Notes: a model not told the origin generated them from the letters alone. A DNA stretch of 64,000 nt from Alistipes sp. (GCA_017624955.1 JAGAMA010000042.1:30318-94317); one strand, 5' to 3'. Positions 1-64,000 are shown, counted from the stretch's first letter. Made by a program: numbers and translations.

Positions 1-533
1 CCTCGGCCATCTGCATTCGTTACGTAGATGGTCTGCTGATTGGGAAACGATCCTGCAGCAGGGGCTAAATGGACGTTGTTGTTGACGGGTTGTTTGACCT
101 GGAAGGCTACATATTCCGTATTACCGTACTGCTTACCTTGTTTGTCAGAGATGAAAACATGACAATAATAGGTCTTGCTGTAATCTTTAATATGCACATC
201 TTCGTAGGCGACGAAAAACCAAAAGTCACTCCATACACTACTCTCGTACGGAGGAGTAAAATCGGCCCAAATGGCTACGGTGCCGCTTGTTGTGCACCAA
301 CGTCCGTCGGTATCTTTAACGCCGACCCCTTTCGGTTCGTCAAAATAGACAATGGCACTCATAGGAACATCCTTTAACCCGTCCGTTTGCATGAAAAAGT
401 GAATTTTCATGCCCAACTTTGCGTTGAGGGTAACATCCTTTTCCAACCAAATCTTATTGACCGTCACCGATTGGGCAAAGGCGATGCCTGCGGTTGTGAG
501 GAGCAGGGTGAGTGAAAGTAAAATTCGTTTCAT
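1..533 (-). CDS. hypothetical secreted protein; the C-terminal (3') part runs off the window edge
   Basis: ATG at 533-531 on the reverse strand. My own translation gives MKRILLSLTLLLTTAGIAFAQSVTVNK..., a signal-peptide-like N-terminus. The frame stayed open in the stretch I translated (533 down to about 300). It is absent from the ORF track because there is no stop in the window. Confidence 0.55.
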   Translation of the reverse strand, partial: MKRILLSLTLLLTTAGIAFAQSVTVNKIWLEKDVTLNAKLGMKIHFFMQTDGLKDVPMSAIVYFDEPKGVGVKDTDGRWCTTSGTVAIWADFTPPYESSVWSDFWFFVAYEDVHIKDYSKTYYCHVFISDKQGKQYGNTEYVAFQVKQPVNNNVHLAPAAGSFPNQQTIYVTNADGR

Positions 534-594
534 GGTAGAGTTATTAAAAAAGAGGGAGTAACCGACAAACTGAGGTTGCTCCCTCTTGTCGTGG

Positions 595-2163
595 TTAGTT
601 GAAGAAGATGTAGAGGCCGACCATCACCAGGATCAGGGCGATCCAGAGACCTGCCACCAGCACACCTGTCTTTTGGCGCTCCACCTTGTCGAAGAGCTCC
701 GTGCCCTCCTCCATGGGCGACTTGTCGAACTGCGAAATAAGCATCATCGCAATTACGAGTGCCACCCAGAGGTAGAACGAAAGCATCATGAAGTGGGGCT
801 TGGCAACGCCCTCGGGCCATGCCCAGAGGTAGATCACACCCGTACCGATGCTGAGGAGCGTTCCGAGCGTGAGGGCGAAGTTGGCGGCGCGCTTCGTGGT
901 GCGCTTCCAGAATACACCCAGCACAAAGACGGCAGCCATCGGCGGAGCGATGAAGCTCAGCACCGACTGGAAGACGTTGAAGAGGTTCAGTCCCTTAATC
1001 GAGTCGATGGCCACGCAGATCACCACCGAGAGGATAGCGCCGACCACGGTAACAACGTGTCCCATGCGGATAATCTCCTTGGTCGAGGCCTTGGGGTTGA
1101 ACTTCTTGACGTAGATATCCATCGTGAAGACGGTACTCAGGGCGTTGAGGGCCGAGCCGATCGTGCTCACCAGGGCAGCGGTCAAAACGGCCAATACGAG
1201 ACCCACCATGCCCACGGGGAAGAGGTTCTTGACCATCGTCATATAGGCCTCATCGGGGTTCGCCAACGTGGGGTAGAGGGCGAAGCAGATGATACCCGGC
1301 AGGATGTAGAGGGGCACATCCAAAATCTTCAGCCAACCCGTAAAGTTCGTACCGAGCTGACCTTCGCGGAGGTTCTTGGCAGCCAGGACGGGTTGCACCA
1401 TCGACTGGTCGGTGCACCAGAACCAGATACCCGAAATGGGGTAGCCCAGCACAATCGGCAACCAGGGGAAATCGACATCCGAGTTGGGACGGAACAGCAC
1501 CCAATAGTCGGCCGGTGTGCGGGCCACAAGCTCGTCGATGCCTCCCAATTTGTAGAGTCCGGCCACGACGATCGTACCCGACACGAAGATCAGGAGCAGC
1601 ATCTGATAGACATTGGTATAGGCTACCGCCTTCAGACCACCGAGCATCGTGAAGAAGGCCGAGATGGCCAGCAGAATCAGGGCCGACTGCCACATCGGGA
1701 TATCGAAGACCTGGCGAATCAGCACGCCGCCTGCGAAGAGCGTCAGGGCCAACCACGAGATCAGGATCGTGATCATCGTGTACCAAGCCAGGATGTTGCG
1801 GGTCGATTGACCGAAGCGCTTACCCATGAACTCGGGCAGGGTCGAAACCTTCGAGCCGAGGTAGCGGGGCGCAAAGACGAAGGCCAACATGCAGATAAAG
1901 ATGAAGGCGTACCAGGCGAAGTTACCCGATACGATACCGGTTGTGAAACCGGCCGATGCCGAGGCAATCAGCATCGAGGGGCCGACGTTGGTGCCCCACA
2001 TCGAGAAGCCGATGTGGTACCACCGCAGCGAGTTCTCGGCCAGGAAGAGCGAGCTGCCCTTCTTACGTTGGGTGCTGGCCCAGATGCCGATTGCAAGCAG
2101 AATGACGAAGTATCCGATCAGGATACCCCAGTCAAGCCCTTGCAGGTAGGATGCGTTAATCAT
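595..2163 (-). CDS. sodium:solute symporter (SSF/SGLT-like sugar transporter)
   Basis: 522 aa polytopic membrane protein. The N-terminus GILIGYFVILLAIGIWAS...SLFLAENSL.WY and the overall pattern are typical of the SSF family. Confidence 0.88.
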   Translation of the reverse strand: MINASYLQGLDWGILIGYFVILLAIGIWASTQRKKGSSLFLAENSLRWYHIGFSMWGTNVGPSMLIASASAGFTTGIVSGNFAWYAFIFICMLAFVFAPRYLGSKVSTLPEFMGKRFGQSTRNILAWYTMITILISWLALTLFAGGVLIRQVFDIPMWQSALILLAISAFFTMLGGLKAVAYTNVYQMLLLIFVSGTIVVAGLYKLGGIDELVARTPADYWVLFRPNSDVDFPWLPIVLGYPISGIWFWCTDQSMVQPVLAAKNLREGQLGTNFTGWLKILDVPLYILPGIICFALYPTLANPDEAYMTMVKNLFPVGMVGLVLAVLTAALVSTIGSALNALSTVFTMDIYVKKFNPKASTKEIIRMGHVVTVVGAILSVVICVAIDSIKGLNLFNVFQSVLSFIAPPMAAVFVLGVFWKRTTKRAANFALTLGTLLSIGTGVIYLWAWPEGVAKPHFMMLSFYLWVALVIAMMLISQFDKSPMEEGTELFDKVERQKTGVLVAGLWIALILVMVGLYIFFN

Positions 2164-2202
2164 GGTTAGTTGGTTTTAGATGGTTGTTTGTTGTTGGTTC
2201 GG

Positions 2203-3267
2203 TTAGCGGTAGCGATCGACAATCTTCAGTGCCTCGTCAATCTCTCGTTCGTTTTTGAAGTCCATCGAGAGCAACATGCCTTCGGCACCCACGTTGTCCA
2301 AGAGGGGCTCCAACTCATCGAGCGTTACCCAGTTGGCCTCCACGGATTTGCCTCCCGCCTTGATGCGGCGGTAGAGGTCGTACCATTTGGGATCACCGCC
2401 CTGCGGCTCACCCACACCGGGGGTCCACTGGATGGCGTTCAGCTCCTCAATCTCCAGAAGGGCATCGAGGTGGCGGATGGCGCCCACACCGTCGAGGTGG
2501 TAGAGCGTGTAATCCAATTTTTGGCACTGCTCACGGATGAAGGGCTGCACGAAGCGGCGATAGTCCTCCTCCGAGATCATGATCGAAATGTCGCTCTGGA
2601 GCTTGCTCACGCGGCCCGGGCCCCAAATCGAGAAGTAGCAGAAGGCCATGCCGTCATCCTCGCGGATGATGTCGTAGAGCTCGTCATAGACCTTGAAGTA
2701 GATCTCATTGACCTGCTTTAACTGATGCTCCAACAGGTCGGGGTCGATCATCGTGTCGAGCAGCACGTTGTCCGTGCCACGAATCGCAGCCAGCACATCG
2801 AGACCCTCCATCAGGTCGGGCATGCCGACATAGTAGTTGCCTTGTGCCAACTTCTTCGAGGCCTTCAACAGCTCCTTGTGGAGCTTCCAAGCGGGGTTTT
2901 CGGGATCGAAAACGATATCCTGACCCACCGCATCGGCGGGGTGAATCCAGATCGTATCGGCACCACCCTCCAGCTTACCGCCCAAGATGGCGGCCAGCGA
3001 GCCGGGGCCTAACTGGGTGTTGGCGACGGGGATAATATCGGCCTTGAGCGACGAGTGAGCCACATAGTGGTTCAGCTCCTCGGCACGCCATGCGGGGTCG
3101 AACCAGCGTTGGCTCATATCCTTCGGTGCTGCGGGGGCGGCCACCTCGGCGTGGGGCGTAACCCCCTCCTGCAGGTGCTCCCACATCGTCAGTACACAAC
3201 CCTTATGCTGCCACCAGGCGAGGTAGTTCTGCTTCGATTGCTCCCAATTTTTCTTCCAAGTATTCAT
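2203..3267 (-). CDS. cytoplasmic protein of unknown function; possible URO-D/MtaA-like TIM-barrel fold lacking the Zn ligands (uncertain)
   Basis: 354 aa with no signal peptide. It sits 8 nt downstream of GH31 in the same operon. The C-terminal region LYHLDGVGAIRHLDALLEIEELNAIQWTPG loosely parallels ILHNCGNMGQCTHAMVECGARALHFG of the MtaA-like protein at 9330-10325. The coding call is solid; the fold assignment is by eye only. Confidence 0.8.
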   Translation of the reverse strand: MNTWKKNWEQSKQNYLAWWQHKGCVLTMWEHLQEGVTPHAEVAAPAAPKDMSQRWFDPAWRAEELNHYVAHSSLKADIIPVANTQLGPGSLAAILGGKLEGGADTIWIHPADAVGQDIVFDPENPAWKLHKELLKASKKLAQGNYYVGMPDLMEGLDVLAAIRGTDNVLLDTMIDPDLLEHQLKQVNEIYFKVYDELYDIIREDDGMAFCYFSIWGPGRVSKLQSDISIMISEEDYRRFVQPFIREQCQKLDYTLYHLDGVGAIRHLDALLEIEELNAIQWTPGVGEPQGGDPKWYDLYRRIKAGGKSVEANWVTLDELEPLLDNVGAEGMLLSMDFKNEREIDEALKIVDRYR

Positions 3268-3274
3268 CGTTGCG

Positions 3275-5530
3275 TTAGAATTTCAGTCCGTTAAATGTTG
3301 CGTCAATTACAAGTTTTTCGGCCTTCGTGAGGTCCATCTGGTCGGTATGCTGCGGATCAACATCGGGGTAGAGACTGATCTCGGCACCCTCCTTGACGTA
3401 GAGCGGCATGCGCTCCAGGGGGCACTCCACACCCTTGAGCCAACGGCCACCCTCGAAGCGTTCGCCCGTGAAGAAATCAACCCAGCGGCCCTCAGGGAGA
3501 TAAACATCGCGCTTATCCTCGCTGTTCATCACGGGGGCCACGAGGAACTCCGAGCCGAAGTAGTACTCGTCGTCGATGTGCCATACCTGGCGGTCGTCGG
3601 GGTGGTGCATCAGAAGGGCACGCACCATCGGATAACCCGTCTCGGTCGAGCGGCGGGCCTCCTCCACGATGTAGGGCATCAGGCGGTAGCGCAGCTTCCA
3701 CCAACGCTTCACGAGCGGAGCGATCGCAGGGTAGTGCCACGGCTCACGCTTGAACGACCCGTGGTAGCGCATGTGCGAGGTGAAGACACCGAACTGCGTC
3801 CAGCGCATGTAGACCTTCTCGTCGAGGGGCGAGTTCATGAAGTTGGGCAGCGAGTGGAAGCCCGGCACATCGTGGCTCCAGAAGCCGAAGCCCGAAAGAC
3901 CGAAGTGCAGACCACCCTTCACCGAACCGGCCATGCCGTCCCAGGTCGAGGCCGAGTCACCGCCCCAATGCAGGGGGTAGCGTTGACAGCCTGCCCAGGC
4001 CGAGCGGGCCCAGACGATGCCGTCGCCCGTCACCTCCTTCGTAATCTCGTAGGCGGCCTTCTGATAGAGCAGGGCGTAGAGGTTGTTCAGCTCCTCGGGG
4101 CTCATGGCGTAGTAGTCGGCATCCATGTGGATATTCTCGCCAAAGTCGGTCTTGATGCAGACCACACCCATATCCAACAGCTCCTTCAGGAGTCCCTTGT
4201 ACCAGGCCGTAGCCTTCGGGTAGGTGAAGTCGATCGTGCCGGCATAATCCAGGGTCGAGAAGTTCGAGCCCTCGGCACGCTCCTGCTCCTTCGTCAGGGG
4301 TGCAATGTAGCGGTTCTCCTTCGCCTCGGTGATCTGCTCGGCACCCTCGGCGACATAGGGAAGCTGCCAGAGCGATACGCGGTAGCCATCCTCCTTCAAT
4401 CCCTTGAGGAAGCCCACGGGGTCGGGGAAACGCTCGGGGTTGAACTTCCACTCGCAGAGCCAATCGGTGCGGAACCAACCCGTGTCGAGGTGGATCACAT
4501 CGCAGGGGTACTTCTCACGGCGCAGGCGGTCGCAAATCTCCTGCACCTCGTCGGCCGAGAAGTAGGTCATGCGGCTCATCCAGATACCGAAGCTCCAGAG
4601 CGGGGGCAGCGACGGGAAGCCCGTCAGCGTGCGGTAGTTGTAGAGGATGCGCTCGGGCGACGAACCACCGATGAGGTAGGCATCCACCACGGGGGCTTCG
4701 TTGAGGAACTGCACCGAGCGGGTCGAGTGGTCGGCCAACGAGAGCTTGCAGTAGCGGCTCGTGTGGTAGAAGACACCATACAGGCGGCTCGAGAGGTAGA
4801 AGGGGATATTCTTGTAGGCACGGCGGTTGTTCACGCCCTGACCATCCTGGTTCTTGAGGTAGAAGGTGTGACCCGAGAGGTCCATCTTCGTAAAGCGCTC
4901 TCCCGTACCGGCAAAGCACTCGTCGTGCTTACACTCGAACGAGAGGGTGGCGCGATCCACCTTGCCCTCCGTCTCGCAGTAGGCCAGCGGCAGGGCATCG
5001 TAGCGCGGGGGCGAGAAGTGGTCGTAGGCCGAGAGGCGCACGGGCTTCTCCTTCACACCGTCGGGGTAGATCGTAAGGTCGATCGTGGGCTGCGGAGCAG
5101 GTTGCAGGTCGCTCCAGAAGTCGATCACGGCCTCCTTCAGGTTCAGCTCGCCACGGAGCTTTCCGTTTGCATCGTGGAACTGCCACACATCGTCGGCCAA
5201 GGTGGCCGTGAGGGGCAGCTTTTTGACCGAGGGGGCATACGCGAGCATCTCGCTTTCGTCACTCGGCGCTTGGCCTTCGGTCGAGAGGAAGAGGCGCACG
5301 ATCTCCTCGCCATAGGCGCGCAGGATGAGCGTGTGGCTGACCTGCTCACACTGCGTGTCGGCTGCCATGTCGGCCGCCTTGAGCTGCTTCTGGAAGGGCA
5401 CCGTGATATGGATGTCGCCCTCGACGGCCTCGACCGAGGTGGGCTTGTAGGCTTTCCAAAGGGCCTCGTCACGCTGTAGGTCGGTGTCGAAGTCCAGGAA
5501 ATCAAAAAGGTGGTAATTGGTCTGTTTCAC
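3275..5530 (-). CDS. glycoside hydrolase family 31 (alpha-xylosidase/alpha-glucosidase, YicI-like), cytoplasmic
   Basis: 751 aa with no signal peptide. GH31 signature regions are present: IHLDTGWF, VCIKTDFGE (nucleophile region) and HWGGDSASTWDG. Confidence 0.9.
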   Translation of the reverse strand: MKQTNYHLFDFLDFDTDLQRDEALWKAYKPTSVEAVEGDIHITVPFQKQLKAADMAADTQCEQVSHTLILRAYGEEIVRLFLSTEGQAPSDESEMLAYAPSVKKLPLTATLADDVWQFHDANGKLRGELNLKEAVIDFWSDLQPAPQPTIDLTIYPDGVKEKPVRLSAYDHFSPPRYDALPLAYCETEGKVDRATLSFECKHDECFAGTGERFTKMDLSGHTFYLKNQDGQGVNNRRAYKNIPFYLSSRLYGVFYHTSRYCKLSLADHSTRSVQFLNEAPVVDAYLIGGSSPERILYNYRTLTGFPSLPPLWSFGIWMSRMTYFSADEVQEICDRLRREKYPCDVIHLDTGWFRTDWLCEWKFNPERFPDPVGFLKGLKEDGYRVSLWQLPYVAEGAEQITEAKENRYIAPLTKEQERAEGSNFSTLDYAGTIDFTYPKATAWYKGLLKELLDMGVVCIKTDFGENIHMDADYYAMSPEELNNLYALLYQKAAYEITKEVTGDGIVWARSAWAGCQRYPLHWGGDSASTWDGMAGSVKGGLHFGLSGFGFWSHDVPGFHSLPNFMNSPLDEKVYMRWTQFGVFTSHMRYHGSFKREPWHYPAIAPLVKRWWKLRYRLMPYIVEEARRSTETGYPMVRALLMHHPDDRQVWHIDDEYYFGSEFLVAPVMNSEDKRDVYLPEGRWVDFFTGERFEGGRWLKGVECPLERMPLYVKEGAEISLYPDVDPQHTDQMDLTKAEKLVIDATFNGLKF

Positions 5531-5561
5531 AGTTATTTGGGTTTAGTTATTTGGCTTATGC

Positions 5562-7385
5562 TTAATATTTTACATCGGGCAGCGCCAACGCGCGGCGATT
5601 CATCTGCGGCGAGTTCTCGCCCTCGAAGCGAATCTTCGGGCCCGGGTTGTTGAAGCCGAACGAATCCTTCACCTCGCACCAGTTGTTGCGGATCGTGTAG
5701 CCGTCCGTCGCCGCATCGAGGTAGATGCAGAAGGCGCGGTGGTTCGTGGCGTAGGGCGCTTCGGTGGGGGCGTAGATGATGTTATTTTCGATGAGCGAGT
5801 TGGGCTGATTCGAGAGGGTGTAGATGCCTCCCGTGTCGTAGAGCTGACGGGCATAGTTGCGCACCGTGTTGTGGGTGATGCGGTTGCGCTGCATGCCGGT
5901 CTTGTGCTTCGTCCAGCCCCAGCCTACGGCAATGGCCGAGTAATTGACCCCATCGACTAAGTTGCGCGTGATCGTCACGTCGTGCACATAGCCGCAGCCG
6001 ATGCCGACTGCGCCCCAATCCTCGCGCGTGCAGTTCGTGATGCGGTTATCGGCAAGCGTAAGGTAGGAGCAGAAGCCCTCCTTGGAGCCGATTGCGTTGT
6101 AGGGGATATGCACCTCGGTCGGGCCCTCGCCAAACGAACCGGCCAGGAGTGCCGTGCCGCCGATGTTGCGGAAGGTGCAGGCGGTGACGGCCGAGTGGTG
6201 GACATTCGTAGCCAAATCCAATCCCGTCGAGCCGAGGGCGACAAACGAGCACCCGTCGAAGGCGATGTGGCGGGCATTGACGACCGATACGGCCGCCTCG
6301 GGACGGAGGAGCCATGCCTGATTTTCGAGGTTCTCATCCCACGCAAAGCCCGGCTTGTCGTAGAGCTTGTAGCCGTCGATAAAGGGGAATCCGCCCTGCA
6401 GGGTCACATGCCCCGCCTCCGAGGGGCGATTCCAGGCCGTGTCGGCAAAGGTGATGCCGCGGAAAGTGATGTACTCCACCGACTTTTTCGGTGCGCCCTC
6501 GATCGTCATGAGGCGCTCCAGGTGGGGGATATAGACCGTCGTTTTGTTCGGGTCGATCGCAGGGTCTTTGGCGAAGAGGTAGATTTTGCCCGTAGCCCCC
6601 TCCTGCCACCACTCGTAGTTCTCGTTGAGCAGCTCGCGCGCGTTCATGAGCATATAGGAGGAGTTGCCCCGCTCCTCGCCAATGACGGGCTGCGGCCAGG
6701 GGTGCTCAAACTCCAGGTGGCTCTCGGGTTCGAGGAACGACACTACGGCCTTCTCGCCCTCGTAGCGCATCTCCTTGACACGCAGGATGGCCGTGGCCCA
6801 ACGCTGATGTACCATCATCTCCAACCCCTCGGCTTTCTCCAGTCCCTTGATCGTGGGCTTGGGAATGGTGATGGTGCGGTTTTGCGTATCGAAGGCGATG
6901 ATGCGCTGCATCTTCCCCTCGCCAAACTCATTGGCGCGGAAGAGCTTGCCGCCAAAGCCCCAGAGCTGGCGCGTGAGGATCGGACGACCGTGCTGTTTCG
7001 GGGCATCGGTCACCCAGCAGTTGCCCTCCTTCGTCCAATTTTTCAGGGGCATGCTGCCGACGATAAAGACCTTGCCTTCAGCACCTTCGTCGGCCATGAG
7101 TGTCGTGGGCGAAAGCGCCGTGCCGCTATCCTCGGGACGGAGGTAGATCGTGCGATCGAGCGTGTAACGCCCCGCCGCGAAGCGAATCTCGATGCCGCCT
7201 GCGGTGCGCTCATCAGCTGTGCGTCGCCACTCGCGTGCCATCTTCAGGGCGGCATGGGGCGTGCGTAGGGGGGCGTTTTTCGTACCCTCGGCACGGTCAT
7301 CGCCCGTGGGCGAAACATGGATCGTACCCGCCAGGAGCAGGGTCGGCATACAAAGGCCTGCAAGGAGCATCAGGAATCGTTTCAT
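5562..7385 (-). CDS. secreted right-handed parallel beta-helix protein (probable glycosidase or lyase; family not assignable by eye)
   Basis: 607 aa. Signal peptide MKRFLMLLAGLCMPTLLLAG. The N-terminal IHVSPTGDD...G....PL motif and repeated N/G-rich turns (e.g. ITNCT, ITRNLVDG, ITHNTVRN, IENNIIY) are typical of beta-helix repeats. Confidence 0.8.
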   Translation of the reverse strand: MKRFLMLLAGLCMPTLLLAGTIHVSPTGDDRAEGTKNAPLRTPHAALKMAREWRRTADERTAGGIEIRFAAGRYTLDRTIYLRPEDSGTALSPTTLMADEGAEGKVFIVGSMPLKNWTKEGNCWVTDAPKQHGRPILTRQLWGFGGKLFRANEFGEGKMQRIIAFDTQNRTITIPKPTIKGLEKAEGLEMMVHQRWATAILRVKEMRYEGEKAVVSFLEPESHLEFEHPWPQPVIGEERGNSSYMLMNARELLNENYEWWQEGATGKIYLFAKDPAIDPNKTTVYIPHLERLMTIEGAPKKSVEYITFRGITFADTAWNRPSEAGHVTLQGGFPFIDGYKLYDKPGFAWDENLENQAWLLRPEAAVSVVNARHIAFDGCSFVALGSTGLDLATNVHHSAVTACTFRNIGGTALLAGSFGEGPTEVHIPYNAIGSKEGFCSYLTLADNRITNCTREDWGAVGIGCGYVHDVTITRNLVDGVNYSAIAVGWGWTKHKTGMQRNRITHNTVRNYARQLYDTGGIYTLSNQPNSLIENNIIYAPTEAPYATNHRAFCIYLDAATDGYTIRNNWCEVKDSFGFNNPGPKIRFEGENSPQMNRRALALPDVKY

Positions 7386-7408
7386 AGGAAAGTGTTTGAT
7401 AAATCAAA

Positions 7409-7416
7409 CAAAGATA
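7409..7416 (-). promoter_or_regulatory. Bacteroidota -7 box (TATCTTTG) for the beta-helix/GH31 operon
   Basis: Exact TAnnTTTG match 24 nt upstream of ATG 7385, preceded by an AT-rich TTAA-repeat tract. Confidence 0.5.
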
Positions 7417-7420
7417 CGAA

Positions 7421-7460
7421 AATGAATTAAGAATTAAAAATTAAAATTAAGAATTAAAGG
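7421..7460 (-). repeat. AT-rich TTAA-repeat tract (reverse orientation), part of the promoter cassette
   Basis: aatgaattaagaattaaaaattaaaattaagaattaaagg is the reverse complement of the ttaatttttaattcttaatt-type tracts at 8547-8584, 12210-12248 and 26241-26274. Confidence 0.8.
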
Positions 7461-7550
7461 GAGCTAAGGGGGACTAAAGAAAATTAAGGGGGGGGCTAAC
7501 GCACCCCCCCCCTCCTTAGCAACCTTTAGCAACCTTTAGCAACCTTTAAT
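7455..7550. repeat. imperfect long hairpin built from CTAAAGG-type units around a G8/C9 core
   Basis: The left arm carries gctaaggg, actaaag and attaagg. The centre is G8-ctaacgca-C9. The right arm carries ccttagc and three copies of cctttagc. Related tracts lie at 11963-11992 and 46318-46366. Confidence 0.75.
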
Positions 7551-7586
7551 CCACAACCGCCCACAGTACCACCAACCGTCCACTAC

Positions 7587-7674
7587 CTTCCCACCCTCTC
7601 TCTCTTCTCCTGTCACAAGTGTCACAGGTGTCACAGGTGTCACAAGTGTCACGCCCTGTGACACTGTGACACTG
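7587..7674. repeat. polypyrimidine + (GTCAC)n-GCCC-(GTGAC)n module, left copy of an inverted pair
   Basis: A 28-nt exact match (ctcctgtcacaagtgtcacaggtgtcac) to the reverse complement of 8177-8268. It is itself a hairpin centred on gccc. Confidence 0.85.
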
Positions 7675-8045
7675 CGGCACGAGCAGAAAGTACAACCATT
7701 GAACTTTTGCATGCCTTACGGCTCACACCCACGATCGGTCGTGGGCAAGCACTGCTGCCTGGTCGCATCGTGCTGCATGTGCTTATATAAGAACTAATAT
7801 ATATAAATATTATTTATAATTATTAGGTGTGTATAGGCTTCGCTATCGACTCACCCTATTAGACTTACGGCAAGCACGGTTGCCTTGGGTAACTACGCGA
7901 CAAGTCGGTGTCGTAGTGCGTAGGCTGTCGTGTTGTGCCGTATGTAGTGTGTAGGGTAGCGTGTTGTGTGGTGGGTGAAACCACGGCCACGCTATCGTAC
8001 AATTATTGAACCTGCTTGTGGAGCGGTTTGGGTAGCTCCGAGGGA

Positions 8046-8110
8046 GTAACCAAGTAACATAGTAACATTGTAACAGGGGGTGTACCCGTGTTACTGTGTT
8101 ACGATGTTAC
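8046..8110. repeat. hairpin built from GTAACA units
   Basis: gtaaccaagtaacatagtaacattgtaaca - gggggtgtacccg - tgttactgtgttacgatgttac. Confidence 0.75.
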
Positions 8111-8176
8111 GAAAGAGGACTGGGCCCACTGGGGCTACTGAGGCCACTGGGCCAACTGAATAATTCTTAATTCCAG

Positions 8177-8268
8177 GGTGTCACACTGTCACACTGTCAC
8201 AGGGCGTGACACCTGTGACACTTGTGACAGGAGAGGAAAGAGGAGAGAGCGAAGAGAAAAGAAAAGAG
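8177..8268. repeat. (GTCAC)n-GGGC-(GTGAC)n + polypurine module, right (inverted) copy
   Basis: Its reverse complement aligns with 7587-7674. Two 9-nt units present in the left copy are missing here. Confidence 0.85.
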
Positions 8269-8325
8269 TTGAACGTTATGAGCAACGACCTCATTAGCAC
8301 CACCAGCGGAGCTGTAGCGACTAAG

Positions 8326-8363
8326 CCTCCCTTATCAAAGGGAGGTTTGGAGGGATTGTCTAT
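8326..8363 (+). repeat. S2 module, short form
   Basis: cctcccttatcaaagggaggtttggagggattgtctat. It has the same ends as the long form at 25917-26031 but lacks the ~80-nt interior. Confidence 0.8.
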
Positions 8364-8406
8364 ATCTCTTTCTTAAATAATTACTAATTACGCATACTTC
8401 TCGTCT

Positions 8407-8519
8407 CAGCCTTTTGAGGCCACCGCAGGTGGCTTTGAAAACGAGTAGCCACCGCCAAGCTCGCTTGGAGGGTGGCTGCACGTTTACAAAACAATTGCCC
8501 ATAGGCAACCAAAAGGCTG
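8407..8519 (+). repeat. S1 four-helix structured module, copy 1
   Basis: The closing stem cagcctttt/aaaaggctg encloses three hairpins. It is homologous to 26077-26194, with the structure conserved despite sequence divergence. Confidence 0.8.
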
Positions 8520-8546
8520 CAAAGGCCAAACGCCACGCCCACCCCA

Positions 8547-8584
8547 CAATTCTTAATTTTTAATTTTTAATTCTTAATTTTTCT
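8547..8584 (+). repeat. AT-rich TTAA-repeat tract, part of the promoter cassette
   Basis: caattcttaatttttaatttttaattcttaattttt. Confidence 0.8.
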
Positions 8585-8587
8585 TTT

Positions 8588-8595
8588 TATATTTG
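8588..8595 (+). promoter_or_regulatory. -7 box (TATATTTG) for the corrinoid operon
   Basis: Exact TAnnTTTG match 42 nt upstream of ATG 8637, preceded by a TTAA-repeat tract. Confidence 0.5.
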
Positions 8596-8636
8596 TATGA
8601 TTAAACCGCTAACAACAACAATAAACCAATAACACT

Positions 8637-9308
8637 ATGAACGAAATTCTTGAAAAACTCTTTACCTGCATCGAATTTGGAAAGATCAACACCGCATCGC
8701 CCTATCCGCCGCAGATGCGCGGCCAGGAGGGTGCCATGGAGCTCACGAAGCAGGCACTCGATGCCGGCATCGCCCCCTCGGAGATTATGGATTCGGCGCT
8801 GATTCCCGCCATGACGCGCGTGGGTCAGAAGTTTACCGAAGGTCAGGTCTTCGTGCCGCAGATGTTGCTCTCGGCCAAGGCAATGAATGCCGCCCTGACC
8901 CATATCAAGCCCTTCTTCCAGTCGGGTGAGGTGCAGCGCAAGGGTACCTTCATTATCGGTACGGTGTTCGGTGACCTGCACGACATCGGCAAGAACCTCG
9001 TCTGCATGATGGTCGAGGGTGCCGGTTGGGAGGTGGTGGACCTCGGCGTAGATGCTTCGGCCGAGAAGTTCCTCGCAGCCCTCGAAGAGCACCCGGGTGC
9101 CCACGTTGGTCTTTCGGCCCTGCTGACGACGACGATGACCAACATGAAGACCATCATCGACAAGGTGCACGAGACGCACCCCGAGGTGAAGTTTATCGTG
9201 GGTGGCGCTCCCGTGTCGGCCGAGTTTGCCAAGGAGATCGGTGCTGACGGTTACGCCGCCGATCCGCAGGACGACATCAAGATTCTGGAGAGCTTCCTGA
9301 ACGCCTAA
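8637..9308 (+). CDS. corrinoid (cobalamin-binding) methyl-carrier protein, MtaC/MtbC/MetH-B12-domain-like
   Basis: 223 aa. Helical cap region ALDAGIAPSEIMDSALIPAMTRVGQKFTEGQVFVPQMLLSAKAM. DxHxxG motif GDLHDIGKN (D113-G118, nt 8973-8990). SxL (SALLTTT) and GG (IVGGAPV) motifs of the base-off/His-on B12-binding fold are also present. Confidence 0.9.
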   Translation: MNEILEKLFTCIEFGKINTASPYPPQMRGQEGAMELTKQALDAGIAPSEIMDSALIPAMTRVGQKFTEGQVFVPQMLLSAKAMNAALTHIKPFFQSGEVQRKGTFIIGTVFGDLHDIGKNLVCMMVEGAGWEVVDLGVDASAEKFLAALEEHPGAHVGLSALLTTTMTNMKTIIDKVHETHPEVKFIVGGAPVSAEFAKEIGADGYAADPQDDIKILESFLNA

Positions 9309-9329
9309 CGACTTAATATTGAACACACC

Positions 9330-10325
9330 ATGAAAAAGTGGATCGATGCGCTCATGATGAGCGAAAAGCGTGTCGCTGTGCCGATTATGACCCACCCGGG
9401 CATCGAGTACATCGGACGAACGGTGCGCGAGGCGGTGACCGACGGTGAGGTACACGCCGCTGCCATTGAGGCGCTGGCCAAGCGTTATCCCTCGGCTGCC
9501 TCGACGGTCATCATGGACCTCACGGTCGAGGCCGAGGCCTTTGGTGCCAAGATTCTGATTCCCGAGGAGGAGATTCCGACCGTCACGGAGCGCCTGGTGT
9601 CGGATGCCGCATCGGTGGAGGCGCTGCAAGTGCCTACGCTGGAGGCGGGTCGTGTGCCCGAGTACCTCAAAGCCAACCGCCTGGCCGTGGAGAAGATCAC
9701 CGACCGCCCCGTCCTGGCAGGTTGCATCGGCCCCTTCTCGTTAGCAGGTCGCCTGTACGACATGAGCGAGATTATGGTGGCCATCTACATCGAGCCCGAT
9801 GTGATCATGGCCCTCCTGGATAAGTGTACAGCCTTCCTCATCGACTACTGCAAGGCGCTGAAAGCGACGGGTGTTGCAGGTGTTGTGATGGCCGAGCCGG
9901 CTGCAGGTTTGCTCTCGGACGAGGACCACATGGTCTATGCTACGCCCTATGTGAAGCAGATCGTGGATGCCGTGCAGGACGATGATTTCACGGTCATTCT
10001 GCACAACTGCGGCAACATGGGTCAATGTACCCACGCCATGGTCGAGTGCGGTGCGCGTGCGCTCCACTTCGGCAACCTGGTCGATATTCCGCAAGCCCTC
10101 CAGGAGGTGCCCGAGGAGATGCTCGTGATGGGCAACCTCGACCCCGTGAATGTGATTCAGCAGGCTACGCCCGAGGCGGTGGAGGCCGCTACGACCGACC
10201 TGCTGGAGAAGACCGCCGGGGCGAAAAACTTCGTCATCTCGACGGGTTGCGACCTGCCCCCTGCTGTACCCGAGGCCAACATCGAGGCCTTCTTTGCGGC
10301 TGTGGATAAGTACAATGCACGATAG
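9330..10325 (+). CDS. URO-D family methyltransferase, MtaA/CmuA-like (methylcobamide-dependent), with putative Zn ligands
   Basis: 331 aa. Family-typical segments AEAFGA, MAEPAAG, ILHNCGN and ISTGCDLP. His225-x-Cys227 and Cys307 match the spacing of the His-x-Cys...Cys zinc site known from MtaA. Confidence 0.85.
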   Translation: MKKWIDALMMSEKRVAVPIMTHPGIEYIGRTVREAVTDGEVHAAAIEALAKRYPSAASTVIMDLTVEAEAFGAKILIPEEEIPTVTERLVSDAASVEALQVPTLEAGRVPEYLKANRLAVEKITDRPVLAGCIGPFSLAGRLYDMSEIMVAIYIEPDVIMALLDKCTAFLIDYCKALKATGVAGVVMAEPAAGLLSDEDHMVYATPYVKQIVDAVQDDDFTVILHNCGNMGQCTHAMVECGARALHFGNLVDIPQALQEVPEEMLVMGNLDPVNVIQQATPEAVEAATTDLLEKTAGAKNFVISTGCDLPPAVPEANIEAFFAAVDKYNAR

Positions 10326-11031
10326 GGTGGAACGCGCATTTCATACCTACCGTTTTCCCTATGGCGAGGTCTTGCCCTCGCTCGATGAGCTTGCTCGGTA
10401 TCTTCACATGGAGGAGGATACCGAGCATCCTGCTTATTGCTATATGAAAGAGCGCCTTGCGGGGCTTACATCAAGTGATTTGGAGGCTGTGGGAGGCTAT
10501 GCGATCGGCACGATCGAGGGGCTCGATTTGCAGGGCGGAACGCTTACGGTCGAGGGCACGACTTTCGAGGTTGGAGCGCAGGTTTGCGGCTACCTGAAGG
10601 AGGCCACCGAGGCGGCACTTTTCCTCTGCACGGCAGGTGCTCTGTTCTCGGACGAGGCGCATGCGCTGAACGCGCAGGGGGAGTTCCTGGAGGCCTACAT
10701 CATCGATGCCATCGGCTCACTCACGGTGGAGCGTGCGATGGATAAAATCCATAAGGCGCTGGAGGTGGAGCAGGCTGCGCGCGGGATGAAGATCACGAAC
10801 CGCTACAGCCCGGGCTATTGTAATTGGCCGCTCAAAGACCAGCGACCGTTGTTTGCCTTCGTGGGCGAGAACCCCACGGGCATCGCCCTGAGTGAATCGT
10901 GCCTCATGCACCCGATAAAATCGGTCAGTGGCGTGATCGGCATCGGCACCACGGCGCGCCGCCGCGCCTACGGCTGTGTCATCTGCCAAAACAAAACCTG
11001 CATCTACCGCCGCCTGGTGCAGAAGGGGTAA
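10315..11031 (+). CDS. methionine-synthase (MetH) activation-domain-like protein; putative corrinoid reductive reactivation factor
   Basis: The ATG at 10315 overlaps the upstream stop by 11 nt; the track ORF begins at TTG 10294. RYSPGYCNWP resembles the RxxxGY SAM-binding motif of the MetH activation domain. The C-terminal CxxCxxxxC cluster is CVICQNKTC. Confidence 0.75.
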   Translation: MHDRVERAFHTYRFPYGEVLPSLDELARYLHMEEDTEHPAYCYMKERLAGLTSSDLEAVGGYAIGTIEGLDLQGGTLTVEGTTFEVGAQVCGYLKEATEAALFLCTAGALFSDEAHALNAQGEFLEAYIIDAIGSLTVERAMDKIHKALEVEQAARGMKITNRYSPGYCNWPLKDQRPLFAFVGENPTGIALSESCLMHPIKSVSGVIGIGTTARRRAYGCVICQNKTCIYRRLVQKG

Positions 11032-11131
11032 GGGTTCAAAAATGAATTTTTTGGCGCGAAATTTTGTTAATTCCATTTTTCGCCCTATATTTGCACACCC
11101 TTTCGGAACAAAACGACCGAAAACGGGAAAC

Positions 11132-11219
11132 GGAGAGGTGGGTGAGTGGCTGAAACCACCGGTTTGCTAAACCGACGTACCTGATTAGGGTACCACGAGT
11201 TCGAATCTCGTCCTCTCCG
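11132..11219 (+). tRNA. tRNA-Ser (anticodon GCU), type II with long variable arm
   Basis: Folded by hand. Acceptor GGAGAGG/CCTCTCC; 3-bp D stem with a GG loop; anticodon loop TTGCTAA. Variable arm GTACC-tgattag-GGTAC. T arm ACGAG-TTCGAAT-CTCGT. Discriminator G; no encoded CCA. Confidence 0.9.
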
Positions 11220-11246
11220 CAAAAGGGCAAACGCCCCGGCGAACGA

Positions 11247-11270
11247 CCTCTGCTTTTGCAGAGGTTTTTT
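11247..11270 (+). terminator. Rho-independent terminator after tRNA-Ser
   Basis: CCTCTGC-tttt-GCAGAGG followed by TTTTTT. Confidence 0.75.
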
Positions 11271-11369
11271 GTTTTTAGGCGGGGATGTTTGCGAGTTTAT
11301 TCGTGTAACTTCCCGCCTAAAAACAAAAACACTCCCGTTGGGAGTAGTTCGCGTAGGGCGTTTGGCTTT

Positions 11370-11509
11370 TGCAAGGATGCCTCCGGCAGGAAAGAGAAAG
11401 GGCTCGCTTTAGCGAGGCCAATTTCGTCCTCTCCACCCTTCGATAAAGGGCATCCTTGCAAAAAGCAACCCTTTTGCGGAGAAGGACATAGACAATCCCC
11501 CTAAATCCC
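11370..11509 (+). repeat. M3 module, tandem copy 1 (~140 nt)
   Basis: tgcaaggatgcctccggcagg...gggcatccttgca...cttttgcggagaaggacatagacaatccc. Nearly identical to 11690-11819; I count two substitutions and one A-position shift. Confidence 0.85.
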
Positions 11510-11689
11510 CCTTTGATAAGGGGGACTTCAAACTTGCGGACCCCGCGGGAGCGCAGAGAAAGGCGTAGCGAAGCAGGCTTGCCTGCGCAGCAGCCAATCT
11601 CGTCCGAAGAGTCCGCTTCAACAAACCGTTGGCGGAGAGAACTCCTACAATCCACCCCAACCCCTCCTTTGATAAGGAGGGGCTTGAGA

Positions 11690-11819
11690 TGCAAGGATGC
11701 CTCCGGCAGGAAAGAGAAAGGGCTCGCTTTAGCGAGGCCAATTTCGTCCTCTCCGCCCTTCGACAAAGGGCATCCTTGCAAAAGCAAACCCTTTTGCGGA
11801 GAAGGACATAGACAATCCC
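11690..11819 (+). repeat. M3 module, tandem copy 2
   Basis: See 11370-11509. Confidence 0.85.
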
Positions 11820-11925
11820 TCCAAACCTCCCTTTACGGCGATAAATCGCCGTGACTGCTTGCGCGCCTCGGTAAAGTCTGCAAGCAGCCTCTACACTCGG
11901 CTGTTGCAGCAGTTGATAAGGAGGG
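11807..11925 (-). repeat. S2 module, long form (reverse orientation)
   Basis: Its reverse complement aligns end to end with 25917-26031. A short form in the same orientation lies at 11497-11525. Confidence 0.8.
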
Positions 11926-12004
11926 GCTTGCAATGCGGACCCCGCGGGAGCGCAGAGAAAGGCAACTAAAGGTTGCTAAGGGTTGCTAAAGGTCATCGGG
12001 CTTT

Positions 12005-12094
12005 GGGGCTGAGGCCACTGCGCCCACTGCGCCTACTGGGGCTACTGAAAAAAGTCAGTCGCCCCAGCTGCCCCAGTGGGCCCAGTAGGCCCAG
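12005..12094. repeat. hairpin built from GGCCCACTG-type units
   Basis: ggggctgaggccactgcgcccactgcgcctactggggctactg - aaaaaagt - cagtcgccccagctgccccagtgggcccagtaggcccag. A related one-armed tract lies at 8120-8157. Confidence 0.75.
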
Positions 12095-12137
12095 ACTCAT
12101 GACCCGCCGACCGTCAGCCACCTTCCAACCCCCTCTC

Positions 12138-12201
12138 GTGTCACCGCCTGTCACTATGTGTCACACCTGTCACGCCCTGTGACACGGTGACAGCGTGACA
12201 C
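12138..12201. repeat. (GTCAC)n-GCCC-(GTGAC)n hairpin, third copy of the family
   Basis: gtgtcaccgcctgtcactatgtgtcacacctgtcac-gccc-tgtgacacggtgacagcgtgacac, flanked by C/T-rich runs as in 7587-7674. Confidence 0.8.
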
Positions 12202-12209
12202 CCCCTCCC

Positions 12210-12248
12210 TTAATTTTTAATTCATAATTTTTAATTCTTAATTCTTTT
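12210..12248 (+). repeat. AT-rich TTAA-repeat tract, part of the promoter cassette
   Basis: ttaatttttaattcataatttttaattcttaattctttt. Confidence 0.8.
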
Positions 12249-12251
12249 CGC

Positions 12252-12259
12252 TATCTTTG
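12252..12259 (+). promoter_or_regulatory. -7 box (TATCTTTG) for the pectin operon
   Basis: Exact TAnnTTTG match 24 nt upstream of ATG 12283, preceded by a TTAA-repeat tract. The flanks are nearly identical to the 7409-7416 cassette. Confidence 0.5.
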
Positions 12260-12282
12260 TCTTGATTATACCTAAACCTACT

Positions 12283-13698
12283 ATGAAAACAAAACTCTTT
12301 TCGCGCGCGCTTGCGTGTGTGTGCGCCTTGTGGTGTACCTTTTCCGTGGCCGAGGCGCAGACCATGACCGATCGCCTGGCTGCCTCCGAAACCCCCTTTA
12401 CGATGCCTTTTGAAGAGGTTGTTGCCGAGGTGGAGGCGCTGTTCGATGTCAAACTCGACTGCCGTAATTTCGACCCCAAGAGCCTCACGCTCGATTTTGC
12501 CGCTTCGCGCATCCGTCCCTATTCGTTGGAGGAGACCTTGCGCAATGTCTTGATGCCCCTCGACCTGAAGTGGGAGCAAAATGGCCGCACGATTCGCGTG
12601 CAACCCTACGAGTACCACCGTCGCGTGCCTGCCGATGGCGAGAAATTGCTCGCCTGGCTCTCGGCCAAGTATAACAACCGCGCCGAGTGGGAGCAGCGTA
12701 AGGAGGAGGTAAAAAAGGATGCGCTGCGCATTCTCGACCTCGATCCCTTTGTGCGCGGTCTAAAGGCCGATCCCGATATCCGCATCGGCCAAATCACGAA
12801 GCATGACGGCTACACGACGCAGAACTTTGCCCTGGAGACCCTCCCCGGTCTTTATGCCTGTGGTACGATCTACGCACCCACGGTAAAGCTCAAGGGCAAG
12901 GCGAAGCGCCCCCTGATCATCTCGCCTGCAGGTCACTGGCCCGAGGCGCGCTACCGTGCCGACCAGCAGTATCGCATGGCCACCTTTGCCCGCATGGGTG
13001 CTGTGGCGGTCGATGTCGATATCGTAGCCTGGGGTGAGTCGGAGCATCAGCTCGGCATTGAGGCCCACCAGGCCCCCTACGCCATGCAGGTGCAGGTGCT
13101 CTGGTCGAAGGTCGTGACCGACTGGATTTTGGCCACGCGCACCGATGTCGATGTCAATCGCATGGCCGCTACGGGCGGTTCGGGCGGTGGTACGCATACG
13201 CTGATGATTGCCCTGGTGGATGGTCGTTTCTCGGTGTTGGCTCCCGTGGTGCACCTCGTGTCGCACTTCGACGGTGGTTGCCCCTGCGAGAGTGGTCGCC
13301 CCGTGGCTTTGGCCGCAGGTGGTTCGGCCATGCCCGAGTTGCTGGCTGCCGTGATGGCTCCGAAGCCCGTGCTGACGGTCTCGGACGGTGGCGACTGGAC
13401 CCACACCTATCCCACGCTTGAGCAGCCCTACCTGCACCGCATCTGGGGCTTCTACAATGCCCAGCACAACCTCCGCAATGCCCACTTCGCGGACGAGAAG
13501 CACGACTACGGCCCCAATAAGCGCATGGCCGTCTATCGCTTCTTTGCCGATGAGCTGGGTATGGACTTTACGCAGGTCGATGAGACGAAGGTGACCCTGC
13601 AGCCGCATGAGGCCCTGCAGACCTTCCGTGGCGCGCTGCCCGAGGGGGCCATCCGCTCGGCCAAAGAGTTGGAAAATCTAATCAAAACATTCAAATAA
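12283..13698 (+). CDS. secreted alpha/beta-hydrolase carbohydrate esterase (acetyl esterase-like)
   Basis: Start at ATG 12283 gives MKTKLFSRALACVCALWC, a signal peptide. ATGGSGGGTHT is a GxSxG-type nucleophile elbow. It is the first gene of the pectin operon. Confidence 0.75.
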   Translation: MKTKLFSRALACVCALWCTFSVAEAQTMTDRLAASETPFTMPFEEVVAEVEALFDVKLDCRNFDPKSLTLDFAASRIRPYSLEETLRNVLMPLDLKWEQNGRTIRVQPYEYHRRVPADGEKLLAWLSAKYNNRAEWEQRKEEVKKDALRILDLDPFVRGLKADPDIRIGQITKHDGYTTQNFALETLPGLYACGTIYAPTVKLKGKAKRPLIISPAGHWPEARYRADQQYRMATFARMGAVAVDVDIVAWGESEHQLGIEAHQAPYAMQVQVLWSKVVTDWILATRTDVDVNRMAATGGSGGGTHTLMIALVDGRFSVLAPVVHLVSHFDGGCPCESGRPVALAAGGSAMPELLAAVMAPKPVLTVSDGGDWTHTYPTLEQPYLHRIWGFYNAQHNLRNAHFADEKHDYGPNKRMAVYRFFADELGMDFTQVDETKVTLQPHEALQTFRGALPEGAIRSAKELENLIKTFK

Positions 13699-13699
13699 C

Positions 13700-14878
13700 A
13701 TGAAGAGAATCTTTCTTTTGGGCGCTCTGGTAGCGATGCTTTGCGCCTGCACCAAGACTGAGGAGCGCGTTTACCGCGTTTCGGTCGAGGGTGCCAAGAC
13801 GGATTGCCCCGTCGTAATCAGCGAAGTGCCCGCCTGGGCGCAGTCGGTTGTCGTGACAGCCGAGGGCGAGGAGATCGCCTCGCAGTTGGATAAGTGCCTC
13901 GCGGAGGCCGCCTTTGTGGCCGATATCGAGGGCTCGAAGGAGTTTACCGTAACCTTCTCGGAGAACCCCTCGACGAAGGAGTACGCCCCCCGCACCAATG
14001 CCCAGATGTGGTGGAAGACGGGCGACGAGGAGAACCCCTATGAGGAGAAAGATACCCTCTTCTCGTTCAAGGACGACATGTACCGCAAGCTGCACCACCA
14101 CGGACCGGCCATCGAGTCGGAGTGGGGTGCTTATCGCGTCTATTTCGACAAGAAGCAGACAATCGACACCTACGGCAAGAAGAAGCTCCAGCTCGAGCTG
14201 CGCCAATCGATGTGGTACTCCACGCCCGAGCAGCTGGCCGAGGGCTTTGGTCACGACAACCTGCGTGTCTTCGGCTCGATCGGTGTCGGCGTGCTGAAGG
14301 GCTGGGACGATGAGAAGAAGCAGATGATCCACATCACCGACTTCAAGCGCCGTGAGGCCCGCGTTCTGGCCAAAGGCCCCGTGCGTGCCATTATGGAGAT
14401 GGAGGTCGAGGGTTGGAACTACTGTGGTAAGGAGCTCAACATGACCTCGCGCTACACGATCTATGCCGGTCATAGCGATGTGGTGGTGGAGAACTTTATC
14501 GAGGGCGACTTCACGGGTCTGAAGTTCGTGACGGGTGTGATGAAGATGCTCGACACGAAGTCGATCAAGGAGGAGCGCGCCGTGGCACAGATCGGCTGCG
14601 ACCACCCCGAGAACGACTACGAGAAGTGGCCCAAGGAGACCGTGGCGCTGGCCGTGGCGCTGCCCGAGGAGGTGGAGATCCTCTCGGCCGAGGATGATCA
14701 GCTGAGCTACCTCTACCAGCTCACGCCCAACGCCGAGGGCGAGATTTCGTACCACTTCGACATGAATTGGCGCAAGAGCTCGTGGCTCGATGGCATGACG
14801 GATGAGGAGCTGCTGACCGATGTGCTGAAGAAGGCCAAGGCAGCTGCCGAGCCGATTGCGGTGGAGCGTGTAAAGTAA
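13700..14878 (+). CDS. lipoprotein, DUF4861-like (pectin/hexuronate-locus associated)
   Basis: Lipobox LGALVAMLCAC. It is paralogous to 32271-33398, sharing for example the (A/V)EGEEI(A/P)SQ motif in the N-terminal region. The DUF4861 assignment is from memory of that family, not a search. Confidence 0.7.
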   Translation: MKRIFLLGALVAMLCACTKTEERVYRVSVEGAKTDCPVVISEVPAWAQSVVVTAEGEEIASQLDKCLAEAAFVADIEGSKEFTVTFSENPSTKEYAPRTNAQMWWKTGDEENPYEEKDTLFSFKDDMYRKLHHHGPAIESEWGAYRVYFDKKQTIDTYGKKKLQLELRQSMWYSTPEQLAEGFGHDNLRVFGSIGVGVLKGWDDEKKQMIHITDFKRREARVLAKGPVRAIMEMEVEGWNYCGKELNMTSRYTIYAGHSDVVVENFIEGDFTGLKFVTGVMKMLDTKSIKEERAVAQIGCDHPENDYEKWPKETVALAVALPEEVEILSAEDDQLSYLYQLTPNAEGEISYHFDMNWRKSSWLDGMTDEELLTDVLKKAKAAAEPIAVERVK

Positions 14879-14921
14879 CGGAAATAACTAATAATCAAAC
14901 AAATAACAAAACAAAACTGCT

Positions 14922-16592
14922 ATGAAATTCAAACACACGATTCTTTTCCTGGCGGCTGCCGCGATGACGGCCTGCTGCTGCGGCGAGGCGAACAAAGAGA
15001 CGGATGTCTATGCCAACCTCCCGTTCGAGATGCCCAAGGTGGAGCTTCCCGCGATTCCTGCCCGTGAGGCTTCGATTGTCGATTTCGGTGCCGTAGGCGA
15101 TGGCATGACCCTCAATACGGAGGCCATCCAGGCTACGATCGACAACCTGGCCGAGCAGGGTGGTGGTAAGGTGGTCGTGCCCGACGGTATCTGGTTCACG
15201 GGTCCGATCGTGCTGAAGGACAACATCGAGCTCAACCTCTCGAACCATGCCATGCTGCTCTTCAGCCCCGACCAGTCGTTGTATCCCCTGACGGAGATCA
15301 TCTTCGAGGGTCTGAACACCTGGCGTATGCAGTCGCCCATCTCGGCGCGTGGCGTGAAGAACGTAGCCATCACGGGTGGTGGTGTGATCGACGGTAGCGG
15401 TGATGCTTGGCGTATGGTGAAGCAGAGCAAGGTGACCGAGTCGGCCTGGAAGAAGCTCGTAGCCAGCGGCGGTATCGTGGATGGTACGAATTGGTTCCCC
15501 ACCGAGAGCTACTACCGCGGTCAGAAGGGTGCTACGGACCAGAACGTGAACGAGAACATGAAGACGAAGGAGGACTTTGAGCCGATCCGCGACTTCCTGC
15601 GCCCCGTGCTGGTTGCCATCCACAACTGCGACAATGTACTGCTGCAGGGCGTGACGTTCCAGAACTCGCCTTGCTGGACGGTACACCCCGCCATCTGCAC
15701 CAACCTGACGATTGACGGTGTGACGGTTCGCTGCCCGGCCTATGCCCAGAATGGCGACGGTCTGGATATCGAGTCGTGCAAGAATGTGCTGGTTATCAAC
15801 TCGTCGATCGATGCCGGTGACGATGCCATCTGCATCAAGAGCGGTAAGAACGAGGATGGTCGCAAGCGCGGTATCCCGTGCGAGAATGTGATCGTTCAGA
15901 ACTGCATCGTATTCCATGGCCACGGCGGTTTCGTCGTAGGTAGCGAGATGTCGGGCGGCGTGAAGAATGTCTGCGTGCGTGACCTGACCTTCTCGGGTAC
16001 GGATGTCGGTCTGCGCTTCAAATCGACGCGTGGCCGCGGCGGTGTGGTGGAGAACATCTTCATCGAGAATATCACGATGAACAACATCCTGACGGATGGT
16101 CTTTTGTTCGACCTCTTCTACGGTGGCAAGTCGGCCTCGGAGGCCCTGGCCGATGGCGATGAGGGCGAGGCTTCGGATATGCCCTTCAAGGAGGTGGACG
16201 AGACGACTCCCGCCTTCCGCAACATCGAGATCAAGGATGTACGTTGCAGCGGTGCTCGTCGCGCCATGTTGTTCAACGGTCTGCCGGAGATGAACGTGGA
16301 GAATGTGAAGGTCGAGAACGCCTGGTTCTACACGACGACGGGTGCCCAGATCAACGAATCGACCAACGTAAGCCTGAAGAATGTGACGGTTGTTCCGAAG
16401 CAGGGTCCCGCCCTGTCAATCAACAACGCCAAGCAGGTCGTAACCGAGGAGTTCATCTGCCCCGAGGGCATGGAGACCGCACTGACCGTGACGGGTAGCC
16501 GCAACGAGCAGATTCAGATCGGCTCGGCGCAGATTAAGGCCGAGAATGCGAAGCTCTCGCCCAAGTCGGAGGGTAAGGTAGCCTTCAACTAA
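14922..16592 (+). CDS. glycoside hydrolase family 28 (polygalacturonase / exo-poly-alpha-galacturonosidase)
   Basis: All four GH28 signature blocks are present: NGDGLDIESC, GDDAICIKSG, GHGGFVVGSE and RFKSTRGRGG. Confidence 0.92.
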   Translation: MKFKHTILFLAAAAMTACCCGEANKETDVYANLPFEMPKVELPAIPAREASIVDFGAVGDGMTLNTEAIQATIDNLAEQGGGKVVVPDGIWFTGPIVLKDNIELNLSNHAMLLFSPDQSLYPLTEIIFEGLNTWRMQSPISARGVKNVAITGGGVIDGSGDAWRMVKQSKVTESAWKKLVASGGIVDGTNWFPTESYYRGQKGATDQNVNENMKTKEDFEPIRDFLRPVLVAIHNCDNVLLQGVTFQNSPCWTVHPAICTNLTIDGVTVRCPAYAQNGDGLDIESCKNVLVINSSIDAGDDAICIKSGKNEDGRKRGIPCENVIVQNCIVFHGHGGFVVGSEMSGGVKNVCVRDLTFSGTDVGLRFKSTRGRGGVVENIFIENITMNNILTDGLLFDLFYGGKSASEALADGDEGEASDMPFKEVDETTPAFRNIEIKDVRCSGARRAMLFNGLPEMNVENVKVENAWFYTTTGAQINESTNVSLKNVTVVPKQGPALSINNAKQVVTEEFICPEGMETALTVTGSRNEQIQIGSAQIKAENAKLSPKSEGKVAFN

Positions 16593-16625
16593 ACCAAGAC
16601 ATTAACCTTAAAACTACACTTTTTT

Positions 16626-18455
16626 ATGCGTAAATTACTCTATTTTCTGGCGGCTGTCTGCCTATGGACGGGTTGTTCGGACGAATACGATGATTCGGCC
16701 ATCAAGGGCGACATCGACGACCTGAAGGATAAAGTTGCCGCCCTGGAGCAGCAGATTGCTTCGCTCAAGCAGGAGGCCACGAAGATCAACAACGACATTG
16801 CCGCCCTGAAGGATATTGCCGACGGCATCGCCATTACGAAGGTGACGGAGAATGCCGATGGCGGTTATACGGTAACCTTCTCCAACGGCAAGAGCTACAC
16901 GATTGCCAACGGCCAGAAGGGTGATCAGGGTCCGCAGGGTCCCCAGGGCCCCGAGGGTGCTGCCTGTACGCCGATGATGCGCATCGATTCGGAGGGTTAT
17001 TGGCAGGTAAGCTACGACGGCGGTACGACCTGGGAGTATCCCGGTGGCGAGAAGATCTCGGCTTTGGGCCAGACGGGTGCCACGGGTGACCAGGGTGCCC
17101 AGGGTCAGACGGGTGCTACGCCCCAGATCAGTGTCGATTCGGAGGGCTACTGGACGGTCAGCTACGATGGCGGTAAGACTTTCGAGCGCATGAAGGATGC
17201 TGCAGGTAACGAGATCAAGGCGGTTGTTTCGGAGGGTACGGGCAACGTCAGCTACAAATCGGTCTTCGAGTCGGTAAGCTACTCGGCCGAGAACTCGACC
17301 CTGCAGGTGGTGCTGGCAGGCACGACCGAGGTGCTGGAGATTCCCGTAGGTGGTGCTGCGTTGGCACAGCTCTACGCAGGTGAGAACCCCGTGGAGGGTG
17401 TTCAGACCTTTGCTGCAGGCGAGACGAAGAGCTACACGGTGAAGGCCCCCACGGCCGATATGGTTAAGGTGGTCGGCTATCCCGATGGTTGGACGGTTGC
17501 GCTGAAGGAGATGACCCTCGATGTAACGGCTCCCGCGGCTCAAAGCCGCGCTACGGCCGACTCGGCTACGGATGTTTCGCTCTTGGTTGTGATGAAGAAC
17601 GGCCTTGCCACGGTACTGCGCATGCAGGTTGCTGTGGACGGTACGGCTGCACCTGCCGTGCCGCTGGCTACGCCCGTGGTGACGCTTACGCCCGCCTCGG
17701 TAACGGCCGTTACGGAGCAGGCTGTGGTAGCTGCTTGGGAGGCTGTTGCCAATGCCGCCTCGTATAAGGTTTCGTTCAATGGCGCTGCTGCTACGACCGT
17801 AACGGAGGCTGCCTATACGATTGCCGCTGCGGATGTGAAGGCCCTTGCCAAGGGCGAGTATAAGATTTCGGTGGTGGCTGTTCCGGCTGATGCCGTGGCT
17901 TACACCGAGTCGGCTGCCGGTGAGGCTACGCTGACCGTAACGGAGGCCACTACGCCCCCGTCGGGTGAGGTAAAGACCTACACGCTGATTGCTGCGGAGA
18001 TGCACTCGGCCGGTACGACGGGTATCCCGGGCGGTTCGTCGGGTGTTGTCGATATGGGTGATACCTTCACGACCTGGACTTGGAATTCGTTTAGCTTCGA
18101 GTCGCGTTGCGCCTTGACCACGACGGGTCAGGCCGATGGTACGAAGGTTCCTGTCCTTTATTTCTACAAGACCTCGAAGGTGGCTGCCGGTACGCTGATT
18201 CGCAATACGACGGCTTTGGGCGAGATTCAGAAGATTACCATTACGCTGGTTGATAACGGCGCGAAGAAGGGTGAACTCTTCTCGATGGTAGAGACCGTCA
18301 ATGGCGCTGAGCAAACCGTACAGTCGGCAAATCATACGCAGTCGTCGTGTGAGCATGTTTATACCTTCTCGGCCGGCAACAACGGTAAGTTTGTCTTCTC
18401 GAATCCTTCGGATCAGGATTGCAAGGTGCTTTCGTTTGTGATCGAGTACAAATAA
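16626..18455 (+). CDS. surface lipoprotein with N-terminal coiled coil, two collagen-like G-X-Y blocks, an Fn3-like middle and an unknown C-terminal domain
   Basis: Lipobox CLWTGC. Heptad-like DDLKDKVAALEQQIASLKQEATKINNDIAALKD. G-X-Y blocks GQKGDQGPQGPQGPEGA (nt 16911-16958 approx) and GQTGATGDQGAQGQTGA. The N-terminal module is homologous to that of the adjacent PL1 protein. Confidence 0.8.
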   Translation: MRKLLYFLAAVCLWTGCSDEYDDSAIKGDIDDLKDKVAALEQQIASLKQEATKINNDIAALKDIADGIAITKVTENADGGYTVTFSNGKSYTIANGQKGDQGPQGPQGPEGAACTPMMRIDSEGYWQVSYDGGTTWEYPGGEKISALGQTGATGDQGAQGQTGATPQISVDSEGYWTVSYDGGKTFERMKDAAGNEIKAVVSEGTGNVSYKSVFESVSYSAENSTLQVVLAGTTEVLEIPVGGAALAQLYAGENPVEGVQTFAAGETKSYTVKAPTADMVKVVGYPDGWTVALKEMTLDVTAPAAQSRATADSATDVSLLVVMKNGLATVLRMQVAVDGTAAPAVPLATPVVTLTPASVTAVTEQAVVAAWEAVANAASYKVSFNGAAATTVTEAAYTIAAADVKALAKGEYKISVVAVPADAVAYTESAAGEATLTVTEATTPPSGEVKTYTLIAAEMHSAGTTGIPGGSSGVVDMGDTFTTWTWNSFSFESRCALTTTGQADGTKVPVLYFYKTSKVAAGTLIRNTTALGEIQKITITLVDNGAKKGELFSMVETVNGAEQTVQSANHTQSSCEHVYTFSAGNNGKFVFSNPSDQDCKVLSFVIEYK

Positions 18456-18470
18456 TAGTGTTCGTACACC

Positions 18471-20885
18471 ATGAAACGCATACTATTATATATAATGCTC
18501 GCAGTGGGAGCGTTGTCGGTCGCTTGCTCGGATGAGTACGACGACACGGCCTTGAAGAGCGATGTGGCGGATCTTGCGAACCGCATTGCGGCCATGGAGC
18601 AGGCTCTGCAGGGGCTGAATAGCGACCTGCGGAGCTACGCTTCGCTCGTTGGCTCGCTGCAGGGTGCACGCTACATTACCTCGGTAGCCGAGCAAAACGG
18701 TGTGGTAACCGTCACCTATAACGACGGCTCGACCTATACGCTCACTTCGGGTACGAAGGGCGAGACGGGCGATGCCGGTGTGGTAGGCCCCGAGGGTGAG
18801 ATGGGCAAGATTGCGATGCCCCTTTTGAAAATCGACCCCGCGGACGGTTATTGGTATATCTCGTATGATGGCGGCACGACCTGGAGTCAGCTGTTGGATA
18901 CGGACGGCAATCCCGTGCAGGGCCTTGGCGACAAGGGCGAGACGGGCTCGGAAGGTTCGGTAGGCGAGGTGGGCGCAGCCCCGACGCTGGGTGTTGATGA
19001 GCTGGGTTTCTGGACCATCGACCTCGGTGACGGCAAGGGCCCGCAGCGCATCCTCGACCCCAATGGCGATCCGATTGTCGCCGATCCCGAGAAGCTCCCG
19101 AAGAGCTACTTCGAGTCGGCCAAGCTGAGTGAGGACGGCACGGCGCTCATCGTGGTGCTGGTGTCGGGTGAGGAACTTTCGATTCCGATTTCGGGGGCTA
19201 TTACCTTTACGCTGACCGTAGAGCCCCAGGAGCGTTTTACGGCAGGCGAGACGCGCACCTTTGCCCTGAAACAGCAGGGTGTAAAGGAGATCGCTATCGA
19301 GCGCCCCGAGGGGTGGCGTGTGCAGGTCAAGGAGGAGTCGGTTGTGGTGACCGCTCCGGCCTATACCTCGGAGGGCGAGATTACGTTCTATGCCTCGACC
19401 TCGTCGGCGCTGCTTAAGCTGGCCTCCTTTGGCGTGAAGTGCGATATCACGGCCCTGAAGCTCCCCGCATCGGAGCAGGACGGTGTGATTCGTGCCTTCC
19501 CGGGTGCCGAGGGTGGCGGTATGTACACCACGGGTGGCCGTGGTGGCGCGGTGGTGCATGTGACGAACCTGAACGATTCGGGCGAGGGCTCACTGCGTGC
19601 TGCCGTGGAGATGAACGGTGCCCGCACGATTGTCTTCGATGTCTGCGGTACGATCTACCTCAATTCGGAGCTGCGCATCGGTAAGGGCAATGTGACGATC
19701 GCCGGACAGACCGCTCCGGGCGAGGGTATCACGCTGGCCAACTACTCGGTGGTGGTCAATACCGACAATGTGATTATCCGCTATTTGCGCTTCCGCATGG
19801 GCGATGCGAAGGGTCATGAGGGCGATGCCATTTGGGGTCGCTATCATGAGAACATCATCATTGACCACTGCTCCATGTCGTGGAGTACGGATGAGTGCGC
19901 CTCGTTCTATGCCAACAAGAACTTCACGATGCAGTGGTGTCTGATTGGCGAGTCGCTCAAGAACTCCGTACACGGCAAGGGTTCGCACGGCTACGGCGGT
20001 ATCTGGGGTGGTAAGAACGCTTCGTTCCACCACAACATCCTCACCTCGAACGATAGCCGCAATGCCCGTATCGACCATCCGAATGTCTATGGCAACTACC
20101 TCACGACCCACCGTGGTCATGTCGATTACCGCAACAACCTGATCTACAACTGGGGAGGTAACTCGACCTATGGTGGCGAGGGTGGCTGGTTCAATATGGT
20201 GAACAACTACTACAAGCCCGGCCCTGCCTCGAAGGAGCGCAAATACTTCCTCGATGCCTATGCCCTCTACGACAACACGGATCGCAACTATGCCCGCCTC
20301 TACATGGCCGGAAACTACCATGCAGGCGACTACGCTACGTCCATCAATGCCGACAACTGGAGTGGTATCTATTGGCACAACGGTACGGATGTAGGCGATG
20401 TGGCAGGAGCCAAGAAGACGGCGCTGCAGCCCATTAAGAAGGACGATGTAACCTCGTGCTTCACCTCGACCCACAAGGCCGAGGATGCCTATGCCCGCAC
20501 GCTGGACTATGCAGGTGCTTCGCTTAAGCGTGATAAGATCGATCTGCGCCTGGTGGACGATGCCCGCAACGCGAAGGCTACCTACAACGATGGTGGCAAC
20601 GGCTCGACGGGTGGTCTGATCGACACGCAGACGGCCGTAGGCGGCTGGCCGACCCTCACGGCAACCGATGAGGAGATCGCCCGCGCAACGACCGACACGG
20701 ATAAGGACAACATTCCCGACTTCTACGAGTCGAAGCTGGGTCTGAATCCCTCGAAGGCCGATGCCACGGCCAAGACGCTCGATCCGCAGGGCCTGTACAC
20801 GAACTTTGAGATGTATCTGCACTACCTGGTGCAGGACATCACGGCTGCCCAAACCGTGGGTGGCGACTATACCAAATTGGAGTAA
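18471..20885 (+). CDS. pectate lyase (PL1) lipoprotein with N-terminal coiled-coil/collagen-like module
   Basis: Lipobox ALSVAC. G-X-Y blocks GTKGETGDAGVVGPEGEMG and GDKGETGSEGSVGEVGA. Catalytic region AFPGAEGGGMYTTGGRGG...TIAGQTAPGEGI...IIIDHCSMSWSTDE. C-terminal Ca-binding-like TDTDKDNIPD. Confidence 0.88.
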   Translation: MKRILLYIMLAVGALSVACSDEYDDTALKSDVADLANRIAAMEQALQGLNSDLRSYASLVGSLQGARYITSVAEQNGVVTVTYNDGSTYTLTSGTKGETGDAGVVGPEGEMGKIAMPLLKIDPADGYWYISYDGGTTWSQLLDTDGNPVQGLGDKGETGSEGSVGEVGAAPTLGVDELGFWTIDLGDGKGPQRILDPNGDPIVADPEKLPKSYFESAKLSEDGTALIVVLVSGEELSIPISGAITFTLTVEPQERFTAGETRTFALKQQGVKEIAIERPEGWRVQVKEESVVVTAPAYTSEGEITFYASTSSALLKLASFGVKCDITALKLPASEQDGVIRAFPGAEGGGMYTTGGRGGAVVHVTNLNDSGEGSLRAAVEMNGARTIVFDVCGTIYLNSELRIGKGNVTIAGQTAPGEGITLANYSVVVNTDNVIIRYLRFRMGDAKGHEGDAIWGRYHENIIIDHCSMSWSTDECASFYANKNFTMQWCLIGESLKNSVHGKGSHGYGGIWGGKNASFHHNILTSNDSRNARIDHPNVYGNYLTTHRGHVDYRNNLIYNWGGNSTYGGEGGWFNMVNNYYKPGPASKERKYFLDAYALYDNTDRNYARLYMAGNYHAGDYATSINADNWSGIYWHNGTDVGDVAGAKKTALQPIKKDDVTSCFTSTHKAEDAYARTLDYAGASLKRDKIDLRLVDDARNAKATYNDGGNGSTGGLIDTQTAVGGWPTLTATDEEIARATTDTDKDNIPDFYESKLGLNPSKADATAKTLDPQGLYTNFEMYLHYLVQDITAAQTVGGDYTKLE

Positions 20886-20903
20886 TTAAGCCTTTTCTAT
20901 TGC

Positions 20904-22856
20904 ATGAAATGCTACGGTAAGATACTCTGCTCGCTGCTACTCGCCATGGGCCTTACGGCCTGTGGCGGTGGCTCGGGCGAGGAAGCGGGTCTTGAACCCA
21001 TCGCACCCCCCGTGCCGGTAGCAACCGTGAGTGGTGCACAAGCCATTGTGCGCTGGTCGCCGGTGGCCCATGCCGAAACTTATCAGTGTGAACTGACCGA
21101 GGAGGGCTATTCCCCCAAAATGGAGGAGGTGCAGGCTTCGCAATATAGCTTTGTGATGCGCTCGGGGGCAGCTTATCGCGTGCGCGTAAAGGCCCTTCCG
21201 GGGGCGAATAAGGGCTATGAGGCCTCCGCCTGGTCGGACTATGTCGCCTTCAGCTACCAAGAGGAGCAGAAGCCCGATCCGACACCTCCGCCCACGCCTC
21301 CCCAGCCTGCAGCGTTGCAATTCCCTGCTGCGGAGCAGGACGGTGTGATTCGCGCCTTCCCGGGTGCCGAGGGTGGCGGTATGTTTACCACAGGTGGTCG
21401 CGGTGGCAAGGTGATTCATGTCACGAACCTGAACGATTCGGGCGAAGGCTCGTTGCGTGCTGCTGTCAATGAGTCGGGTGCGCGCACGATTGTCTTCGAT
21501 GTGGCCGGTACGATTGAATTGCAGTCGGATCTCCGTATTCGCAACGGAAATCTTACCATTGCCGGTCAGACAGCTCCTGGTGACGGTATCTGTCTGCGCA
21601 ACTACTCGACTGTTCTCTCGGCCGATAACGTGATTATTCGCTATATCCGTTTCCGTCCGGGTACGAATGGTGCAAACGACAGCGACGGTCTGGATGCACT
21701 TTGGGGTCGCTACCATAAGAACATCATCATCGACCACTGCTCCATGTCGTGGTCGACGGATGAGTGCTCGTCGTTCTATGCCAATCAGCACTTCACGATG
21801 CAGTGGTGTCTGATTGCCGAGTCGTTGCGCAATGCCGGTCATACGAAGGGTACGCACGGTTTTGGTGGTGTGTGGGATGGCGTTTCGGCCTCGTTCCACC
21901 ACAACCTGCTGGCTAACCACGACTCGCGTAATCCGCGCTTCGGCTCGTCGAACAGCTACTATCCCAACAATACGAGCCACGACATCAAACAGGATGAACG
22001 CTCGATTGATTACCGCAACAACGTGGTCTATAACTTTGCCGGCAATTCGGCCTATGGCGGCGAGGGTGCCAAGATGAATTTTGTGGGTAATTACTACAAG
22101 TGGGGCCCTGCATCGATTAAAGGTTCGGGTTATAGCTACAAGGATGGTGTAGCGACGATGCAAAACGCTAAACGTCGCAGTTATTTCTACGTGGCCGATG
22201 GCAAATATGTATCGGGCGGTGTAACATACGACGGGGGTGCACCACATATCTTTACGGCAGGTAATTCAAACCGTTTCGATTCATCGATTGATCCCTCCAG
22301 CTCGATCGGTGCGCAACTTACGGCCAATAACCGCCATGGATTCCCCATTAATGATGGCGCTTTGAGCGATGTGAGTCCAAATATTACCTGGCTCGAGTCG
22401 GTTTTGCCGATTCGTTGCAATAACGTGGCTTGCAGTGTTACGACGCATGAGGCGAGTAGAGCGTATGATCAGGTGCTGACCTATGCCGGTGCGGCCCATC
22501 GTCGCGATGCGGTCGATACGCGTGTGACCTCGCATACCAGCGCCTCAACCTATTACAAGGCTGGCTCGCTTGGCAGTATGAACGGTCTTATCGACCTGCC
22601 GGAGGATGTGGGTGGCTATCCCACGCTCTCGGCCACCTCGGAGGAGATTGCCCGCATGACGACCGACACGGATATGGACCACATCCCCGACTACTACGAG
22701 GAGCTCTTAGGCCTGGATAAGACCAAAGCCGATGCTGAGCTCAAGACGCTCGATCCGCAGGGTCTTTACACCAACTTTGAGTGCTATCTGCACTACCTGG
22801 TGCAGGCGATTACCTTAGCCCAAACCCAGGGTGGAAACTACACTAAATTAGAGTAA
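20904..22856 (+). CDS. pectate lyase (PL1) lipoprotein with N-terminal Fn3-like domain
   Basis: Lipobox AMGLTAC. It has the same catalytic signature as 18471-20885 (AFPGAEGGGMFTTGGRGG, IIIDHCSMSWSTDE) and a C-terminal TDTDMDHIPD motif. Confidence 0.88.
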   Translation: MKCYGKILCSLLLAMGLTACGGGSGEEAGLEPIAPPVPVATVSGAQAIVRWSPVAHAETYQCELTEEGYSPKMEEVQASQYSFVMRSGAAYRVRVKALPGANKGYEASAWSDYVAFSYQEEQKPDPTPPPTPPQPAALQFPAAEQDGVIRAFPGAEGGGMFTTGGRGGKVIHVTNLNDSGEGSLRAAVNESGARTIVFDVAGTIELQSDLRIRNGNLTIAGQTAPGDGICLRNYSTVLSADNVIIRYIRFRPGTNGANDSDGLDALWGRYHKNIIIDHCSMSWSTDECSSFYANQHFTMQWCLIAESLRNAGHTKGTHGFGGVWDGVSASFHHNLLANHDSRNPRFGSSNSYYPNNTSHDIKQDERSIDYRNNVVYNFAGNSAYGGEGAKMNFVGNYYKWGPASIKGSGYSYKDGVATMQNAKRRSYFYVADGKYVSGGVTYDGGAPHIFTAGNSNRFDSSIDPSSSIGAQLTANNRHGFPINDGALSDVSPNITWLESVLPIRCNNVACSVTTHEASRAYDQVLTYAGAAHRRDAVDTRVTSHTSASTYYKAGSLGSMNGLIDLPEDVGGYPTLSATSEEIARMTTDTDMDHIPDYYEELLGLDKTKADAELKTLDPQGLYTNFECYLHYLVQAITLAQTQGGNYTKLE

Positions 22857-22859
22857 AAG

Positions 22860-24491
22860 ATGATGAAAAAACTGTTTTTAGCGTTGGCGCTCTTTTGCTT
22901 TGCCTTTGCCGAGGCCGAGGAGCAGCGCCCGATGCATGTCTATCTCATTGGCGACTCGACCTGCGCCAACAAGAACCTTGACAAGCAGAACCCCGAGCGT
23001 GGCTGGGGTCAATTGTTCCGTGCCTTCTTTGGCGAGGATGTCCTGGTGGAGAACCACGCCATGAATGGTCGCTCGACCAAGTCGTTCCGTGCCGAGGGTC
23101 GCTGGGAGCCGATCTACAGCCAGATGCAAAAGGGCGACTATGTCTTTATCCAGTTCGGTCACAACGACGAGAAGGTGGATCGCCCGAAGGTGGGCTCCGT
23201 ACCCGAGGTCTTTGCCGATAACCTCCGTCGCTATGTGAACGAGACGCGCGAGAAGGGTGGTATCCCGGTGCTTTTGACCCCGATTGCCCGTCGCCACTTC
23301 ACCGAGGAGGGTCAGCTGATTAAGACCCACGGCGAGTATCCCGACCGCGTACGCCAGGTGGCCGAGGAGATGGGTGTCGTGATGCTCGATATGGAGGTCG
23401 TTACCGAGGAGTGGCTTAAGGAGCTGGGCGATGAGCCTTCGCGCCGCTACTTCATGTGGGTTAAGAAGGGTACGTCGCCCCTCTATCCCGATGGTCGTGA
23501 GGATAATACGCACCTCAACGTGGCGGGTGCCCATGTTGTTTCGCGCATGGTTTCCGCGCTCGTTGAGAAGCAGATTCCCGAGCTGGCTGCCAAATTCCAG
23601 ATCCCCGACGTGGTGGTTGCCCAGGATGGTACGGGTGACTTCTTTACGTTGAAGGAGGCCGTGGATGTGATTCCCGACTACAACAACGGTACGTTCAAGA
23701 TTCGCCTCTCGGAGGGCGTTTACCGCGAGAAGATTTCGATCCCCTGGACCAAGCGCAATGTGCTACTCTATGGTGTCGGCAAGGCCGTCGTTTCGTGGGA
23801 CGACTTCGCCAACCGCAAGAATATCAAGGGACAGAATATGGGTACTTCGGGCTCGGCTACGATCTACTTCGGTGCCGATAATTGGACGGTGGACAACATT
23901 ACGTTCGAGAACACGGCAGGCCGCGTAGGTCAGGCCGTAGCGGTGCAGACGCTGGGTAACAACCTCCGCTTCCGCCACTGCCGCTTCCTGGGTAATCAGG
24001 ATACGCTCTATACGCGCGGTACGGGCAACGCGAACGAGAAGATCGGTGGCGAGCGTTGGAACTACTTCGACAACTGTTACATCGAGGGTACGACCGACTT
24101 CATCTTCGGTGCTGCTGCCGCCATCTTCCGCAACTGCGAGATCTGCTCGCTGTCGGATTCCTATGTGACGGCCGCATCGACCGTCGAGGAGCAGGAGGTA
24201 GGCTACATCTTCTTCAACTGCCGTCTGACGGCTGCCGAGGGGGTTACGAAGTGCTACCTGGGTCGTCCGTGGCGTCCCTATGCCAAGACCATTTTCATCA
24301 ACTGCGAGCTGGGTGAGCACATCACCACCGAGGGCTGGCAGGCTTGGTCGAACAAGGATAACCCCTCGACCACCTACTATGCCGAGTATGGCTCGAAGGG
24401 TAAGGGTGCCGTGAAGAAGGGCCGTGTCGAGTGGTCGCATCAGCTCACCAAGAAGGAGGCCCAGGCGCTGATCGAGAAGTATATGAAATAA
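22860..24491 (+). CDS. bifunctional esterase: N-terminal SGNH/CE12 rhamnogalacturonan acetylesterase-like domain fused to C-terminal CE8 pectin methylesterase
   Basis: SGNH blocks YLIGDSTCA, FGHNDE and DNTHLN. CE8 blocks GQAVAVQT, GNQDTLY, GTTDFIFG and LGRPWRP. Confidence 0.9.
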   Translation: MMKKLFLALALFCFAFAEAEEQRPMHVYLIGDSTCANKNLDKQNPERGWGQLFRAFFGEDVLVENHAMNGRSTKSFRAEGRWEPIYSQMQKGDYVFIQFGHNDEKVDRPKVGSVPEVFADNLRRYVNETREKGGIPVLLTPIARRHFTEEGQLIKTHGEYPDRVRQVAEEMGVVMLDMEVVTEEWLKELGDEPSRRYFMWVKKGTSPLYPDGREDNTHLNVAGAHVVSRMVSALVEKQIPELAAKFQIPDVVVAQDGTGDFFTLKEAVDVIPDYNNGTFKIRLSEGVYREKISIPWTKRNVLLYGVGKAVVSWDDFANRKNIKGQNMGTSGSATIYFGADNWTVDNITFENTAGRVGQAVAVQTLGNNLRFRHCRFLGNQDTLYTRGTGNANEKIGGERWNYFDNCYIEGTTDFIFGAAAAIFRNCEICSLSDSYVTAASTVEEQEVGYIFFNCRLTAAEGVTKCYLGRPWRPYAKTIFINCELGEHITTEGWQAWSNKDNPSTTYYAEYGSKGKGAVKKGRVEWSHQLTKKEAQALIEKYMK

Positions 24492-24511
24492 CCTATAAAA
24501 CCTTGAATACG

Positions 24512-25732
24512 ATGAAGAAATTTATGTTTGCCGCGCTGTCGCTGGTGCTGCTTTCGACGGCCTGCACCGCGCCGAAACATCCGCTCATTGATGGTGACAA
24601 ACCGCTGGCCGAGTGGATGGTAGAGAGCGAGATGAAGCGTTTCCCCTCGCCTGCACAGATCGATTTTATCCCCGTTGGTCAGATTAAGTGGGCCTATACG
24701 ACGGGCCTTGAGTTGCTCGCCATGAAGGAGGCTGCGAAGGAGTATGACCGCCCCGATTTCGATGCCTATGCACTGCGTTTCTACGACTCGATTGTCCGCC
24801 CCGACGGCTCGGTCATCGGCTACGCCAAGGAGAAGTACAACATCGACTTCATCTGCCCGGGTCGTCCGCTCTTTGAGATTTACGAGACGACCGGCGAGGA
24901 GCGCTACAAGAAGGTGATCGAGACCCTCTGGGAGCAGCTCCAGGAGCATCCGCGCATTGCAGCCGGTGGCTTCTGGCACAAGTTGCGCTACCCCCAACAG
25001 ATGTGGTTGGACGGTATCTACATGGGTCAGCCCTTCTATGCCGAGTATGTGATGCGCCATGTGATGCCCGTAGATGCCGAGGCCGGCAAGCGCTATGTGG
25101 ATGACATTGTCAACCACTTCGTATGTGCTGCACGCGGTACCTATGTACCCGAGACGGGGCTCTTCTGCCACGCCTTTGACGATGTACGCGCACAGTTCTG
25201 GTGCGACAAGGAGACGGGTCGTTCGCCCCACACCTGGAATCGTGCTCTGGGCTGGTACACGATGGCCATTGTTGAGACCCTGCAGTACCTGGGCGTGAAT
25301 GAGCAGACGCAGCCGATGATCGAGATTCTGACCCACATTGCCGACACCCTGCCGCGCTATGCAGATCCGAAGAGCGGTATGTGGTATCAGGTGGTTGAGT
25401 TCCCCGGTCGCGAGGGTAACTACGAGGAGGCCACCGGTTCGATTATGTACATCTACTCGATGCTCAAGGCACTGCGTCTGGGCTACCTGCCCGAGTCGTA
25501 CCGCGACGCGTGGATGGAGCGCTATCGTCAGTTTGTAGATCGCTTCCTTAAGGTCGAGGAGGATGGTACGATCTCGATCACCTCGTGCTGTGTCGTAGCC
25601 GGTCTGGATACCGAGGGTACGCGCCGCGATGGAACGTACGAGTACTACCTTTCGGAGCCGGTACGCGACAACGACCCCAAGGCTACGGGTCCCTTCATCT
25701 GGGCCGCCATGGAGTACGATCGAGCCAGATAG
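24512..25732 (+). CDS. glycoside hydrolase family 105 (unsaturated rhamnogalacturonyl hydrolase, YteR/YesR-like)
   Basis: Start at ATG 24512 gives MKKFMFAALSLVLLSTAC, a lipoprotein signal; the track ORF starts earlier, at 24431, inside the upstream gene. WLDGIYMGQPFYAEY and WNRALGWY are typical of the GH105/GH88 fold. Confidence 0.85.
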   Translation: MKKFMFAALSLVLLSTACTAPKHPLIDGDKPLAEWMVESEMKRFPSPAQIDFIPVGQIKWAYTTGLELLAMKEAAKEYDRPDFDAYALRFYDSIVRPDGSVIGYAKEKYNIDFICPGRPLFEIYETTGEERYKKVIETLWEQLQEHPRIAAGGFWHKLRYPQQMWLDGIYMGQPFYAEYVMRHVMPVDAEAGKRYVDDIVNHFVCAARGTYVPETGLFCHAFDDVRAQFWCDKETGRSPHTWNRALGWYTMAIVETLQYLGVNEQTQPMIEILTHIADTLPRYADPKSGMWYQVVEFPGREGNYEEATGSIMYIYSMLKALRLGYLPESYRDAWMERYRQFVDRFLKVEEDGTISITSCCVVAGLDTEGTRRDGTYEYYLSEPVRDNDPKATGPFIWAAMEYDRAR

Positions 25733-25788
25733 AAATTTAGCATTTAGAATTCAAAATTTAGAATTAGGGATTCTAAAATTAGAGCTAT

Positions 25789-25832
25789 AAGGCCTATGGG
25801 ACCTATGTGTCCTATGGGCCTTATATTTTTTT
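25789..25832 (+). terminator. Rho-independent terminator of the pectin operon
   Basis: A 14-bp stem (AAGGCCTATGGGAC...GTCCTATGGGCCTT) followed by ATATTTTTTT. Confidence 0.75.
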
Positions 25833-25916
25833 GTATTGGTGTTCATCTGTCTTTTTGATTTCAACGGAAATCCACAACGATTATTAGCATTACCCAAGGA
25901 GCTTTAGCGACTAAGT

Positions 25917-26031
25917 CCCCCTTATCAACTGCTGCAACAGCCGAGTGCAGAGGTCGCTTGCGAACCTATGCCGAGGCGCGCAAGCAGTCACGGCAAATTG
26001 CCGTAAAGGGGGATTTAGGGGGATTGTCTAT
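25917..26031 (+). repeat. S2 module, long form
   Basis: cccccttatcaa...three internal hairpins...gtaaagggggatttagggggattgtctat. Confidence 0.8.
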
Positions 26032-26076
26032 ATTTTTTTTATTTACAAGGAAAATTTACCTTAATCACTCCGCTTT

Positions 26077-26194
26077 CAGCCTTTTGTGCCACTGAAGGTG
26101 GCATTGAAAATGATTTACTCCGCCTCTGAGCTTGCTCGGAAAGGCGAAGTAAATTGTTTTCAAATCAGTTGCCAAGCAGGCAACCAAAAGGCTG
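26077..26194 (+). repeat. S1 four-helix structured module, copy 2
   Basis: See 8407-8519. Confidence 0.8.
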
Positions 26195-26240
26195 CGCCAT
26201 GAAGCTCTGCGATGTGCCCTTTTCACACTTTTGTAGGCAT

Positions 26241-26274
26241 AATTTTTAATTTTTAATTTTTAATCGCTAATTTT
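26241..26274 (+). repeat. AT-rich TTAA-repeat tract, part of the promoter cassette
   Basis: aatttttaatttttaatttttaatcgctaatttt. Confidence 0.8.
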
Positions 26275-26275
26275 G
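26268..26275 (+). promoter_or_regulatory. -7 box (TAATTTTG) upstream of dnaG
   Basis: Exact TAnnTTTG match only 7 nt before ATG 26282. This implies a near-leaderless mRNA, or else a promoter further upstream. Confidence 0.35.
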
Positions 26276-26281
26276 CAAACT

Positions 26282-28261
26282 ATGATCGATCGGACAACAG
26301 TTGATAAAATCTACGCCGCAGCCAATATCGTCGAGATTATTGGCGACTATGTGACGCTCAAACGCAAGGGTGTCAATTACATGGCGTGTTGTCCGTTCCA
26401 CAACGAGAAGACCCCTTCGTTCGTCGTATCCCCCTCCAAGGGGCTTTACAAGTGCTTCGGTTGCGGTAAGGGCGGTAATGCCGTCACGTTCCTCATGGAG
26501 CACGAAAGCGTAAGCTACCCCGAGGCGCTGAAGATGGTCGCCAAGCGCTACAACATCCCCGTTGAGGAGCGCGAAGAGAGCGAGGAGGATATCCGTCGCA
26601 ACAACGACCGCGAGAGTATGTTTGCCGTCAATAGCTGGGCGGCCGAGTACTTCATGAACTACCTCCACAACGAGAGTGAGGGTCGTTCGGTGGGGTTGAG
26701 CTACTTCCGTCAGCAGCGCCGTCTGACGGATGCCACGATCCGAAAATTCGGCCTCGGCTTCTGCCCCTCGTATGGCGATCGGATGACCACCGATGCCCTC
26801 AAGGCGGGCTACAAGGAGGAGTACCTGAAGATGACGGGTCTTACGAAGGCCCGCGAGAGCGACGGACACCTCTACGATCCCTTCCGCGATCGCGTGATCT
26901 TCCCCGTGCACAATATTTCGGGCCGCGTGGTGGCTTTTGGAGCCCGTACGCTGCGTTCGGATAAGAAGGTGGCCAAGTACCTCAATTCGCCCGAGAGTGA
27001 GATTTACAGCAAGCGTAACGAGATCTACGGCCTCTACTTTGCCAAGCGTGCCATCCAACAGCAGGATTGCGCCATCATGGTCGAGGGCTACCTCGATGTG
27101 ATCTCGATGCACCAGGTGGGTATCGAGAATGTTGTGGCCTCGTCGGGTACGTCGCTTACGCAGCAGCAGATTCGCCTCCTGTCACGCTTCTCGCGCAACA
27201 TGACCGTCATCTACGACTCCGATCCGGCGGGTATCAAGGCCTCGCTGCGCGGTATCGACCTCATCCTGCAGGAGGGGTTGAATGTCCGTGTGGTGCTCCT
27301 ACCGGATGGGGAGGACCCCGATAGCTTTGCCCGCAGCCATACGGCCGACGAGGTGCGCCAATACATCGCCGACCACGAGCAGGACTTCCTGAATTTCAAG
27401 GCACGTCTCTTGCTCGATGAGGCGAAGGGGGATCCCGCCCGCAAGGCGATGGTGATCGGCGATATGGTGCAGTCGATTGCCCAGATTCCCGATGCCATTC
27501 AGCGTGCTGTCTACATCAAGGAGTGTGCCCGTACGACCGATACGCAGGAGCAGGTGCTCATTGCCGAGGTGGCTCGCAAGCGCCTCTCTTCGTCGGGCGA
27601 CCGCGAGACGGACGAATTTATGCGCCGTCAGTCGGCCCAGATTCGTGACGAACAGGCCGAGACGGAGCGCGCCGAGGCGATCAATGTGCGCGTTGAGCCG
27701 GGTAGCAGTGTCGAGACCCTGGAGAGCGCCCTGGTGCAGTTCCTCCTGCAGCACGGCCACTGCAACTTCGAGGTCAAGGAGGGTCACCACATGGTCGATT
27801 GCAACGTGGCGGAGTTTATCTTCACGGAGCTCGAGACGGATAAAATCCGCTTCGAAAATCCCCTCTACGAGAAGATCGTGAGCCTCTACCGCTCGATCTA
27901 TGAGGAGCAGGGCGTGGGCGTAAAGGTCCCCGAGGATCGCTTTATTCAGTACAACGACCCCGATGTGGTAAACCGCGTGGTGGAGATCCTGATGGCCGAT
28001 AAGAACTACACGATGAGCAAGATCTGGAAGCGCAACGATATCCATGTTGAGAGCGAGGAGGAGATGCTGGCGGCAGGTGTCCCGAAGACGATCCACATCT
28101 TCAAGTCGAAGGTGATCGACCGCATGATCCGCCAACAGCATGACATTCTTCGCAAGGAGGATCTGTCGGAGGAGGAGCAGAGCCAGGCCGTGAAGACCCT
28201 TGCGCACCTCAACACGGTGAAGGTCAAGCTGGCCAAGAAGATCGAGCGATTGATCCTCTAA
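26282..28261 (+). CDS. dnaG: DNA primase
   Basis: CHC2 zinc finger CPFHNEKTPSFVVSPSKGLYKCFGCG. TOPRIM region MVEGYLDVIS...DSDPAG. I prefer ATG 26282 over the TTG at 26273. Confidence 0.93.
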   Translation: MIDRTTVDKIYAAANIVEIIGDYVTLKRKGVNYMACCPFHNEKTPSFVVSPSKGLYKCFGCGKGGNAVTFLMEHESVSYPEALKMVAKRYNIPVEEREESEEDIRRNNDRESMFAVNSWAAEYFMNYLHNESEGRSVGLSYFRQQRRLTDATIRKFGLGFCPSYGDRMTTDALKAGYKEEYLKMTGLTKARESDGHLYDPFRDRVIFPVHNISGRVVAFGARTLRSDKKVAKYLNSPESEIYSKRNEIYGLYFAKRAIQQQDCAIMVEGYLDVISMHQVGIENVVASSGTSLTQQQIRLLSRFSRNMTVIYDSDPAGIKASLRGIDLILQEGLNVRVVLLPDGEDPDSFARSHTADEVRQYIADHEQDFLNFKARLLLDEAKGDPARKAMVIGDMVQSIAQIPDAIQRAVYIKECARTTDTQEQVLIAEVARKRLSSSGDRETDEFMRRQSAQIRDEQAETERAEAINVRVEPGSSVETLESALVQFLLQHGHCNFEVKEGHHMVDCNVAEFIFTELETDKIRFENPLYEKIVSLYRSIYEEQGVGVKVPEDRFIQYNDPDVVNRVVEILMADKNYTMSKIWKRNDIHVESEEEMLAAGVPKTIHIFKSKVIDRMIRQQHDILRKEDLSEEEQSQAVKTLAHLNTVKVKLAKKIERLIL

Positions 28262-28468
28262 CGAAGGCGAAACGCCCGATCCACGGCTTTGGATCGAGCG
28301 CTTCGAGGGAGGGGCATCGGTTCGTACGCGTATCGCTACGCATACCGTGTGCAAACAGAAAATAAACAGAAAGATGTGTAAAACATTCAAAAGATAAAAG
28401 AATTAGTTACCTTAAGCCGATACCCATCCCTGCGACTGAAAGGTGCAATAAATATGCCGTTTTGAGCG

Positions 28469-28936
28469 ATGAGCGAACAGAAAAAGAGCAAGATCAACAT
28501 AAAGAACAAGCGAGCCACCTTCGATTATGAGATTCTGGAGGAGTGGGTTGCCGGTGTGGTGCTGGTCGGTACAGAGATCAAGTCGATTCGTGCCGGCAAG
28601 GCCTCGATGGTCGATTCCTATTGCTACTTTGATCGTGGCGAGTTGTGGATTCGCGGTGTGAACATCGCCGAGTATGCCTGGGGAACGTGTAACAACCACA
28701 CGCCGCGCCGTGACCGCAAACTGCTGCTCACGGGGCGTGAGTTGCAGAAGTTGGAGCGCGCCTCGCAGGATAAGGGACTGACGATCGTGGGTCTGAGACT
28801 CTTTCTCAACGACCGCGGCCTGGCAAAGATCGTGATCGGCCTGGCGCGTGGTCGCAAGGCCTACGATAAGCGCGAGTACCTGAAGGAGAACGATGCGAAG
28901 CGCGAGATGGACAAGGCGATGAAAAATTTTAGATAA
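28469..28936 (+). CDS. smpB: SsrA-binding protein
   Basis: 155 aa; [29 protein letters not shown] is a classic SmpB N-terminus. Confidence 0.93.
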
Positions 28937-28957
28937 GCATCAGATAACGATAGCATT

Positions 28958-29665
28958 ATGGCACTTATACTCTGCATTGAAACCGGAACCGATATCTGCT
29001 CGGTGGGCATCGCCCGCGATGGGGAGCTGATCTCGCTGCGCGAGAGCGACGAGGGGCGCGACCATGCCCGTCAGGTGGCCGTTTTTGTCGATGAACTCTT
29101 GGAGGAGATGGGGCTGCAGCCCGACGAATTGGATGCCATTGCCGTAGGCAAGGGGCCGGGCTCCTATACGGGTCTGAGAATCGGTGTCTCGTTTGCCAAG
29201 GGTTTGGCCTACGGACTGGGGAAACCCCTCTTGGCGGTGGGTTCGCTCGATGCCCTGACCGAGGTGGCACGCGAGGACTACGAGGCGGGCATCCTCGATG
29301 TCGATGGCTGGGAGGAGGCTGTGCTGTGCCCGATGGTCGATGCGCGCCGTATGGAGGTCTATACGCAGCGTTTCGATAGCCGTGGCAATGCCCTGAGTGA
29401 GGTTTCGGCCGAGGTGATCGATGCGGAGAGCTTCGCTGCCGAGCGCGTTTCGGAGCGCCCGTTTGTCATCTTCGGCAATGGTGCAAAGAAGTGCGAGGAG
29501 GTCTTGAGCGGTGCTGTCTGGGTACCTGTTGCCCCCTCGGCGCGTGGCTTGGTGCGCCTGGCTGAAGAGGCCTTCACGGCGGGTCGATTTGAGGATATTG
29601 CCTACTTCGAGCCCTTCTACCTGAAGGATTTTGTGGTGATCGCATCGAAGAAAAAGTTGTTCTAA
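28958..29665 (+). CDS. tsaB: tRNA N6-threonylcarbamoyladenosine biosynthesis protein TsaB (YeaZ)
   Basis: ILCIETGTDICSVGIA...AVGKGPGSYTGLRIGVSFAKGLA is the TsaB/YeaZ signature. Confidence 0.88.
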   Translation: MALILCIETGTDICSVGIARDGELISLRESDEGRDHARQVAVFVDELLEEMGLQPDELDAIAVGKGPGSYTGLRIGVSFAKGLAYGLGKPLLAVGSLDALTEVAREDYEAGILDVDGWEEAVLCPMVDARRMEVYTQRFDSRGNALSEVSAEVIDAESFAAERVSERPFVIFGNGAKKCEEVLSGAVWVPVAPSARGLVRLAEEAFTAGRFEDIAYFEPFYLKDFVVIASKKKLF

Positions 29666-30297
29666 TGTCGGCGAATCGAATGCGCGGTTTTTGGTGTGCG
29701 GTGTTGGCCCTTTTGCTTTGCACGGCGTGCAGCAACACTCGCTCCGATGAGGAGCAGGCGATGATCGGGGCTGTTGAGGAGTTGGTTGAGCGCTATCCGT
29801 CAGCCACCTTGCAGGATATCTATAAGAGCTGTTTCCAGGACCATTTCGGTGTGGCACATTTGTTGGCCGATCGCGAGCGCGTGAAGGGTTATATCGAGTA
29901 TGAACTCTCGACGGCCGATTCGCTCGTCGGGATTTATTATGAGCCGTGTGGCTGGCGAGGTAACTTTGTGCGTGTCAATCTTTTGGCTGTGCATGACGGG
30001 CATCTTACGGCCGATGAGCTGACCGATGCCTTTATGGCAAGTGCCGCCTATTCAAAAAACGAGGTGAGCGAGGAGTGGCTCGCGGAGTGGCAGACGATCC
30101 TCCGACTGATCAAAGAGGAGGGGCTGGATCGGGCGTTGGTCGGTTTTAGTGCCGACTCGGCAGAGCTTGCCCGACTGCTCGGCGAAGGAAAGTATGTGAT
30201 GCACCACAGCGCCTCGTTCCGCGATGCGTACCATCCGCACTATCGCATCATTCATCGCTCGGTATTTGAGGAGCAGATCCTGCCACGACTGAAATAA
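29665..30297 (+). CDS. hypothetical lipoprotein
   Basis: The start overlaps the tsaB stop (TAATG). Lipobox ALLLCTAC. I recognise no family. Confidence 0.65.
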   Translation: MSANRMRGFWCAVLALLLCTACSNTRSDEEQAMIGAVEELVERYPSATLQDIYKSCFQDHFGVAHLLADRERVKGYIEYELSTADSLVGIYYEPCGWRGNFVRVNLLAVHDGHLTADELTDAFMASAAYSKNEVSEEWLAEWQTILRLIKEEGLDRALVGFSADSAELARLLGEGKYVMHHSASFRDAYHPHYRIIHRSVFEEQILPRLK

Positions 30298-30316
30298 AGC
30301 GGAAAGCGGAAAAACC

Positions 30317-30350
30317 AAGGGAGATGACCGAAGTCATCTCCCTTCTTTGT
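30317..30350 (+). terminator. bidirectional terminator hairpin between convergent genes
   Basis: AAGGGAGATGAC-cgaa-GTCATCTCCCTT followed by CTTTGT. Confidence 0.65.
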
Positions 30351-30372
30351 GCGAACTGTTAATTGTTAATTT

Positions 30373-32166
30373 TTAATTCTCCTTCACCTCGCCCTTGACG
30401 AACTCGTAGACTGCCTTCTGTGTGCCGTCCTCGTTCCAATGGGTGGCAGGACCTTCGGCTACATAACCTACAAATTTGCGATCCAGGTCGCGGGGCGTAG
30501 GTTCGATGTTCCAATGCGACTCCACGCGCTTTTGGCCGTTGGGGTAGTACTGCGTCCATACGCCGCGCATCGTCTCCAGGTTGCGCTCCCAGCGCCAACG
30601 GAGCGTGCCGTCGGGGTTGTAGAAGAGCTCCTCACCCGTCTTGCGACCATGCTCATAAACGACCTGATGCTGCAGCGTGCCGTCGGCGTAGTAATCCTTC
30701 GTCGTGCCGTGCAGCAGGTAGCGACCATTGGGGTAGGTCATTGCCTCCCACTCGGCCTTAAGAGCGCCATTCGGGTACTTCTCCGAGTAGGCCTTCTGTT
30801 CGCCACCCTCCTTCGAGATCGTCACTTCGCCCTCGTCGGACCAGATCCATGCCTCGTTCAACTCATAGTGCAAGGCGGGGTAGTTGGCCGAGGTAAGAAT
30901 GTGAATCAGTCCGTTCGGAGCTTGGCGAACGGTCGAGTACCCGAGCGAGGGATGAGCCGTGCGGCGGTTGTGGGGGAGTGCCACGGGCAGCGATTTGATG
31001 CGCCACGTCTGGCCGTTGTCCTTCGAAATGGCAATCACGCACTTATCCTCGTTCTTCCAACCTTCGGGGGCGGGAATATCCTTTTTGAGCATGTAGGAGT
31101 CGGTGATGTAAACCAGGTTGCCCGACTGGAGACGGATGATCGAGGGACGTTGTGCGCTACCCAGCGGCGGGAAGGGCGAGGGGGTTGCCTCCTCCCAGGT
31201 TGCACCCCAGTCGCGCGAGATATTTTGCGGTGTCCAACCCTCCACATCGGCATTCTTGCCACCAATCGAGAGCAGCGTGCCTTGCTCGTCGAGCGGAACA
31301 ATGGTCGAGTGGCGACCCAACGTGCGGCCACCCATATCCTCCCACGTTACGCCCTCGTCTTGGCTGCGCCAGAGGAAGCTGTTGCTGTCGTCGGCATCCA
31401 TCGCCATATAGATATTGCCGGCCGGATCGCGGAAGGCGCTGTTGATCGGCTGAGCCGTGAAGTCCGTAGCGGCGGTGTCGAGCTGCGGGATCGCGTAGGT
31501 CCAGGTAGCACCGTTATCCTCCGAGGTGGCGATGCGGAAGGGGACGTAGTTCGACATGTAGCGACCGCCACCGAAGAACCAGATCTTACCGTTATCGTTC
31601 CAGAGGAGTCCGGACTGGTCGTTACCGAGTTTCGTATCGTAGAAGAGTTCGGGCATATCCCACTCCTCGGCACCAAAGCGCAGACGAGCCTGCACGAAGG
31701 TAGCCATCGTGTCGCTCTCGCTGCGACCACGGGGCGAGCTGAAGTAGATAGCCAGGGCATCGCCGTTGGGCATCACCTCAAAGCCCGGAGAGTGGCAGTG
31801 ATGGAACACGCCGTAATCCAGGCCGGCCATCTCGCCCTGCTCGGTCGGCGTGTAGGAGGCCGGAATCGGGAGCGTGAAGCGCACCGTGAAGAAGGGCTCG
31901 TCGGCTACGGGACCCTGCTTCGCCTCGTCGGTCGATTGTCTTACGGCCGACTGCGTGAAGGGCACCGTCTCGCGCTCCTTGAGTACATAGTGAATCACAT
32001 TGGCCGAATCGCCCAGCGCGGCCATCTCCTCTCCGGCCTTGAATTGCGATGCTACGACGTAGAGCGTGTCCTGATCCAGGTGCGCCCATGCCTTTTTCTG
32101 CTGCGTGGAGCATGCGCTAAGCAATGCCACCACGGCTGCTACGAGTAGTAGAGTTCGTTTCATCAT
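30373..32166 (-). CDS. lipoprotein: BNR/Asp-box sialidase-like beta-propeller fused to C-terminal MORN/YwqK-type repeats
   Basis: Start at ATGATG 32166 gives MMKRTLLLVAAVVALLSAC. Four Asp-boxes: SEDNGATW, SQDEGVTW, SRDWGATW and SKDNGQTW. The C-terminus has repeated YPNG/YADG/NPDG...G motifs. Confidence 0.8.
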   Translation of the reverse strand: MMKRTLLLVAAVVALLSACSTQQKKAWAHLDQDTLYVVASQFKAGEEMAALGDSANVIHYVLKERETVPFTQSAVRQSTDEAKQGPVADEPFFTVRFTLPIPASYTPTEQGEMAGLDYGVFHHCHSPGFEVMPNGDALAIYFSSPRGRSESDTMATFVQARLRFGAEEWDMPELFYDTKLGNDQSGLLWNDNGKIWFFGGGRYMSNYVPFRIATSEDNGATWTYAIPQLDTAATDFTAQPINSAFRDPAGNIYMAMDADDSNSFLWRSQDEGVTWEDMGGRTLGRHSTIVPLDEQGTLLSIGGKNADVEGWTPQNISRDWGATWEEATPSPFPPLGSAQRPSIIRLQSGNLVYITDSYMLKKDIPAPEGWKNEDKCVIAISKDNGQTWRIKSLPVALPHNRRTAHPSLGYSTVRQAPNGLIHILTSANYPALHYELNEAWIWSDEGEVTISKEGGEQKAYSEKYPNGALKAEWEAMTYPNGRYLLHGTTKDYYADGTLQHQVVYEHGRKTGEELFYNPDGTLRWRWERNLETMRGVWTQYYPNGQKRVESHWNIEPTPRDLDRKFVGYVAEGPATHWNEDGTQKAVYEFVKGEVKEN

Positions 32167-32206
32167 CTTGAAAGTTTTAAGGTTTTGGTAATTGCGGTTT
32201 TGAAAC

Positions 32207-32250
32207 AAAAAAGCGGGCAAGCCGACCGGTTTAGTGTCTGCTTACCCGCT
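32207..32250 (-). terminator. Rho-independent terminator after the DUF4861-like gene (minus strand)
   Basis: On the minus strand: GCGGGTAAGC...GCTTGCCCGC followed by TTTTTT. Confidence 0.65.
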
Positions 32251-32270
32251 GTTGTCGGAATCTTGTCGGA

Positions 32271-33398
32271 TTACTTGATCGTCACCTGCAGCGGGCTTTC
32301 AACCATAGCTGCCTGCTCCTTGATCGTCTCGATCCAATCCTCCATGTTCTCTACGCCACCCTGGCTCCAGCCCGAGGCGCTGTAGTAGGTCATCTTCTCG
32401 CCCGACTTCACAGCCTTCACGGCAAGCGTGTGACCCAGCAGGTCGGCGTTAAGCTCGGCACCCGGCAGTACGATAGCCTGGTAGATGTCGCCATCCACCT
32501 CAGGCTGCTTCGAGTCCGAAACGGCCTCCACCATGGCGATCCAACCCTCGCCCTGCTCCGTGCCCTTCACCTCGTGGCGTACGAAACCGGCTGCGATGGG
32601 CAGCTCCTCGAACTCGCCCTCGTAGAGGTTCTCCATGCGGTTGAAACGCTGGTTGGCATCGAGCGAGATGGTCTTCACGAGCGATACGGCCGTGCCGTTT
32701 ACACCCCAGGGTACATAGACCAGCTTTACGGTCGTGCGGATCGGACCGTTGTCCAGCGTCTGGCAGGTGGCGTAGTTGTGCTCCATGGGCCAGAACTTAC
32801 CCTCCAGCATCGGCACCGAAGCGCCACCGCCGAGCGTGCGGCCAACCTTGTAGCAATCCATGCCGTCGCCGTAGTTGTGGTGGTAGTCACCCTTGGCATA
32901 CCACTCGTCGATAACGAGCTTCTCGGTGCACTTCACCCATACGTCAATACCCGGCGTGATGAGCTTCTCGGGCGAGGTCTCCAGGGCGGGACCATAGAGG
33001 CGGTAAGCCGAGAGGTTGTTCTCCCAGGCGTAGTCGTCGTAACGCTCCGGCACCTGACGGCCGAAGGCCTGCTGCTCATACTCCGAGCGAGTGCCGGCAG
33101 CGATCTGGAACGTAGCCGTCTCACCACCCTCTACGGCGCACTGGAAGATCAGCGCCTGCGGCTCGGCCTCGCCGCGATAGATCACCTGCGAGGGGATCTC
33201 CTCGCCCTCGGCGTTCATGACAACTACGGTCTCGGGCGTAAGACCCTCAATCGACTGCGAGAGCTTCGTCCAGCAGAGCTCTACGGTCTCGGCCGTGCGG
33301 GCTACGTCGGTCGGATTCGCTACCTCGACCTCGACGGCTTTGTCGGTTTGGCAGGCTGCCAATGCGGCAGCGGCCAGCAAAAAGAATAGTTTTTTCAT
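32271..33398 (-). CDS. lipoprotein, DUF4861-like (second paralogue)
   Basis: Start at ATG 33398 gives MKKLFFLLAAAALAAC. It is homologous to 13700-14878. Confidence 0.7.
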   Translation of the reverse strand: MKKLFFLLAAAALAACQTDKAVEVEVANPTDVARTAETVELCWTKLSQSIEGLTPETVVVMNAEGEEIPSQVIYRGEAEPQALIFQCAVEGGETATFQIAAGTRSEYEQQAFGRQVPERYDDYAWENNLSAYRLYGPALETSPEKLITPGIDVWVKCTEKLVIDEWYAKGDYHHNYGDGMDCYKVGRTLGGGASVPMLEGKFWPMEHNYATCQTLDNGPIRTTVKLVYVPWGVNGTAVSLVKTISLDANQRFNRMENLYEGEFEELPIAAGFVRHEVKGTEQGEGWIAMVEAVSDSKQPEVDGDIYQAIVLPGAELNADLLGHTLAVKAVKSGEKMTYYSASGWSQGGVENMEDWIETIKEQAAMVESPLQVTIK

Positions 33399-33431
33399 GG
33401 TTAGGTTTTTGAAAAATAAGTCTCTTGAGGG

Positions 33432-33439
33432 CAAATTTA
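33432..33439 (-). promoter_or_regulatory. -7 box (TAAATTTG) for the DUF4861-like gene
   Basis: Exact TAnnTTTG match 34 nt upstream of ATG 33398 on the minus strand. Confidence 0.4.
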
Positions 33440-33580
33440 CGATTTAATTTGCAGAATATGGCATAAACGACAAAAATATCGCGCGAATTTAGCTATGAAA
33501 TTCATTGTAAAATTAAGAAAGTTGTATTATCTTTACATGCTGGAATGTGTATATAAACCAATAAAACCTCAATACTAACT

Positions 33581-34993
33581 ATGAAACAGTTTAACGACGA
33601 CAATTTCCTGTTGCAGACGCCGGCAGCCGAGCGTCTCTACCATGAGCATGCAGCCAAGATGCCGATCATTGACTACCACTGCCACCTGATCCCCGAGTAT
33701 GTGGCTTCGAACCACAAGTTCGACAACCTCTCGAAGATCTGGCTCGAGGGTGACCACTATAAGTGGCGCGCCATGCGTACGAACGGTGTCGATGAGCGCT
33801 ATTGCACGGGTAAGGATACGACCGACTGGGAGAAGTTTGAGAAGTGGGCCGAGACGGTTCCCTATACGATGCGTAACCCGCTTTACCACTGGACCCACCT
33901 GGAGCTTAAGACCGCTTTCGGTGTGGAGAAGCTCCTCAACCCCTCGACCGCTCGTGAGATCTATGATGTCTGCACCGAGAAGTTGCAGCAGCCCGAGTTC
34001 TATGCGCGTGGTCTGATGGAGCACTACAACGTGGAGACGGTCTGCACGACCGACGATCCGATCGACTCGCTGGAGCACCACCTCAAGGTAGCCGCCGACG
34101 GCTTCAAGGTAAAGATGCTGCCGACGTGGCGTCCCGATAAGGCGATGGCCGTAGAGGTTCCCGCCAACTTCAAGGCATACATCGACAAGCTGGCCGAGGT
34201 ATCGGGTGTCGAGATTAAGAAGTTCCAGGATGTAATCGAGGCGCTGCGCGTACGTCACAAGTTCTTCGAGGAGGTAGGTTGCCGCCTGTCGGACCACGGT
34301 ATCGAGGAGTTCTATGCCGAGGACTACACGCAGTCGGAGATCGACGCCATCTTCCTCAAGGTTTACGGCGGTCAGCCGCTGACGCAGGAGGAGATCCTCA
34401 AGTACAAGACCGCTATGATGGTCGAGTTCGCCATCATGGACTGGGAGACGGGTTGGACGCAGCAGTTCCACTACGGCGCTATTCGCGACAACAACGGCCG
34501 CATGTTCCGTCAGCTGGGTCCCGACACGGGCTTTGACTCGATCGGTGACTTCACGGTAGCGAAGAAGATGTCGAAGTTCTTCAACATGCTCGACGAGCAG
34601 GATAAGCTCACGAAGACCATTATCTACAACCTCAACCCCCGCGATAACGAGCTCGTAGCCACGATGCTGGGTAACTTCCAGGATGGCCGCTACGGTGCCG
34701 GTAAGATTCAGTTCGGTTCGGGCTGGTGGTTCCTCGATCAAAAGGACGGTATGGAGAAGCAGATGAACGCCCTCTCGACGCTGGGCCTGCTGAGCCGCTT
34801 CGTCGGTATGCTGACCGACTCGCGCTCGTTCCTCTCGTACCCGCGCCACGAGTACTTCCGTCGTACGCTCTGCAACCTGCTGGGTAACGATATCGAGCAG
34901 GGTCTGCTGCCCGCTTCGGAGATCGACTTCATCGGTAAGGAGATCGTAGAGGGTGTTTGCTACCGCAATGCTAAGAATTACTTCAAATTTTAA
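33581..34993 (+). CDS. uxaC: glucuronate isomerase
   Basis: 470 aa; LYHEHAAKMPIIDYHCHL is the canonical UxaC N-terminus. Confidence 0.93.
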   Translation: MKQFNDDNFLLQTPAAERLYHEHAAKMPIIDYHCHLIPEYVASNHKFDNLSKIWLEGDHYKWRAMRTNGVDERYCTGKDTTDWEKFEKWAETVPYTMRNPLYHWTHLELKTAFGVEKLLNPSTAREIYDVCTEKLQQPEFYARGLMEHYNVETVCTTDDPIDSLEHHLKVAADGFKVKMLPTWRPDKAMAVEVPANFKAYIDKLAEVSGVEIKKFQDVIEALRVRHKFFEEVGCRLSDHGIEEFYAEDYTQSEIDAIFLKVYGGQPLTQEEILKYKTAMMVEFAIMDWETGWTQQFHYGAIRDNNGRMFRQLGPDTGFDSIGDFTVAKKMSKFFNMLDEQDKLTKTIIYNLNPRDNELVATMLGNFQDGRYGAGKIQFGSGWWFLDQKDGMEKQMNALSTLGLLSRFVGMLTDSRSFLSYPRHEYFRRTLCNLLGNDIEQGLLPASEIDFIGKEIVEGVCYRNAKNYFKF

Positions 34994-35014
34994 TAACTCA
35001 AACTTTTTTAAGAG

Positions 35015-36034
35015 ATGAAAATCGTAACTTTAGGTGAGATCATGCTCCGTCTTTCGACGCCGGGCAACACGCGCTTCGTTCAGTCGGATTCGTTCGATGT
35101 AGTTTATGGCGGTGGTGAGGCTAACGTAGCAGTGAGCTGCGCCAACTACGGCCACGAGGCCTACTTTGTAACCAAGCTGCCGAAGCACGAGATCGGTCAG
35201 TCGGCTGTCAATGCGCTGCGCAAGTATGGCGTGAAGACCGACTTCATCGCCCGTGGTGGTGATCGCGTAGGTATCTACTTCCTCGAGACGGGTGCTTCGA
35301 TGCGTCCCTCGAAGGTGATCTACGACCGTGCTCACTCGTCGATTGCCGAGGCCGATACGACCGACTTCGATTTCGATGCTATCATGGAGGGTGCCGACTG
35401 GTTCCACTGGTCGGGTATCACGCCCGCCATTTCGGATAAGGCTGCCGAGCTGACGAAGCTCGCTTGCGAGGCTGCCAAGCGTCACGGTGTGACTGTTTCG
35501 GTAGACCTGAACTTCCGCAAGAAGCTCTGGACGAAGGAGAAGGCTCAGTCGATCATGCGCCCGCTGATGCAGTATGTTGATGTCTGCATCGGTAACGAGG
35601 AGGATGCAGAGCTCTGCCTCGGTTTCAAGCCCGATGCTGACGTAGAGGGTGGTGAGACCAACGCCGAGGGCTACAAGGGCATCTTTACGCAGATGGCCAA
35701 GGAGTTCGACTTCAAGTATGTGATCTCGACCCTGCGCGAGTCGTTCTCGGCTACGCACAACGGCTGGAAGGCCATGATCTACAACGGCGAGGAGTTCTAC
35801 GAGTCGAAGCGTTACGATATCAACCCGATCATCGACCGCGTAGGTGGTGGTGACTCGTTCTCGGGTGGTATTATCCACGGTCTTTTGACCAAGCCCAACC
35901 AGGGTGAGGCGCTCGAGTTCGCTGTAGCTGCTTCGGCACTGAAGCACACGATCAACGGCGACTTCAACCTCGTATCGGTTGAGGAGGTGGAGTCGTTGGC
36001 AGGTGGTAATGCGAATGGCCGCGTACAGCGCTAA
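35015..36034 (+). CDS. kdgK: 2-dehydro-3-deoxygluconokinase (PfkB family)
   Basis: VTLGEIMLRLSTPG...GGGEANVAV and C-terminal VGGGDSFSGGIIHG are PfkB sugar-kinase motifs. Confidence 0.9.
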   Translation: MKIVTLGEIMLRLSTPGNTRFVQSDSFDVVYGGGEANVAVSCANYGHEAYFVTKLPKHEIGQSAVNALRKYGVKTDFIARGGDRVGIYFLETGASMRPSKVIYDRAHSSIAEADTTDFDFDAIMEGADWFHWSGITPAISDKAAELTKLACEAAKRHGVTVSVDLNFRKKLWTKEKAQSIMRPLMQYVDVCIGNEEDAELCLGFKPDADVEGGETNAEGYKGIFTQMAKEFDFKYVISTLRESFSATHNGWKAMIYNGEEFYESKRYDINPIIDRVGGGDSFSGGIIHGLLTKPNQGEALEFAVAASALKHTINGDFNLVSVEEVESLAGGNANGRVQR

Positions 36035-36179
36035 AAAGTTTTCCGTGAAGACGGGCACCTTTTGACCTTTGCTTGCGAGTTGCGAATGGGCAGTACGCCA
36101 AGTACAGCCCATCCGCACTCACGGCACAAAAATCAAAATCTGCCGCGCCTTGACGAAAAACAGGTAATACCTATTTATA

Positions 36180-36187
36180 TAATTTTG
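36180..36187 (+). promoter_or_regulatory. -7 box (TAATTTTG) for eda-exuT-uxaB
   Basis: Exact TAnnTTTG match 32 nt upstream of ATG 36219. Confidence 0.45.
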
Positions 36188-36218
36188 AATCCTACATTCT
36201 AATTCTGCATTTGTAACA

Positions 36219-36893
36219 ATGGCAAAGTTTGATAAGATCGCCGTGATGAAGAAGATCGGCGAGACGGGTATGGTTCCCGTTTTCTATCACAAGGACGTAG
36301 AGGTTGCCAAGAAGGTCGTGAAGGCCTGCTACGAGGGTGGTGTGCGCGCCTTTGAGTTCACGAACCGTGGCGATTTCGCACATGAGATCTTTGGCGAGCT
36401 GGTAAAGTGGGCTGCTGACGAGTGCCCCGAGCTGGCGCTGGGTATCGGTTCGATCGTGGACGCCCCGACGGCTGCTCTTTATATTCAGCTGGGTGCCAAC
36501 TTCATCGTGGGCCCGCTCTTCAACCCCGACATTGCTCCCGTCTGCAACCGTCGTTCGATTCCCTACTGCCCGGGTTGCGGTACGGTATCGGAGATCGGTA
36601 AGGCTCAGGAGCTGGGTTGCGACCTGACGAAGCTCTTCCCGGGTGATGTTTACGGCCCGAACATGGTGAAGGGTCTGATGGCTCCCTGCCCCTGGTCGAA
36701 GATCATGGTAACGGGTGGCGTTTCGCCCGATCGTGAGAACCTCACGTCGTGGTTCAAGGCCGGTGTTTACTGCGTAGGTATGGGTTCGAAGCTCTTCCCC
36801 TCGGATAAGGTGAAGGCCGAGGATTGGACCTACGTTACGGAGAAGTGCCGTGAGTGCCTGGATATCATTGCCGAGATTCGTGGTAAGAAATAA
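36219..36893 (+). CDS. eda: 2-dehydro-3-deoxyphosphogluconate / 4-hydroxy-2-oxoglutarate aldolase
   Basis: 224 aa. [15 protein letters not shown]-like GIGSIVD and KLFPG blocks are typical of Eda. Its position between kdgK and exuT fits. Confidence 0.85.
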
Positions 36894-36928
36894 TTGAAGT
36901 AAAAATAAATAAACGTAAAACAAACGAC

Positions 36929-38374
36929 ATGACTAACATCAAAAAGCAAATGACGAACTGGCGTTGGTGGATGTGTCTGCTGCTCTTCGTGGCTACGACC
37001 GTTAACTACATGGACCGCCAGGTACTTTCGCTGACGTGGAAGGACTTTATTGCCCCCGAATTCCACTGGACCGACTCGGACTATGGTACGATCACCGGTT
37101 TCTTCTCGATCTTCTATGCCGTAGCTTGCCTCTTTGCAGGTAAGTTCGTGGACTGGATGGGTACGAAGAAGGGCTTCTTGTGGGCTATCGGCGTTTGGTC
37201 GCTGGGTGCATGTATGCACGCAGGTTGCGGCTGGATGACGATGACGATCCAGGGCCACGAGTCGATCGAGGCGCTGAAGGCGCTTGAGAATGGCTCGGAG
37301 GCTGCGATGGCTGCTGCCGCACTCAGTGTATGGCTCTTCCTCGTATGCCGTGCCATCCTTGCCCTCGGTGAGGCCGGTAACTTCCCTGCAGCTATTAAGG
37401 TAACGGCCGAGTACTTCCCCAAGAAGGACCGCGCTTTGGCTACGTCGCTCTTCAACGCAGGTGCATCGGTAGGTGCTTTGGCTGCTCCGCTGACGATTCC
37501 TATCCTGGCTCAGGCCATGGGTTGGGAGATGGCCTTCATCATCATCGGTGCCCTCGGCTTTATCTGGATGTTCTTCTGGGTATATATGTACGAGAAGCCC
37601 GAGAAGTCGAAGCATGTAAATGCTGCCGAGCTGGAGTACATTCTCCAGGATGAGAAGGACGCTCCGAAGGAGGTGAAGCCCGCCGTTGAGGAGGAGAAGA
37701 CGATCCCCTTCCTCAAGTGCTTCGGTTACAAGCAGACCTGGTCGTTCATCGCCGGTAAGTTCTTCACCGATGGTGTTTGGTGGTTCTACCTGTTCTGGGC
37801 TCCGGCTTACTTCTCGGAGTGCGGTTACGGTATGGATACGACGATGGGTAAGATGCTCGTATTCGTGCTTTACCTGATCGTGACGGTTATCTCGATCGGT
37901 GGTGGTTATCTGCCCAAGTTGTTCGTAGAGAAGAAGGGTATGGAGCCCTACTCGGGTCGTATGCTTGCGATGTTGATCTTCGCCTTCTTCCCCCTCTTCG
38001 CCCTCTTCGCTCAGCCGCTGCAGGGTATCTCGGTTTGGTTCCCCGCGCTGATTATCGGTATCGCCGGTGCTGGTCACCAGGCTTGGTCGGCCAACCTCTT
38101 CTCGACCACGGGTGACATGTTCCCCAAGTCGACCATCGCTACCATTACGGGTATCGGTGCCATGGCCGGTGGTTGCGGTTCGTTCCTGATCAACAAGGGT
38201 GCAGGTATGCTCTTCACCTATGCTGAGACGCAGGGTTCGGCCTTCACCTTCGCCGGTTTCGAGGGTAAGCCCGCCGGTTACATGATCATCTTCTGCATCT
38301 GCGCCGTTGCCTACCTGATCGCTTGGTCGATCATGAAGACGCTGGTTCCGAAGCACAAGCCGATCGTTCTCTAG
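36929..38374 (+). CDS. exuT: MFS hexuronate transporter
   Basis: 481 aa with about 12 TM segments. WRWWMCLLLFVATTVNYMDRQVLS is ExuT/ACS-family-like. Confidence 0.82.
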   Translation: MTNIKKQMTNWRWWMCLLLFVATTVNYMDRQVLSLTWKDFIAPEFHWTDSDYGTITGFFSIFYAVACLFAGKFVDWMGTKKGFLWAIGVWSLGACMHAGCGWMTMTIQGHESIEALKALENGSEAAMAAAALSVWLFLVCRAILALGEAGNFPAAIKVTAEYFPKKDRALATSLFNAGASVGALAAPLTIPILAQAMGWEMAFIIIGALGFIWMFFWVYMYEKPEKSKHVNAAELEYILQDEKDAPKEVKPAVEEEKTIPFLKCFGYKQTWSFIAGKFFTDGVWWFYLFWAPAYFSECGYGMDTTMGKMLVFVLYLIVTVISIGGGYLPKLFVEKKGMEPYSGRMLAMLIFAFFPLFALFAQPLQGISVWFPALIIGIAGAGHQAWSANLFSTTGDMFPKSTIATITGIGAMAGGCGSFLINKGAGMLFTYAETQGSAFTFAGFEGKPAGYMIIFCICAVAYLIAWSIMKTLVPKHKPIVL

Positions 38375-38413
38375 TGATACTTCATTTAGCAAACACAACA
38401 AACTCATAAAGAA

Positions 38414-39868
38414 ATGATTAAGAAACTCAATAAGACGACGGTCGAGAAGGTCGAGCGTCCCGTTAAGATCCTTCAGTTTGGTGAGGGTAACTTCCTCCGC
38501 GCATTCGTAGATTGGCAGATCGACATCGCCAACGAGAAGGGCGTGATGAATTCGGGTGTGGCTATCTGCCAGCCGATCATCGACCCCGAGAAGAAGGTGC
38601 TGAAGATGGTTGAGATGCTCAACGAGCAGGACAACATGTACCATGTTTACCTCGAGGGTATCGAGAACAAGCAGCCCAAGAAGGATGTGCGCATGGTAAA
38701 GAGCGTGATGGACTCGTTCAACCCCTATGAGGATTACGCCAAGTACGAGCAGTACTTCCTCTCGCCCGATTTGAAGATCACGATCTCGAACACGACCGAG
38801 GCCGGTATCCGCTACGAGGAGGGTGACGATCTGACGGCTTGCCCGCCGAAGTCGTATCCCGCCAAGATGACGGCTCTGCTTTACAAGCGTTTCAAGCACT
38901 TCAACGGCGATCCCGAGAAGGGTCTGGTGATCATCTGCTGCGAGCTGATCGAGAACAACGGTTCGACGCTGCACGAGTATGTGATCAAGCACGCCCAGTA
39001 CCACAACCTGGGTCAGGACTTCATCGACTGGGTAGAGGCTAACTGCCACTTCTGCGACACGCTCGTTGACCGCATCGTTCCGGGCTTCCCGCGCGATACG
39101 ATTAAGGAGATTCAGGAGGAGGTCGGCTTCGAGGATAACCTCGTTGTGAAGGCCGAGCTGTATCACCTGTGGGCTATCGGTGGTCCGGGTTATAAGAAGG
39201 TAATGGAGGAGCTGCCGCTCGATAAGGCAGGTCTGCATGTTATCTTCATGCCCTCGATCAAGCAGTTCCGCGACAAGAAGGTACGCATCCTGAATGGTTC
39301 GCATACGGGTATGGTAACGATGGCTCTGCTGATGGGTTGCGAGACGGTGATGGACGCTTTCAACACGCCCGATATCGAGAAGTTCGTGAACGACATGGTT
39401 GCCGAGGAGGTTATCCCGATGATCGAGGAGGATCAGGAGGAGCTTAAGGCCTTTGCATCGAGCATCCTGGAGCGCTTCTACAACCCCTATATCAAGCACA
39501 TGCTGAAGTCGATCTCGCTCAACTCGCTGTCGAAGTGGGAGGCTCGCAACTATCCTACGGTTAAGGACAACTGGTTCAAGGCCGGTAAGGTAGCTGAGCA
39601 CGAGTGCATGACCTTCGCAGCTCTGATGGCTTACTACAGCCCCAAGAGCGGCTTCGAGCCCGATGATACGGCCGAGTTCGTTGCTTACATCCGCAACAAC
39701 TGGAATTCGGAGGATCTCGAGGGTACGGTAGCGAAGATCGTGAAGGAGAGCGGTATCTTTACCGTAGACTTCTCGGAGGTTCCGGGCTTCATCCCCGCCG
39801 TTGCCAAGTACCTCAAGGATATTGAGGAGCTGGGTATGGCTGCTGCCCTGAAGAAGTTCCTGGCTTAA
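38414..39868 (+). CDS. uxaB: tagaturonate reductase (altronate oxidoreductase)
   Basis: ILQFGEGNFLRAFVDWQID is the UxaB N-terminal dinucleotide-binding signature; the length, 484 aa, also fits. Confidence 0.9.
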   Translation: MIKKLNKTTVEKVERPVKILQFGEGNFLRAFVDWQIDIANEKGVMNSGVAICQPIIDPEKKVLKMVEMLNEQDNMYHVYLEGIENKQPKKDVRMVKSVMDSFNPYEDYAKYEQYFLSPDLKITISNTTEAGIRYEEGDDLTACPPKSYPAKMTALLYKRFKHFNGDPEKGLVIICCELIENNGSTLHEYVIKHAQYHNLGQDFIDWVEANCHFCDTLVDRIVPGFPRDTIKEIQEEVGFEDNLVVKAELYHLWAIGGPGYKKVMEELPLDKAGLHVIFMPSIKQFRDKKVRILNGSHTGMVTMALLMGCETVMDAFNTPDIEKFVNDMVAEEVIPMIEEDQEELKAFASSILERFYNPYIKHMLKSISLNSLSKWEARNYPTVKDNWFKAGKVAEHECMTFAALMAYYSPKSGFEPDDTAEFVAYIRNNWNSEDLEGTVAKIVKESGIFTVDFSEVPGFIPAVAKYLKDIEELGMAAALKKFLA

Positions 39869-40004
39869 ATTTTTGCGCGGGTAATTTCTGCGTTACGCTT
39901 GCTGCTCAACTGCTCACATACAAACAGTATGCTCCGCGTTGAGCATCTGCGCAAGCCTTGAAATTCCCTCCCGCAACTAATTTAAGCTCATAAGATGTTT
40001 AATC

Positions 40005-40044
40005 GAGGGGCGAGTGCCACGCAAGCGCACATCGCCCCTCTTTT
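40005..40044 (+). terminator. Rho-independent terminator after uxaB
   Basis: GAGGGGCGAGTGC...GCACATCGCCCCTC followed by TTTT. Confidence 0.7.
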
Positions 40045-40073
40045 GCTAAACCCTGAAAACACAAACTTTTGAG

Positions 40074-41567
40074 ATGAAAAGATTTCTGAAAATCAATGCC
40101 GTGGATAACGTGGCCGTAGCCATTGCCGACGATGTGAAGGCGGGCGAAGTGGTCGAGATCGACGGCCGAAAGATTACGCTCAAGGAGGATATTACGCGCG
40201 GGCACAAGTTTGCCATCCGACCGATTGCCGAGGGTGAGAATGTCATCAAGTACGGCTATCCGATCGGTCACGCTACGGCGGCCGTGGAGGAGGGTGGTTG
40301 GATCCACTCGCACAACCTGAAGACCAACCTGCACGATAACCTGGAGTACACCTACGACCACAAGAGCTACGAGATTAACTACCCGAAGCGCGACGATCTG
40401 AAGGTGATGGGTTACCTGAGAAAGAACAACACGATGGGTATCCGCAACGAGTTGTGGATTGTTCCCTCGGTAGGTTGCGTCAATGGCCAGGCACAGGCTA
40501 TTGCCGAGCGCGTGAAGAAGGAGTGCGACTGCTCGCACCTGGACGACGTGCGCGTTTATACGCACAACTACGGTTGTTCGCAGCTTGGCGAGGACCACTC
40601 GAATACGCAGCACGCCCTGGCAGCCCTTGTAAAGCACCCCAACGCAGGTGCTGTGCTGGTGCTGGGTCTGGGTTGCGAGAACAACCAGATTGCCTCGTTC
40701 AAGGAGGTGATTGGCGAGTGGGACGAGGAGCGCGTGAAGTTCCTCATTGCCCAGGAGGTTGAGGATGAGATCGAGACCGGTTTCCAGATCTGCAAGGAGC
40801 TGGTTGAGAAGACGCGCGAAGATAAGCGCGAGCCCCTGCCGCTGAGCTACCTGCGTGTAGGTCTGAAGTGCGGTGGCTCGGATGGCTTCTCGGGCATCAC
40901 GGCCAACCCGCTGGTGGGTCTCTTCTCGGATTGGCTCATCGCCCAGGGCGGTACGACGATCCTGACGGAGGTTCCCGAGATGTTTGGTGCCGAGACGATT
41001 CTGATGGACCGTGCCATTAATAAGGAGGTATTCGAGAATACGGTATGCCTGATCAACGACTTCAAGGGTTACTTCCGCAAGTACGACCAGCCGATCTACG
41101 AGAACCCCTCGCCGGGTAACAAGAAGGGTGGTATCACGACCCTGGAGGAGAAGTCGCTCGGTTGCGTGCAGAAGGGTGGTGCCCAGCAGGTGGTCGATGT
41201 ATTGACCTACTGCCAGCCCATCACGAAGACGGGTCTGAATCTGTTGCAGGCTCCGGGTAACGACCTCGTTGCCGCTTCGTCGCTTGCTCTGTCGGGTTGC
41301 CAGATCGTCCTCTTCACCACCGGTCGCGGTACGCCGTTTGGTGCTTTCGTGCCGACGATGAAGATCTCGACCAACACGCAGCTCTCCAAGTTCAAGGCCA
41401 ACTGGATCGACTTCAATGCCGGTACGATGGTCGAGGACGAGGAGCCGCAGGTAGTCCTGGAGCGTCTGGTCGAGAAGATTATTGCCACCGTAAATGGCGA
41501 TAAGCTCAAGCACGAGAAGACGGGCTTCAAGGAGATCGCTATCTTCAAGACGGGTGTAACGCTGTAA
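40074..41567 (+). CDS. uxaA: altronate dehydratase
   Basis: 497 aa. SAF-domain N-terminus NAVDNVAVAI...GHKFAIRPIAEGENVIKYGYPIGHA, and UxaA-family C-terminal conservation. Confidence 0.92.
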   Translation: MKRFLKINAVDNVAVAIADDVKAGEVVEIDGRKITLKEDITRGHKFAIRPIAEGENVIKYGYPIGHATAAVEEGGWIHSHNLKTNLHDNLEYTYDHKSYEINYPKRDDLKVMGYLRKNNTMGIRNELWIVPSVGCVNGQAQAIAERVKKECDCSHLDDVRVYTHNYGCSQLGEDHSNTQHALAALVKHPNAGAVLVLGLGCENNQIASFKEVIGEWDEERVKFLIAQEVEDEIETGFQICKELVEKTREDKREPLPLSYLRVGLKCGGSDGFSGITANPLVGLFSDWLIAQGGTTILTEVPEMFGAETILMDRAINKEVFENTVCLINDFKGYFRKYDQPIYENPSPGNKKGGITTLEEKSLGCVQKGGAQQVVDVLTYCQPITKTGLNLLQAPGNDLVAASSLALSGCQIVLFTTGRGTPFGAFVPTMKISTNTQLSKFKANWIDFNAGTMVEDEEPQVVLERLVEKIIATVNGDKLKHEKTGFKEIAIFKTGVTL

Positions 41568-41588
41568 TCCATTAACACTACGAAACCT

Positions 41589-42596
41589 ATGAAACGACTT
41601 TTAACCTTTATTGCCTCCGTGGCGCTGTTGGCTTCGTGCTGCTGCGGTGAGAAGGCGCCCAAGACGGAGTATGTAGTTGATTGCAACGGCAAGGGCGATT
41701 TTACCTCGTTGCAGGAGTGCTTGGATGCACTGCCGTCGAAGTCTCCCGTATGGCGCACGATCACCGTCAAGGAGGGTGAGTATCGTGAGAAGATCACGAT
41801 CGATGTCTATAAGGATAAGCTGACGATTGTGGGCGAGGGCGATGTGAAGATCGTCTGGGACGACCACACGGGCAAGGTGGTGGATGGTTACACGATGACC
41901 ACCTACGATTCGTGGACGATGTCGATTCAGGCCGATGAGGTGCATCTGCAGAACCTGACGATCGAGAACTCGGCCGGCCGTGTAGGCCAGGCTGTGGCTG
42001 TCGAGACGCGCGGTGACCGCATCATCATCGAGAACTGTCGCATGCTGGGTAACCAGGATACCTTCTTCACGAAGGACTATGTAGCCCGCGTCTATGTCAA
42101 GAACTGCTACATCGAGGGTACGACCGACTTCATCTTCGGTGCCTCGACCACGGTCTTTGACAACTGCGAGATCCACTGCAAGCAGAACAGCTACATCACG
42201 GCTGCCTCGACGGCTGAGCGCACGATCTATGGTTACATCTTCCGCAACTGCCACATTTCGTGCGGTGAGGAGGTGACGGCGATGTACCTGGGTCGTCCTT
42301 GGAAATCGACCGGTCGCACGGTGTGGATCGAGTGCTACATGCCCGAGCAGATTCGTCCCGAGGGTTGGCACAATTGGGGCGCGAAGGATCGCGAGGAGCG
42401 TTCGTTCTACGCCGAGTATAAGTGCTACGGCCCGGGTGCCGACCGCTCGAAGCGTGTAAAGTGGTCGCATGAGCTGACCGACGAGCAGGTTGCCAATGAG
42501 TATACGCTGGAGAAGATCTTCGCCCTGAAGGTCGGCTCGGAGCAGTATCGTTGGCCCTGGAATGGTACGTTTAACAAAGAAACCCCTGCTGAGTAA
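41589..42596 (+). CDS. pectin methylesterase (CE8), lipoprotein
   Basis: GQAVAVETRGDR, GNQDTFF, GTTDFIFG and LGRPWKS. Confidence 0.92.
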   Translation: MKRLLTFIASVALLASCCCGEKAPKTEYVVDCNGKGDFTSLQECLDALPSKSPVWRTITVKEGEYREKITIDVYKDKLTIVGEGDVKIVWDDHTGKVVDGYTMTTYDSWTMSIQADEVHLQNLTIENSAGRVGQAVAVETRGDRIIIENCRMLGNQDTFFTKDYVARVYVKNCYIEGTTDFIFGASTTVFDNCEIHCKQNSYITAASTAERTIYGYIFRNCHISCGEEVTAMYLGRPWKSTGRTVWIECYMPEQIRPEGWHNWGAKDREERSFYAEYKCYGPGADRSKRVKWSHELTDEQVANEYTLEKIFALKVGSEQYRWPWNGTFNKETPAE

Positions 42597-44242
42597 TGAA
42601 GAGATTGTTTTTTGCCTGCCTCGCGCTCATGACCCTTTCGGTAGCTACGGCGCAGACGGTATGGACGCCCGATTTGGGCAACGGCAAGTACAAGAATCCC
42701 GTACTTTATGCCGACTATTCGGATCCCGACGTGATCCGTGTAGGGGATGGCTATTGGATGACGGCTTCGTCGTTCAACTGTGCGCCGGGTCTGCCGATTC
42801 TCCACTCGACCGATTTGGTCAATTGGGAGATCGTAAACTACGTGTTCCTCAACCAGCCCCCCTACGATTGGTTCGATAAGCCGCGCCACGGTGACGGCGT
42901 ATGGGCCCCCTGTATCCGTTTCCACGACGGTTGGTACTACATCTATTGGGGCGATCCCGATCGCGGTATTCTGATGTCGAAGACGCAGGATCCGCGTGGC
43001 GAGTGGACTACGCCCCACCTGGTGAAGGCTGCCAAGGGTATCATCGACACCTCGCCGCTGTGGGATGAGGATGGCAAGGCCTACCTCGTACACGGTTGGG
43101 CAGGTTCGCGTGCCGGTTTCAAGAGCATCTTGTCGGTAAGCGAGATGACCCCCGACGGCATGAGCCTCATCGGTCAGGATGTGATGATCTTCGATGGTCA
43201 TGGCGAGCATCCCACGATCGAGGGCCCGAAGTTCTACAAGCGTGACGGCTGGTACTATGTCTTTGCCCCCGCAGGTGGTGTGAAGACGGGCTGGCAGGTG
43301 GTGCTGCGTTCGCGTTCGCCCTGGGGCCCCTACGAGATTAAGACCGTCCTGGAGGAGGGTTCGACGGGTATCCCGGGACCGCACCAAGGCGGTTGGGTCG
43401 AGGATGTGGCCGGTGACTGCTGGTTCCTGCACTTTGTCGATATGTATGCCTATGGCCGCGTTTGCCACCTCCAGCCGATGGCTTGGACCGAGGATGGTTG
43501 GTGCACGATGGGTGTGGACTACGACGGCAACGGCGTGGGTGAACCGGTGAAGGAGTATAAGAAGCCCGCCTCGAACGTGAAGTCGGCGATCAAGACCCCG
43601 GCCGATAGCGACGAGTTCTCGGAGCGCACGCTCGGCCTGCAGTGGCAGTGGCATGCCAATCCGCAGCTGCATTGGCTCTTCACGAACCCCTCGGCAGGTA
43701 TGATCCGCCTCTACTGCCGTGCTCACGACAGCGAGTGGCGCAACCTTTCGGACAATGGCAACCTGCTGATGCAGAAGGTCAATGCCCCGGATTATGTCGC
43801 TACGACGAAGGTGCACTTCACGCCCAAGTACGAGGGCGATCGAGCCGGTATGATCATGATGGGTCACGACTACGCAACGATCGGCCTGAAGCTCAAGGAT
43901 GGCAAGATCATCGTGGAGCAGAACGTATGCCCGTCGGCTATGCGTCAGGGTACGCCCGAGAAGGTGGTTGCTACGGCAGCCTACAGCTCGGATATGGAGC
44001 CTGTGGAGGTCTATTTCCGCTGCAAGATTCGCCAGGTGTGGAACAAGGGCGAGCAGCCCCGTCTCTTCTGCCGTTTCTCGTATAGCAAGGATGGTAAGAA
44101 GTTCCAGGAGCTGGGCGAGGAGTTTGAGGCGCAGGCCGGCCACTGGATCGGTGCCAAGATCGGCTACTTTGTCGATGCCGAGATCCACAAGAACGATGGC
44201 GGTTGGATGGATGTCGATTGGTTCCGCGTGAGCAAGAAGTAA
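42596..44242 (+). CDS. glycoside hydrolase family 43 (beta-xylosidase/alpha-L-arabinofuranosidase-like), secreted
   Basis: The start overlaps the upstream stop (TAATG). NPVLYADYSDPDVIRVGDGYWMTASSF carries the GH43 catalytic Asp region. The C-terminal beta-sandwich is typical of XynB-like GH43. Confidence 0.88.
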   Translation: MKRLFFACLALMTLSVATAQTVWTPDLGNGKYKNPVLYADYSDPDVIRVGDGYWMTASSFNCAPGLPILHSTDLVNWEIVNYVFLNQPPYDWFDKPRHGDGVWAPCIRFHDGWYYIYWGDPDRGILMSKTQDPRGEWTTPHLVKAAKGIIDTSPLWDEDGKAYLVHGWAGSRAGFKSILSVSEMTPDGMSLIGQDVMIFDGHGEHPTIEGPKFYKRDGWYYVFAPAGGVKTGWQVVLRSRSPWGPYEIKTVLEEGSTGIPGPHQGGWVEDVAGDCWFLHFVDMYAYGRVCHLQPMAWTEDGWCTMGVDYDGNGVGEPVKEYKKPASNVKSAIKTPADSDEFSERTLGLQWQWHANPQLHWLFTNPSAGMIRLYCRAHDSEWRNLSDNGNLLMQKVNAPDYVATTKVHFTPKYEGDRAGMIMMGHDYATIGLKLKDGKIIVEQNVCPSAMRQGTPEKVVATAAYSSDMEPVEVYFRCKIRQVWNKGEQPRLFCRFSYSKDGKKFQELGEEFEAQAGHWIGAKIGYFVDAEIHKNDGGWMDVDWFRVSKK

Positions 44243-44266
44243 TCATCCCGATCGCTTGAAATGATG

Positions 44267-44300
44267 AGGCCCTGCCGTTTTTGGCAGGGCCTTGTTTGTT
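44267..44300 (+). terminator. bidirectional terminator between convergent genes
   Basis: AGGCCCTGCC-gttttt-GGCAGGGCCT followed by TGTTTGTTTT. Confidence 0.75.
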
Positions 44301-44312
44301 TTGTCGCGCATC

Positions 44313-44669
44313 CTATTTCAGGTAGCCATTCATCAGGCGCGTGTACCAGATGCGCATCAGGTCGTGGGTTGTGTAGTAGGTCTCGATGCCCGACTCGGTG
44401 CGGAAGGTGTAGCCATTCTCCGCGGGCTCGACCGTGGCATCCTGCATCGAGATCGCGCTGTCGTGGAAGACCTCGCCCAAGGCAACAAAACACCCCTCGT
44501 AGAGCGAGTAGGCGTACTCCTTGATCCCCTCAACGCGTAGCCCCGGGGCGCGATAAACCCCACATTCAGGGTCGTTGTAGGTGCGCTCCAGAATACAGAA
44601 GTGGAGCTTCGATGGGTCGGTTTGGATGCGCTCGGCAAAGAATTCGAGCGAAAATTCGATTTGGGTCAT
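44313..44669 (-). CDS. hypothetical cytoplasmic protein
   Basis: 118-aa ORF located 12 nt downstream of the MATE gene on the same strand. Composition is protein-like. I recognise no family. Confidence 0.6.
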   Translation of the reverse strand: MTQIEFSLEFFAERIQTDPSKLHFCILERTYNDPECGVYRAPGLRVEGIKEYAYSLYEGCFVALGEVFHDSAISMQDATVEPAENGYTFRTESGIETYYTTHDLMRIWYTRLMNGYLK

Positions 44670-44681
44670 AGCGGTAGTTTT

Positions 44682-46010
44682 TTAAGCCTGCGCCTTGGCA
44701 TAGAGCGTGCGCAGACGGTCGGTCATCAGGTATTGCGATGCTCCGCGCAGGAGCATGTAGAGCGTAAAGGCGGCCCAGAGGGCGTTGTTGCCGATGAGCG
44801 GATAGAGGCTGAAATGGAGCGCAAAGAAGGCGGCCGAAGCGATAAACATCGCGTTGCGCATCACACGACTTTCGGTCGCTCCGATCATGATGCCGTCGAG
44901 GGCAAAGGGCACGGCGCAGAAGAAGGGGATGCAGATGATCCAGCCGATGTAGCGACCCGCCATCTCGATCAGCTCCGCGGCGTTGCTCGTCTCTGCATCG
45001 ACAAAGAGCGAGAGCAGATCACGCCACCCGACGAGGTAACAGCCGACAAAGAGCAGGGCAATGACCGTGCTCCACAGGATGCTGCGGTTGATGCAGAGGC
45101 GCAGATTTTGCGGATCGCGTGCCCCGATAAAGCGCCCCGTAAGGGCCTCGGCCGCGTAGGCAAAGCCGTCGGCCATGTACGAGAAGAGCGTAAAGAGCTG
45201 CATCAGAAGGGTGTTGATCGCCAGCAGGTTCTTGTCGCCCATCCTGGCCGAGATGCCCGTAAAGAAGGTATAAACCGCCACATTGCAGAGCGTGCGCAAC
45301 ATGATGTCGCGGTTGATGCGGAAAAACTCTTTGAGCGGTTCGATGGCCAACACCGCGCGCCAGTTGATCGCGGTGAGTTGTTTGCGGTAGTAGATCCGGA
45401 GTAACAACACCGAAAGCCCTACACCTGTATATTGCGCCAAGACCGAGGCATAGGCAATGCCCACAATGCCCAGGTCGAGGCCAAAGGCAAAAAAGAAACT
45501 GCACCCGATGTGGATCAGATTGACCGCAATGGCCGTGAACATCGGAATCACGGCATTCTGCATCCCCGTAAACCAGCCGTTGAAGCCGAAGAGCAGGATG
45601 CCTGCCGGCACAGCCCAGATGCGGGCGTAGAAGTATTCGCGGGTCATCTCGTCGCCGTGCATTGCCCAGAGGGCCGCCTCGCCGAGCGGAATCTGCAATA
45701 TGACAAGCAGCAGACCCAATCCGAAGGCGACGATGAGCGCTCGCGCCAACATGTTGGTACATTCGCCGTAGTTCTTCGCACCGTAGGCTTGGGCCGTCAG
45801 ACCACTCGTGCCCATGCGGACGAACGAGCAGTTCCAATAGATGAAGTTGAAGATCGACGTGCCGATGGCCAGCGCACCAATCGTGGCCGCCGAATCGACC
45901 CCCCAATGGCCCGCAATAGCCGTCGAAGCAATACCCATCATCGGTACGGTAATGTTCGAGATGATGTTGGGCACAGCCAAGCGTAAGATCTCTTTGTTCA
46001 TCTTAATCAT
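44682..46010 (-). CDS. MATE family efflux transporter
   Basis: EILRLAVPNIISNITVPMMGIASTAIAGH is the typical MATE N-terminus; about 12 TM segments. The true start may be Met4 (46001), because a -7 box lies at 46015-46022. Confidence 0.88.
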   Translation of the reverse strand: MIKMNKEILRLAVPNIISNITVPMMGIASTAIAGHWGVDSAATIGALAIGTSIFNFIYWNCSFVRMGTSGLTAQAYGAKNYGECTNMLARALIVAFGLGLLLVILQIPLGEAALWAMHGDEMTREYFYARIWAVPAGILLFGFNGWFTGMQNAVIPMFTAIAVNLIHIGCSFFFAFGLDLGIVGIAYASVLAQYTGVGLSVLLLRIYYRKQLTAINWRAVLAIEPLKEFFRINRDIMLRTLCNVAVYTFFTGISARMGDKNLLAINTLLMQLFTLFSYMADGFAYAAEALTGRFIGARDPQNLRLCINRSILWSTVIALLFVGCYLVGWRDLLSLFVDAETSNAAELIEMAGRYIGWIICIPFFCAVPFALDGIMIGATESRVMRNAMFIASAAFFALHFSLYPLIGNNALWAAFTLYMLLRGASQYLMTDRLRTLYAKAQA

Positions 46011-46014
46011 AGTA

Positions 46015-46022
46015 CAAAGATA
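46015..46022 (-). promoter_or_regulatory. -7 box (TATCTTTG) for the MATE gene
   Basis: Exact TAnnTTTG match on the minus strand, immediately upstream of the first ATG codons of the MATE ORF. Confidence 0.4.
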
Positions 46023-46443
46023 AGCATTTTTTGATTTTATACGGCATATTTTGCACTTCCCTCGCGGGCTGCGAATGGGAAATACGCTTAGTATGTCCCA
46101 TCCAGGCCGAACTGCATAATGACAAAATCAGCTCCTCTAAAATCAAAAAATGGTCATGATGCTGCCGACCCAATCACAAAAGCGGCTTCTTAAGCCGCCC
46201 ATCCGCGCCCACTTCACGAAGCCCAAAATCTTCTCGTCTAAAATCAAAAAAGCCCGTTATGAACGGGCCTTTGCGTTGAGTTTGACAGAAAAAACGGTTG
46301 TGGTGCTAATGCCCCCGCCTTTAGTCTCCTTTAGTTTCCTTTAGTCCCCTTTAGCTCCCTTTCCGCCTCTTCCCGAAAAGTAAAAAACGCTGATTGTTTT
46401 ACTTTTCGGTCTTTAGAAAGGCGGAAAATCGAAAACTTTGCCG

Positions 46444-46451
46444 TACCTTTG
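46444..46451 (+). promoter_or_regulatory. -7 box (TACCTTTG) for rluB
   Basis: Exact TAnnTTTG match 29 nt upstream of ATG 46480. Confidence 0.45.
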
Positions 46452-46479
46452 CCCCTCGATTTACCTATATAATAGAAAG

Positions 46480-47640
46480 ATGGAAAAGAAATTCAACGAC
46501 TCAAGCTCGGCCTTGTCGCGTTTTGCACGTGACAAGCGTGTGCGCACCGTGACGGCCGCCCCCGAGCGCGTAGAGCGTCGTCCTCGCACGGAGAAGGCGC
46601 AGGACGGTTACCGTCGCGATGACAAGGCGGCTCGCCCCGCAAAGCGTGCCTCCTACAACCCGCATTTCTCGGAGGACAATCGTCCGCTCTTCGAGCAGAA
46701 GGAGGAGCGTCGAACCTCGAAGTTCTCGGCCGCAGGTCGTGGCCGCACGAATAACGGTGAGCGTCGCACGTTTGGTGACAAGAAGCAGGGCGCAGAGAAG
46801 CCTTTTGAGAAGAAGTTTGACAAGAAATTCTCGGACAAGAGAGGCTTTGGCGACAAGAAGCGCAGCTTCAAGCGCGATGAGGAGCGTCCGCGCAGCTACC
46901 CGAAGTTCAACCCCGAGCGTCAGACGGGCGATATTCGTCTGAACCGCTTCCTGGCCCAGTCGGGCATCTGCTCGCGTCGCGAGGCCGACGATTTCATCAC
47001 GGCCGGTCTGGTGTCGGTCAATGGCGTGATTGTAACCGAGCTGGGTACGAAGGTGAAGCCCACGGATGAGGTGAAGTTCAACGACGAGCGCATCCAGGGC
47101 GAGAAGAAGGTCTATTTGGTGCTGAACAAGCCGAAGGGCTATGTGACCTCGCTCGAGGACCCGCACGCCGACAAGGTGGTGATGGATTTGGTGAAGAACG
47201 CCTGCACGGAGCGCATCTACCCCGTAGGTCGTCTGGATAAGAACTCGTTGGGTCTGTTGCTCTTCACGAACGACGGCGATTTGACGAAGACCCTGACGCA
47301 CCCCTCGTATCGCAAGAAGAAGATTTATCAGGTGTCGCTCGATAAGCCCCTCACACGTGCCGATATGGACCGTCTGGCCGAGGGCGTAACGCTCGAGGAT
47401 GGCGAAATCTTTGCCGACGAAATCTCCTACCTCAAGGACAACAAGCAGGAGGTGGGCATCGAGATCCACTCGGGCCGCAACCGCATCGTACGCCGTATGT
47501 TCGAGTTCCTGGGCTATACGGTAACGAAGCTCGACCGTGTCTATTACGCAGGTCTGACGAAGAAGAACCTCAAGCGTGGTGCTTGGCGCTTCCTTACGAA
47601 GGAGGAGGTGTCGCGCCTCAAGGCCGGCCTCTACGAGTAG
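46480..47640 (+). CDS. rluB: 23S rRNA pseudouridine synthase (RsuA/RluB family) with a long basic N-terminal extension
   Basis: S4 domain IRLNRFLAQSGICSRREAD; catalytic VGRLDKNSLGLLLFTNDG. I prefer the start at ATG 46480 (MEKKF). Confidence 0.88.
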   Translation: MEKKFNDSSSALSRFARDKRVRTVTAAPERVERRPRTEKAQDGYRRDDKAARPAKRASYNPHFSEDNRPLFEQKEERRTSKFSAAGRGRTNNGERRTFGDKKQGAEKPFEKKFDKKFSDKRGFGDKKRSFKRDEERPRSYPKFNPERQTGDIRLNRFLAQSGICSRREADDFITAGLVSVNGVIVTELGTKVKPTDEVKFNDERIQGEKKVYLVLNKPKGYVTSLEDPHADKVVMDLVKNACTERIYPVGRLDKNSLGLLLFTNDGDLTKTLTHPSYRKKKIYQVSLDKPLTRADMDRLAEGVTLEDGEIFADEISYLKDNKQEVGIEIHSGRNRIVRRMFEFLGYTVTKLDRVYYAGLTKKNLKRGAWRFLTKEEVSRLKAGLYE

Positions 47641-47663
47641 AGGTACCGAATAGATGTAAATAG

Positions 47664-47709
47664 CGAGGGCTGTCTAACCGAAGTTAGGCAGCCCTCGTTC
47701 TCTTTTGTT
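47664..47709 (+). terminator. Rho-independent terminator after rluB
   Basis: A 15-bp stem CGAGGGCTGTCTAAC-cgaa-GTTAGGCAGCCCTCG followed by TTCTCTTTTGTT. Confidence 0.75.
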
Positions 47710-47728
47710 GTGGAGGCTACTCGGCCGA

Positions 47729-49759
47729 TTAGTAGTAGGCCACGGCGTGTTGCAGCAGGACGGAATCCACCTCGGCAATCGGTGCGAGGGCATGCGGATT
47801 CTCCTCCGTGGGGACAATGCGCAGCTGTTTCACGCGTCTTACGGGCGATAGAATCGTCAAACGATCCCCCTCGACATAACCCAAATCCTGGTAGGTGGCC
47901 ACGAAGGCGCGCTCGGTGTAACCCTCCTCGAAGATCGAACGACCATAGAAGGGCGACTCATAGCCGATACCCGCTACATCGAGCAGCGTGGGCATCAGGT
48001 CGATCTGCGACACCATGCGCTCCTCGATCTGCGGCGCTACAATGCCAGGAGCATAAATCAGGGCGGGGATGTGGTACTTCTCGAGCGGAATCTCGGTGCT
48101 TCCGGCGCTCGATGCGCAGTGGTCGGCCGCCACGAGGAAGATCGTATTTTCAAACCACGGCTCGTTGGCTGCCGCACGGAAAAACTCGCCCAGGGCGTAG
48201 TCGCTATACATCACGCCTCCCTTGCGCGATTTGATGTCGTGCGGGATCGAAATCTTACCGGCCGGATAGGTGAAGGGGCGGTGGTTCGAAACGCTCATGA
48301 TGTGGGCGAAGAAGGGAGCTCCCTCCTCCGAGAGGGTGTTGATCGTGCGGATCGCCTTGCGGTAGCTATCCTCGTCGCAGACACCCCAAATGTTGCGGAA
48401 GGTGATCTCTTCGGGGCTGTATTGGCGCTGATCGACGATGCGGTAGCCGTTCCCTCCGAAGAAGGACTCCATGTTGTCAAAATAGGCATTGCCACCGTAG
48501 AAGTAGCAGGTCGTGTAGCCCTGCTCGGCCAGCAACTCGCCTACGGTCAGGCACGAGGTGTTGTCTTTACGCTTGATGATGCTCTGCCCGGGGCAGGGAG
48601 GCAACGAGAGGGTCAGCGCCTCCAGACCGCGCACCGTGCGGTTGCCCGTCGCATAGACCCGATCAAAGCCCAGGCCGATCTGGTAGAGCGAATCGAGGTT
48701 CGGGGTCAGCGACTCGGTGTTGCCAAAGCGGGCCATGTACTCGGCGCTCATGCTTTCGAGCGTGATGAGCACCAGGTTGCGACGTGGAGCATCTACGTTG
48801 GGTTGCAACGTGCGGCGCACCCCCTCCTCGCTTTGGTAGGTGGCGCGCAGGAAGGCCTCGGCTTCGGCCTCCGTGCAGGTGGGGTAGAAGTCGCGGTAGG
48901 CAAGCTCATTCTTCAGGAAGGCATCGTAGAAGCGTTGCAGACCGTTTGCCTGCAGCTCGTTGGCATAGACATTGGGGCTCTGCTGAAAGCGAAGATTGAA
49001 CGAAATGATCCCCACGGCCGCCAGGCACATCACGCCATACAGGGGGAGCACGATGCGCCGCCAGGGGGCAGCCTGCAGGCTCTCGTCGATACGACCCAAC
49101 CCGCGGAAGAGCAACCACCATACCGTCAGCGTGATGGCTATGAGCGCACCGGCAATCGGCAGGATGGGGTAGGACTCCATGATGTTGCCCACCACCTCGT
49201 GCGTATAGACCAGATAATCGACCGCAATAAAGTTGTAGCGCACCCCGAACTCGTTCCAGAAGAAGTACTCGCTTACGCCGTTAAAGAGGATTGCGCCGAC
49301 ATAGATCATCGTCAGCACCGTAAACCAACCACGGCTCCAATAGGGGCGCACGCGGGGCAGGAAGAGGCGCAGGGCGAAGCTCGCACACCAATAGGCAATC
49401 ACGGCCGTGGCGATGCGTCGTGCCGCACCGCTGTATTGGTGGAAGATCGAGTTAAAGAAGAGCACATAGCAAAGGGCCGCTACGAGTACGCCGAGCAGGA
49501 GCCAACCCCACGGACGGCGATATTTCTGCTCCGTGATCGATGCCAGAAAGAGCAGGAGCGGAATTCCGCCCAGGGTAACGACCATCAGGTCGTTCACAGC
49601 CCCCAGCAGGTAGATTTTGACCCACTCCCCGAACGAGAAGTCGATATCGACCGTCTGCTCGTTAAAGAGCAGCACAATACGCAGCACAAACCCCACCACG
49701 AGGGCCAATGCAGCTACCCGCGCATAGATCGCGGAAAGTTTTTGAAAAGGTAATCTCAT
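47729..49759 (-). CDS. LTA synthase / sulfatase-family membrane protein (alkaline-phosphatase superfamily)
   Basis: Start at ATG 49759 (MRLPFQK). N-terminal multi-TM region followed by an extracytoplasmic domain with LVLITLESMSAEY and ADHCAS motifs. Confidence 0.8.
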   Translation of the reverse strand: MRLPFQKLSAIYARVAALALVVGFVLRIVLLFNEQTVDIDFSFGEWVKIYLLGAVNDLMVVTLGGIPLLLFLASITEQKYRRPWGWLLLGVLVAALCYVLFFNSIFHQYSGAARRIATAVIAYWCASFALRLFLPRVRPYWSRGWFTVLTMIYVGAILFNGVSEYFFWNEFGVRYNFIAVDYLVYTHEVVGNIMESYPILPIAGALIAITLTVWWLLFRGLGRIDESLQAAPWRRIVLPLYGVMCLAAVGIISFNLRFQQSPNVYANELQANGLQRFYDAFLKNELAYRDFYPTCTEAEAEAFLRATYQSEEGVRRTLQPNVDAPRRNLVLITLESMSAEYMARFGNTESLTPNLDSLYQIGLGFDRVYATGNRTVRGLEALTLSLPPCPGQSIIKRKDNTSCLTVGELLAEQGYTTCYFYGGNAYFDNMESFFGGNGYRIVDQRQYSPEEITFRNIWGVCDEDSYRKAIRTINTLSEEGAPFFAHIMSVSNHRPFTYPAGKISIPHDIKSRKGGVMYSDYALGEFFRAAANEPWFENTIFLVAADHCASSAGSTEIPLEKYHIPALIYAPGIVAPQIEERMVSQIDLMPTLLDVAGIGYESPFYGRSIFEEGYTERAFVATYQDLGYVEGDRLTILSPVRRVKQLRIVPTEENPHALAPIAEVDSVLLQHAVAYY

Positions 49760-49892
49760 CGTTTTGTGAACATAAACAAACCTTGTGCAAAAGCACGCTA
49801 CGAGGAACGCGACATGAGATGTGGGGATCATGGGGTGTTCTCTATGGGGACAAAGATAGTCAAAAACTCCTATTTGTGGATCAAACGACCAT

Positions 49893-49932
49893 AAAAAAAG
49901 AGTTTCATCCGCATTGGATGAAACTCTTTTTG
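49893..49932 (-). terminator. Rho-independent terminator after the M16 peptidase gene
   Basis: GAGTTTCATCC-loop-GGATGAAACTC flanked by an A-run and a T-run; read on the minus strand it is followed by T7. Confidence 0.75.
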
Positions 49933-49962
49933 AGTGCGGTATCGGCCTTTTGGCCGGGATGC

Positions 49963-52797
49963 TTACTCGGCCTTCTCGACCTCGGGGCGCATCATGACCT
50001 TGATCTGGTTCTTATTCTCCAGGATCATCTTGGCGAAGGCCTGGATGTCGGCGTTGGTCGTCGATTTGATCGTAGTCTCCTGCTCGGCGAGGTGATCCAG
50101 ACCGCTGGTCCACTTCGAGGTGATGTAGCCCACCCAGCTCTGGTTCTTCTCCAGGCTCGAGGTCCACTCCTTGAGGAGGTACTCGCGGGTCTTCTCTACA
50201 TCCTCCGTCTTCGGACCGTTGGCGGCGATCTCCTCAATCTCCTTCAGGATGATCTCGCACAACTCGTCGGCCATTGCATCGTTCGTGTCGAACTGGATGT
50301 TCATCTCGTAGGTGGGCGTGGGGATGTACGAGAGCGAGCCCCAAACCTGTACGCCATACGTTCCACCCTTCTCCTCGCGGATCGACTCCAGGTAGCGGGC
50401 GTTGAGGGCCTGCGTGAGGTAGATCATATTGACACGGCTCTGCATCGTGTAATCCACGTCACCCGAGAAGATGTAGCGTACCGAAACCTTCGGCTGCTGC
50501 ATGGCGGTACGGAAGGTCTCATCGACCATGCCGCTCACATAGTCGGCGTTGTCATCCACGAAGGTCATCGGCTTCTTCGAGACGGGCAGCGAACCGAGGT
50601 ACTTCTCCACGAGCGGCTTCAGCACCTCCATATCAACATTACCCACGAAGTAGTAGGTGAAGCTGTTGCCATCGGGGAAGAGCTTCTTGTAGATCGGAGC
50701 CAGATCCTCGAACTTGTACTTCGCAAGCATCTCCTTCGAGAGCTCCTGACGGCGCGGGTTGTTGCCATAGGCAATCTCGGTCGTGCGCTTCTGCATCAGG
50801 TAGTCGGGGTTGCTCTCCAGGTTCTCAACCTGGGCATTGACGATGTTCATCACGGTCTGGTAGTCCGTCTCGTCGAAGCGGGGCTGCGTGAGGTGCAGGT
50901 AAACGAGCTGCAGGAGGGTCTCGATATCCTTCGGCGAGGTCGAACCCGAGATGCCGCTGCTGTAAGTCGAGGCATTGACAGCTACATGGGCCGTGTTGCC
51001 CGAGAGCTGCTTCTGCAACTCGATGCGCGAGAACTTACCAACACCCGACATCTGGCAGATGGCCGGCAGCAGCTCTGCGTAGATCGTCTCCTCGTCCGTC
51101 AGCACCGAAGCACCACCCTTGGCCGAGGCAACAAACATCACCTCGTCGGCCTTGAACGTCGTGGGCTTCACGACGACCTTGATGCCGTTCTTGAGCGTCC
51201 ACTCGGTCGTGCCGTAGGCCTCGTCGATCTTCGTCTTCTTCACGGGCGAACCCTTCAATACGGTACCCTCGGCGATCAGCGGCTCCTTTACGGTGTTATC
51301 CTCGTAGGGGGCAATCTCGCTCTTTGCGACCTTCTCGCGGATAGCGAGGATGTCGGCCTCGGTCGGCACGGCTACACCCTCCTTCTCGGGCGAGTTGATG
51401 ATGATCACCTGGTTCTTGTCCATGATTACCTGCTGAGCCAGCTGGTTGATTACCTCCACATTGAGGCTCTTGATGAGCATCGAGTCTAACTGCCACTCCG
51501 TCTCGGCATCGGGCATAGCCGCGTTCGAACGGAAGGCCTCCAGGTAGCGGTTTACATAGTAGCGGTTCTGCTGGTCGTTGCGGTTCTTGTAGCCACGCTC
51601 GGCGCTGGCCATCAGATCGTTCTGGGCACGCTCGAACTCACCGACCGTGAAACCGTGACGGCGGATGCGCTCCACCTCGGTCATGATGGCCTCATAACCC
51701 TTGGCCAGCTCGCCATCCTTCGTGGCTACGGCAGCTACCGTGGCGCTGAGCGTGGGGATGATGCCGATCGTACCGCCCGTGGCAATCTGACCACCGAGGA
51801 ACGGAGCATCGGGCTTCATGGCAATCTCCTGCAGACGGTCGCCAGCCATCGAGGCGAAATAGTGCTGCATGATGGCGAGCATCTCGGCGTAGATCGTGTT
51901 GTTTGCCTCCTTCGGCAGGGCGGGATACTTCATGAAGATCTGCGCCTGCGAGGCCTGCATCTCGGGATCGGTGTAGATCGAGACGATGGGCTGCTCATTG
52001 TCGGGCACGACGATTACCTCCTTCTTGGCGGCATCGGCCGGCGAGGCGGGAATGTCGCTCATCAGGCTCTTGATCTTCTGCTCGATTTGATCCACGTCGA
52101 TATCACCTACAACCACTAAGGCCTGATACTCGGGACGATACCAAGCAGCGTAGAAATCCTCCAGATCCGAGTACTTGAAGCCCTTCAGACCGTCGAGGTA
52201 ACCGATTAGGTTGCGCTCGGCATAGCGCGTACCCTGCCCCAGCGCCTGGAGCATCTTCATCGTCGAACGCCACTGTGCGTTGTCACGCGTGCGCAGCTCC
52301 TCCGAGATTACACCGCGCTCCGAGTCGATCTCCTTGGGCTGCAGGGCGATGAAGTGCGACCAGTCGTGCAGAATCAAGAGGGCCGAGTCGATCACGCCCT
52401 CGCGCTGTACGGGCACATCCGAGATGTTGTAGCACGTTTCGTCCCACGAAGTGTAGGCGTTCAGGTTGGCACCGAACTTTACGCCGATCGTCTCCAGGTA
52501 CTCGATCACCTGCTTACCGGGCAGGTTCTTCGTGCCGTTGAAGGCCATGTGCTCCAGGAAGTGGGCCAGACCCTGCTGGTTCTCCTCCTCCTGAATCGCG
52601 CCTACATGGTGTATGATATAGAAGTCGGCCTGGTTCTTCGGCTTCTCGTTGTGGCGGATGTAGTACGTCATGCCGTTCTCCAACGTACCCTTGCGGACAG
52701 CCTGATCCTCCGGAATCGGCTGCATGGGGTTGAACCCCTGTGCGGCGGCGCTCACCGTAAAGAGCGCAGCTGCAATCCATAAAGTGATTTTTCTCAT
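49963..52797 (-). CDS. M16 family zinc peptidase (insulinase-like, two-lobed), secreted
   Basis: 944 aa. Signal peptide MRKITLWIAAALFTVSAAA. HxxEH zinc motif in GLAHFLEHMAFNGT. Confidence 0.9.
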   Translation of the reverse strand: MRKITLWIAAALFTVSAAAQGFNPMQPIPEDQAVRKGTLENGMTYYIRHNEKPKNQADFYIIHHVGAIQEEENQQGLAHFLEHMAFNGTKNLPGKQVIEYLETIGVKFGANLNAYTSWDETCYNISDVPVQREGVIDSALLILHDWSHFIALQPKEIDSERGVISEELRTRDNAQWRSTMKMLQALGQGTRYAERNLIGYLDGLKGFKYSDLEDFYAAWYRPEYQALVVVGDIDVDQIEQKIKSLMSDIPASPADAAKKEVIVVPDNEQPIVSIYTDPEMQASQAQIFMKYPALPKEANNTIYAEMLAIMQHYFASMAGDRLQEIAMKPDAPFLGGQIATGGTIGIIPTLSATVAAVATKDGELAKGYEAIMTEVERIRRHGFTVGEFERAQNDLMASAERGYKNRNDQQNRYYVNRYLEAFRSNAAMPDAETEWQLDSMLIKSLNVEVINQLAQQVIMDKNQVIIINSPEKEGVAVPTEADILAIREKVAKSEIAPYEDNTVKEPLIAEGTVLKGSPVKKTKIDEAYGTTEWTLKNGIKVVVKPTTFKADEVMFVASAKGGASVLTDEETIYAELLPAICQMSGVGKFSRIELQKQLSGNTAHVAVNASTYSSGISGSTSPKDIETLLQLVYLHLTQPRFDETDYQTVMNIVNAQVENLESNPDYLMQKRTTEIAYGNNPRRQELSKEMLAKYKFEDLAPIYKKLFPDGNSFTYYFVGNVDMEVLKPLVEKYLGSLPVSKKPMTFVDDNADYVSGMVDETFRTAMQQPKVSVRYIFSGDVDYTMQSRVNMIYLTQALNARYLESIREEKGGTYGVQVWGSLSYIPTPTYEMNIQFDTNDAMADELCEIILKEIEEIAANGPKTEDVEKTREYLLKEWTSSLEKNQSWVGYITSKWTSGLDHLAEQETTIKSTTNADIQAFAKMILENKNQIKVMMRPEVEKAE

Positions 52798-52822
52798 AAC
52801 CTATTGTTAAAGTGTAAAATGT

Positions 52823-53044
52823 TTATTTATCAAGTTCTTCTTCGGCTCGATACTCAATGATATCGCTGGGCTGACAATCCAGCTCCCGACAAATCGCCTC
52901 GAGGGTCGAGAAACGGATCGCCTTCGCCTTACCCGTCTTGAGGATCGAGAGGTTGGCGGGCGTGATATTGACACGCTCGGCAAGCGCACCGAGTGAAATC
53001 TTGCGCTTGGCCATCATGACATCGATGTTGATAATTATCGCCAT
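52823..53044 (-). CDS. XRE/Cro-type HTH transcriptional regulator (YozG-like)
   Basis: 73 aa; KISLGALAERVNITPANLSILKTGKAKAIRFSTLEAICRELDCQPSDI is the YozG-type HTH. Confidence 0.85.
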   Translation of the reverse strand: MAIIINIDVMMAKRKISLGALAERVNITPANLSILKTGKAKAIRFSTLEAICRELDCQPSDIIEYRAEEELDK

Positions 53045-53103
53045 CGCTCACCCCCCCCCTTGCAATATGCTAACGTATTATTTTTCATGGTAGTATGTAG
53101 AAC

Positions 53104-53814
53104 TTAGATGGTCAATTTCTGCTCCTCGCCCAGGTCGCGCCCAATGGCAGTCAGCTCGGCCGCAAAGAGGATCAAAAGACCCATGATGAGCGTCGAGTAG
53201 TTGAATTGGAAGGCGGTGTTTACCGCGTAGGCCGTGTCGGTAACAAGCTCGGCTGCACGGTGATTCATCATCCAGTTCGAGAGGCTGTTGCAAAGCTCCG
53301 AAAAGATCGTCAGCAGGGCGATTACGCGCAAACGCCATACGTTGCTCTTCGCGAGCGGCATCTCCTCGCGGATCGAGCGGCGCACCGAGCGAATGATGAG
53401 CCACATGAGAACAATAATGACCAGGAAGGCCAGCGAGGCGGCTACCGTCATCCAATAGACCCAGGGCGAACCACCCACCGTCGCAAAGGCATACCACCAC
53501 ATCGAGTGGTTGCCGGCAGGCTCCGTGATGCGAAAGGTGATGGTCGAGGGAAAAGCCGTTACCTGACGGATCGAGTCGGCCGTTTCGAACATTACGGCAT
53601 CAGGCTGACGGAGCGGACAATTAAACAGCATGTAGCTGCTCTGTGGGGTAGTTTGGTTGAGCTGTGCGTTCAGATCCCGCCCCATGGTCGTACCGGCCTC
53701 CAGCCCTTGTCGGAATCCGGGAGCTACATCGAACGCCAGACCCGCGATCAACACCACGAAGAAGGTAACATAGATCGCCAGCAGGCGCTTCAGATAGGTC
53801 GTTTTGTTTTGCAT
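53104..53814 (-). CDS. DUF2975-like membrane protein (usual partner of YozG-type HTH)
   Basis: Start at ATG 53814 (MQNKTTYLKRLLAIYV). Several TM segments. It lies immediately upstream of the HTH gene, the usual arrangement. The family call is from memory. Confidence 0.65.
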   Translation of the reverse strand: MQNKTTYLKRLLAIYVTFFVVLIAGLAFDVAPGFRQGLEAGTTMGRDLNAQLNQTTPQSSYMLFNCPLRQPDAVMFETADSIRQVTAFPSTITFRITEPAGNHSMWWYAFATVGGSPWVYWMTVAASLAFLVIIVLMWLIIRSVRRSIREEMPLAKSNVWRLRVIALLTIFSELCNSLSNWMMNHRAAELVTDTAYAVNTAFQFNYSTLIMGLLILFAAELTAIGRDLGEEQKLTI

Positions 53815-53832
53815 AGTGTTCGTTTGTTGATG

Positions 53833-53840
53833 CAAATATA
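53833..53840 (-). promoter_or_regulatory. -7 box (TATATTTG) for DUF2975-HTH(-M16)
   Basis: Exact TAnnTTTG match 19 nt upstream of ATG 53814 on the minus strand. Confidence 0.45.
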
Positions 53841-53935
53841 ACGAAAAAGTCCGAAAAACAAACAAAACTTATTGTTTTTCGATAATATTCGTGACACGAC
53901 AAGGTGTTTTATACCAAATAATCGGAAATTTTTTC

Positions 53936-53943
53936 TATCTTTG
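53936..53943 (+). promoter_or_regulatory. -7 box (TATCTTTG) for the acyl-ACP thioesterase gene
   Basis: Exact TAnnTTTG match 23 nt upstream of ATG 53966. Confidence 0.45.
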
Positions 53944-53965
53944 TTCCCGTAACAAGCAAACGATT

Positions 53966-54691
53966 ATGGCAGACAAAGCATACTTTACCTACAAGGTCGA
54001 GCCGCAGAGCCTCGATTTTACCTCGCGCCTGAAATCTCCCGCGCTGATCATGTCGGCGCTCAATGCCGCCGGAGCCGATGCCCACAACAAGGGCTTCGAC
54101 TATGTCGATATGGAGAAGGATGACCATACCTGGGTCTTGAGCCGCATGGCGATCGAGGTGGCCTTCCGCCCGAAGCAGTACTCCGATTACGAGATCGAAA
54201 CCTGGATCAGCGACTACAACCGCCTGCTTTCGACCCGAAATTTCCGCATCTACGACGAGGATGGTAAGGAGTTTGCCAAGATGACCTCGCAGTGGGCGAT
54301 GCTCAATGTCAATACGCGCTCGGCGGTCGATTTGACCCTTACGGCCGATGTACACGATAAATATATGGTGCAGGAGGAGCCTCCCTGCGCTGCACCGTGC
54401 CGCCTGCGTGGTGTGACGGAGGGCGAGGAGTTCCGCCACACGGTGCGTTACAGCGATATCGACTTCAACCGCCACATGAACACGATTCGCTACGTTGAGA
54501 TGATCTTCGACCACCTCCCCGTGGAGGCTATTGCCGAGGATCGTCCCTTCCGCCTCGATCTGCACTTCCTGCACGAGGCCGTGCTGGGCGAGGTGCTGAC
54601 CATCTCGACCAAAGAGGAGGAGGGTCGCCTCCTATTTGAGATTTCGACGGTCGAGAATCCGTGTGTTCGCGCGGCACTCGCCTGGTTGTAG
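53966..54691 (+). CDS. acyl-[acyl-carrier-protein] thioesterase
   Basis: Start at ATG 53966 (MADKAYFTYKV). The double hot-dog pattern and the segments WVLSRMAIE and YSDIDFNRHMNTIRY are typical of the acyl-ACP thioesterase family. Confidence 0.78.
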   Translation: MADKAYFTYKVEPQSLDFTSRLKSPALIMSALNAAGADAHNKGFDYVDMEKDDHTWVLSRMAIEVAFRPKQYSDYEIETWISDYNRLLSTRNFRIYDEDGKEFAKMTSQWAMLNVNTRSAVDLTLTADVHDKYMVQEEPPCAAPCRLRGVTEGEEFRHTVRYSDIDFNRHMNTIRYVEMIFDHLPVEAIAEDRPFRLDLHFLHEAVLGEVLTISTKEEEGRLLFEISTVENPCVRAALAWL

Positions 54692-54708
54692 CACATTCGT
54701 TGGGACGA

Positions 54709-54747
54709 TAAAAAAAGAGGAATCCCGTTGCGGAATCCTCTTTTTTT
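54709..54747 (+). terminator. Rho-independent terminator (A7-hairpin-T7)
   Basis: AAAAAAAGAGGAATCC...GGAATCCTCTTTTTTT; the stem has one mismatch. Confidence 0.65.
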
Positions 54748-54761
54748 CATATCTTTACATT

Positions 54762-55898
54762 ATGAAAATCACGATTCTTGGCCCGGCACACCCTTATCGC
54801 GGTGGTTTAGCTTCGATTATGCAGACCATGGCGCGTGTCTATCAGCGCGATGGACACGAGGTCGATCTATGCACCTTTACCTTGCAATACCCCTCGCTGT
54901 TGTTTCCGGGCAAGAGCCAGACGGTTACCACCCCCGCCCCCGAAGATTTGAAGATTCGGCGCGAGGTCTCTACCGTCAATCCCCTGAATTGGTGGCGTGT
55001 GGGGCAGATGTTGCGCCGTGAGCGCCCCGATTTTATCCTCATGAAGTATTGGACCCCCTTCATGGCCCCCTGCTTTGGTGCGATTGCCCGCCTGGCGCGT
55101 AAGAACGGCCATACGAAGGTCTTGTGCCAGATCGATAACGTCGAACCGCATGAGCACCACCTGATCGACCGCCCCTGCAATAGCTATTTCCTCCATTCGG
55201 TCGATGGCTTTGTCTATATGTCGGACGAGGTCTATCGTCAGCTGCGCGACTATACCGATGCTCCGGCCCTCTTCTCGCCCCATCCGCGCTTTGAGAATTT
55301 TGGCGAGCGTGTGGATCGTACAGAGGCATGCGATCGGTTGGCGTTGGATCCGAAGGTGCGCTACGCCCTCTTTTTCGGCCTGATCCGCGACTATAAGGGG
55401 TTGGATCTGCTGCTCAAGGCGTGGGGCGCGATGAAGCGTACTGGGAAGACCGCAGGGCGCAAATTGATCGTGGCAGGCGAGTTCTATACCGCCCCCGAGC
55501 CCTACCATAAACTGATCGAAGCGGAGGGGATCTCGGATGAGGTGATTCTGCACGATCGCTTTATTCCCGACTCGGTGGTGGGGGATTACTTCTCGGCGGC
55601 CGACTTTGTGGTGTTGCCCTATCGCTCGGCCACGCAGAGCGGTGTGACGCAGATTGCTTACCAATTCTCGACCCCGATGATTGTGACCGATGTGGGCGGC
55701 CTGAAGGAGATCGTACCCGATGGCAAGGTGGGTTACCTTTGCCGGCCTACACCTTCATCGATTGCCGAGAAGATCGAGCAGATGTGGCAGGGCGACAACA
55801 TGGAGCGTTTCCACCAAAACTGCCTCACGGAGCGCGAACGATTCTCGTGGGAGGAGATGTGCTCGAAGCTGATGGCGGTGTATGATATGGTAAAGTAG
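54762..55898 (+). CDS. glycosyltransferase family 4
   Basis: Start at ATG 54762 (MKITILGPAHPYRGG). C-terminal GT-B region FVVLPYRSATQSGVTQIAYQFSTPMIVTDVGGLKEIV. Confidence 0.82.
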   Translation: MKITILGPAHPYRGGLASIMQTMARVYQRDGHEVDLCTFTLQYPSLLFPGKSQTVTTPAPEDLKIRREVSTVNPLNWWRVGQMLRRERPDFILMKYWTPFMAPCFGAIARLARKNGHTKVLCQIDNVEPHEHHLIDRPCNSYFLHSVDGFVYMSDEVYRQLRDYTDAPALFSPHPRFENFGERVDRTEACDRLALDPKVRYALFFGLIRDYKGLDLLLKAWGAMKRTGKTAGRKLIVAGEFYTAPEPYHKLIEAEGISDEVILHDRFIPDSVVGDYFSAADFVVLPYRSATQSGVTQIAYQFSTPMIVTDVGGLKEIVPDGKVGYLCRPTPSSIAEKIEQMWQGDNMERFHQNCLTERERFSWEEMCSKLMAVYDMVK

Positions 55899-55899
55899 C

Positions 55900-56036
55900 G
55901 TTGAAAGTTGAAAGTTGAGAGTTGAAAGTTTTTTTGTCGTGCTTTCAGCCGCTCAACAAAAAGGGAGATAGTCAAACCGGTGACTATCTCCCTTTTTGTT
56001 GAGCTAACTTTCAACTCTCAACTTTCAATTTTCAAC
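55900..56036. repeat. nested palindrome: 31-nt GTTGAAAG-unit arms enclosing the 24-bp terminator hairpin
   Basis: The arms 55900-55930 and 56006-56036 are reverse complements with one mismatch. They abut the stop codons of the two convergent genes. Confidence 0.85.
55951..56004. terminator. perfect 24-bp hairpin acting as a bidirectional terminator between convergent genes
   Basis: GCTCAACAAAAAGGGAGATAGTCA-aaccgg-TGACTATCTCCCTTTTTGTTGAGC. Confidence 0.7.
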
Positions 56037-57443
56037 TTACTGCTTGATGTTCGGCAGCTCTAGGCCGTAACCCTTCTTCTTGTCCTCGATCTTGAGGTAG
56101 AAGCTCATGATGAAGGCCAGCACGCCAAACGACGAGAAGATGACCATCGGCGCAACATAGCTACCCGTAGCATCGAGTACCGTACCGATCAGGAGCGGCA
56201 CCAGGCAGAGACCGATGTTCTGAATCCAGAAAATCACGCAGTAGGCCGAGCCCAGAATCTTCGAGTCGATGATCTTGGGTACCGAGGGCCACAGGGCAGC
56301 GGGTACGAGCGAGAACGAAACACCCAGCGTAACCACCAACAGCAGAGCCAGACCCTTCGAGGGGAACATCGGCAGCAGGAAGGCGAACGAAAGGTGGCAG
56401 GCAATCATAATCACGGCACCCACCATCAGCATCGTAGCACCCTTACCCTTGAAGTCGAGCAACGCACCGAGGAAGGGCGTGAGGCACATGGCCAGCACGG
56501 GGAAGCAGCTGAACAGACGAGCTGCCGACTCAGCGTCGATACCGAGCGTCACCTCCAGGAAGTTCGGAGCGTAGCGCTGGAAGGGGAAGATGGCCGAGTA
56601 GTAGAGCACGCAGAGCAGTGCCACGAGCCAGAACATCTTCGACGAGAAGATCTTGCCCAGGTCCTTGATCTGGAACTCCTCCTCCGAGGTCTCCTCCTTC
56701 TTCTCGCCCGAGGCGATCAACTGCTTATCGAACTTCTGATCCATCAGCACGAAGATTGCATAGTTCAAAAGGCCGATGATGAGCAGCACCGTGCAGAAGG
56801 CTACGGGGGCTACGACCGACTGATCGAACCAACCCGAAACCATCGGGGCGAGCCACATCACGGCGAATACACCCAGACGGGCGATGGCCATCTCCATACC
56901 CATAGCGAGAGCCATCTCCTTGCCCTCGAACCACTTGGCAATGGCCTTCGAGACGGTCGTACCGGCCATCTCACAACCGCAACCAAAGATCATGAAGCCG
57001 AGCGAGGCAACCTTCGCACTTGCAGGGAACGAAGTCCACCACGAGCCGAGCCATGCGCAGAACTCGGTGGTCTGGAACCAATCCGTGATACCTACATACT
57101 TGATGCAGGCACCGAGTACCATCAGCGAGGCCGACAGCAGACCCGTGAAGCGGATACCCATCTTGTCGAGGATGATACCGGCGAAGATGAGGAAGAAGAC
57201 AAAGACATTCAGAAAGTACTCCGAGGCGGCATACGTTCCGAAGGTCGAGCTGTCCCAGCCGCGCTCCTGCTCAATGAGCGATTTGAGCGGCGACATCACA
57301 TCGACAAACATGTAGGCAAAGAACATCATCGAGGCGATGAGAAACAGCGCGCCCCAACGAAGATACCATTTGTCGTTCATTTTTTGTGTCAAAGTTTGCG
57401 TCATAGTTTTTATGAATTTAAGTTTGTTTAGTCGTTTAATCAT
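56037..57443 (-). CDS. MFS transporter
   Basis: 468 aa with about 12 TM segments. The start is uncertain: Met1 (57443) overlaps the upstream stop by 8 nt; alternatives are 57404 and 57380. Confidence 0.8.
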   Translation of the reverse strand: MIKRLNKLKFIKTMTQTLTQKMNDKWYLRWGALFLIASMMFFAYMFVDVMSPLKSLIEQERGWDSSTFGTYAASEYFLNVFVFFLIFAGIILDKMGIRFTGLLSASLMVLGACIKYVGITDWFQTTEFCAWLGSWWTSFPASAKVASLGFMIFGCGCEMAGTTVSKAIAKWFEGKEMALAMGMEMAIARLGVFAVMWLAPMVSGWFDQSVVAPVAFCTVLLIIGLLNYAIFVLMDQKFDKQLIASGEKKEETSEEEFQIKDLGKIFSSKMFWLVALLCVLYYSAIFPFQRYAPNFLEVTLGIDAESAARLFSCFPVLAMCLTPFLGALLDFKGKGATMLMVGAVIMIACHLSFAFLLPMFPSKGLALLLVVTLGVSFSLVPAALWPSVPKIIDSKILGSAYCVIFWIQNIGLCLVPLLIGTVLDATGSYVAPMVIFSSFGVLAFIMSFYLKIEDKKKGYGLELPNIKQ

Positions 57444-59424
57444 TCAGCGGTGCATAGCGTTTCAGCACCTCGTAGGCCTCCCGGATGCCCAGCTCGCCCG
57501 CCTTCGAGATATCGAGGCATCCCTTGCGCGTATCCTTCATGAAGATCTGCACGATACCGCGGTTGTAGTAGGCCTCGGCAAAGTGGGGATTGAGCTCAAT
57601 GGCGCGCGTGTAATCCTCGTAGGCCGCCGGCAGGTCACCCGACAGGGCGCTGAGGTTGGCGCGGTTGTAGTAGGCGTAGGCGAAGTCGGGGTAGAGCTTC
57701 AATACCTTGTTCAGGTCGGCCGTTGCCTCGTCGTAGCTGTAGGTACGCTTCGAGTTGTTGTGCAGGCGGTTTGCCGGATCCGAATCGATCGTAATGCGCT
57801 GATACGAATTGTCGATCGAGGAGATGAAGTCGATCATCTCGGCCCGCGTGGTCGAACGGTTCAGGTAGAGGAACGGATTCGAGGGGTTGAGCTCGATGGC
57901 CGAGGTGTAGGTGTTCACCGAGTTGGTGTACTGCTTGATGAGCGACTGCGAGATACCGCGCTCAAAGAGATCCACCCACGAGGGATCGCTCACGTTGATC
58001 TGGCGCGTGTACTCCTTGTCGAGCATCACGAGCGTATCGGCCGGCAGTGACGAGTCGCGCCACGAGAGGGCAAGATAGCGGTTGTCGATGCGCTTGAGGA
58101 AATCCTCCAGGCGCTTCGGGTTGTAGCGCTTCATCCCCACCGCCGAGTCGGGCTGCATGAGCGTAAATTTGAAGAGCGGCAAAAGGCGCATCTCCTCGCG
58201 CGCACCCCCTTGCGCCGTGATGCGGTTGAACGACGAGCCGGCAAACTTGCTGTCGAACGAGAGCAGCTTATCGAAATGTTGCGTCGTGTCGGCATAGATC
58301 GAGTAGGTGCTGTCGCTCAGACGGTCGCGGTAGGCGGCAATCTTCTTTTGGGCCGTCTGCTGGTCGCTGCGGGCACCCTTCTGATCGCGCAGCAGGGCAC
58401 GCAGTCGTCCGCGATAGATGTAGGCGTTGGCGAAGTCGGGGTAGAGCTCGATGGCCGACGTGTAGTCGGCAATGGCCTTTTCGATTTCACCCAGCTGGGC
58501 GTGTACATTGGCGCGGTTGTAGTAGACCAAGACATTATTGGGCGAGTAGAGGGCCACTTTGTCGTAATCCTCCAGCGCGCGGTTGTAATCGCCGATGTTG
58601 CTGCGCAGAATGGCGCGGTTGAAGTAGGTGAGCGAGTTCGTCGAGTCGAGGCTGATCACCTTGTCAAAATCGGCCAGGGCAGCCATCGGACGGTGCGTGT
58701 CGGAGTAGACCAGCGCACGGTTGAAGTACGAAAGCAGGTAGGTCGAGTCGCAGGCGATCGCCCTATTGAAATCCTCCTCGGCCTCCTTGAAGCGTTGCTG
58801 CTGCAGGTAGAGCGCACCGCGACGGTTGTAGCCGTTCGGGCTTTCGCGGTTGGTGCGAATGCCACGCTCGAAATCCTCGTAGGCCTTCAGCGTATCCTTC
58901 AGGTGCAGGTAGCTCAATCCGCGACAAATGTAGGCATCGGCCACCTTGTTTTCGTGGCGCACAAATTTGTCGAAGTCCGCGATGGCCTCCTCGAATTGCT
59001 GATTCAGGAGGCGCGTTACGCCACGGCTGTAGTAGGGCCCCGGGAGGTCGGGACGTAGGTCGATCGCCTCGCGGAAATCTTGCAAGGCATCGTCGTAATT
59101 ACCTAATCGTGAGCGTGTAATGGCGCGGTAGGTGTAGGCCTGCGTATAGACCGGATTGAGCCGAATGGCGGTTGTGAAGTCCGCCTCGGCACCCAACAGA
59201 TCGTCGAGGTTGTATTTGGCAATGCCGCGCAGGAAATACCCCTCGAAGGCCTCCTCGTCGAAGCGCAGCAGCGTGTTGAGCGTGCGGATGGCCTCCTGGT
59301 AGTCGTTGTTCATCATGCAACGACGACCCACCCAGAAGAAATATTCTCGGTTGTACTGCGCCGATACCTCGGTCGTAAGCACGAGGAGCAGGAGCGCCAA
59401 AAGGAGTCGTCTGAAAAGTTGCAT
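57436..59424 (-). CDS. tetratricopeptide-repeat (TPR) protein, secreted
   Basis: Signal peptide MQLFRRLLLALLLLVLTTEVSA. More than ten 34-residue repeats of the pattern A..DF..AI.L.P....AY..RG. Confidence 0.85.
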   Translation of the reverse strand: MQLFRRLLLALLLLVLTTEVSAQYNREYFFWVGRRCMMNNDYQEAIRTLNTLLRFDEEAFEGYFLRGIAKYNLDDLLGAEADFTTAIRLNPVYTQAYTYRAITRSRLGNYDDALQDFREAIDLRPDLPGPYYSRGVTRLLNQQFEEAIADFDKFVRHENKVADAYICRGLSYLHLKDTLKAYEDFERGIRTNRESPNGYNRRGALYLQQQRFKEAEEDFNRAIACDSTYLLSYFNRALVYSDTHRPMAALADFDKVISLDSTNSLTYFNRAILRSNIGDYNRALEDYDKVALYSPNNVLVYYNRANVHAQLGEIEKAIADYTSAIELYPDFANAYIYRGRLRALLRDQKGARSDQQTAQKKIAAYRDRLSDSTYSIYADTTQHFDKLLSFDSKFAGSSFNRITAQGGAREEMRLLPLFKFTLMQPDSAVGMKRYNPKRLEDFLKRIDNRYLALSWRDSSLPADTLVMLDKEYTRQINVSDPSWVDLFERGISQSLIKQYTNSVNTYTSAIELNPSNPFLYLNRSTTRAEMIDFISSIDNSYQRITIDSDPANRLHNNSKRTYSYDEATADLNKVLKLYPDFAYAYYNRANLSALSGDLPAAYEDYTRAIELNPHFAEAYYNRGIVQIFMKDTRKGCLDISKAGELGIREAYEVLKRYAPLND

Positions 59425-59456
59425 TTGGAACTAAAACGGGTCTTGGGGTGGTTTTA

Positions 59457-60338
59457 TTATTCGAGTTCGTAACCGAAGCGGCGCAGCTCGCGGTCGTTGT
59501 TGCGCCAATCGTCATTGACCTTGACATAGAGCTGCAGGAAGACCTTCTTGTCGAGGAAGGCCTCCATATCCTCGCGGGCCGCCTTGCCCACCTTCTTCAG
59601 CTTCTCGCCCTTGTGGCCGATCACGATGCCCTTCTGCGAGTCGCGGGCGACATAGATCGTGGCCGAGATGCGGTCGATCGTCGGCTCCTCCTTGTAGCTA
59701 TCGATGGCAATTTCGCACGAGTAGGGGATCTCCTTATCGTAGAATTTGAGGATCTTCTCGCGGATAATCTCCGAGGCGAAGAAGCGCAGGGTTTTGTCCG
59801 TGAGCGTATCCTTGGGGTAGTAGGCGGGGCCTTCGGGCAGCAGCTCGAGGATCGTCTTGAAGAGCGGCTCGATGTTGAACTGCTCCTTGGCCGATACGGG
59901 GATGATGCGTGCCTCGGGCAGCTCCGTGTGCCACTTCTCGACCAGCTTTTCGAGGTCGGCAGGGTTCGACAAATCGACCTTGTTGATGACCACAATGACC
60001 GGAATCGAGGTCTTTTTGAGCTTCGTAAGAATCTCGGCTGCGCGCTCCGACTCCTCCACCGTGTCGGTCACGAAGAGGATCACATCGGCATCGGTCAGAG
60101 CACCCGTGACGAACTTCATCATCGACTCCTGCAACTTGTAGGAGGGCTTCAGGATGCCCGGCGTGTCGGAATAGACGATCTGGAAATCCTCGCCCGAAAC
60201 AACGCCCATGATGCGGTGACGGGTAGTTTGCGCCTTGGAGGTGATGATCGAGAGCTTCTCGCCCACGAGCTGATTCATGAGGGTCGATTTGCCGACATTC
60301 GGATTACCGATGATATTTACAAAGCCTGATTTGTGCAT
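59457..60338 (-). CDS. era: GTPase Era
   Basis: G1 GNPNVGKST, G3 DTPG, G4 NKVD and a C-terminal KH domain; 293 aa. Confidence 0.93.
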   Translation of the reverse strand: MHKSGFVNIIGNPNVGKSTLMNQLVGEKLSIITSKAQTTRHRIMGVVSGEDFQIVYSDTPGILKPSYKLQESMMKFVTGALTDADVILFVTDTVEESERAAEILTKLKKTSIPVIVVINKVDLSNPADLEKLVEKWHTELPEARIIPVSAKEQFNIEPLFKTILELLPEGPAYYPKDTLTDKTLRFFASEIIREKILKFYDKEIPYSCEIAIDSYKEEPTIDRISATIYVARDSQKGIVIGHKGEKLKKVGKAAREDMEAFLDKKVFLQLYVKVNDDWRNNDRELRRFGYELE

Positions 60339-60360
60339 ATACCTTTTTATTATTCACGCG

Positions 60361-60368
60361 CAAAGGTA
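60361..60368 (-). promoter_or_regulatory. -7 box (TACCTTTG) for era-TPR-MFS
   Basis: Exact TAnnTTTG match 23 nt upstream of ATG 60338 on the minus strand. Confidence 0.45.
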
Positions 60369-60389
60369 GGAATTTATCGGAAATTATCC

Positions 60390-60397
60390 TATTTTTG
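60390..60397 (+). promoter_or_regulatory. -7 box (TATTTTTG) for the LRR lipoprotein gene
   Basis: Exact TAnnTTTG match 35 nt upstream of ATG 60432. Confidence 0.45.
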
Positions 60398-60431
60398 CAC
60401 TACCTATTCTATGTATTTCTAATAACCGATA

Positions 60432-61406
60432 GTGATGAAAAGAGTGATGCTGATGTGGCTTTTGATGCTCTCTGTCTCTTTTGTGGCCTGCAGTGAGGGT
60501 GGTTCGGAGGAGGAGCCGACACCGAAGCCCGAAATTGACTATACGGAGGATATTACAGCACACATTGATGCGAATTTTGCAAAGGAGCTTCAGCGCCACA
60601 AGCTGATTGCTAATGCTTTGCGGATTACTCGTGCCGATGTGCGCAAAATCGAAAAGATTGATTTCGTCTATGGTGATTTGTTGATTACCTACGATCCGAT
60701 TACATCGTTGCGCGGTATCGAATATTTCGAGTCGTTGAAAAAGTTGCGTTGCGATTGCCACAAACTCACCTCGGTCGATTTAAGCCGTAATCCGTTGCTC
60801 GAAGAGGTGTCGTTGGAACAAAATCAACTCAGCTCGGTGCAGTTTGGCGCGAATGACTGCCTGAAGTGGGTCTATATTACCAATAACAAACTTTCGTCCC
60901 TTGATTTTAGTCAGTGTCCGGAGCTCAGGTGGCTCTATTGCGGGCAGAACTCGTCGCTTGGTGCGTTGAATATATCCTCCTGCACGAAGCTCGAGCGCCT
61001 GGTCGCTCTACAAGGTAAGTTAAAGAGTTTGGCGGTTGATCATTGTCCCAATCTCGAGTGGTTGCATGTAGGTGTTAACGCTTTGACGAAATTGGATGTA
61101 AAGCAGAATCCGAAACTGCAATTGCTTCACTGCGAGGGGAATCCGATCAGCGAAATCGATATGGGTGGAAACGCGGAATTGACCGAGTTCGATTGCTCGA
61201 GTTGCCAAATCAAAAAGCTGAATATCAGCAATAATCGAAAATTAAATATCTTCACGCCGCATTGGAATCCGGGCGAGGGTGGTCGATTGGTTGTAGAGGC
61301 GTGGTTTGACGATCAGACGAAGCCTGATTTTATTCGTCATTTATCGAGCACATACGAGTATAACGGCCAAACCGTTGTGATTGAGTACCGCAAAGTGGCC
61401 GATTGA
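60432..61406 (+). CDS. leucine-rich-repeat lipoprotein
   Basis: Lipobox VSFVAC. About 8 tandem ~22-residue repeats of the pattern L..L.C..N.L..LD.S..P.L. Confidence 0.8.
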   Translation: MMKRVMLMWLLMLSVSFVACSEGGSEEEPTPKPEIDYTEDITAHIDANFAKELQRHKLIANALRITRADVRKIEKIDFVYGDLLITYDPITSLRGIEYFESLKKLRCDCHKLTSVDLSRNPLLEEVSLEQNQLSSVQFGANDCLKWVYITNNKLSSLDFSQCPELRWLYCGQNSSLGALNISSCTKLERLVALQGKLKSLAVDHCPNLEWLHVGVNALTKLDVKQNPKLQLLHCEGNPISEIDMGGNAELTEFDCSSCQIKKLNISNNRKLNIFTPHWNPGEGGRLVVEAWFDDQTKPDFIRHLSSTYEYNGQTVVIEYRKVAD

Positions 61407-61495
61407 TTGTCGGTTTATAGATAAAAGTGTATCTTTGTGACCGATATTAGCACCACCCAAGGGAGCGAAGCGACCAAGCCCCTGCCTAAGGCGGG

Positions 61496-61516
61496 GCGGT
61501 TTAAGAAACCGCTTTT
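61496..61516 (+). terminator. Rho-independent terminator after the LRR gene
   Basis: GCGGTTT-aag-AAACCGC followed by TTTT; preceded by a second GC-rich hairpin, GCCCCTGCC-taa-GGCGGGGC. Confidence 0.55.
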
Positions 61517-61635
61517 GCGTTGAGTTTGCAATCAGCAAGAAGTGGGGGTGGGTAAAATCTGCAGACGACGCCAACGGCGGCGGGAACTGCCAGGCCAAGC
61601 GTGAACAGATAGAATAAACATAAAACGATTAATAG

Positions 61636-63087
61636 ATGTCAACGATTACGAATCTTGAACCCAAACTCGTTTGGGAACAGTTTGATGCCATTACGCGCGT
61701 GCCGCGCCCCTCGAAGAAGGAGGGTAAGATTATCGACTTTTTGGTAAACTTTGCCAAGGAGCATGGCATTGAGTATAAGAAGGATGCGATCGGCAACGTG
61801 GTGATGCGCAAGCCGGCCACCGCAGGGATGGAGGAGCATCCGACGGTCATCCTGCAGTCGCATATGGATATGGTCTGCGAGAAGAACTCGGATGTGGAGT
61901 TCGACTTCGAGAACGATCCGATTCGCACCCGCATCGAGGATGGCTGGGTGAAGGCCGAGGGTACGACCTTAGGTGCCGACTGCGGTATCGGTATGGCTGC
62001 CGCGCTGGCTTTGATGCTCGATGAGACGGTGCCTCACGGTCCGCTGGAGGCGCTCTTTACCGTGGATGAGGAGACCGGCCTGACGGGTGCTTTCGAGCTG
62101 GGCGAGGGGATGCTGACGGGCAAATACCTCGTGAACCTCGACTCGGAGGATGAGGGCGAGCTCTTTATCGGTTGTGCCGGCGGTATCGACACGATCGCCA
62201 CGTTCCACGCCAAGATGGTGCCTTCGCCGAAGAACTATGTATTCTACCGCGTCGATGTATCGGACCTGCTGGGTGGCCACTCGGGCGACGATATCGACAA
62301 GGGTCGCGTCAATTCGAATAAGACGTTGGCGCGCCTGATGTGGGAGGGCATGCAGAGCTGCGAGTTGCGCCTGAGCTACTTCTCGGGTGGTAACCTGCGC
62401 AACGCCATTCCGCGTGAGGCTTATGCCATTTTCGGTGTGCCGACGAAGTATAAGGCGGAGTTCGAGGAGCGCTATCGTCTCTTTGCTGCCGATATGGAGC
62501 AGGAGTTCCGCTTCCGTGAGCCGAACTTTAAGATTACGATCAACGAGATGCCCGAGGTGGATCGCGTACTCGACGAAAAGACGCAGAATGCGCTGATATA
62601 CGCCTTGGTGGGTGTGCCTAACGGTGTGATTTCGATGTCGTTTGCCATGCCCGGCCTCGTGGAGACCTCGACGAATCTGGCCTCGGTGAAGTTTGTCGAT
62701 GACGAGACGATTGTTGTCACCTCGTCGCAGCGTTCGTCGGTCGAGAGCGCCAAGACCTATGTGGCACAGATGGTCGAGTCGGTCTTCTCGTTGGCAGGTG
62801 CCGATGTGGCCCATACGGATGGCTACCCGGGTTGGAATCCCAATCCGCAGTCGCGCCTGTTGGAGGTTACGGTAAATGCCTATAAGGATCTCTTCGCTAC
62901 CGAGCCGAAGGTGCGTGCCATCCACGCCGGTCTGGAGTGCGGCCTCTTCTTGGAGAAGTATCCCGAGCTGGAGATGGTCTCGTTCGGTCCTACGCTGCGC
63001 GGTGTCCACTCGCCCGATGAGCGCCTGGAGATTGCCACCGTGCCCAAGTTCTGGGATCTGCTGTGCGAGGTGTTACGCCGTATCTAA
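61636..63087 (+). CDS. pepD: aminoacyl-histidine dipeptidase (M20C, Xaa-His dipeptidase)
   Basis: LEPKLVWEQFDAITRVPRPSKKE...LQSHMDMVCEK is the PepD signature; 483 aa. Confidence 0.92.
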   Translation: MSTITNLEPKLVWEQFDAITRVPRPSKKEGKIIDFLVNFAKEHGIEYKKDAIGNVVMRKPATAGMEEHPTVILQSHMDMVCEKNSDVEFDFENDPIRTRIEDGWVKAEGTTLGADCGIGMAAALALMLDETVPHGPLEALFTVDEETGLTGAFELGEGMLTGKYLVNLDSEDEGELFIGCAGGIDTIATFHAKMVPSPKNYVFYRVDVSDLLGGHSGDDIDKGRVNSNKTLARLMWEGMQSCELRLSYFSGGNLRNAIPREAYAIFGVPTKYKAEFEERYRLFAADMEQEFRFREPNFKITINEMPEVDRVLDEKTQNALIYALVGVPNGVISMSFAMPGLVETSTNLASVKFVDDETIVVTSSQRSSVESAKTYVAQMVESVFSLAGADVAHTDGYPGWNPNPQSRLLEVTVNAYKDLFATEPKVRAIHAGLECGLFLEKYPELEMVSFGPTLRGVHSPDERLEIATVPKFWDLLCEVLRRI

Positions 63088-63096
63088 TGTGAGATT

Positions 63097-64000
63097 ATGC
63101 GCTGGTTGTTGGGCTTGATATTGAGCATGTTGCCGTGGATGGTGGCTGCTCAAATGCCCGATGACGAGCCCTATTACCCCTACGAAGAGTCGGAGTTAAG
63201 GTTCGAAGAGCCGTACTCCGACTCCTTGTTGTTTTATCGGGCCATTCAGCTTGCCGATGACCTCTACGGTCGCGTTACGCGGTATGCGTTGCCGCGCGTG
63301 ACGATTGCCCGACGGGGCGAGAATTACCGAGGCGAGGAGAGTACGCTGCACGGCTTAAGGCTCGACTATCGTTACGAACGGGCGATTCGTGCCCTAGGTG
63401 GCGAGGAGTTTACGGCGGCAGGTGCAGCGATGGGGCTGCAAAGCCTGGGGCGTGTGGGCGGTGTGCAGGAGTATCGCTTCACGGAGGCATTGCCCCTCAA
63501 CCCCTATGAGGCAACGGTGCGCCTGACGGATCGCAACTACCGCGTGGGTGCTACGGTCAGGATGCACCGCGACCTGGGCGCTTGGCAGACGGGCCTTGTG
63601 GTGGATGGCCGCCTGGGACGTGATGCCCGCATCGAGGGGCTTTATACCCATGCCTTTACGTTTGGCGCACGCCTTTCGCGTGCTTGGGGCGATCGAAGCC
63701 GACTGACCCTCTTTGCCGCCCTTCCCGTGTCGCATCGCGGCCTGCGCTCCGCCTCGACCGAGGAGGCCTTCACGCTGACCGACGATCCCTACTACAACCC
63801 TGCCTGGGGCTTTCAGCAGGGGGAGGTGCGCTCGGCGCGGGAAAGAGGGGAGTGGCTGCCCTTTGTGGTGGGGGAGTGGGAGCAATCGCTCGGTGCTTCG
63901 ACCACGCTGCGCGCTGCACTCGCTTTTCAGGCAGGCAAAAGTCGGCAAAGTGCGCTCGGATGGTACGATGCCCGCACACCGCTCCCCGATAACTATCGCT
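63097..64000 (+). CDS. hypothetical secreted/outer-membrane protein; C-terminal part beyond the window edge
   Basis: ATG 63097 lies 10 nt after the pepD stop. My translation gives MRWLLGLILSMLPWMVAAQMPDDEPYYPYEE... and I saw no stop before the window end (codon-checked only over the first ~35 codons). It is absent from the track because there is no stop. Confidence 0.55.
   Translation, partial: MRWLLGLILSMLPWMVAAQMPDDEPYYPYEESELRFEEPYSDSLLFYRAIQLADDLYGRVTRYALPRVTIARRGENYRGEESTLHGLRLDYRYERAIRALGGEEFTAAGAAMGLQSLGRVGGVQEYRFTEALPLNPYEATVRLTDRNYRVGATVRMHRDLGAWQTGLVVDGRLGRDARIEGLYTHAFTFGARLSRAWGDRSRLTLFAALPVSHRGLRSASTEEAFTLTDDPYYNPAWGFQQGEVRSARERGEWLPFVVGEWEQSLGASTTLRAALAFQAGKSRQSALGWYDARTPLPDNYR

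Follow-up and report, generated by a model that had tools for sequence, protein, structure and literature searches.

Methyl ethers on sugars are a barrier both to glycosidases and to catabolism of the sugar. One sugar demethylase that has been characterised, the cytochrome P450 6-O-methyl-D-galactose demethylase of marine porphyran-degrading Bacteroidetes, requires oxygen; it is an O2-dependent monooxygenase that releases formaldehyde. Among corrinoid systems, the O-demethylases of acetogens and Desulfitobacterium and the Cdm chloromethane system are modular, combining a variable methyltransferase I (MT I) of the UroD superfamily, a corrinoid protein with cap and Rossmann domains, another methyltransferase and a repair factor of their own, with many MT I paralogues placed on common downstream parts (PMC13222342). 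The methanogen MtaABC system (and likewise MtbA/MtsA) unites an MtaC-like corrinoid protein with a URO-D enzyme, MtaA, that carries His-x-Cys...Cys zinc ligands. MetH and the split Thermotoga pair TM0268/TM0269 share the B12 cap and Rossmann domains with a DxHxxG motif and a reactivation domain with RxxxGY, which in TM0269 stands alone.

The degradation of rhamnogalacturonan II (RG-II) has been functionally characterised in Bacteroides thetaiotaomicron only. This organism cleaves 20 of the 21 linkages and discards two methylated products (bioRxiv 10.64898/2026.03.13.711244). Wild-type cells grown on RG-II secrete 2-O-Me-Xyl-alpha1,3-Fuc and 2-O-Me-Fuc (bioRxiv 10.64898/2026.03.13.711244), the former being the compound released by the GH141 enzyme BT1002 (PMC10154630). 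In the literature searched, we found no account of a step of the kind proposed here, in which a methyl ether is removed from a pectin-derived sugar.

The window analysed here is a stretch of 64,000 nucleotides from Alistipes sp. A sequence-only reading had placed a corrinoid methyl-transfer cassette at 8637-11031, inside a pectin locus. The three open reading frames are present at 8637-9308, 9330-10325 and 10315-11031, and the pectin setting was recovered by Pfam, with GH28, two CE8 genes, GH105/88 and a hexuronate catabolism operon; the two CE8 methylesterases lie where that reading had put them (PF01095 at 22860-24491, with an additional GDSL domain, and at 41589-42596). The reported boundaries are right for an invariant core of three genes, but the functional module is larger. 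It comprises seven genes in two divergent operons, spanning approximately 595-11031:

595-2163, minus strand: symporter of the sodium:solute (SSF) family, thought of here as a putative carrier of the methylated glycoside across the inner membrane (PF00474 1e-55, TIGR00813)
2203-3267, minus strand: DUF_2203, a 354-aa cytoplasmic protein and proposed MT1, passing a methyl ether to Co(I) (AF2 fold, fusions)
3275-5530, minus strand: GH31 alpha-xylosidase-type glycosidase, cytoplasmic (PF01055, PF21365, PF13802)
5562-7385, minus strand: GH141 with signal peptide, BT1002 homologue (PF21231 GH141_M, 8.6e-52)
7386-8636, no strand: divergent promoter region with a repeat-rich insertion of roughly 1.1 kb (motif search, repeats)
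8637-9308, plus strand: corrinoid (B12) carrier protein, helical cap and Rossmann domain, base-off/His-on (PF02607, PF02310)
9330-10325, plus strand: MtaA-like methyltransferase of the URO-D type, zinc motif His-x-Cys...Cys, putative MT2 (PF01208)
10315-11031, plus strand: stand-alone MetH-reactivation-domain protein (ACT), TM0269-like, with five invariant Cys (PF02965, 1j6r)

Profile searches with B12-binding, B12-binding_2, URO-D and Met_synt_B12 upheld all three family assignments of the core. The corrinoid protein (223 aa) matches PF02310 B12-binding at 9.8e-26 and PF02607 B12-binding_2 at 9.1e-19. Its DxHxxG signature reads D113-L-H-D-I-G118 at nt 8973-8990, and the SxL and GG elements named earlier are likewise found, with SALLTTTM, GGAP and GDLHDIGKNL kept across 65 orthologues. 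The NCBIfam models TIGR02370 (6.5e-51) and an MtgC type (8.6e-58) were both matched under their cut-offs.

The MtaA-like protein (331 aa) matches PF01208 URO-D at 1.5e-61, and the PDB sequence closest to it is the M. mazei MtaA (4ay7) at 1e-16. NCBIfam models of the MtaA/CmuA and MtbA types were matched, all under their equivalog cut-offs (NF040654 MtaA, 125.8 bits versus 400; NF041608 MtbA, 138 versus 600), as was TIGR01463 (145 bits, cut-off 235). The proposed zinc site is well conserved: H225, C227 and C307 fall on MtaA's LHICGN and GCG motifs in the alignment, and their conservation across 73 orthologues is at least 95%. We propose that this enzyme is MT2, which would transfer the methyl group from methyl-Co(III) to an acceptor.

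The ACT gene begins with an ATG at 10315 and overlaps the MtaA-like gene, whose stop ends at 10325, by the 11 nt described. The two genes are neighbours at 70 of 80 loci. The ACT protein scores 28.7 bits against PF02965 Met_synt_B12 (cut-off 25), through the C-terminal part of the profile alone (positions 185-253), and matches PDB 1j6r (TM0269) at 1.3e-5. Structure prediction and fold search agree with this assignment: the AF2 model has a pLDDT of 89, its PDB matches at E<1e-3 are MetH reactivation domains in 19 of 19 cases, and it aligns to 1j6r with TM 0.70/0.83. Both motifs picked out earlier are invariant in 25 diverse homologues, namely RYSPGY (R163-Y-S-P-G-Y168, nt 10801-10818), for which SAM binding is predicted, and the terminal cluster CVICQNKTC (nt 10975-11001). 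In fact, the same homologues conserve C105, NRYSPGYC169NW and YGC221xxC224xNxxC229, and these five cysteines possibly hold a metal or Fe-S centre. They set ACT apart from TM0269, which has Gly at C169, the sole position visible in the alignment. ACT is proposed to be a repair factor for oxidised corrinoid.

The family and motif matches of the three core proteins and the CE8 genes far exceed a chance explanation, and they confirm the three-gene set as a genuine vitamin-B12 methyl-transfer core in its predicted function. The core nevertheless departs from each of its described relatives. Where the O-demethylases use a pterin-binding THF methyltransferase and an ATP-dependent RACo/RamA, the proposed MT2 is an MtaA-like Zn enzyme and the proposed repair factor a MetH-reactivation-domain protein; no reductive activase of the RamA/RACo type was found among the 47 window proteins scanned. 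Compared with MtaABC, the module has neither MtaB nor RamA and lies far under the MtaA, MtbA and MtaC equivalog cut-offs. In contrast to MetH, the window encodes neither a pterin (methyl-THF) nor a homocysteine domain, and the methyl donor would be a sugar ether. The Pfam scan of the 47 large window ORFs returned no match to the MtaB, MttB or pterin-binding methyltransferase families.

The cassette lacked an obvious substrate-specific MT1, for which the protein at 2203-3267 had been named as a candidate, and structural analysis strengthens this choice. DUF_2203 has no signal peptide and matches no Pfam or NCBIfam model, PF01208 URO-D included, which sets it apart from the O-demethylase MT I proteins as a clade missed by Pfam URO-D. 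Its AF2 model (pLDDT 90, pTM 0.89) finds MtaA as the top Foldseek PDB match (4ay8, E 8.8e-9, TM 0.64/0.66), followed by UroD structures. With hhalign, the family is homologous to a URO-D paralogue (c7) of the sister cassettes described below (96.6% probability, E 4.8e-10), and shows no detectable homology to the MtaA-like protein (1.2% probability). Conserved motifs are YH257LD259G, FC210YF and D336F, and the family comprises about 2000 clusters at 50% identity.

Natural fusions of DUF_2203 to B12-binding domains are frequent. Most Prevotella/Phocaeicola orthologues are MT1-corrinoid fusions of about 600 aa, an arrangement also seen in CmuA of chloromethane-utilising Methylobacterium; in the window, by contrast, MT1 and the corrinoid protein are encoded by separate genes on opposite strands, and substrate and MT1 clade differ from those of CmuA. 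One intact protein of 995 aa (P0513) joins DUF_2203 to MetH-type homocysteine S-methyltransferase and B12 domains, and another (P0563), again near a GH31, joins Pterin_bind and B12 domains to a DUF_2203 relative. The predicted fold and the fusions to corrinoid, homocysteine-methyltransferase and pterin-methyltransferase units lead us to propose that DUF_2203 is the substrate-specific MT1, a very divergent barrel of the MtaA/UroD fold.

The acceptor of the MtaA-like enzyme is probably a thiol, with homocysteine as the leading candidate, a choice made more plausible by P0513, since this protein couples DUF_2203 to a homocysteine methyltransferase. However, at one locus (L081) a homocysteine-methyltransferase domain and the MtaA-like gene occur together, so that the acceptor of the latter need not be homocysteine. 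Stoichiometric methyl disposal through methionine would outrun biosynthetic demand. Coenzyme M and its biosynthesis are not expected in Bacteroidales.

The remaining genes point to a carbohydrate substrate. GH31 carries no signal peptide, its N-terminus MKQTNYHLFDFLDFD having no hydrophobic leader. It matches the NCBIfam alpha-xylosidase model PRK10658 at 5e-143, under the cut-off, and in the PDB it matches 5f7c at E=0 (1265 bits) and YicI at about 1e-109. We take 5f7c to be BT_0339, presumably deposited under alpha-glucosidase. GH141 is homologous over its full length to BT_1002 (PDB 5mqp, 3.9e-135, residues 15-595), its substrate specificity being predicted; two aligned, conserved Asp residues are presumably the catalytic D523 and D564, assuming a +5 offset in the numbering of the PDB chain.

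On the basis of what the comparisons show directly, namely the families and folds assigned, a conserved gene neighbourhood, domain fusions and (detailed below) modular exchange of MT1 and transporter, we infer the substrate, the methyl acceptor and each catalytic step. The secreted GH141 would act on pectin and free a methylated alpha-xyloside, most likely 2-O-methyl-D-xylose-alpha1,3-L-fucose of RG-II chain A, and the SSF symporter would bring it in. In the cytoplasm, DUF_2203 would offer the methyl ether of this sugar to the corrinoid protein in its Co(I) state, yielding methyl-Co(III) and a free sugar hydroxyl, and GH31 may cleave the xyloside as an alpha-xylosidase before or after demethylation. 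The Zn-type MtaA-like enzyme would then hand the Co(III)-bound methyl to its acceptor, probably a thiol and foremost homocysteine. If oxidation left the cofactor as Co(II), ACT would restore it by reductive methylation with SAM. Like the P450 demethylase, such a pathway would remove a sugar methyl ether before glycan catabolism and within a glycan utilisation locus, whereas its corrinoid methyl transfer would be independent of oxygen. The reading as a whole, a cytoplasmic corrinoid O-demethylase for a methylated alpha-xyloside, probably the 2-O-methyl-xylosyl-fucose of RG-II, seems to us evenly poised between right and wrong.

Comparison across genomes reveals that the core and the four left-hand genes (GH141, cytoplasmic GH31, DUF_2203 and the symporter) travel together across Bacteroidales genera. 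We counted neighbours within 10 kb of MT1 (DUF_2203) at 25 non-Alistipes loci. The symporter (SSS) is present in 25/25 and GH31 in 22/25, the remaining three being cut by contig ends; GH141 accompanies the module in 13/25 and is missing within 10 kb in 12/25. Dysgonomonas, one Paludibacter sp. (L018) and a pair of unclassified Bacteroidota/Bacteroides MAGs (L016, L017) have all seven genes on a single strand, arranged GH31-DUF_2203-SSS-CORR-MTAA-ACT-GH141. Tannerella and the majority of the remaining Paludibacter loci keep this arrangement with no GH141 inside 10 kb, and in Prevotella, Phocaeicola vulgatus and Alistipes the genes are rearranged yet clustered. Three loci (L083-L085) read GH141-GH31-DUF/B12-SSS, and neither an MtaA-like gene nor ACT lies inside 10 kb of them; these loci and the 12 without GH141 weigh against the proposed demethylase. 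Orthologues from P. vulgatus occur on more than 1000 metagenomic contigs. The conserved synteny of GH141 and GH31 is consistent with the earlier suggestion that O-methyl sugars feed the cassette, and places the inferred substrates, carbohydrate methyl ethers in glycan loci with sugar transporters and glycosidases, apart from the methoxy-aromatics of the O-demethylases.

In sister cassettes the corrinoid, MtaA-like and ACT genes are retained, while MT1 is replaced by other URO-D paralogues and the transporter by RhaT, RhaM or MFS proteins; the neighbouring glycosidases are GH29, GH2, GH105 or GH89. In six Paludibacter loci, two MT1/transporter sets are merged ahead of one core. A RACo-type gene (Fer2+RACo_middle+RACo_C_ter) occurs only in three sister cassettes (L025, L047, L059); L055 has a shorter protein of that cluster.

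These observations allow a wider reading, which we put forward tentatively and hold to be possible rather than probable: that gut and environmental Bacteroidales possess modular, O2-independent, B12-dependent sugar-ether demethylases in which swappable MT1 proteins (the DUF_2203 family or URO-D paralogues), transporters and glycosidases serve one core; that the window module would act on 2-O-methyl-xylosyl-fucose, the RG-II linkage left uncleaved by B. thetaiotaomicron, and a RhaT/RhaM-type sister on 2-O-methyl-fucose; and that the methyl groups would pass to homocysteine, so that pectin methyl ethers would become methionine. If a corrinoid demethylase of this kind is real, it would supply the missing step of RG-II breakdown, tie vitamin B12 availability to fibre use, make DUF_2203 a new MT1 family, and show a MetH-type repair domain at work in a catabolic methyltransferase system. 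It would also give a function to the 'Mta' system of B. thetaiotaomicron (listed in PMC8941943), which belongs with the few B12-dependent Bacteroides systems that lack one.

B. thetaiotaomicron itself appears to carry the same module as BT_0338-BT_0343. Literature annotations there give the same set, with a GH141 (BT_0338; PMC8264420), a GH31 alpha-xylosidase (BT_0339; PMC10434189) and corrinoid/methyltransferase proteins, BT_0340/0342/0343 being listed as 'Mta' corrinoid proteins (PMC8941943). In the literature searched, the set figures in that listing of B12-binding systems only, with no function, substrate or link to the neighbouring glycosidases. The main objection to the proposed reading is that this organism leaves methylated RG-II products in the medium despite its apparent module; either the module is silent in such cultures or its substrate is another methylated glycoside.

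The second possibility, that the same machinery acts on a different methylated alpha-glycoside (a xyloside or glucoside of another plant, algal or microbial glycan, or the glycoside of a methoxylated aglycone), is the strongest of the alternatives, although we judge it rather unlikely. The secretion by B. thetaiotaomicron speaks for it, as do the xylanase and endo-fucanase activities found elsewhere in GH141 and the alpha-glucosidase label that 5f7c presumably bears. Sister cassettes moreover adjoin GH89, GH120-like and GH2 genes, and the system therefore has a broad substrate range. Against this, the sole characterised GH141 fucosidase yields a methylated alpha-xyloside, which suits the pairing of a methyltransferase with a GH31 of the alpha-xylosidase type; in Dysgonomonas and Paludibacter, GH78-like rhamnosidases lie on its flanks; the module abuts pectin genes in Alistipes; and RG-II induces a seven-gene 'CAZyme cluster' in P. 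vulgatus, a possible counterpart of the module.

Improbable, in our view, is an exchange of roles in which the MtaA-like protein is MT1 and DUF_2203 has another function, or in which the core is a variant of split methionine synthase for biosynthesis or for the use of methylamines. The bacterial MT II enzymes grouped with AcsE and MetH are presumably of the pterin-binding type. Bacterial MT I proteins belong to the UroD superfamily, Zn-containing aromatic O-demethylases among them, and MT II has been analysed with AcsE and MetH (PMC13222342), which would favour the exchange. Database names such as 'Mta' and 'corrinoid protein of di/trimethylamine methyltransferase' suggest methylamine systems, and the best model for the corrinoid protein is glycine-betaine MtgC, under cut-off. 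However, every cassette type contains the MtaA-like protein, at 59-68% identity, and it is the MT1s and other second URO-D-type proteins, the transporters and the glycosidases that vary; such constancy is expected of an acceptor-side rather than a substrate-side enzyme. The fusions to corrinoid, homocysteine-methyltransferase and pterin-methyltransferase modules involve DUF_2203 and not the MtaA-like protein, and no MttB-superfamily protein occurs among the window ORFs scanned.

A methanol pathway like that of methanogen MtaABC, in which the corrinoid protein would take up methanol freed by the CE8 methylesterases and relay it, is very improbable, for while the window has two CE8 genes, the cassette is MtaA/MtaC-like and one Dysgonomonas locus (L023) has a CE8 between its corrinoid and MtaA-like genes, the expected co-occurrence fails across genomes (CE8 in 1/25 and GH28 in 0/25 of the non-Alistipes MT1 loci, against the near-constant SSS and GH31), the MtaC and MtaA equivalog cut-offs and an MtaB match among the 47 ORFs are missing, and a conserved sugar symporter and cytoplasmic glycosidase would be needless for methanol use.

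Returning to the proposed xyloside demethylase, its two operons diverge from the 7386-8636 region. The sole Rfam match in the window is a tRNA, and thus no cobalamin riboswitch was detected there by Rfam. Motifs of the Bacteroidetes -7 type are found on both strands, TATATTTG at 8588 (plus strand) and CAAAGATA at 7409 (minus strand), and the region contains nested inverted repeats. In the closest relative (L001), only 135 nt separate the divergent genes, and these match only the two edges of the 7386-8636 region.

The three open reading frames of the cassette are all present where the sequence-only reading had placed them, and its family assignments are borne out. The 223-aa protein, read as a B12 carrier, matches the Pfam profiles B12-binding_2 and B12-binding and carries DLHDIG at nt 8973-8990. 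The 331-aa protein matches the Pfam URO-D profile (1.5e-61) as well as NCBIfam models of the MtaA/CmuA and MtbA types, all below their curated cut-offs, and in sequence search its nearest solved structure is MtaA of M. mazei. The residues proposed as its zinc site, His225, Cys227 and Cys307, align with the LHICGN and GCG motifs of MtaA and are kept in at least 95% of 73 orthologues. The third ORF starts with an ATG at 10315, overlapping the preceding stop by 11 nt. It scores barely above the gathering score of Met_synt_B12 (Pfam) and resembles in sequence the stand-alone Thermotoga protein TM0269 (1j6r). Its AlphaFold2 model (pLDDT 89) aligns to TM0269 with TM 0.70/0.83, and all 19 PDB fold matches with E < 1e-3 are MetH reactivation domains. 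RYSPGY, the terminal CxxCxxxxC, Cys105 and Cys169 are invariant among 25 homologues, down to 49% identity, whereas TM0269 has Gly at the position of Cys169. Five consecutive GenBank proteins of an Alistipes sp. MAG, MBO5351565-69, exactly match the GH31, GH141, corrinoid, URO-D and "hypothetical" proteins.

The functional unit is larger than the 8637-11031 interval claimed for it: conserved synteny adds GH31, DUF_2203 (the protein at 2203-3267), a symporter and often GH141. In the window, these genes form two tightly packed divergent operons, each with a Bacteroidetes-type TAnnTTTG element upstream:

7385 down to 595, minus strand: left operon of the module, intergenic gaps 31, 7 and 39 nt
5562-7385, minus strand: GH141
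3275-5530, minus strand: GH31
2203-3267, minus strand: DUF_2203
595-2163, minus strand: SSF/SSS symporter
8637 up to 11031, plus strand: right operon of the module, tightly packed and divergent from the left one
8637-9308, plus strand: corrinoid protein
9330-10325, plus strand: MtaA-like URO-D protein
10315-11031, plus strand: reactivation-like protein

Scanning one genome per GTDB species, we found MtaA-like relatives in at least 561 stretches, of which 80 loci were kept and their neighbourhoods compared by tblastn with the window proteins and all-against-all ORF clustering. The conserved set comprises GH31, DUF_2203, SSF symporter, corrinoid, MtaA-like and reactivation-like genes, often with GH141. 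Dysgonomonas, Paludibacter sp. (L018) and a pair of MAGs (L016, L017; unclassified Bacteroidota/Bacteroides) have the genes on a single strand in the order GH31-DUF_2203-SSF-corrinoid-MtaA-like-reactivation-GH141. Tannerella and the majority of the remaining Paludibacter loci keep this order, with GH141 not found within 10 kb; in Prevotella, Phocaeicola vulgatus and Alistipes the module genes are clustered though rearranged. DUF_2203 is present in 25 of 64 non-Alistipes loci. Over these 25, the symporter is found in every one, GH31 in 22 (the other three are truncated by contig ends) and GH141 in 13. Synteny of the pectin genes that lie right of the cassette (S9-like, DUF4861, GH28) is confined to Alistipes.

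The loci L083-L085, from ENA metagenome assemblies, carry one operon, GH141-GH31-(DUF_2203-B12 fusion)-SSF-BNR_4, with MtaA-like and reactivation-like genes not found within 10 kb; there, the acceptor-side methyltransferase (MT2, methyl-Co(III) to acceptor) is either dispensable or encoded at another place.

DUF_2203 had been named as a candidate for the substrate-side methyltransferase (MT1, methyl to Co(I)) that the cassette lacked, and model fold, profile homology and natural fusions back this proposal. The protein has no sequence matches in Pfam, NCBIfam or PDB (phmmer), and its relationships come solely from structure prediction and profile comparison. Its family counts 2082 representatives of 50%-identity clusters at E<=1e-3. 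The model (pLDDT 90, pTM 0.89) is closest to MtaA (4ay8, E 8.8e-9, TM ~0.65), followed by uroporphyrinogen decarboxylases. A deep DUF_2203 profile matches that of c7, a Pfam-recognisable URO-D paralogue of the sister cassettes described below, at 96.6% (E 4.8e-10). His257 aligns at the zinc-ligand histidine position, and Asp259 stands in place of the cysteine. Against the MtaA-like family, hhalign gives no significant match (1.4% with shallow and 1.2% with deep profiles), so the two proteins are no close paralogues.

Natural fusions provide the decisive argument. The majority of Prevotella and Phocaeicola orthologues (72-76% identical, ~600 aa) carry a B12 cap and Rossmann unit fused to DUF_2203. 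P0513 (L086), an intact 995-aa protein, joins DUF_2203 to a complete homocysteine S-methyltransferase domain, a B12 cap and a B12 domain, a MetH-like chimera in which, as in its L081 and L082 counterparts, no pterin domain is found. Those counterparts are interrupted: L081 (3863-6648, where MtaA-like and reactivation-like genes still adjoin) has a frameshift and L082 (2643-4469) an in-frame stop, and the argument relies on the intact P0513. P0563 (L087, 886-3813; 975 aa) combines a pterin-binding methyltransferase, a B12 cap and a B12 domain with a DUF_2203-family domain. Because DUF_2203 recurs in one chain with a corrinoid module and one or the other classical acceptor-side module, we propose that it is the missing MT1, a predicted donor-side methyltransferase. 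We note that P0563 is neighboured by a DUF2284 protein, an AraC regulator and another GH31.

Sister cassettes keep the corrinoid, MtaA-like (59-68% identical throughout) and reactivation-like proteins but carry the URO-D paralogues c7, c11 or c28, with RhaT or MFS transporters and the mutarotase RhaM, instead of DUF_2203, SSF and GH31; GH29, GH2, GH105/88, GH120-like or GH89 genes flank them. In six Paludibacter loci, two donor sets (GH31-DUF_2203-SSF and c7-RhaM-RhaT) precede a single core. By this comparison of gene neighbourhoods, the three genes first reported are the putative shared core, and the swapping of donor sets on it speaks for the MtaA-like protein as the predicted acceptor-side MT2. 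In acetogen systems the downstream parts are likewise common to many MT I enzymes (PMC13222342), and the two donor sets on one core follow the same logic. The acetogen systems differ in having a pterin-binding MT2, where here an MtaA-type zinc enzyme is found, and an ATP-dependent rather than a MetH-type repair factor; unlike theirs, the partners here are sugar transporters and glycosidases.

RACo-type genes occur only in some sister cassettes. Four (L025, L047, L055, L059), which have GH2 and AraC regulator genes on their flanks, encode a RACo-type ATP-dependent corrinoid activase (Fer2, RACo_middle, RACo_C_ter) besides the MetH-type protein, the L055 copy being shorter (349 aa).

A reversal of roles, with the MtaA-like protein on the donor side and another function for DUF_2203, is disfavoured both by the constancy of the former among swapped partners and by the fusions of the latter. 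The suggestion that methanol released by CE8 methylesterases feeds the cassette fails: in the co-occurrence check, CE8 appears in one and GH28 in none of the 25 non-Alistipes DUF_2203 loci, and Pfam matched none of the 47 large window ORFs scanned to the MtaB family. Methylamine use, as database names would have it, fails on the carbohydrate context and on an MttB-type protein not being found among the same ORFs. The sole CE8 of those 25 loci is a 544-aa pectin methylesterase gene lying between the corrinoid and MtaA-like genes of a Dysgonomonas (L023).

Given its strictly conserved His/Cys/Cys site, we favour a thiol as acceptor for the MtaA-like protein, homocysteine being the first candidate. 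Judging by the domains of P0513, a related architecture exists that would use homocysteine. Against a simple homocysteine assignment counts the coexistence in L081 of a (frameshifted) homocysteine domain and an MtaA-like gene; P0563, with a pterin module in place of the homocysteine module, also weighs on the question.

We infer both the substrate and all of the module's chemistry. GH141 of the window is homologous to BT1002 over its whole length (3.9e-135), and the alignment conserves two Asp that are taken to be the catalytic residues reported for BT1002, on the assumption that the PDB chain numbering is shifted by +5. GH31 is of the YicI alpha-xylosidase type. BT1002 frees 2-O-methyl-D-xylose-alpha1,3-L-fucose from RG-II chain A (PMC10154630). 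The disaccharide released by GH141 would be imported and then processed in the cytoplasm by GH31 and DUF_2203, which fits the gene combination because GH141 has a signal peptide and GH31 and DUF_2203 have none. The RhaT/RhaM cassette, sometimes near GH29 fucosidases, would fit 2-O-methyl-fucose. In Dysgonomonas and Paludibacter, GH78-like rhamnosidases flank the module.

The same module appears to be present in B. thetaiotaomicron, where BT_0338 is a GH141 (PMC8264420), BT_0339 an alpha-xylosidase (PMC10434189) and BT_0340/0342/0343 are "Mta" corrinoid proteins (PMC8941943). The main counter-evidence is that both methylated products stay in the medium of wild-type B. theta grown on RG-II (bioRxiv 10.64898/2026.03.13.711244); either those cultures did not express the module, or it acts on a different methylated glycoside. 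P. vulgatus has been reported to induce a seven-gene "CAZyme cluster", BVU_2642-2648, on RG-II. This cluster may correspond to the P. vulgatus locus with six module genes (GH141, GH31, DUF_2203-B12 fusion, symporter, MtaA-like, reactivation-like), which a 360-aa ORF adjoins; a literature search did not find these locus tags in other papers.

The B. theta genes are known as a B12-dependent "Mta" locus without assigned function (PMC8941943). Full-text literature searches turned up neither a description of corrinoid-dependent sugar demethylation nor a functional link of these genes to GH141/GH31. We infer that the module is a corrinoid three-component methyltransferase in which the MT1 family and the substrate class are new and the repair partner is unusual.

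The window GH31, DUF_2203 and symporter are 70-76% identical to Phocaeicola orthologues, which we judge above expectation for Rikenellaceae versus Bacteroidaceae/Prevotellaceae and which suggests lateral spread of the module. GH31 matches PDB 5f7c with 1265 bits.

Further right lies ordinary pectin catabolism, CE8 and GH43 following the operon:

33581-41567: complete hexuronate catabolism operon (UxaC, KdgK-type PfkB kinase, KDPG aldolase, MFS transporter, UxaB-type mannitol dehydrogenase, UxaA altronate dehydratase)

Two DUF4988 proteins at 16626-20885 adjoin GH28, and large ORFs at 20904-22856, 30439-32148, 32430-33389 and 29665-30297 (650, 569, 319 and 210 aa) have no Pfam match.

A tRNA-Ser(GCT) directly follows the cassette (11132-11220); Rfam at gathering thresholds gave nothing in the window except a tRNA, and thus detected no cobalamin riboswitch. 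Between GH141 and the corrinoid gene, a non-coding insertion of ~1.1 kb (7436-8547) lies in the divergent promoter region. It has nested inverted repeats (7402-7446 / 8558-8602; TGTCACA-rich arms at 7597-7680 / 8178-8252); the closest relative, L001, has only 135 nt there, and just the two edges match. Fragments of the insertion recurring at 11485-11834, 12138-12272 and 25875-26195 suggest a MITE-like repeat family. After the tRNA lie ~0.7 kb of repeats (11256-11963), namely two copies of a 145-nt direct repeat, 94% identical to each other, and a perfect 30-nt repeat, so that repeat-rich non-coding DNA brackets the cassette on both sides.
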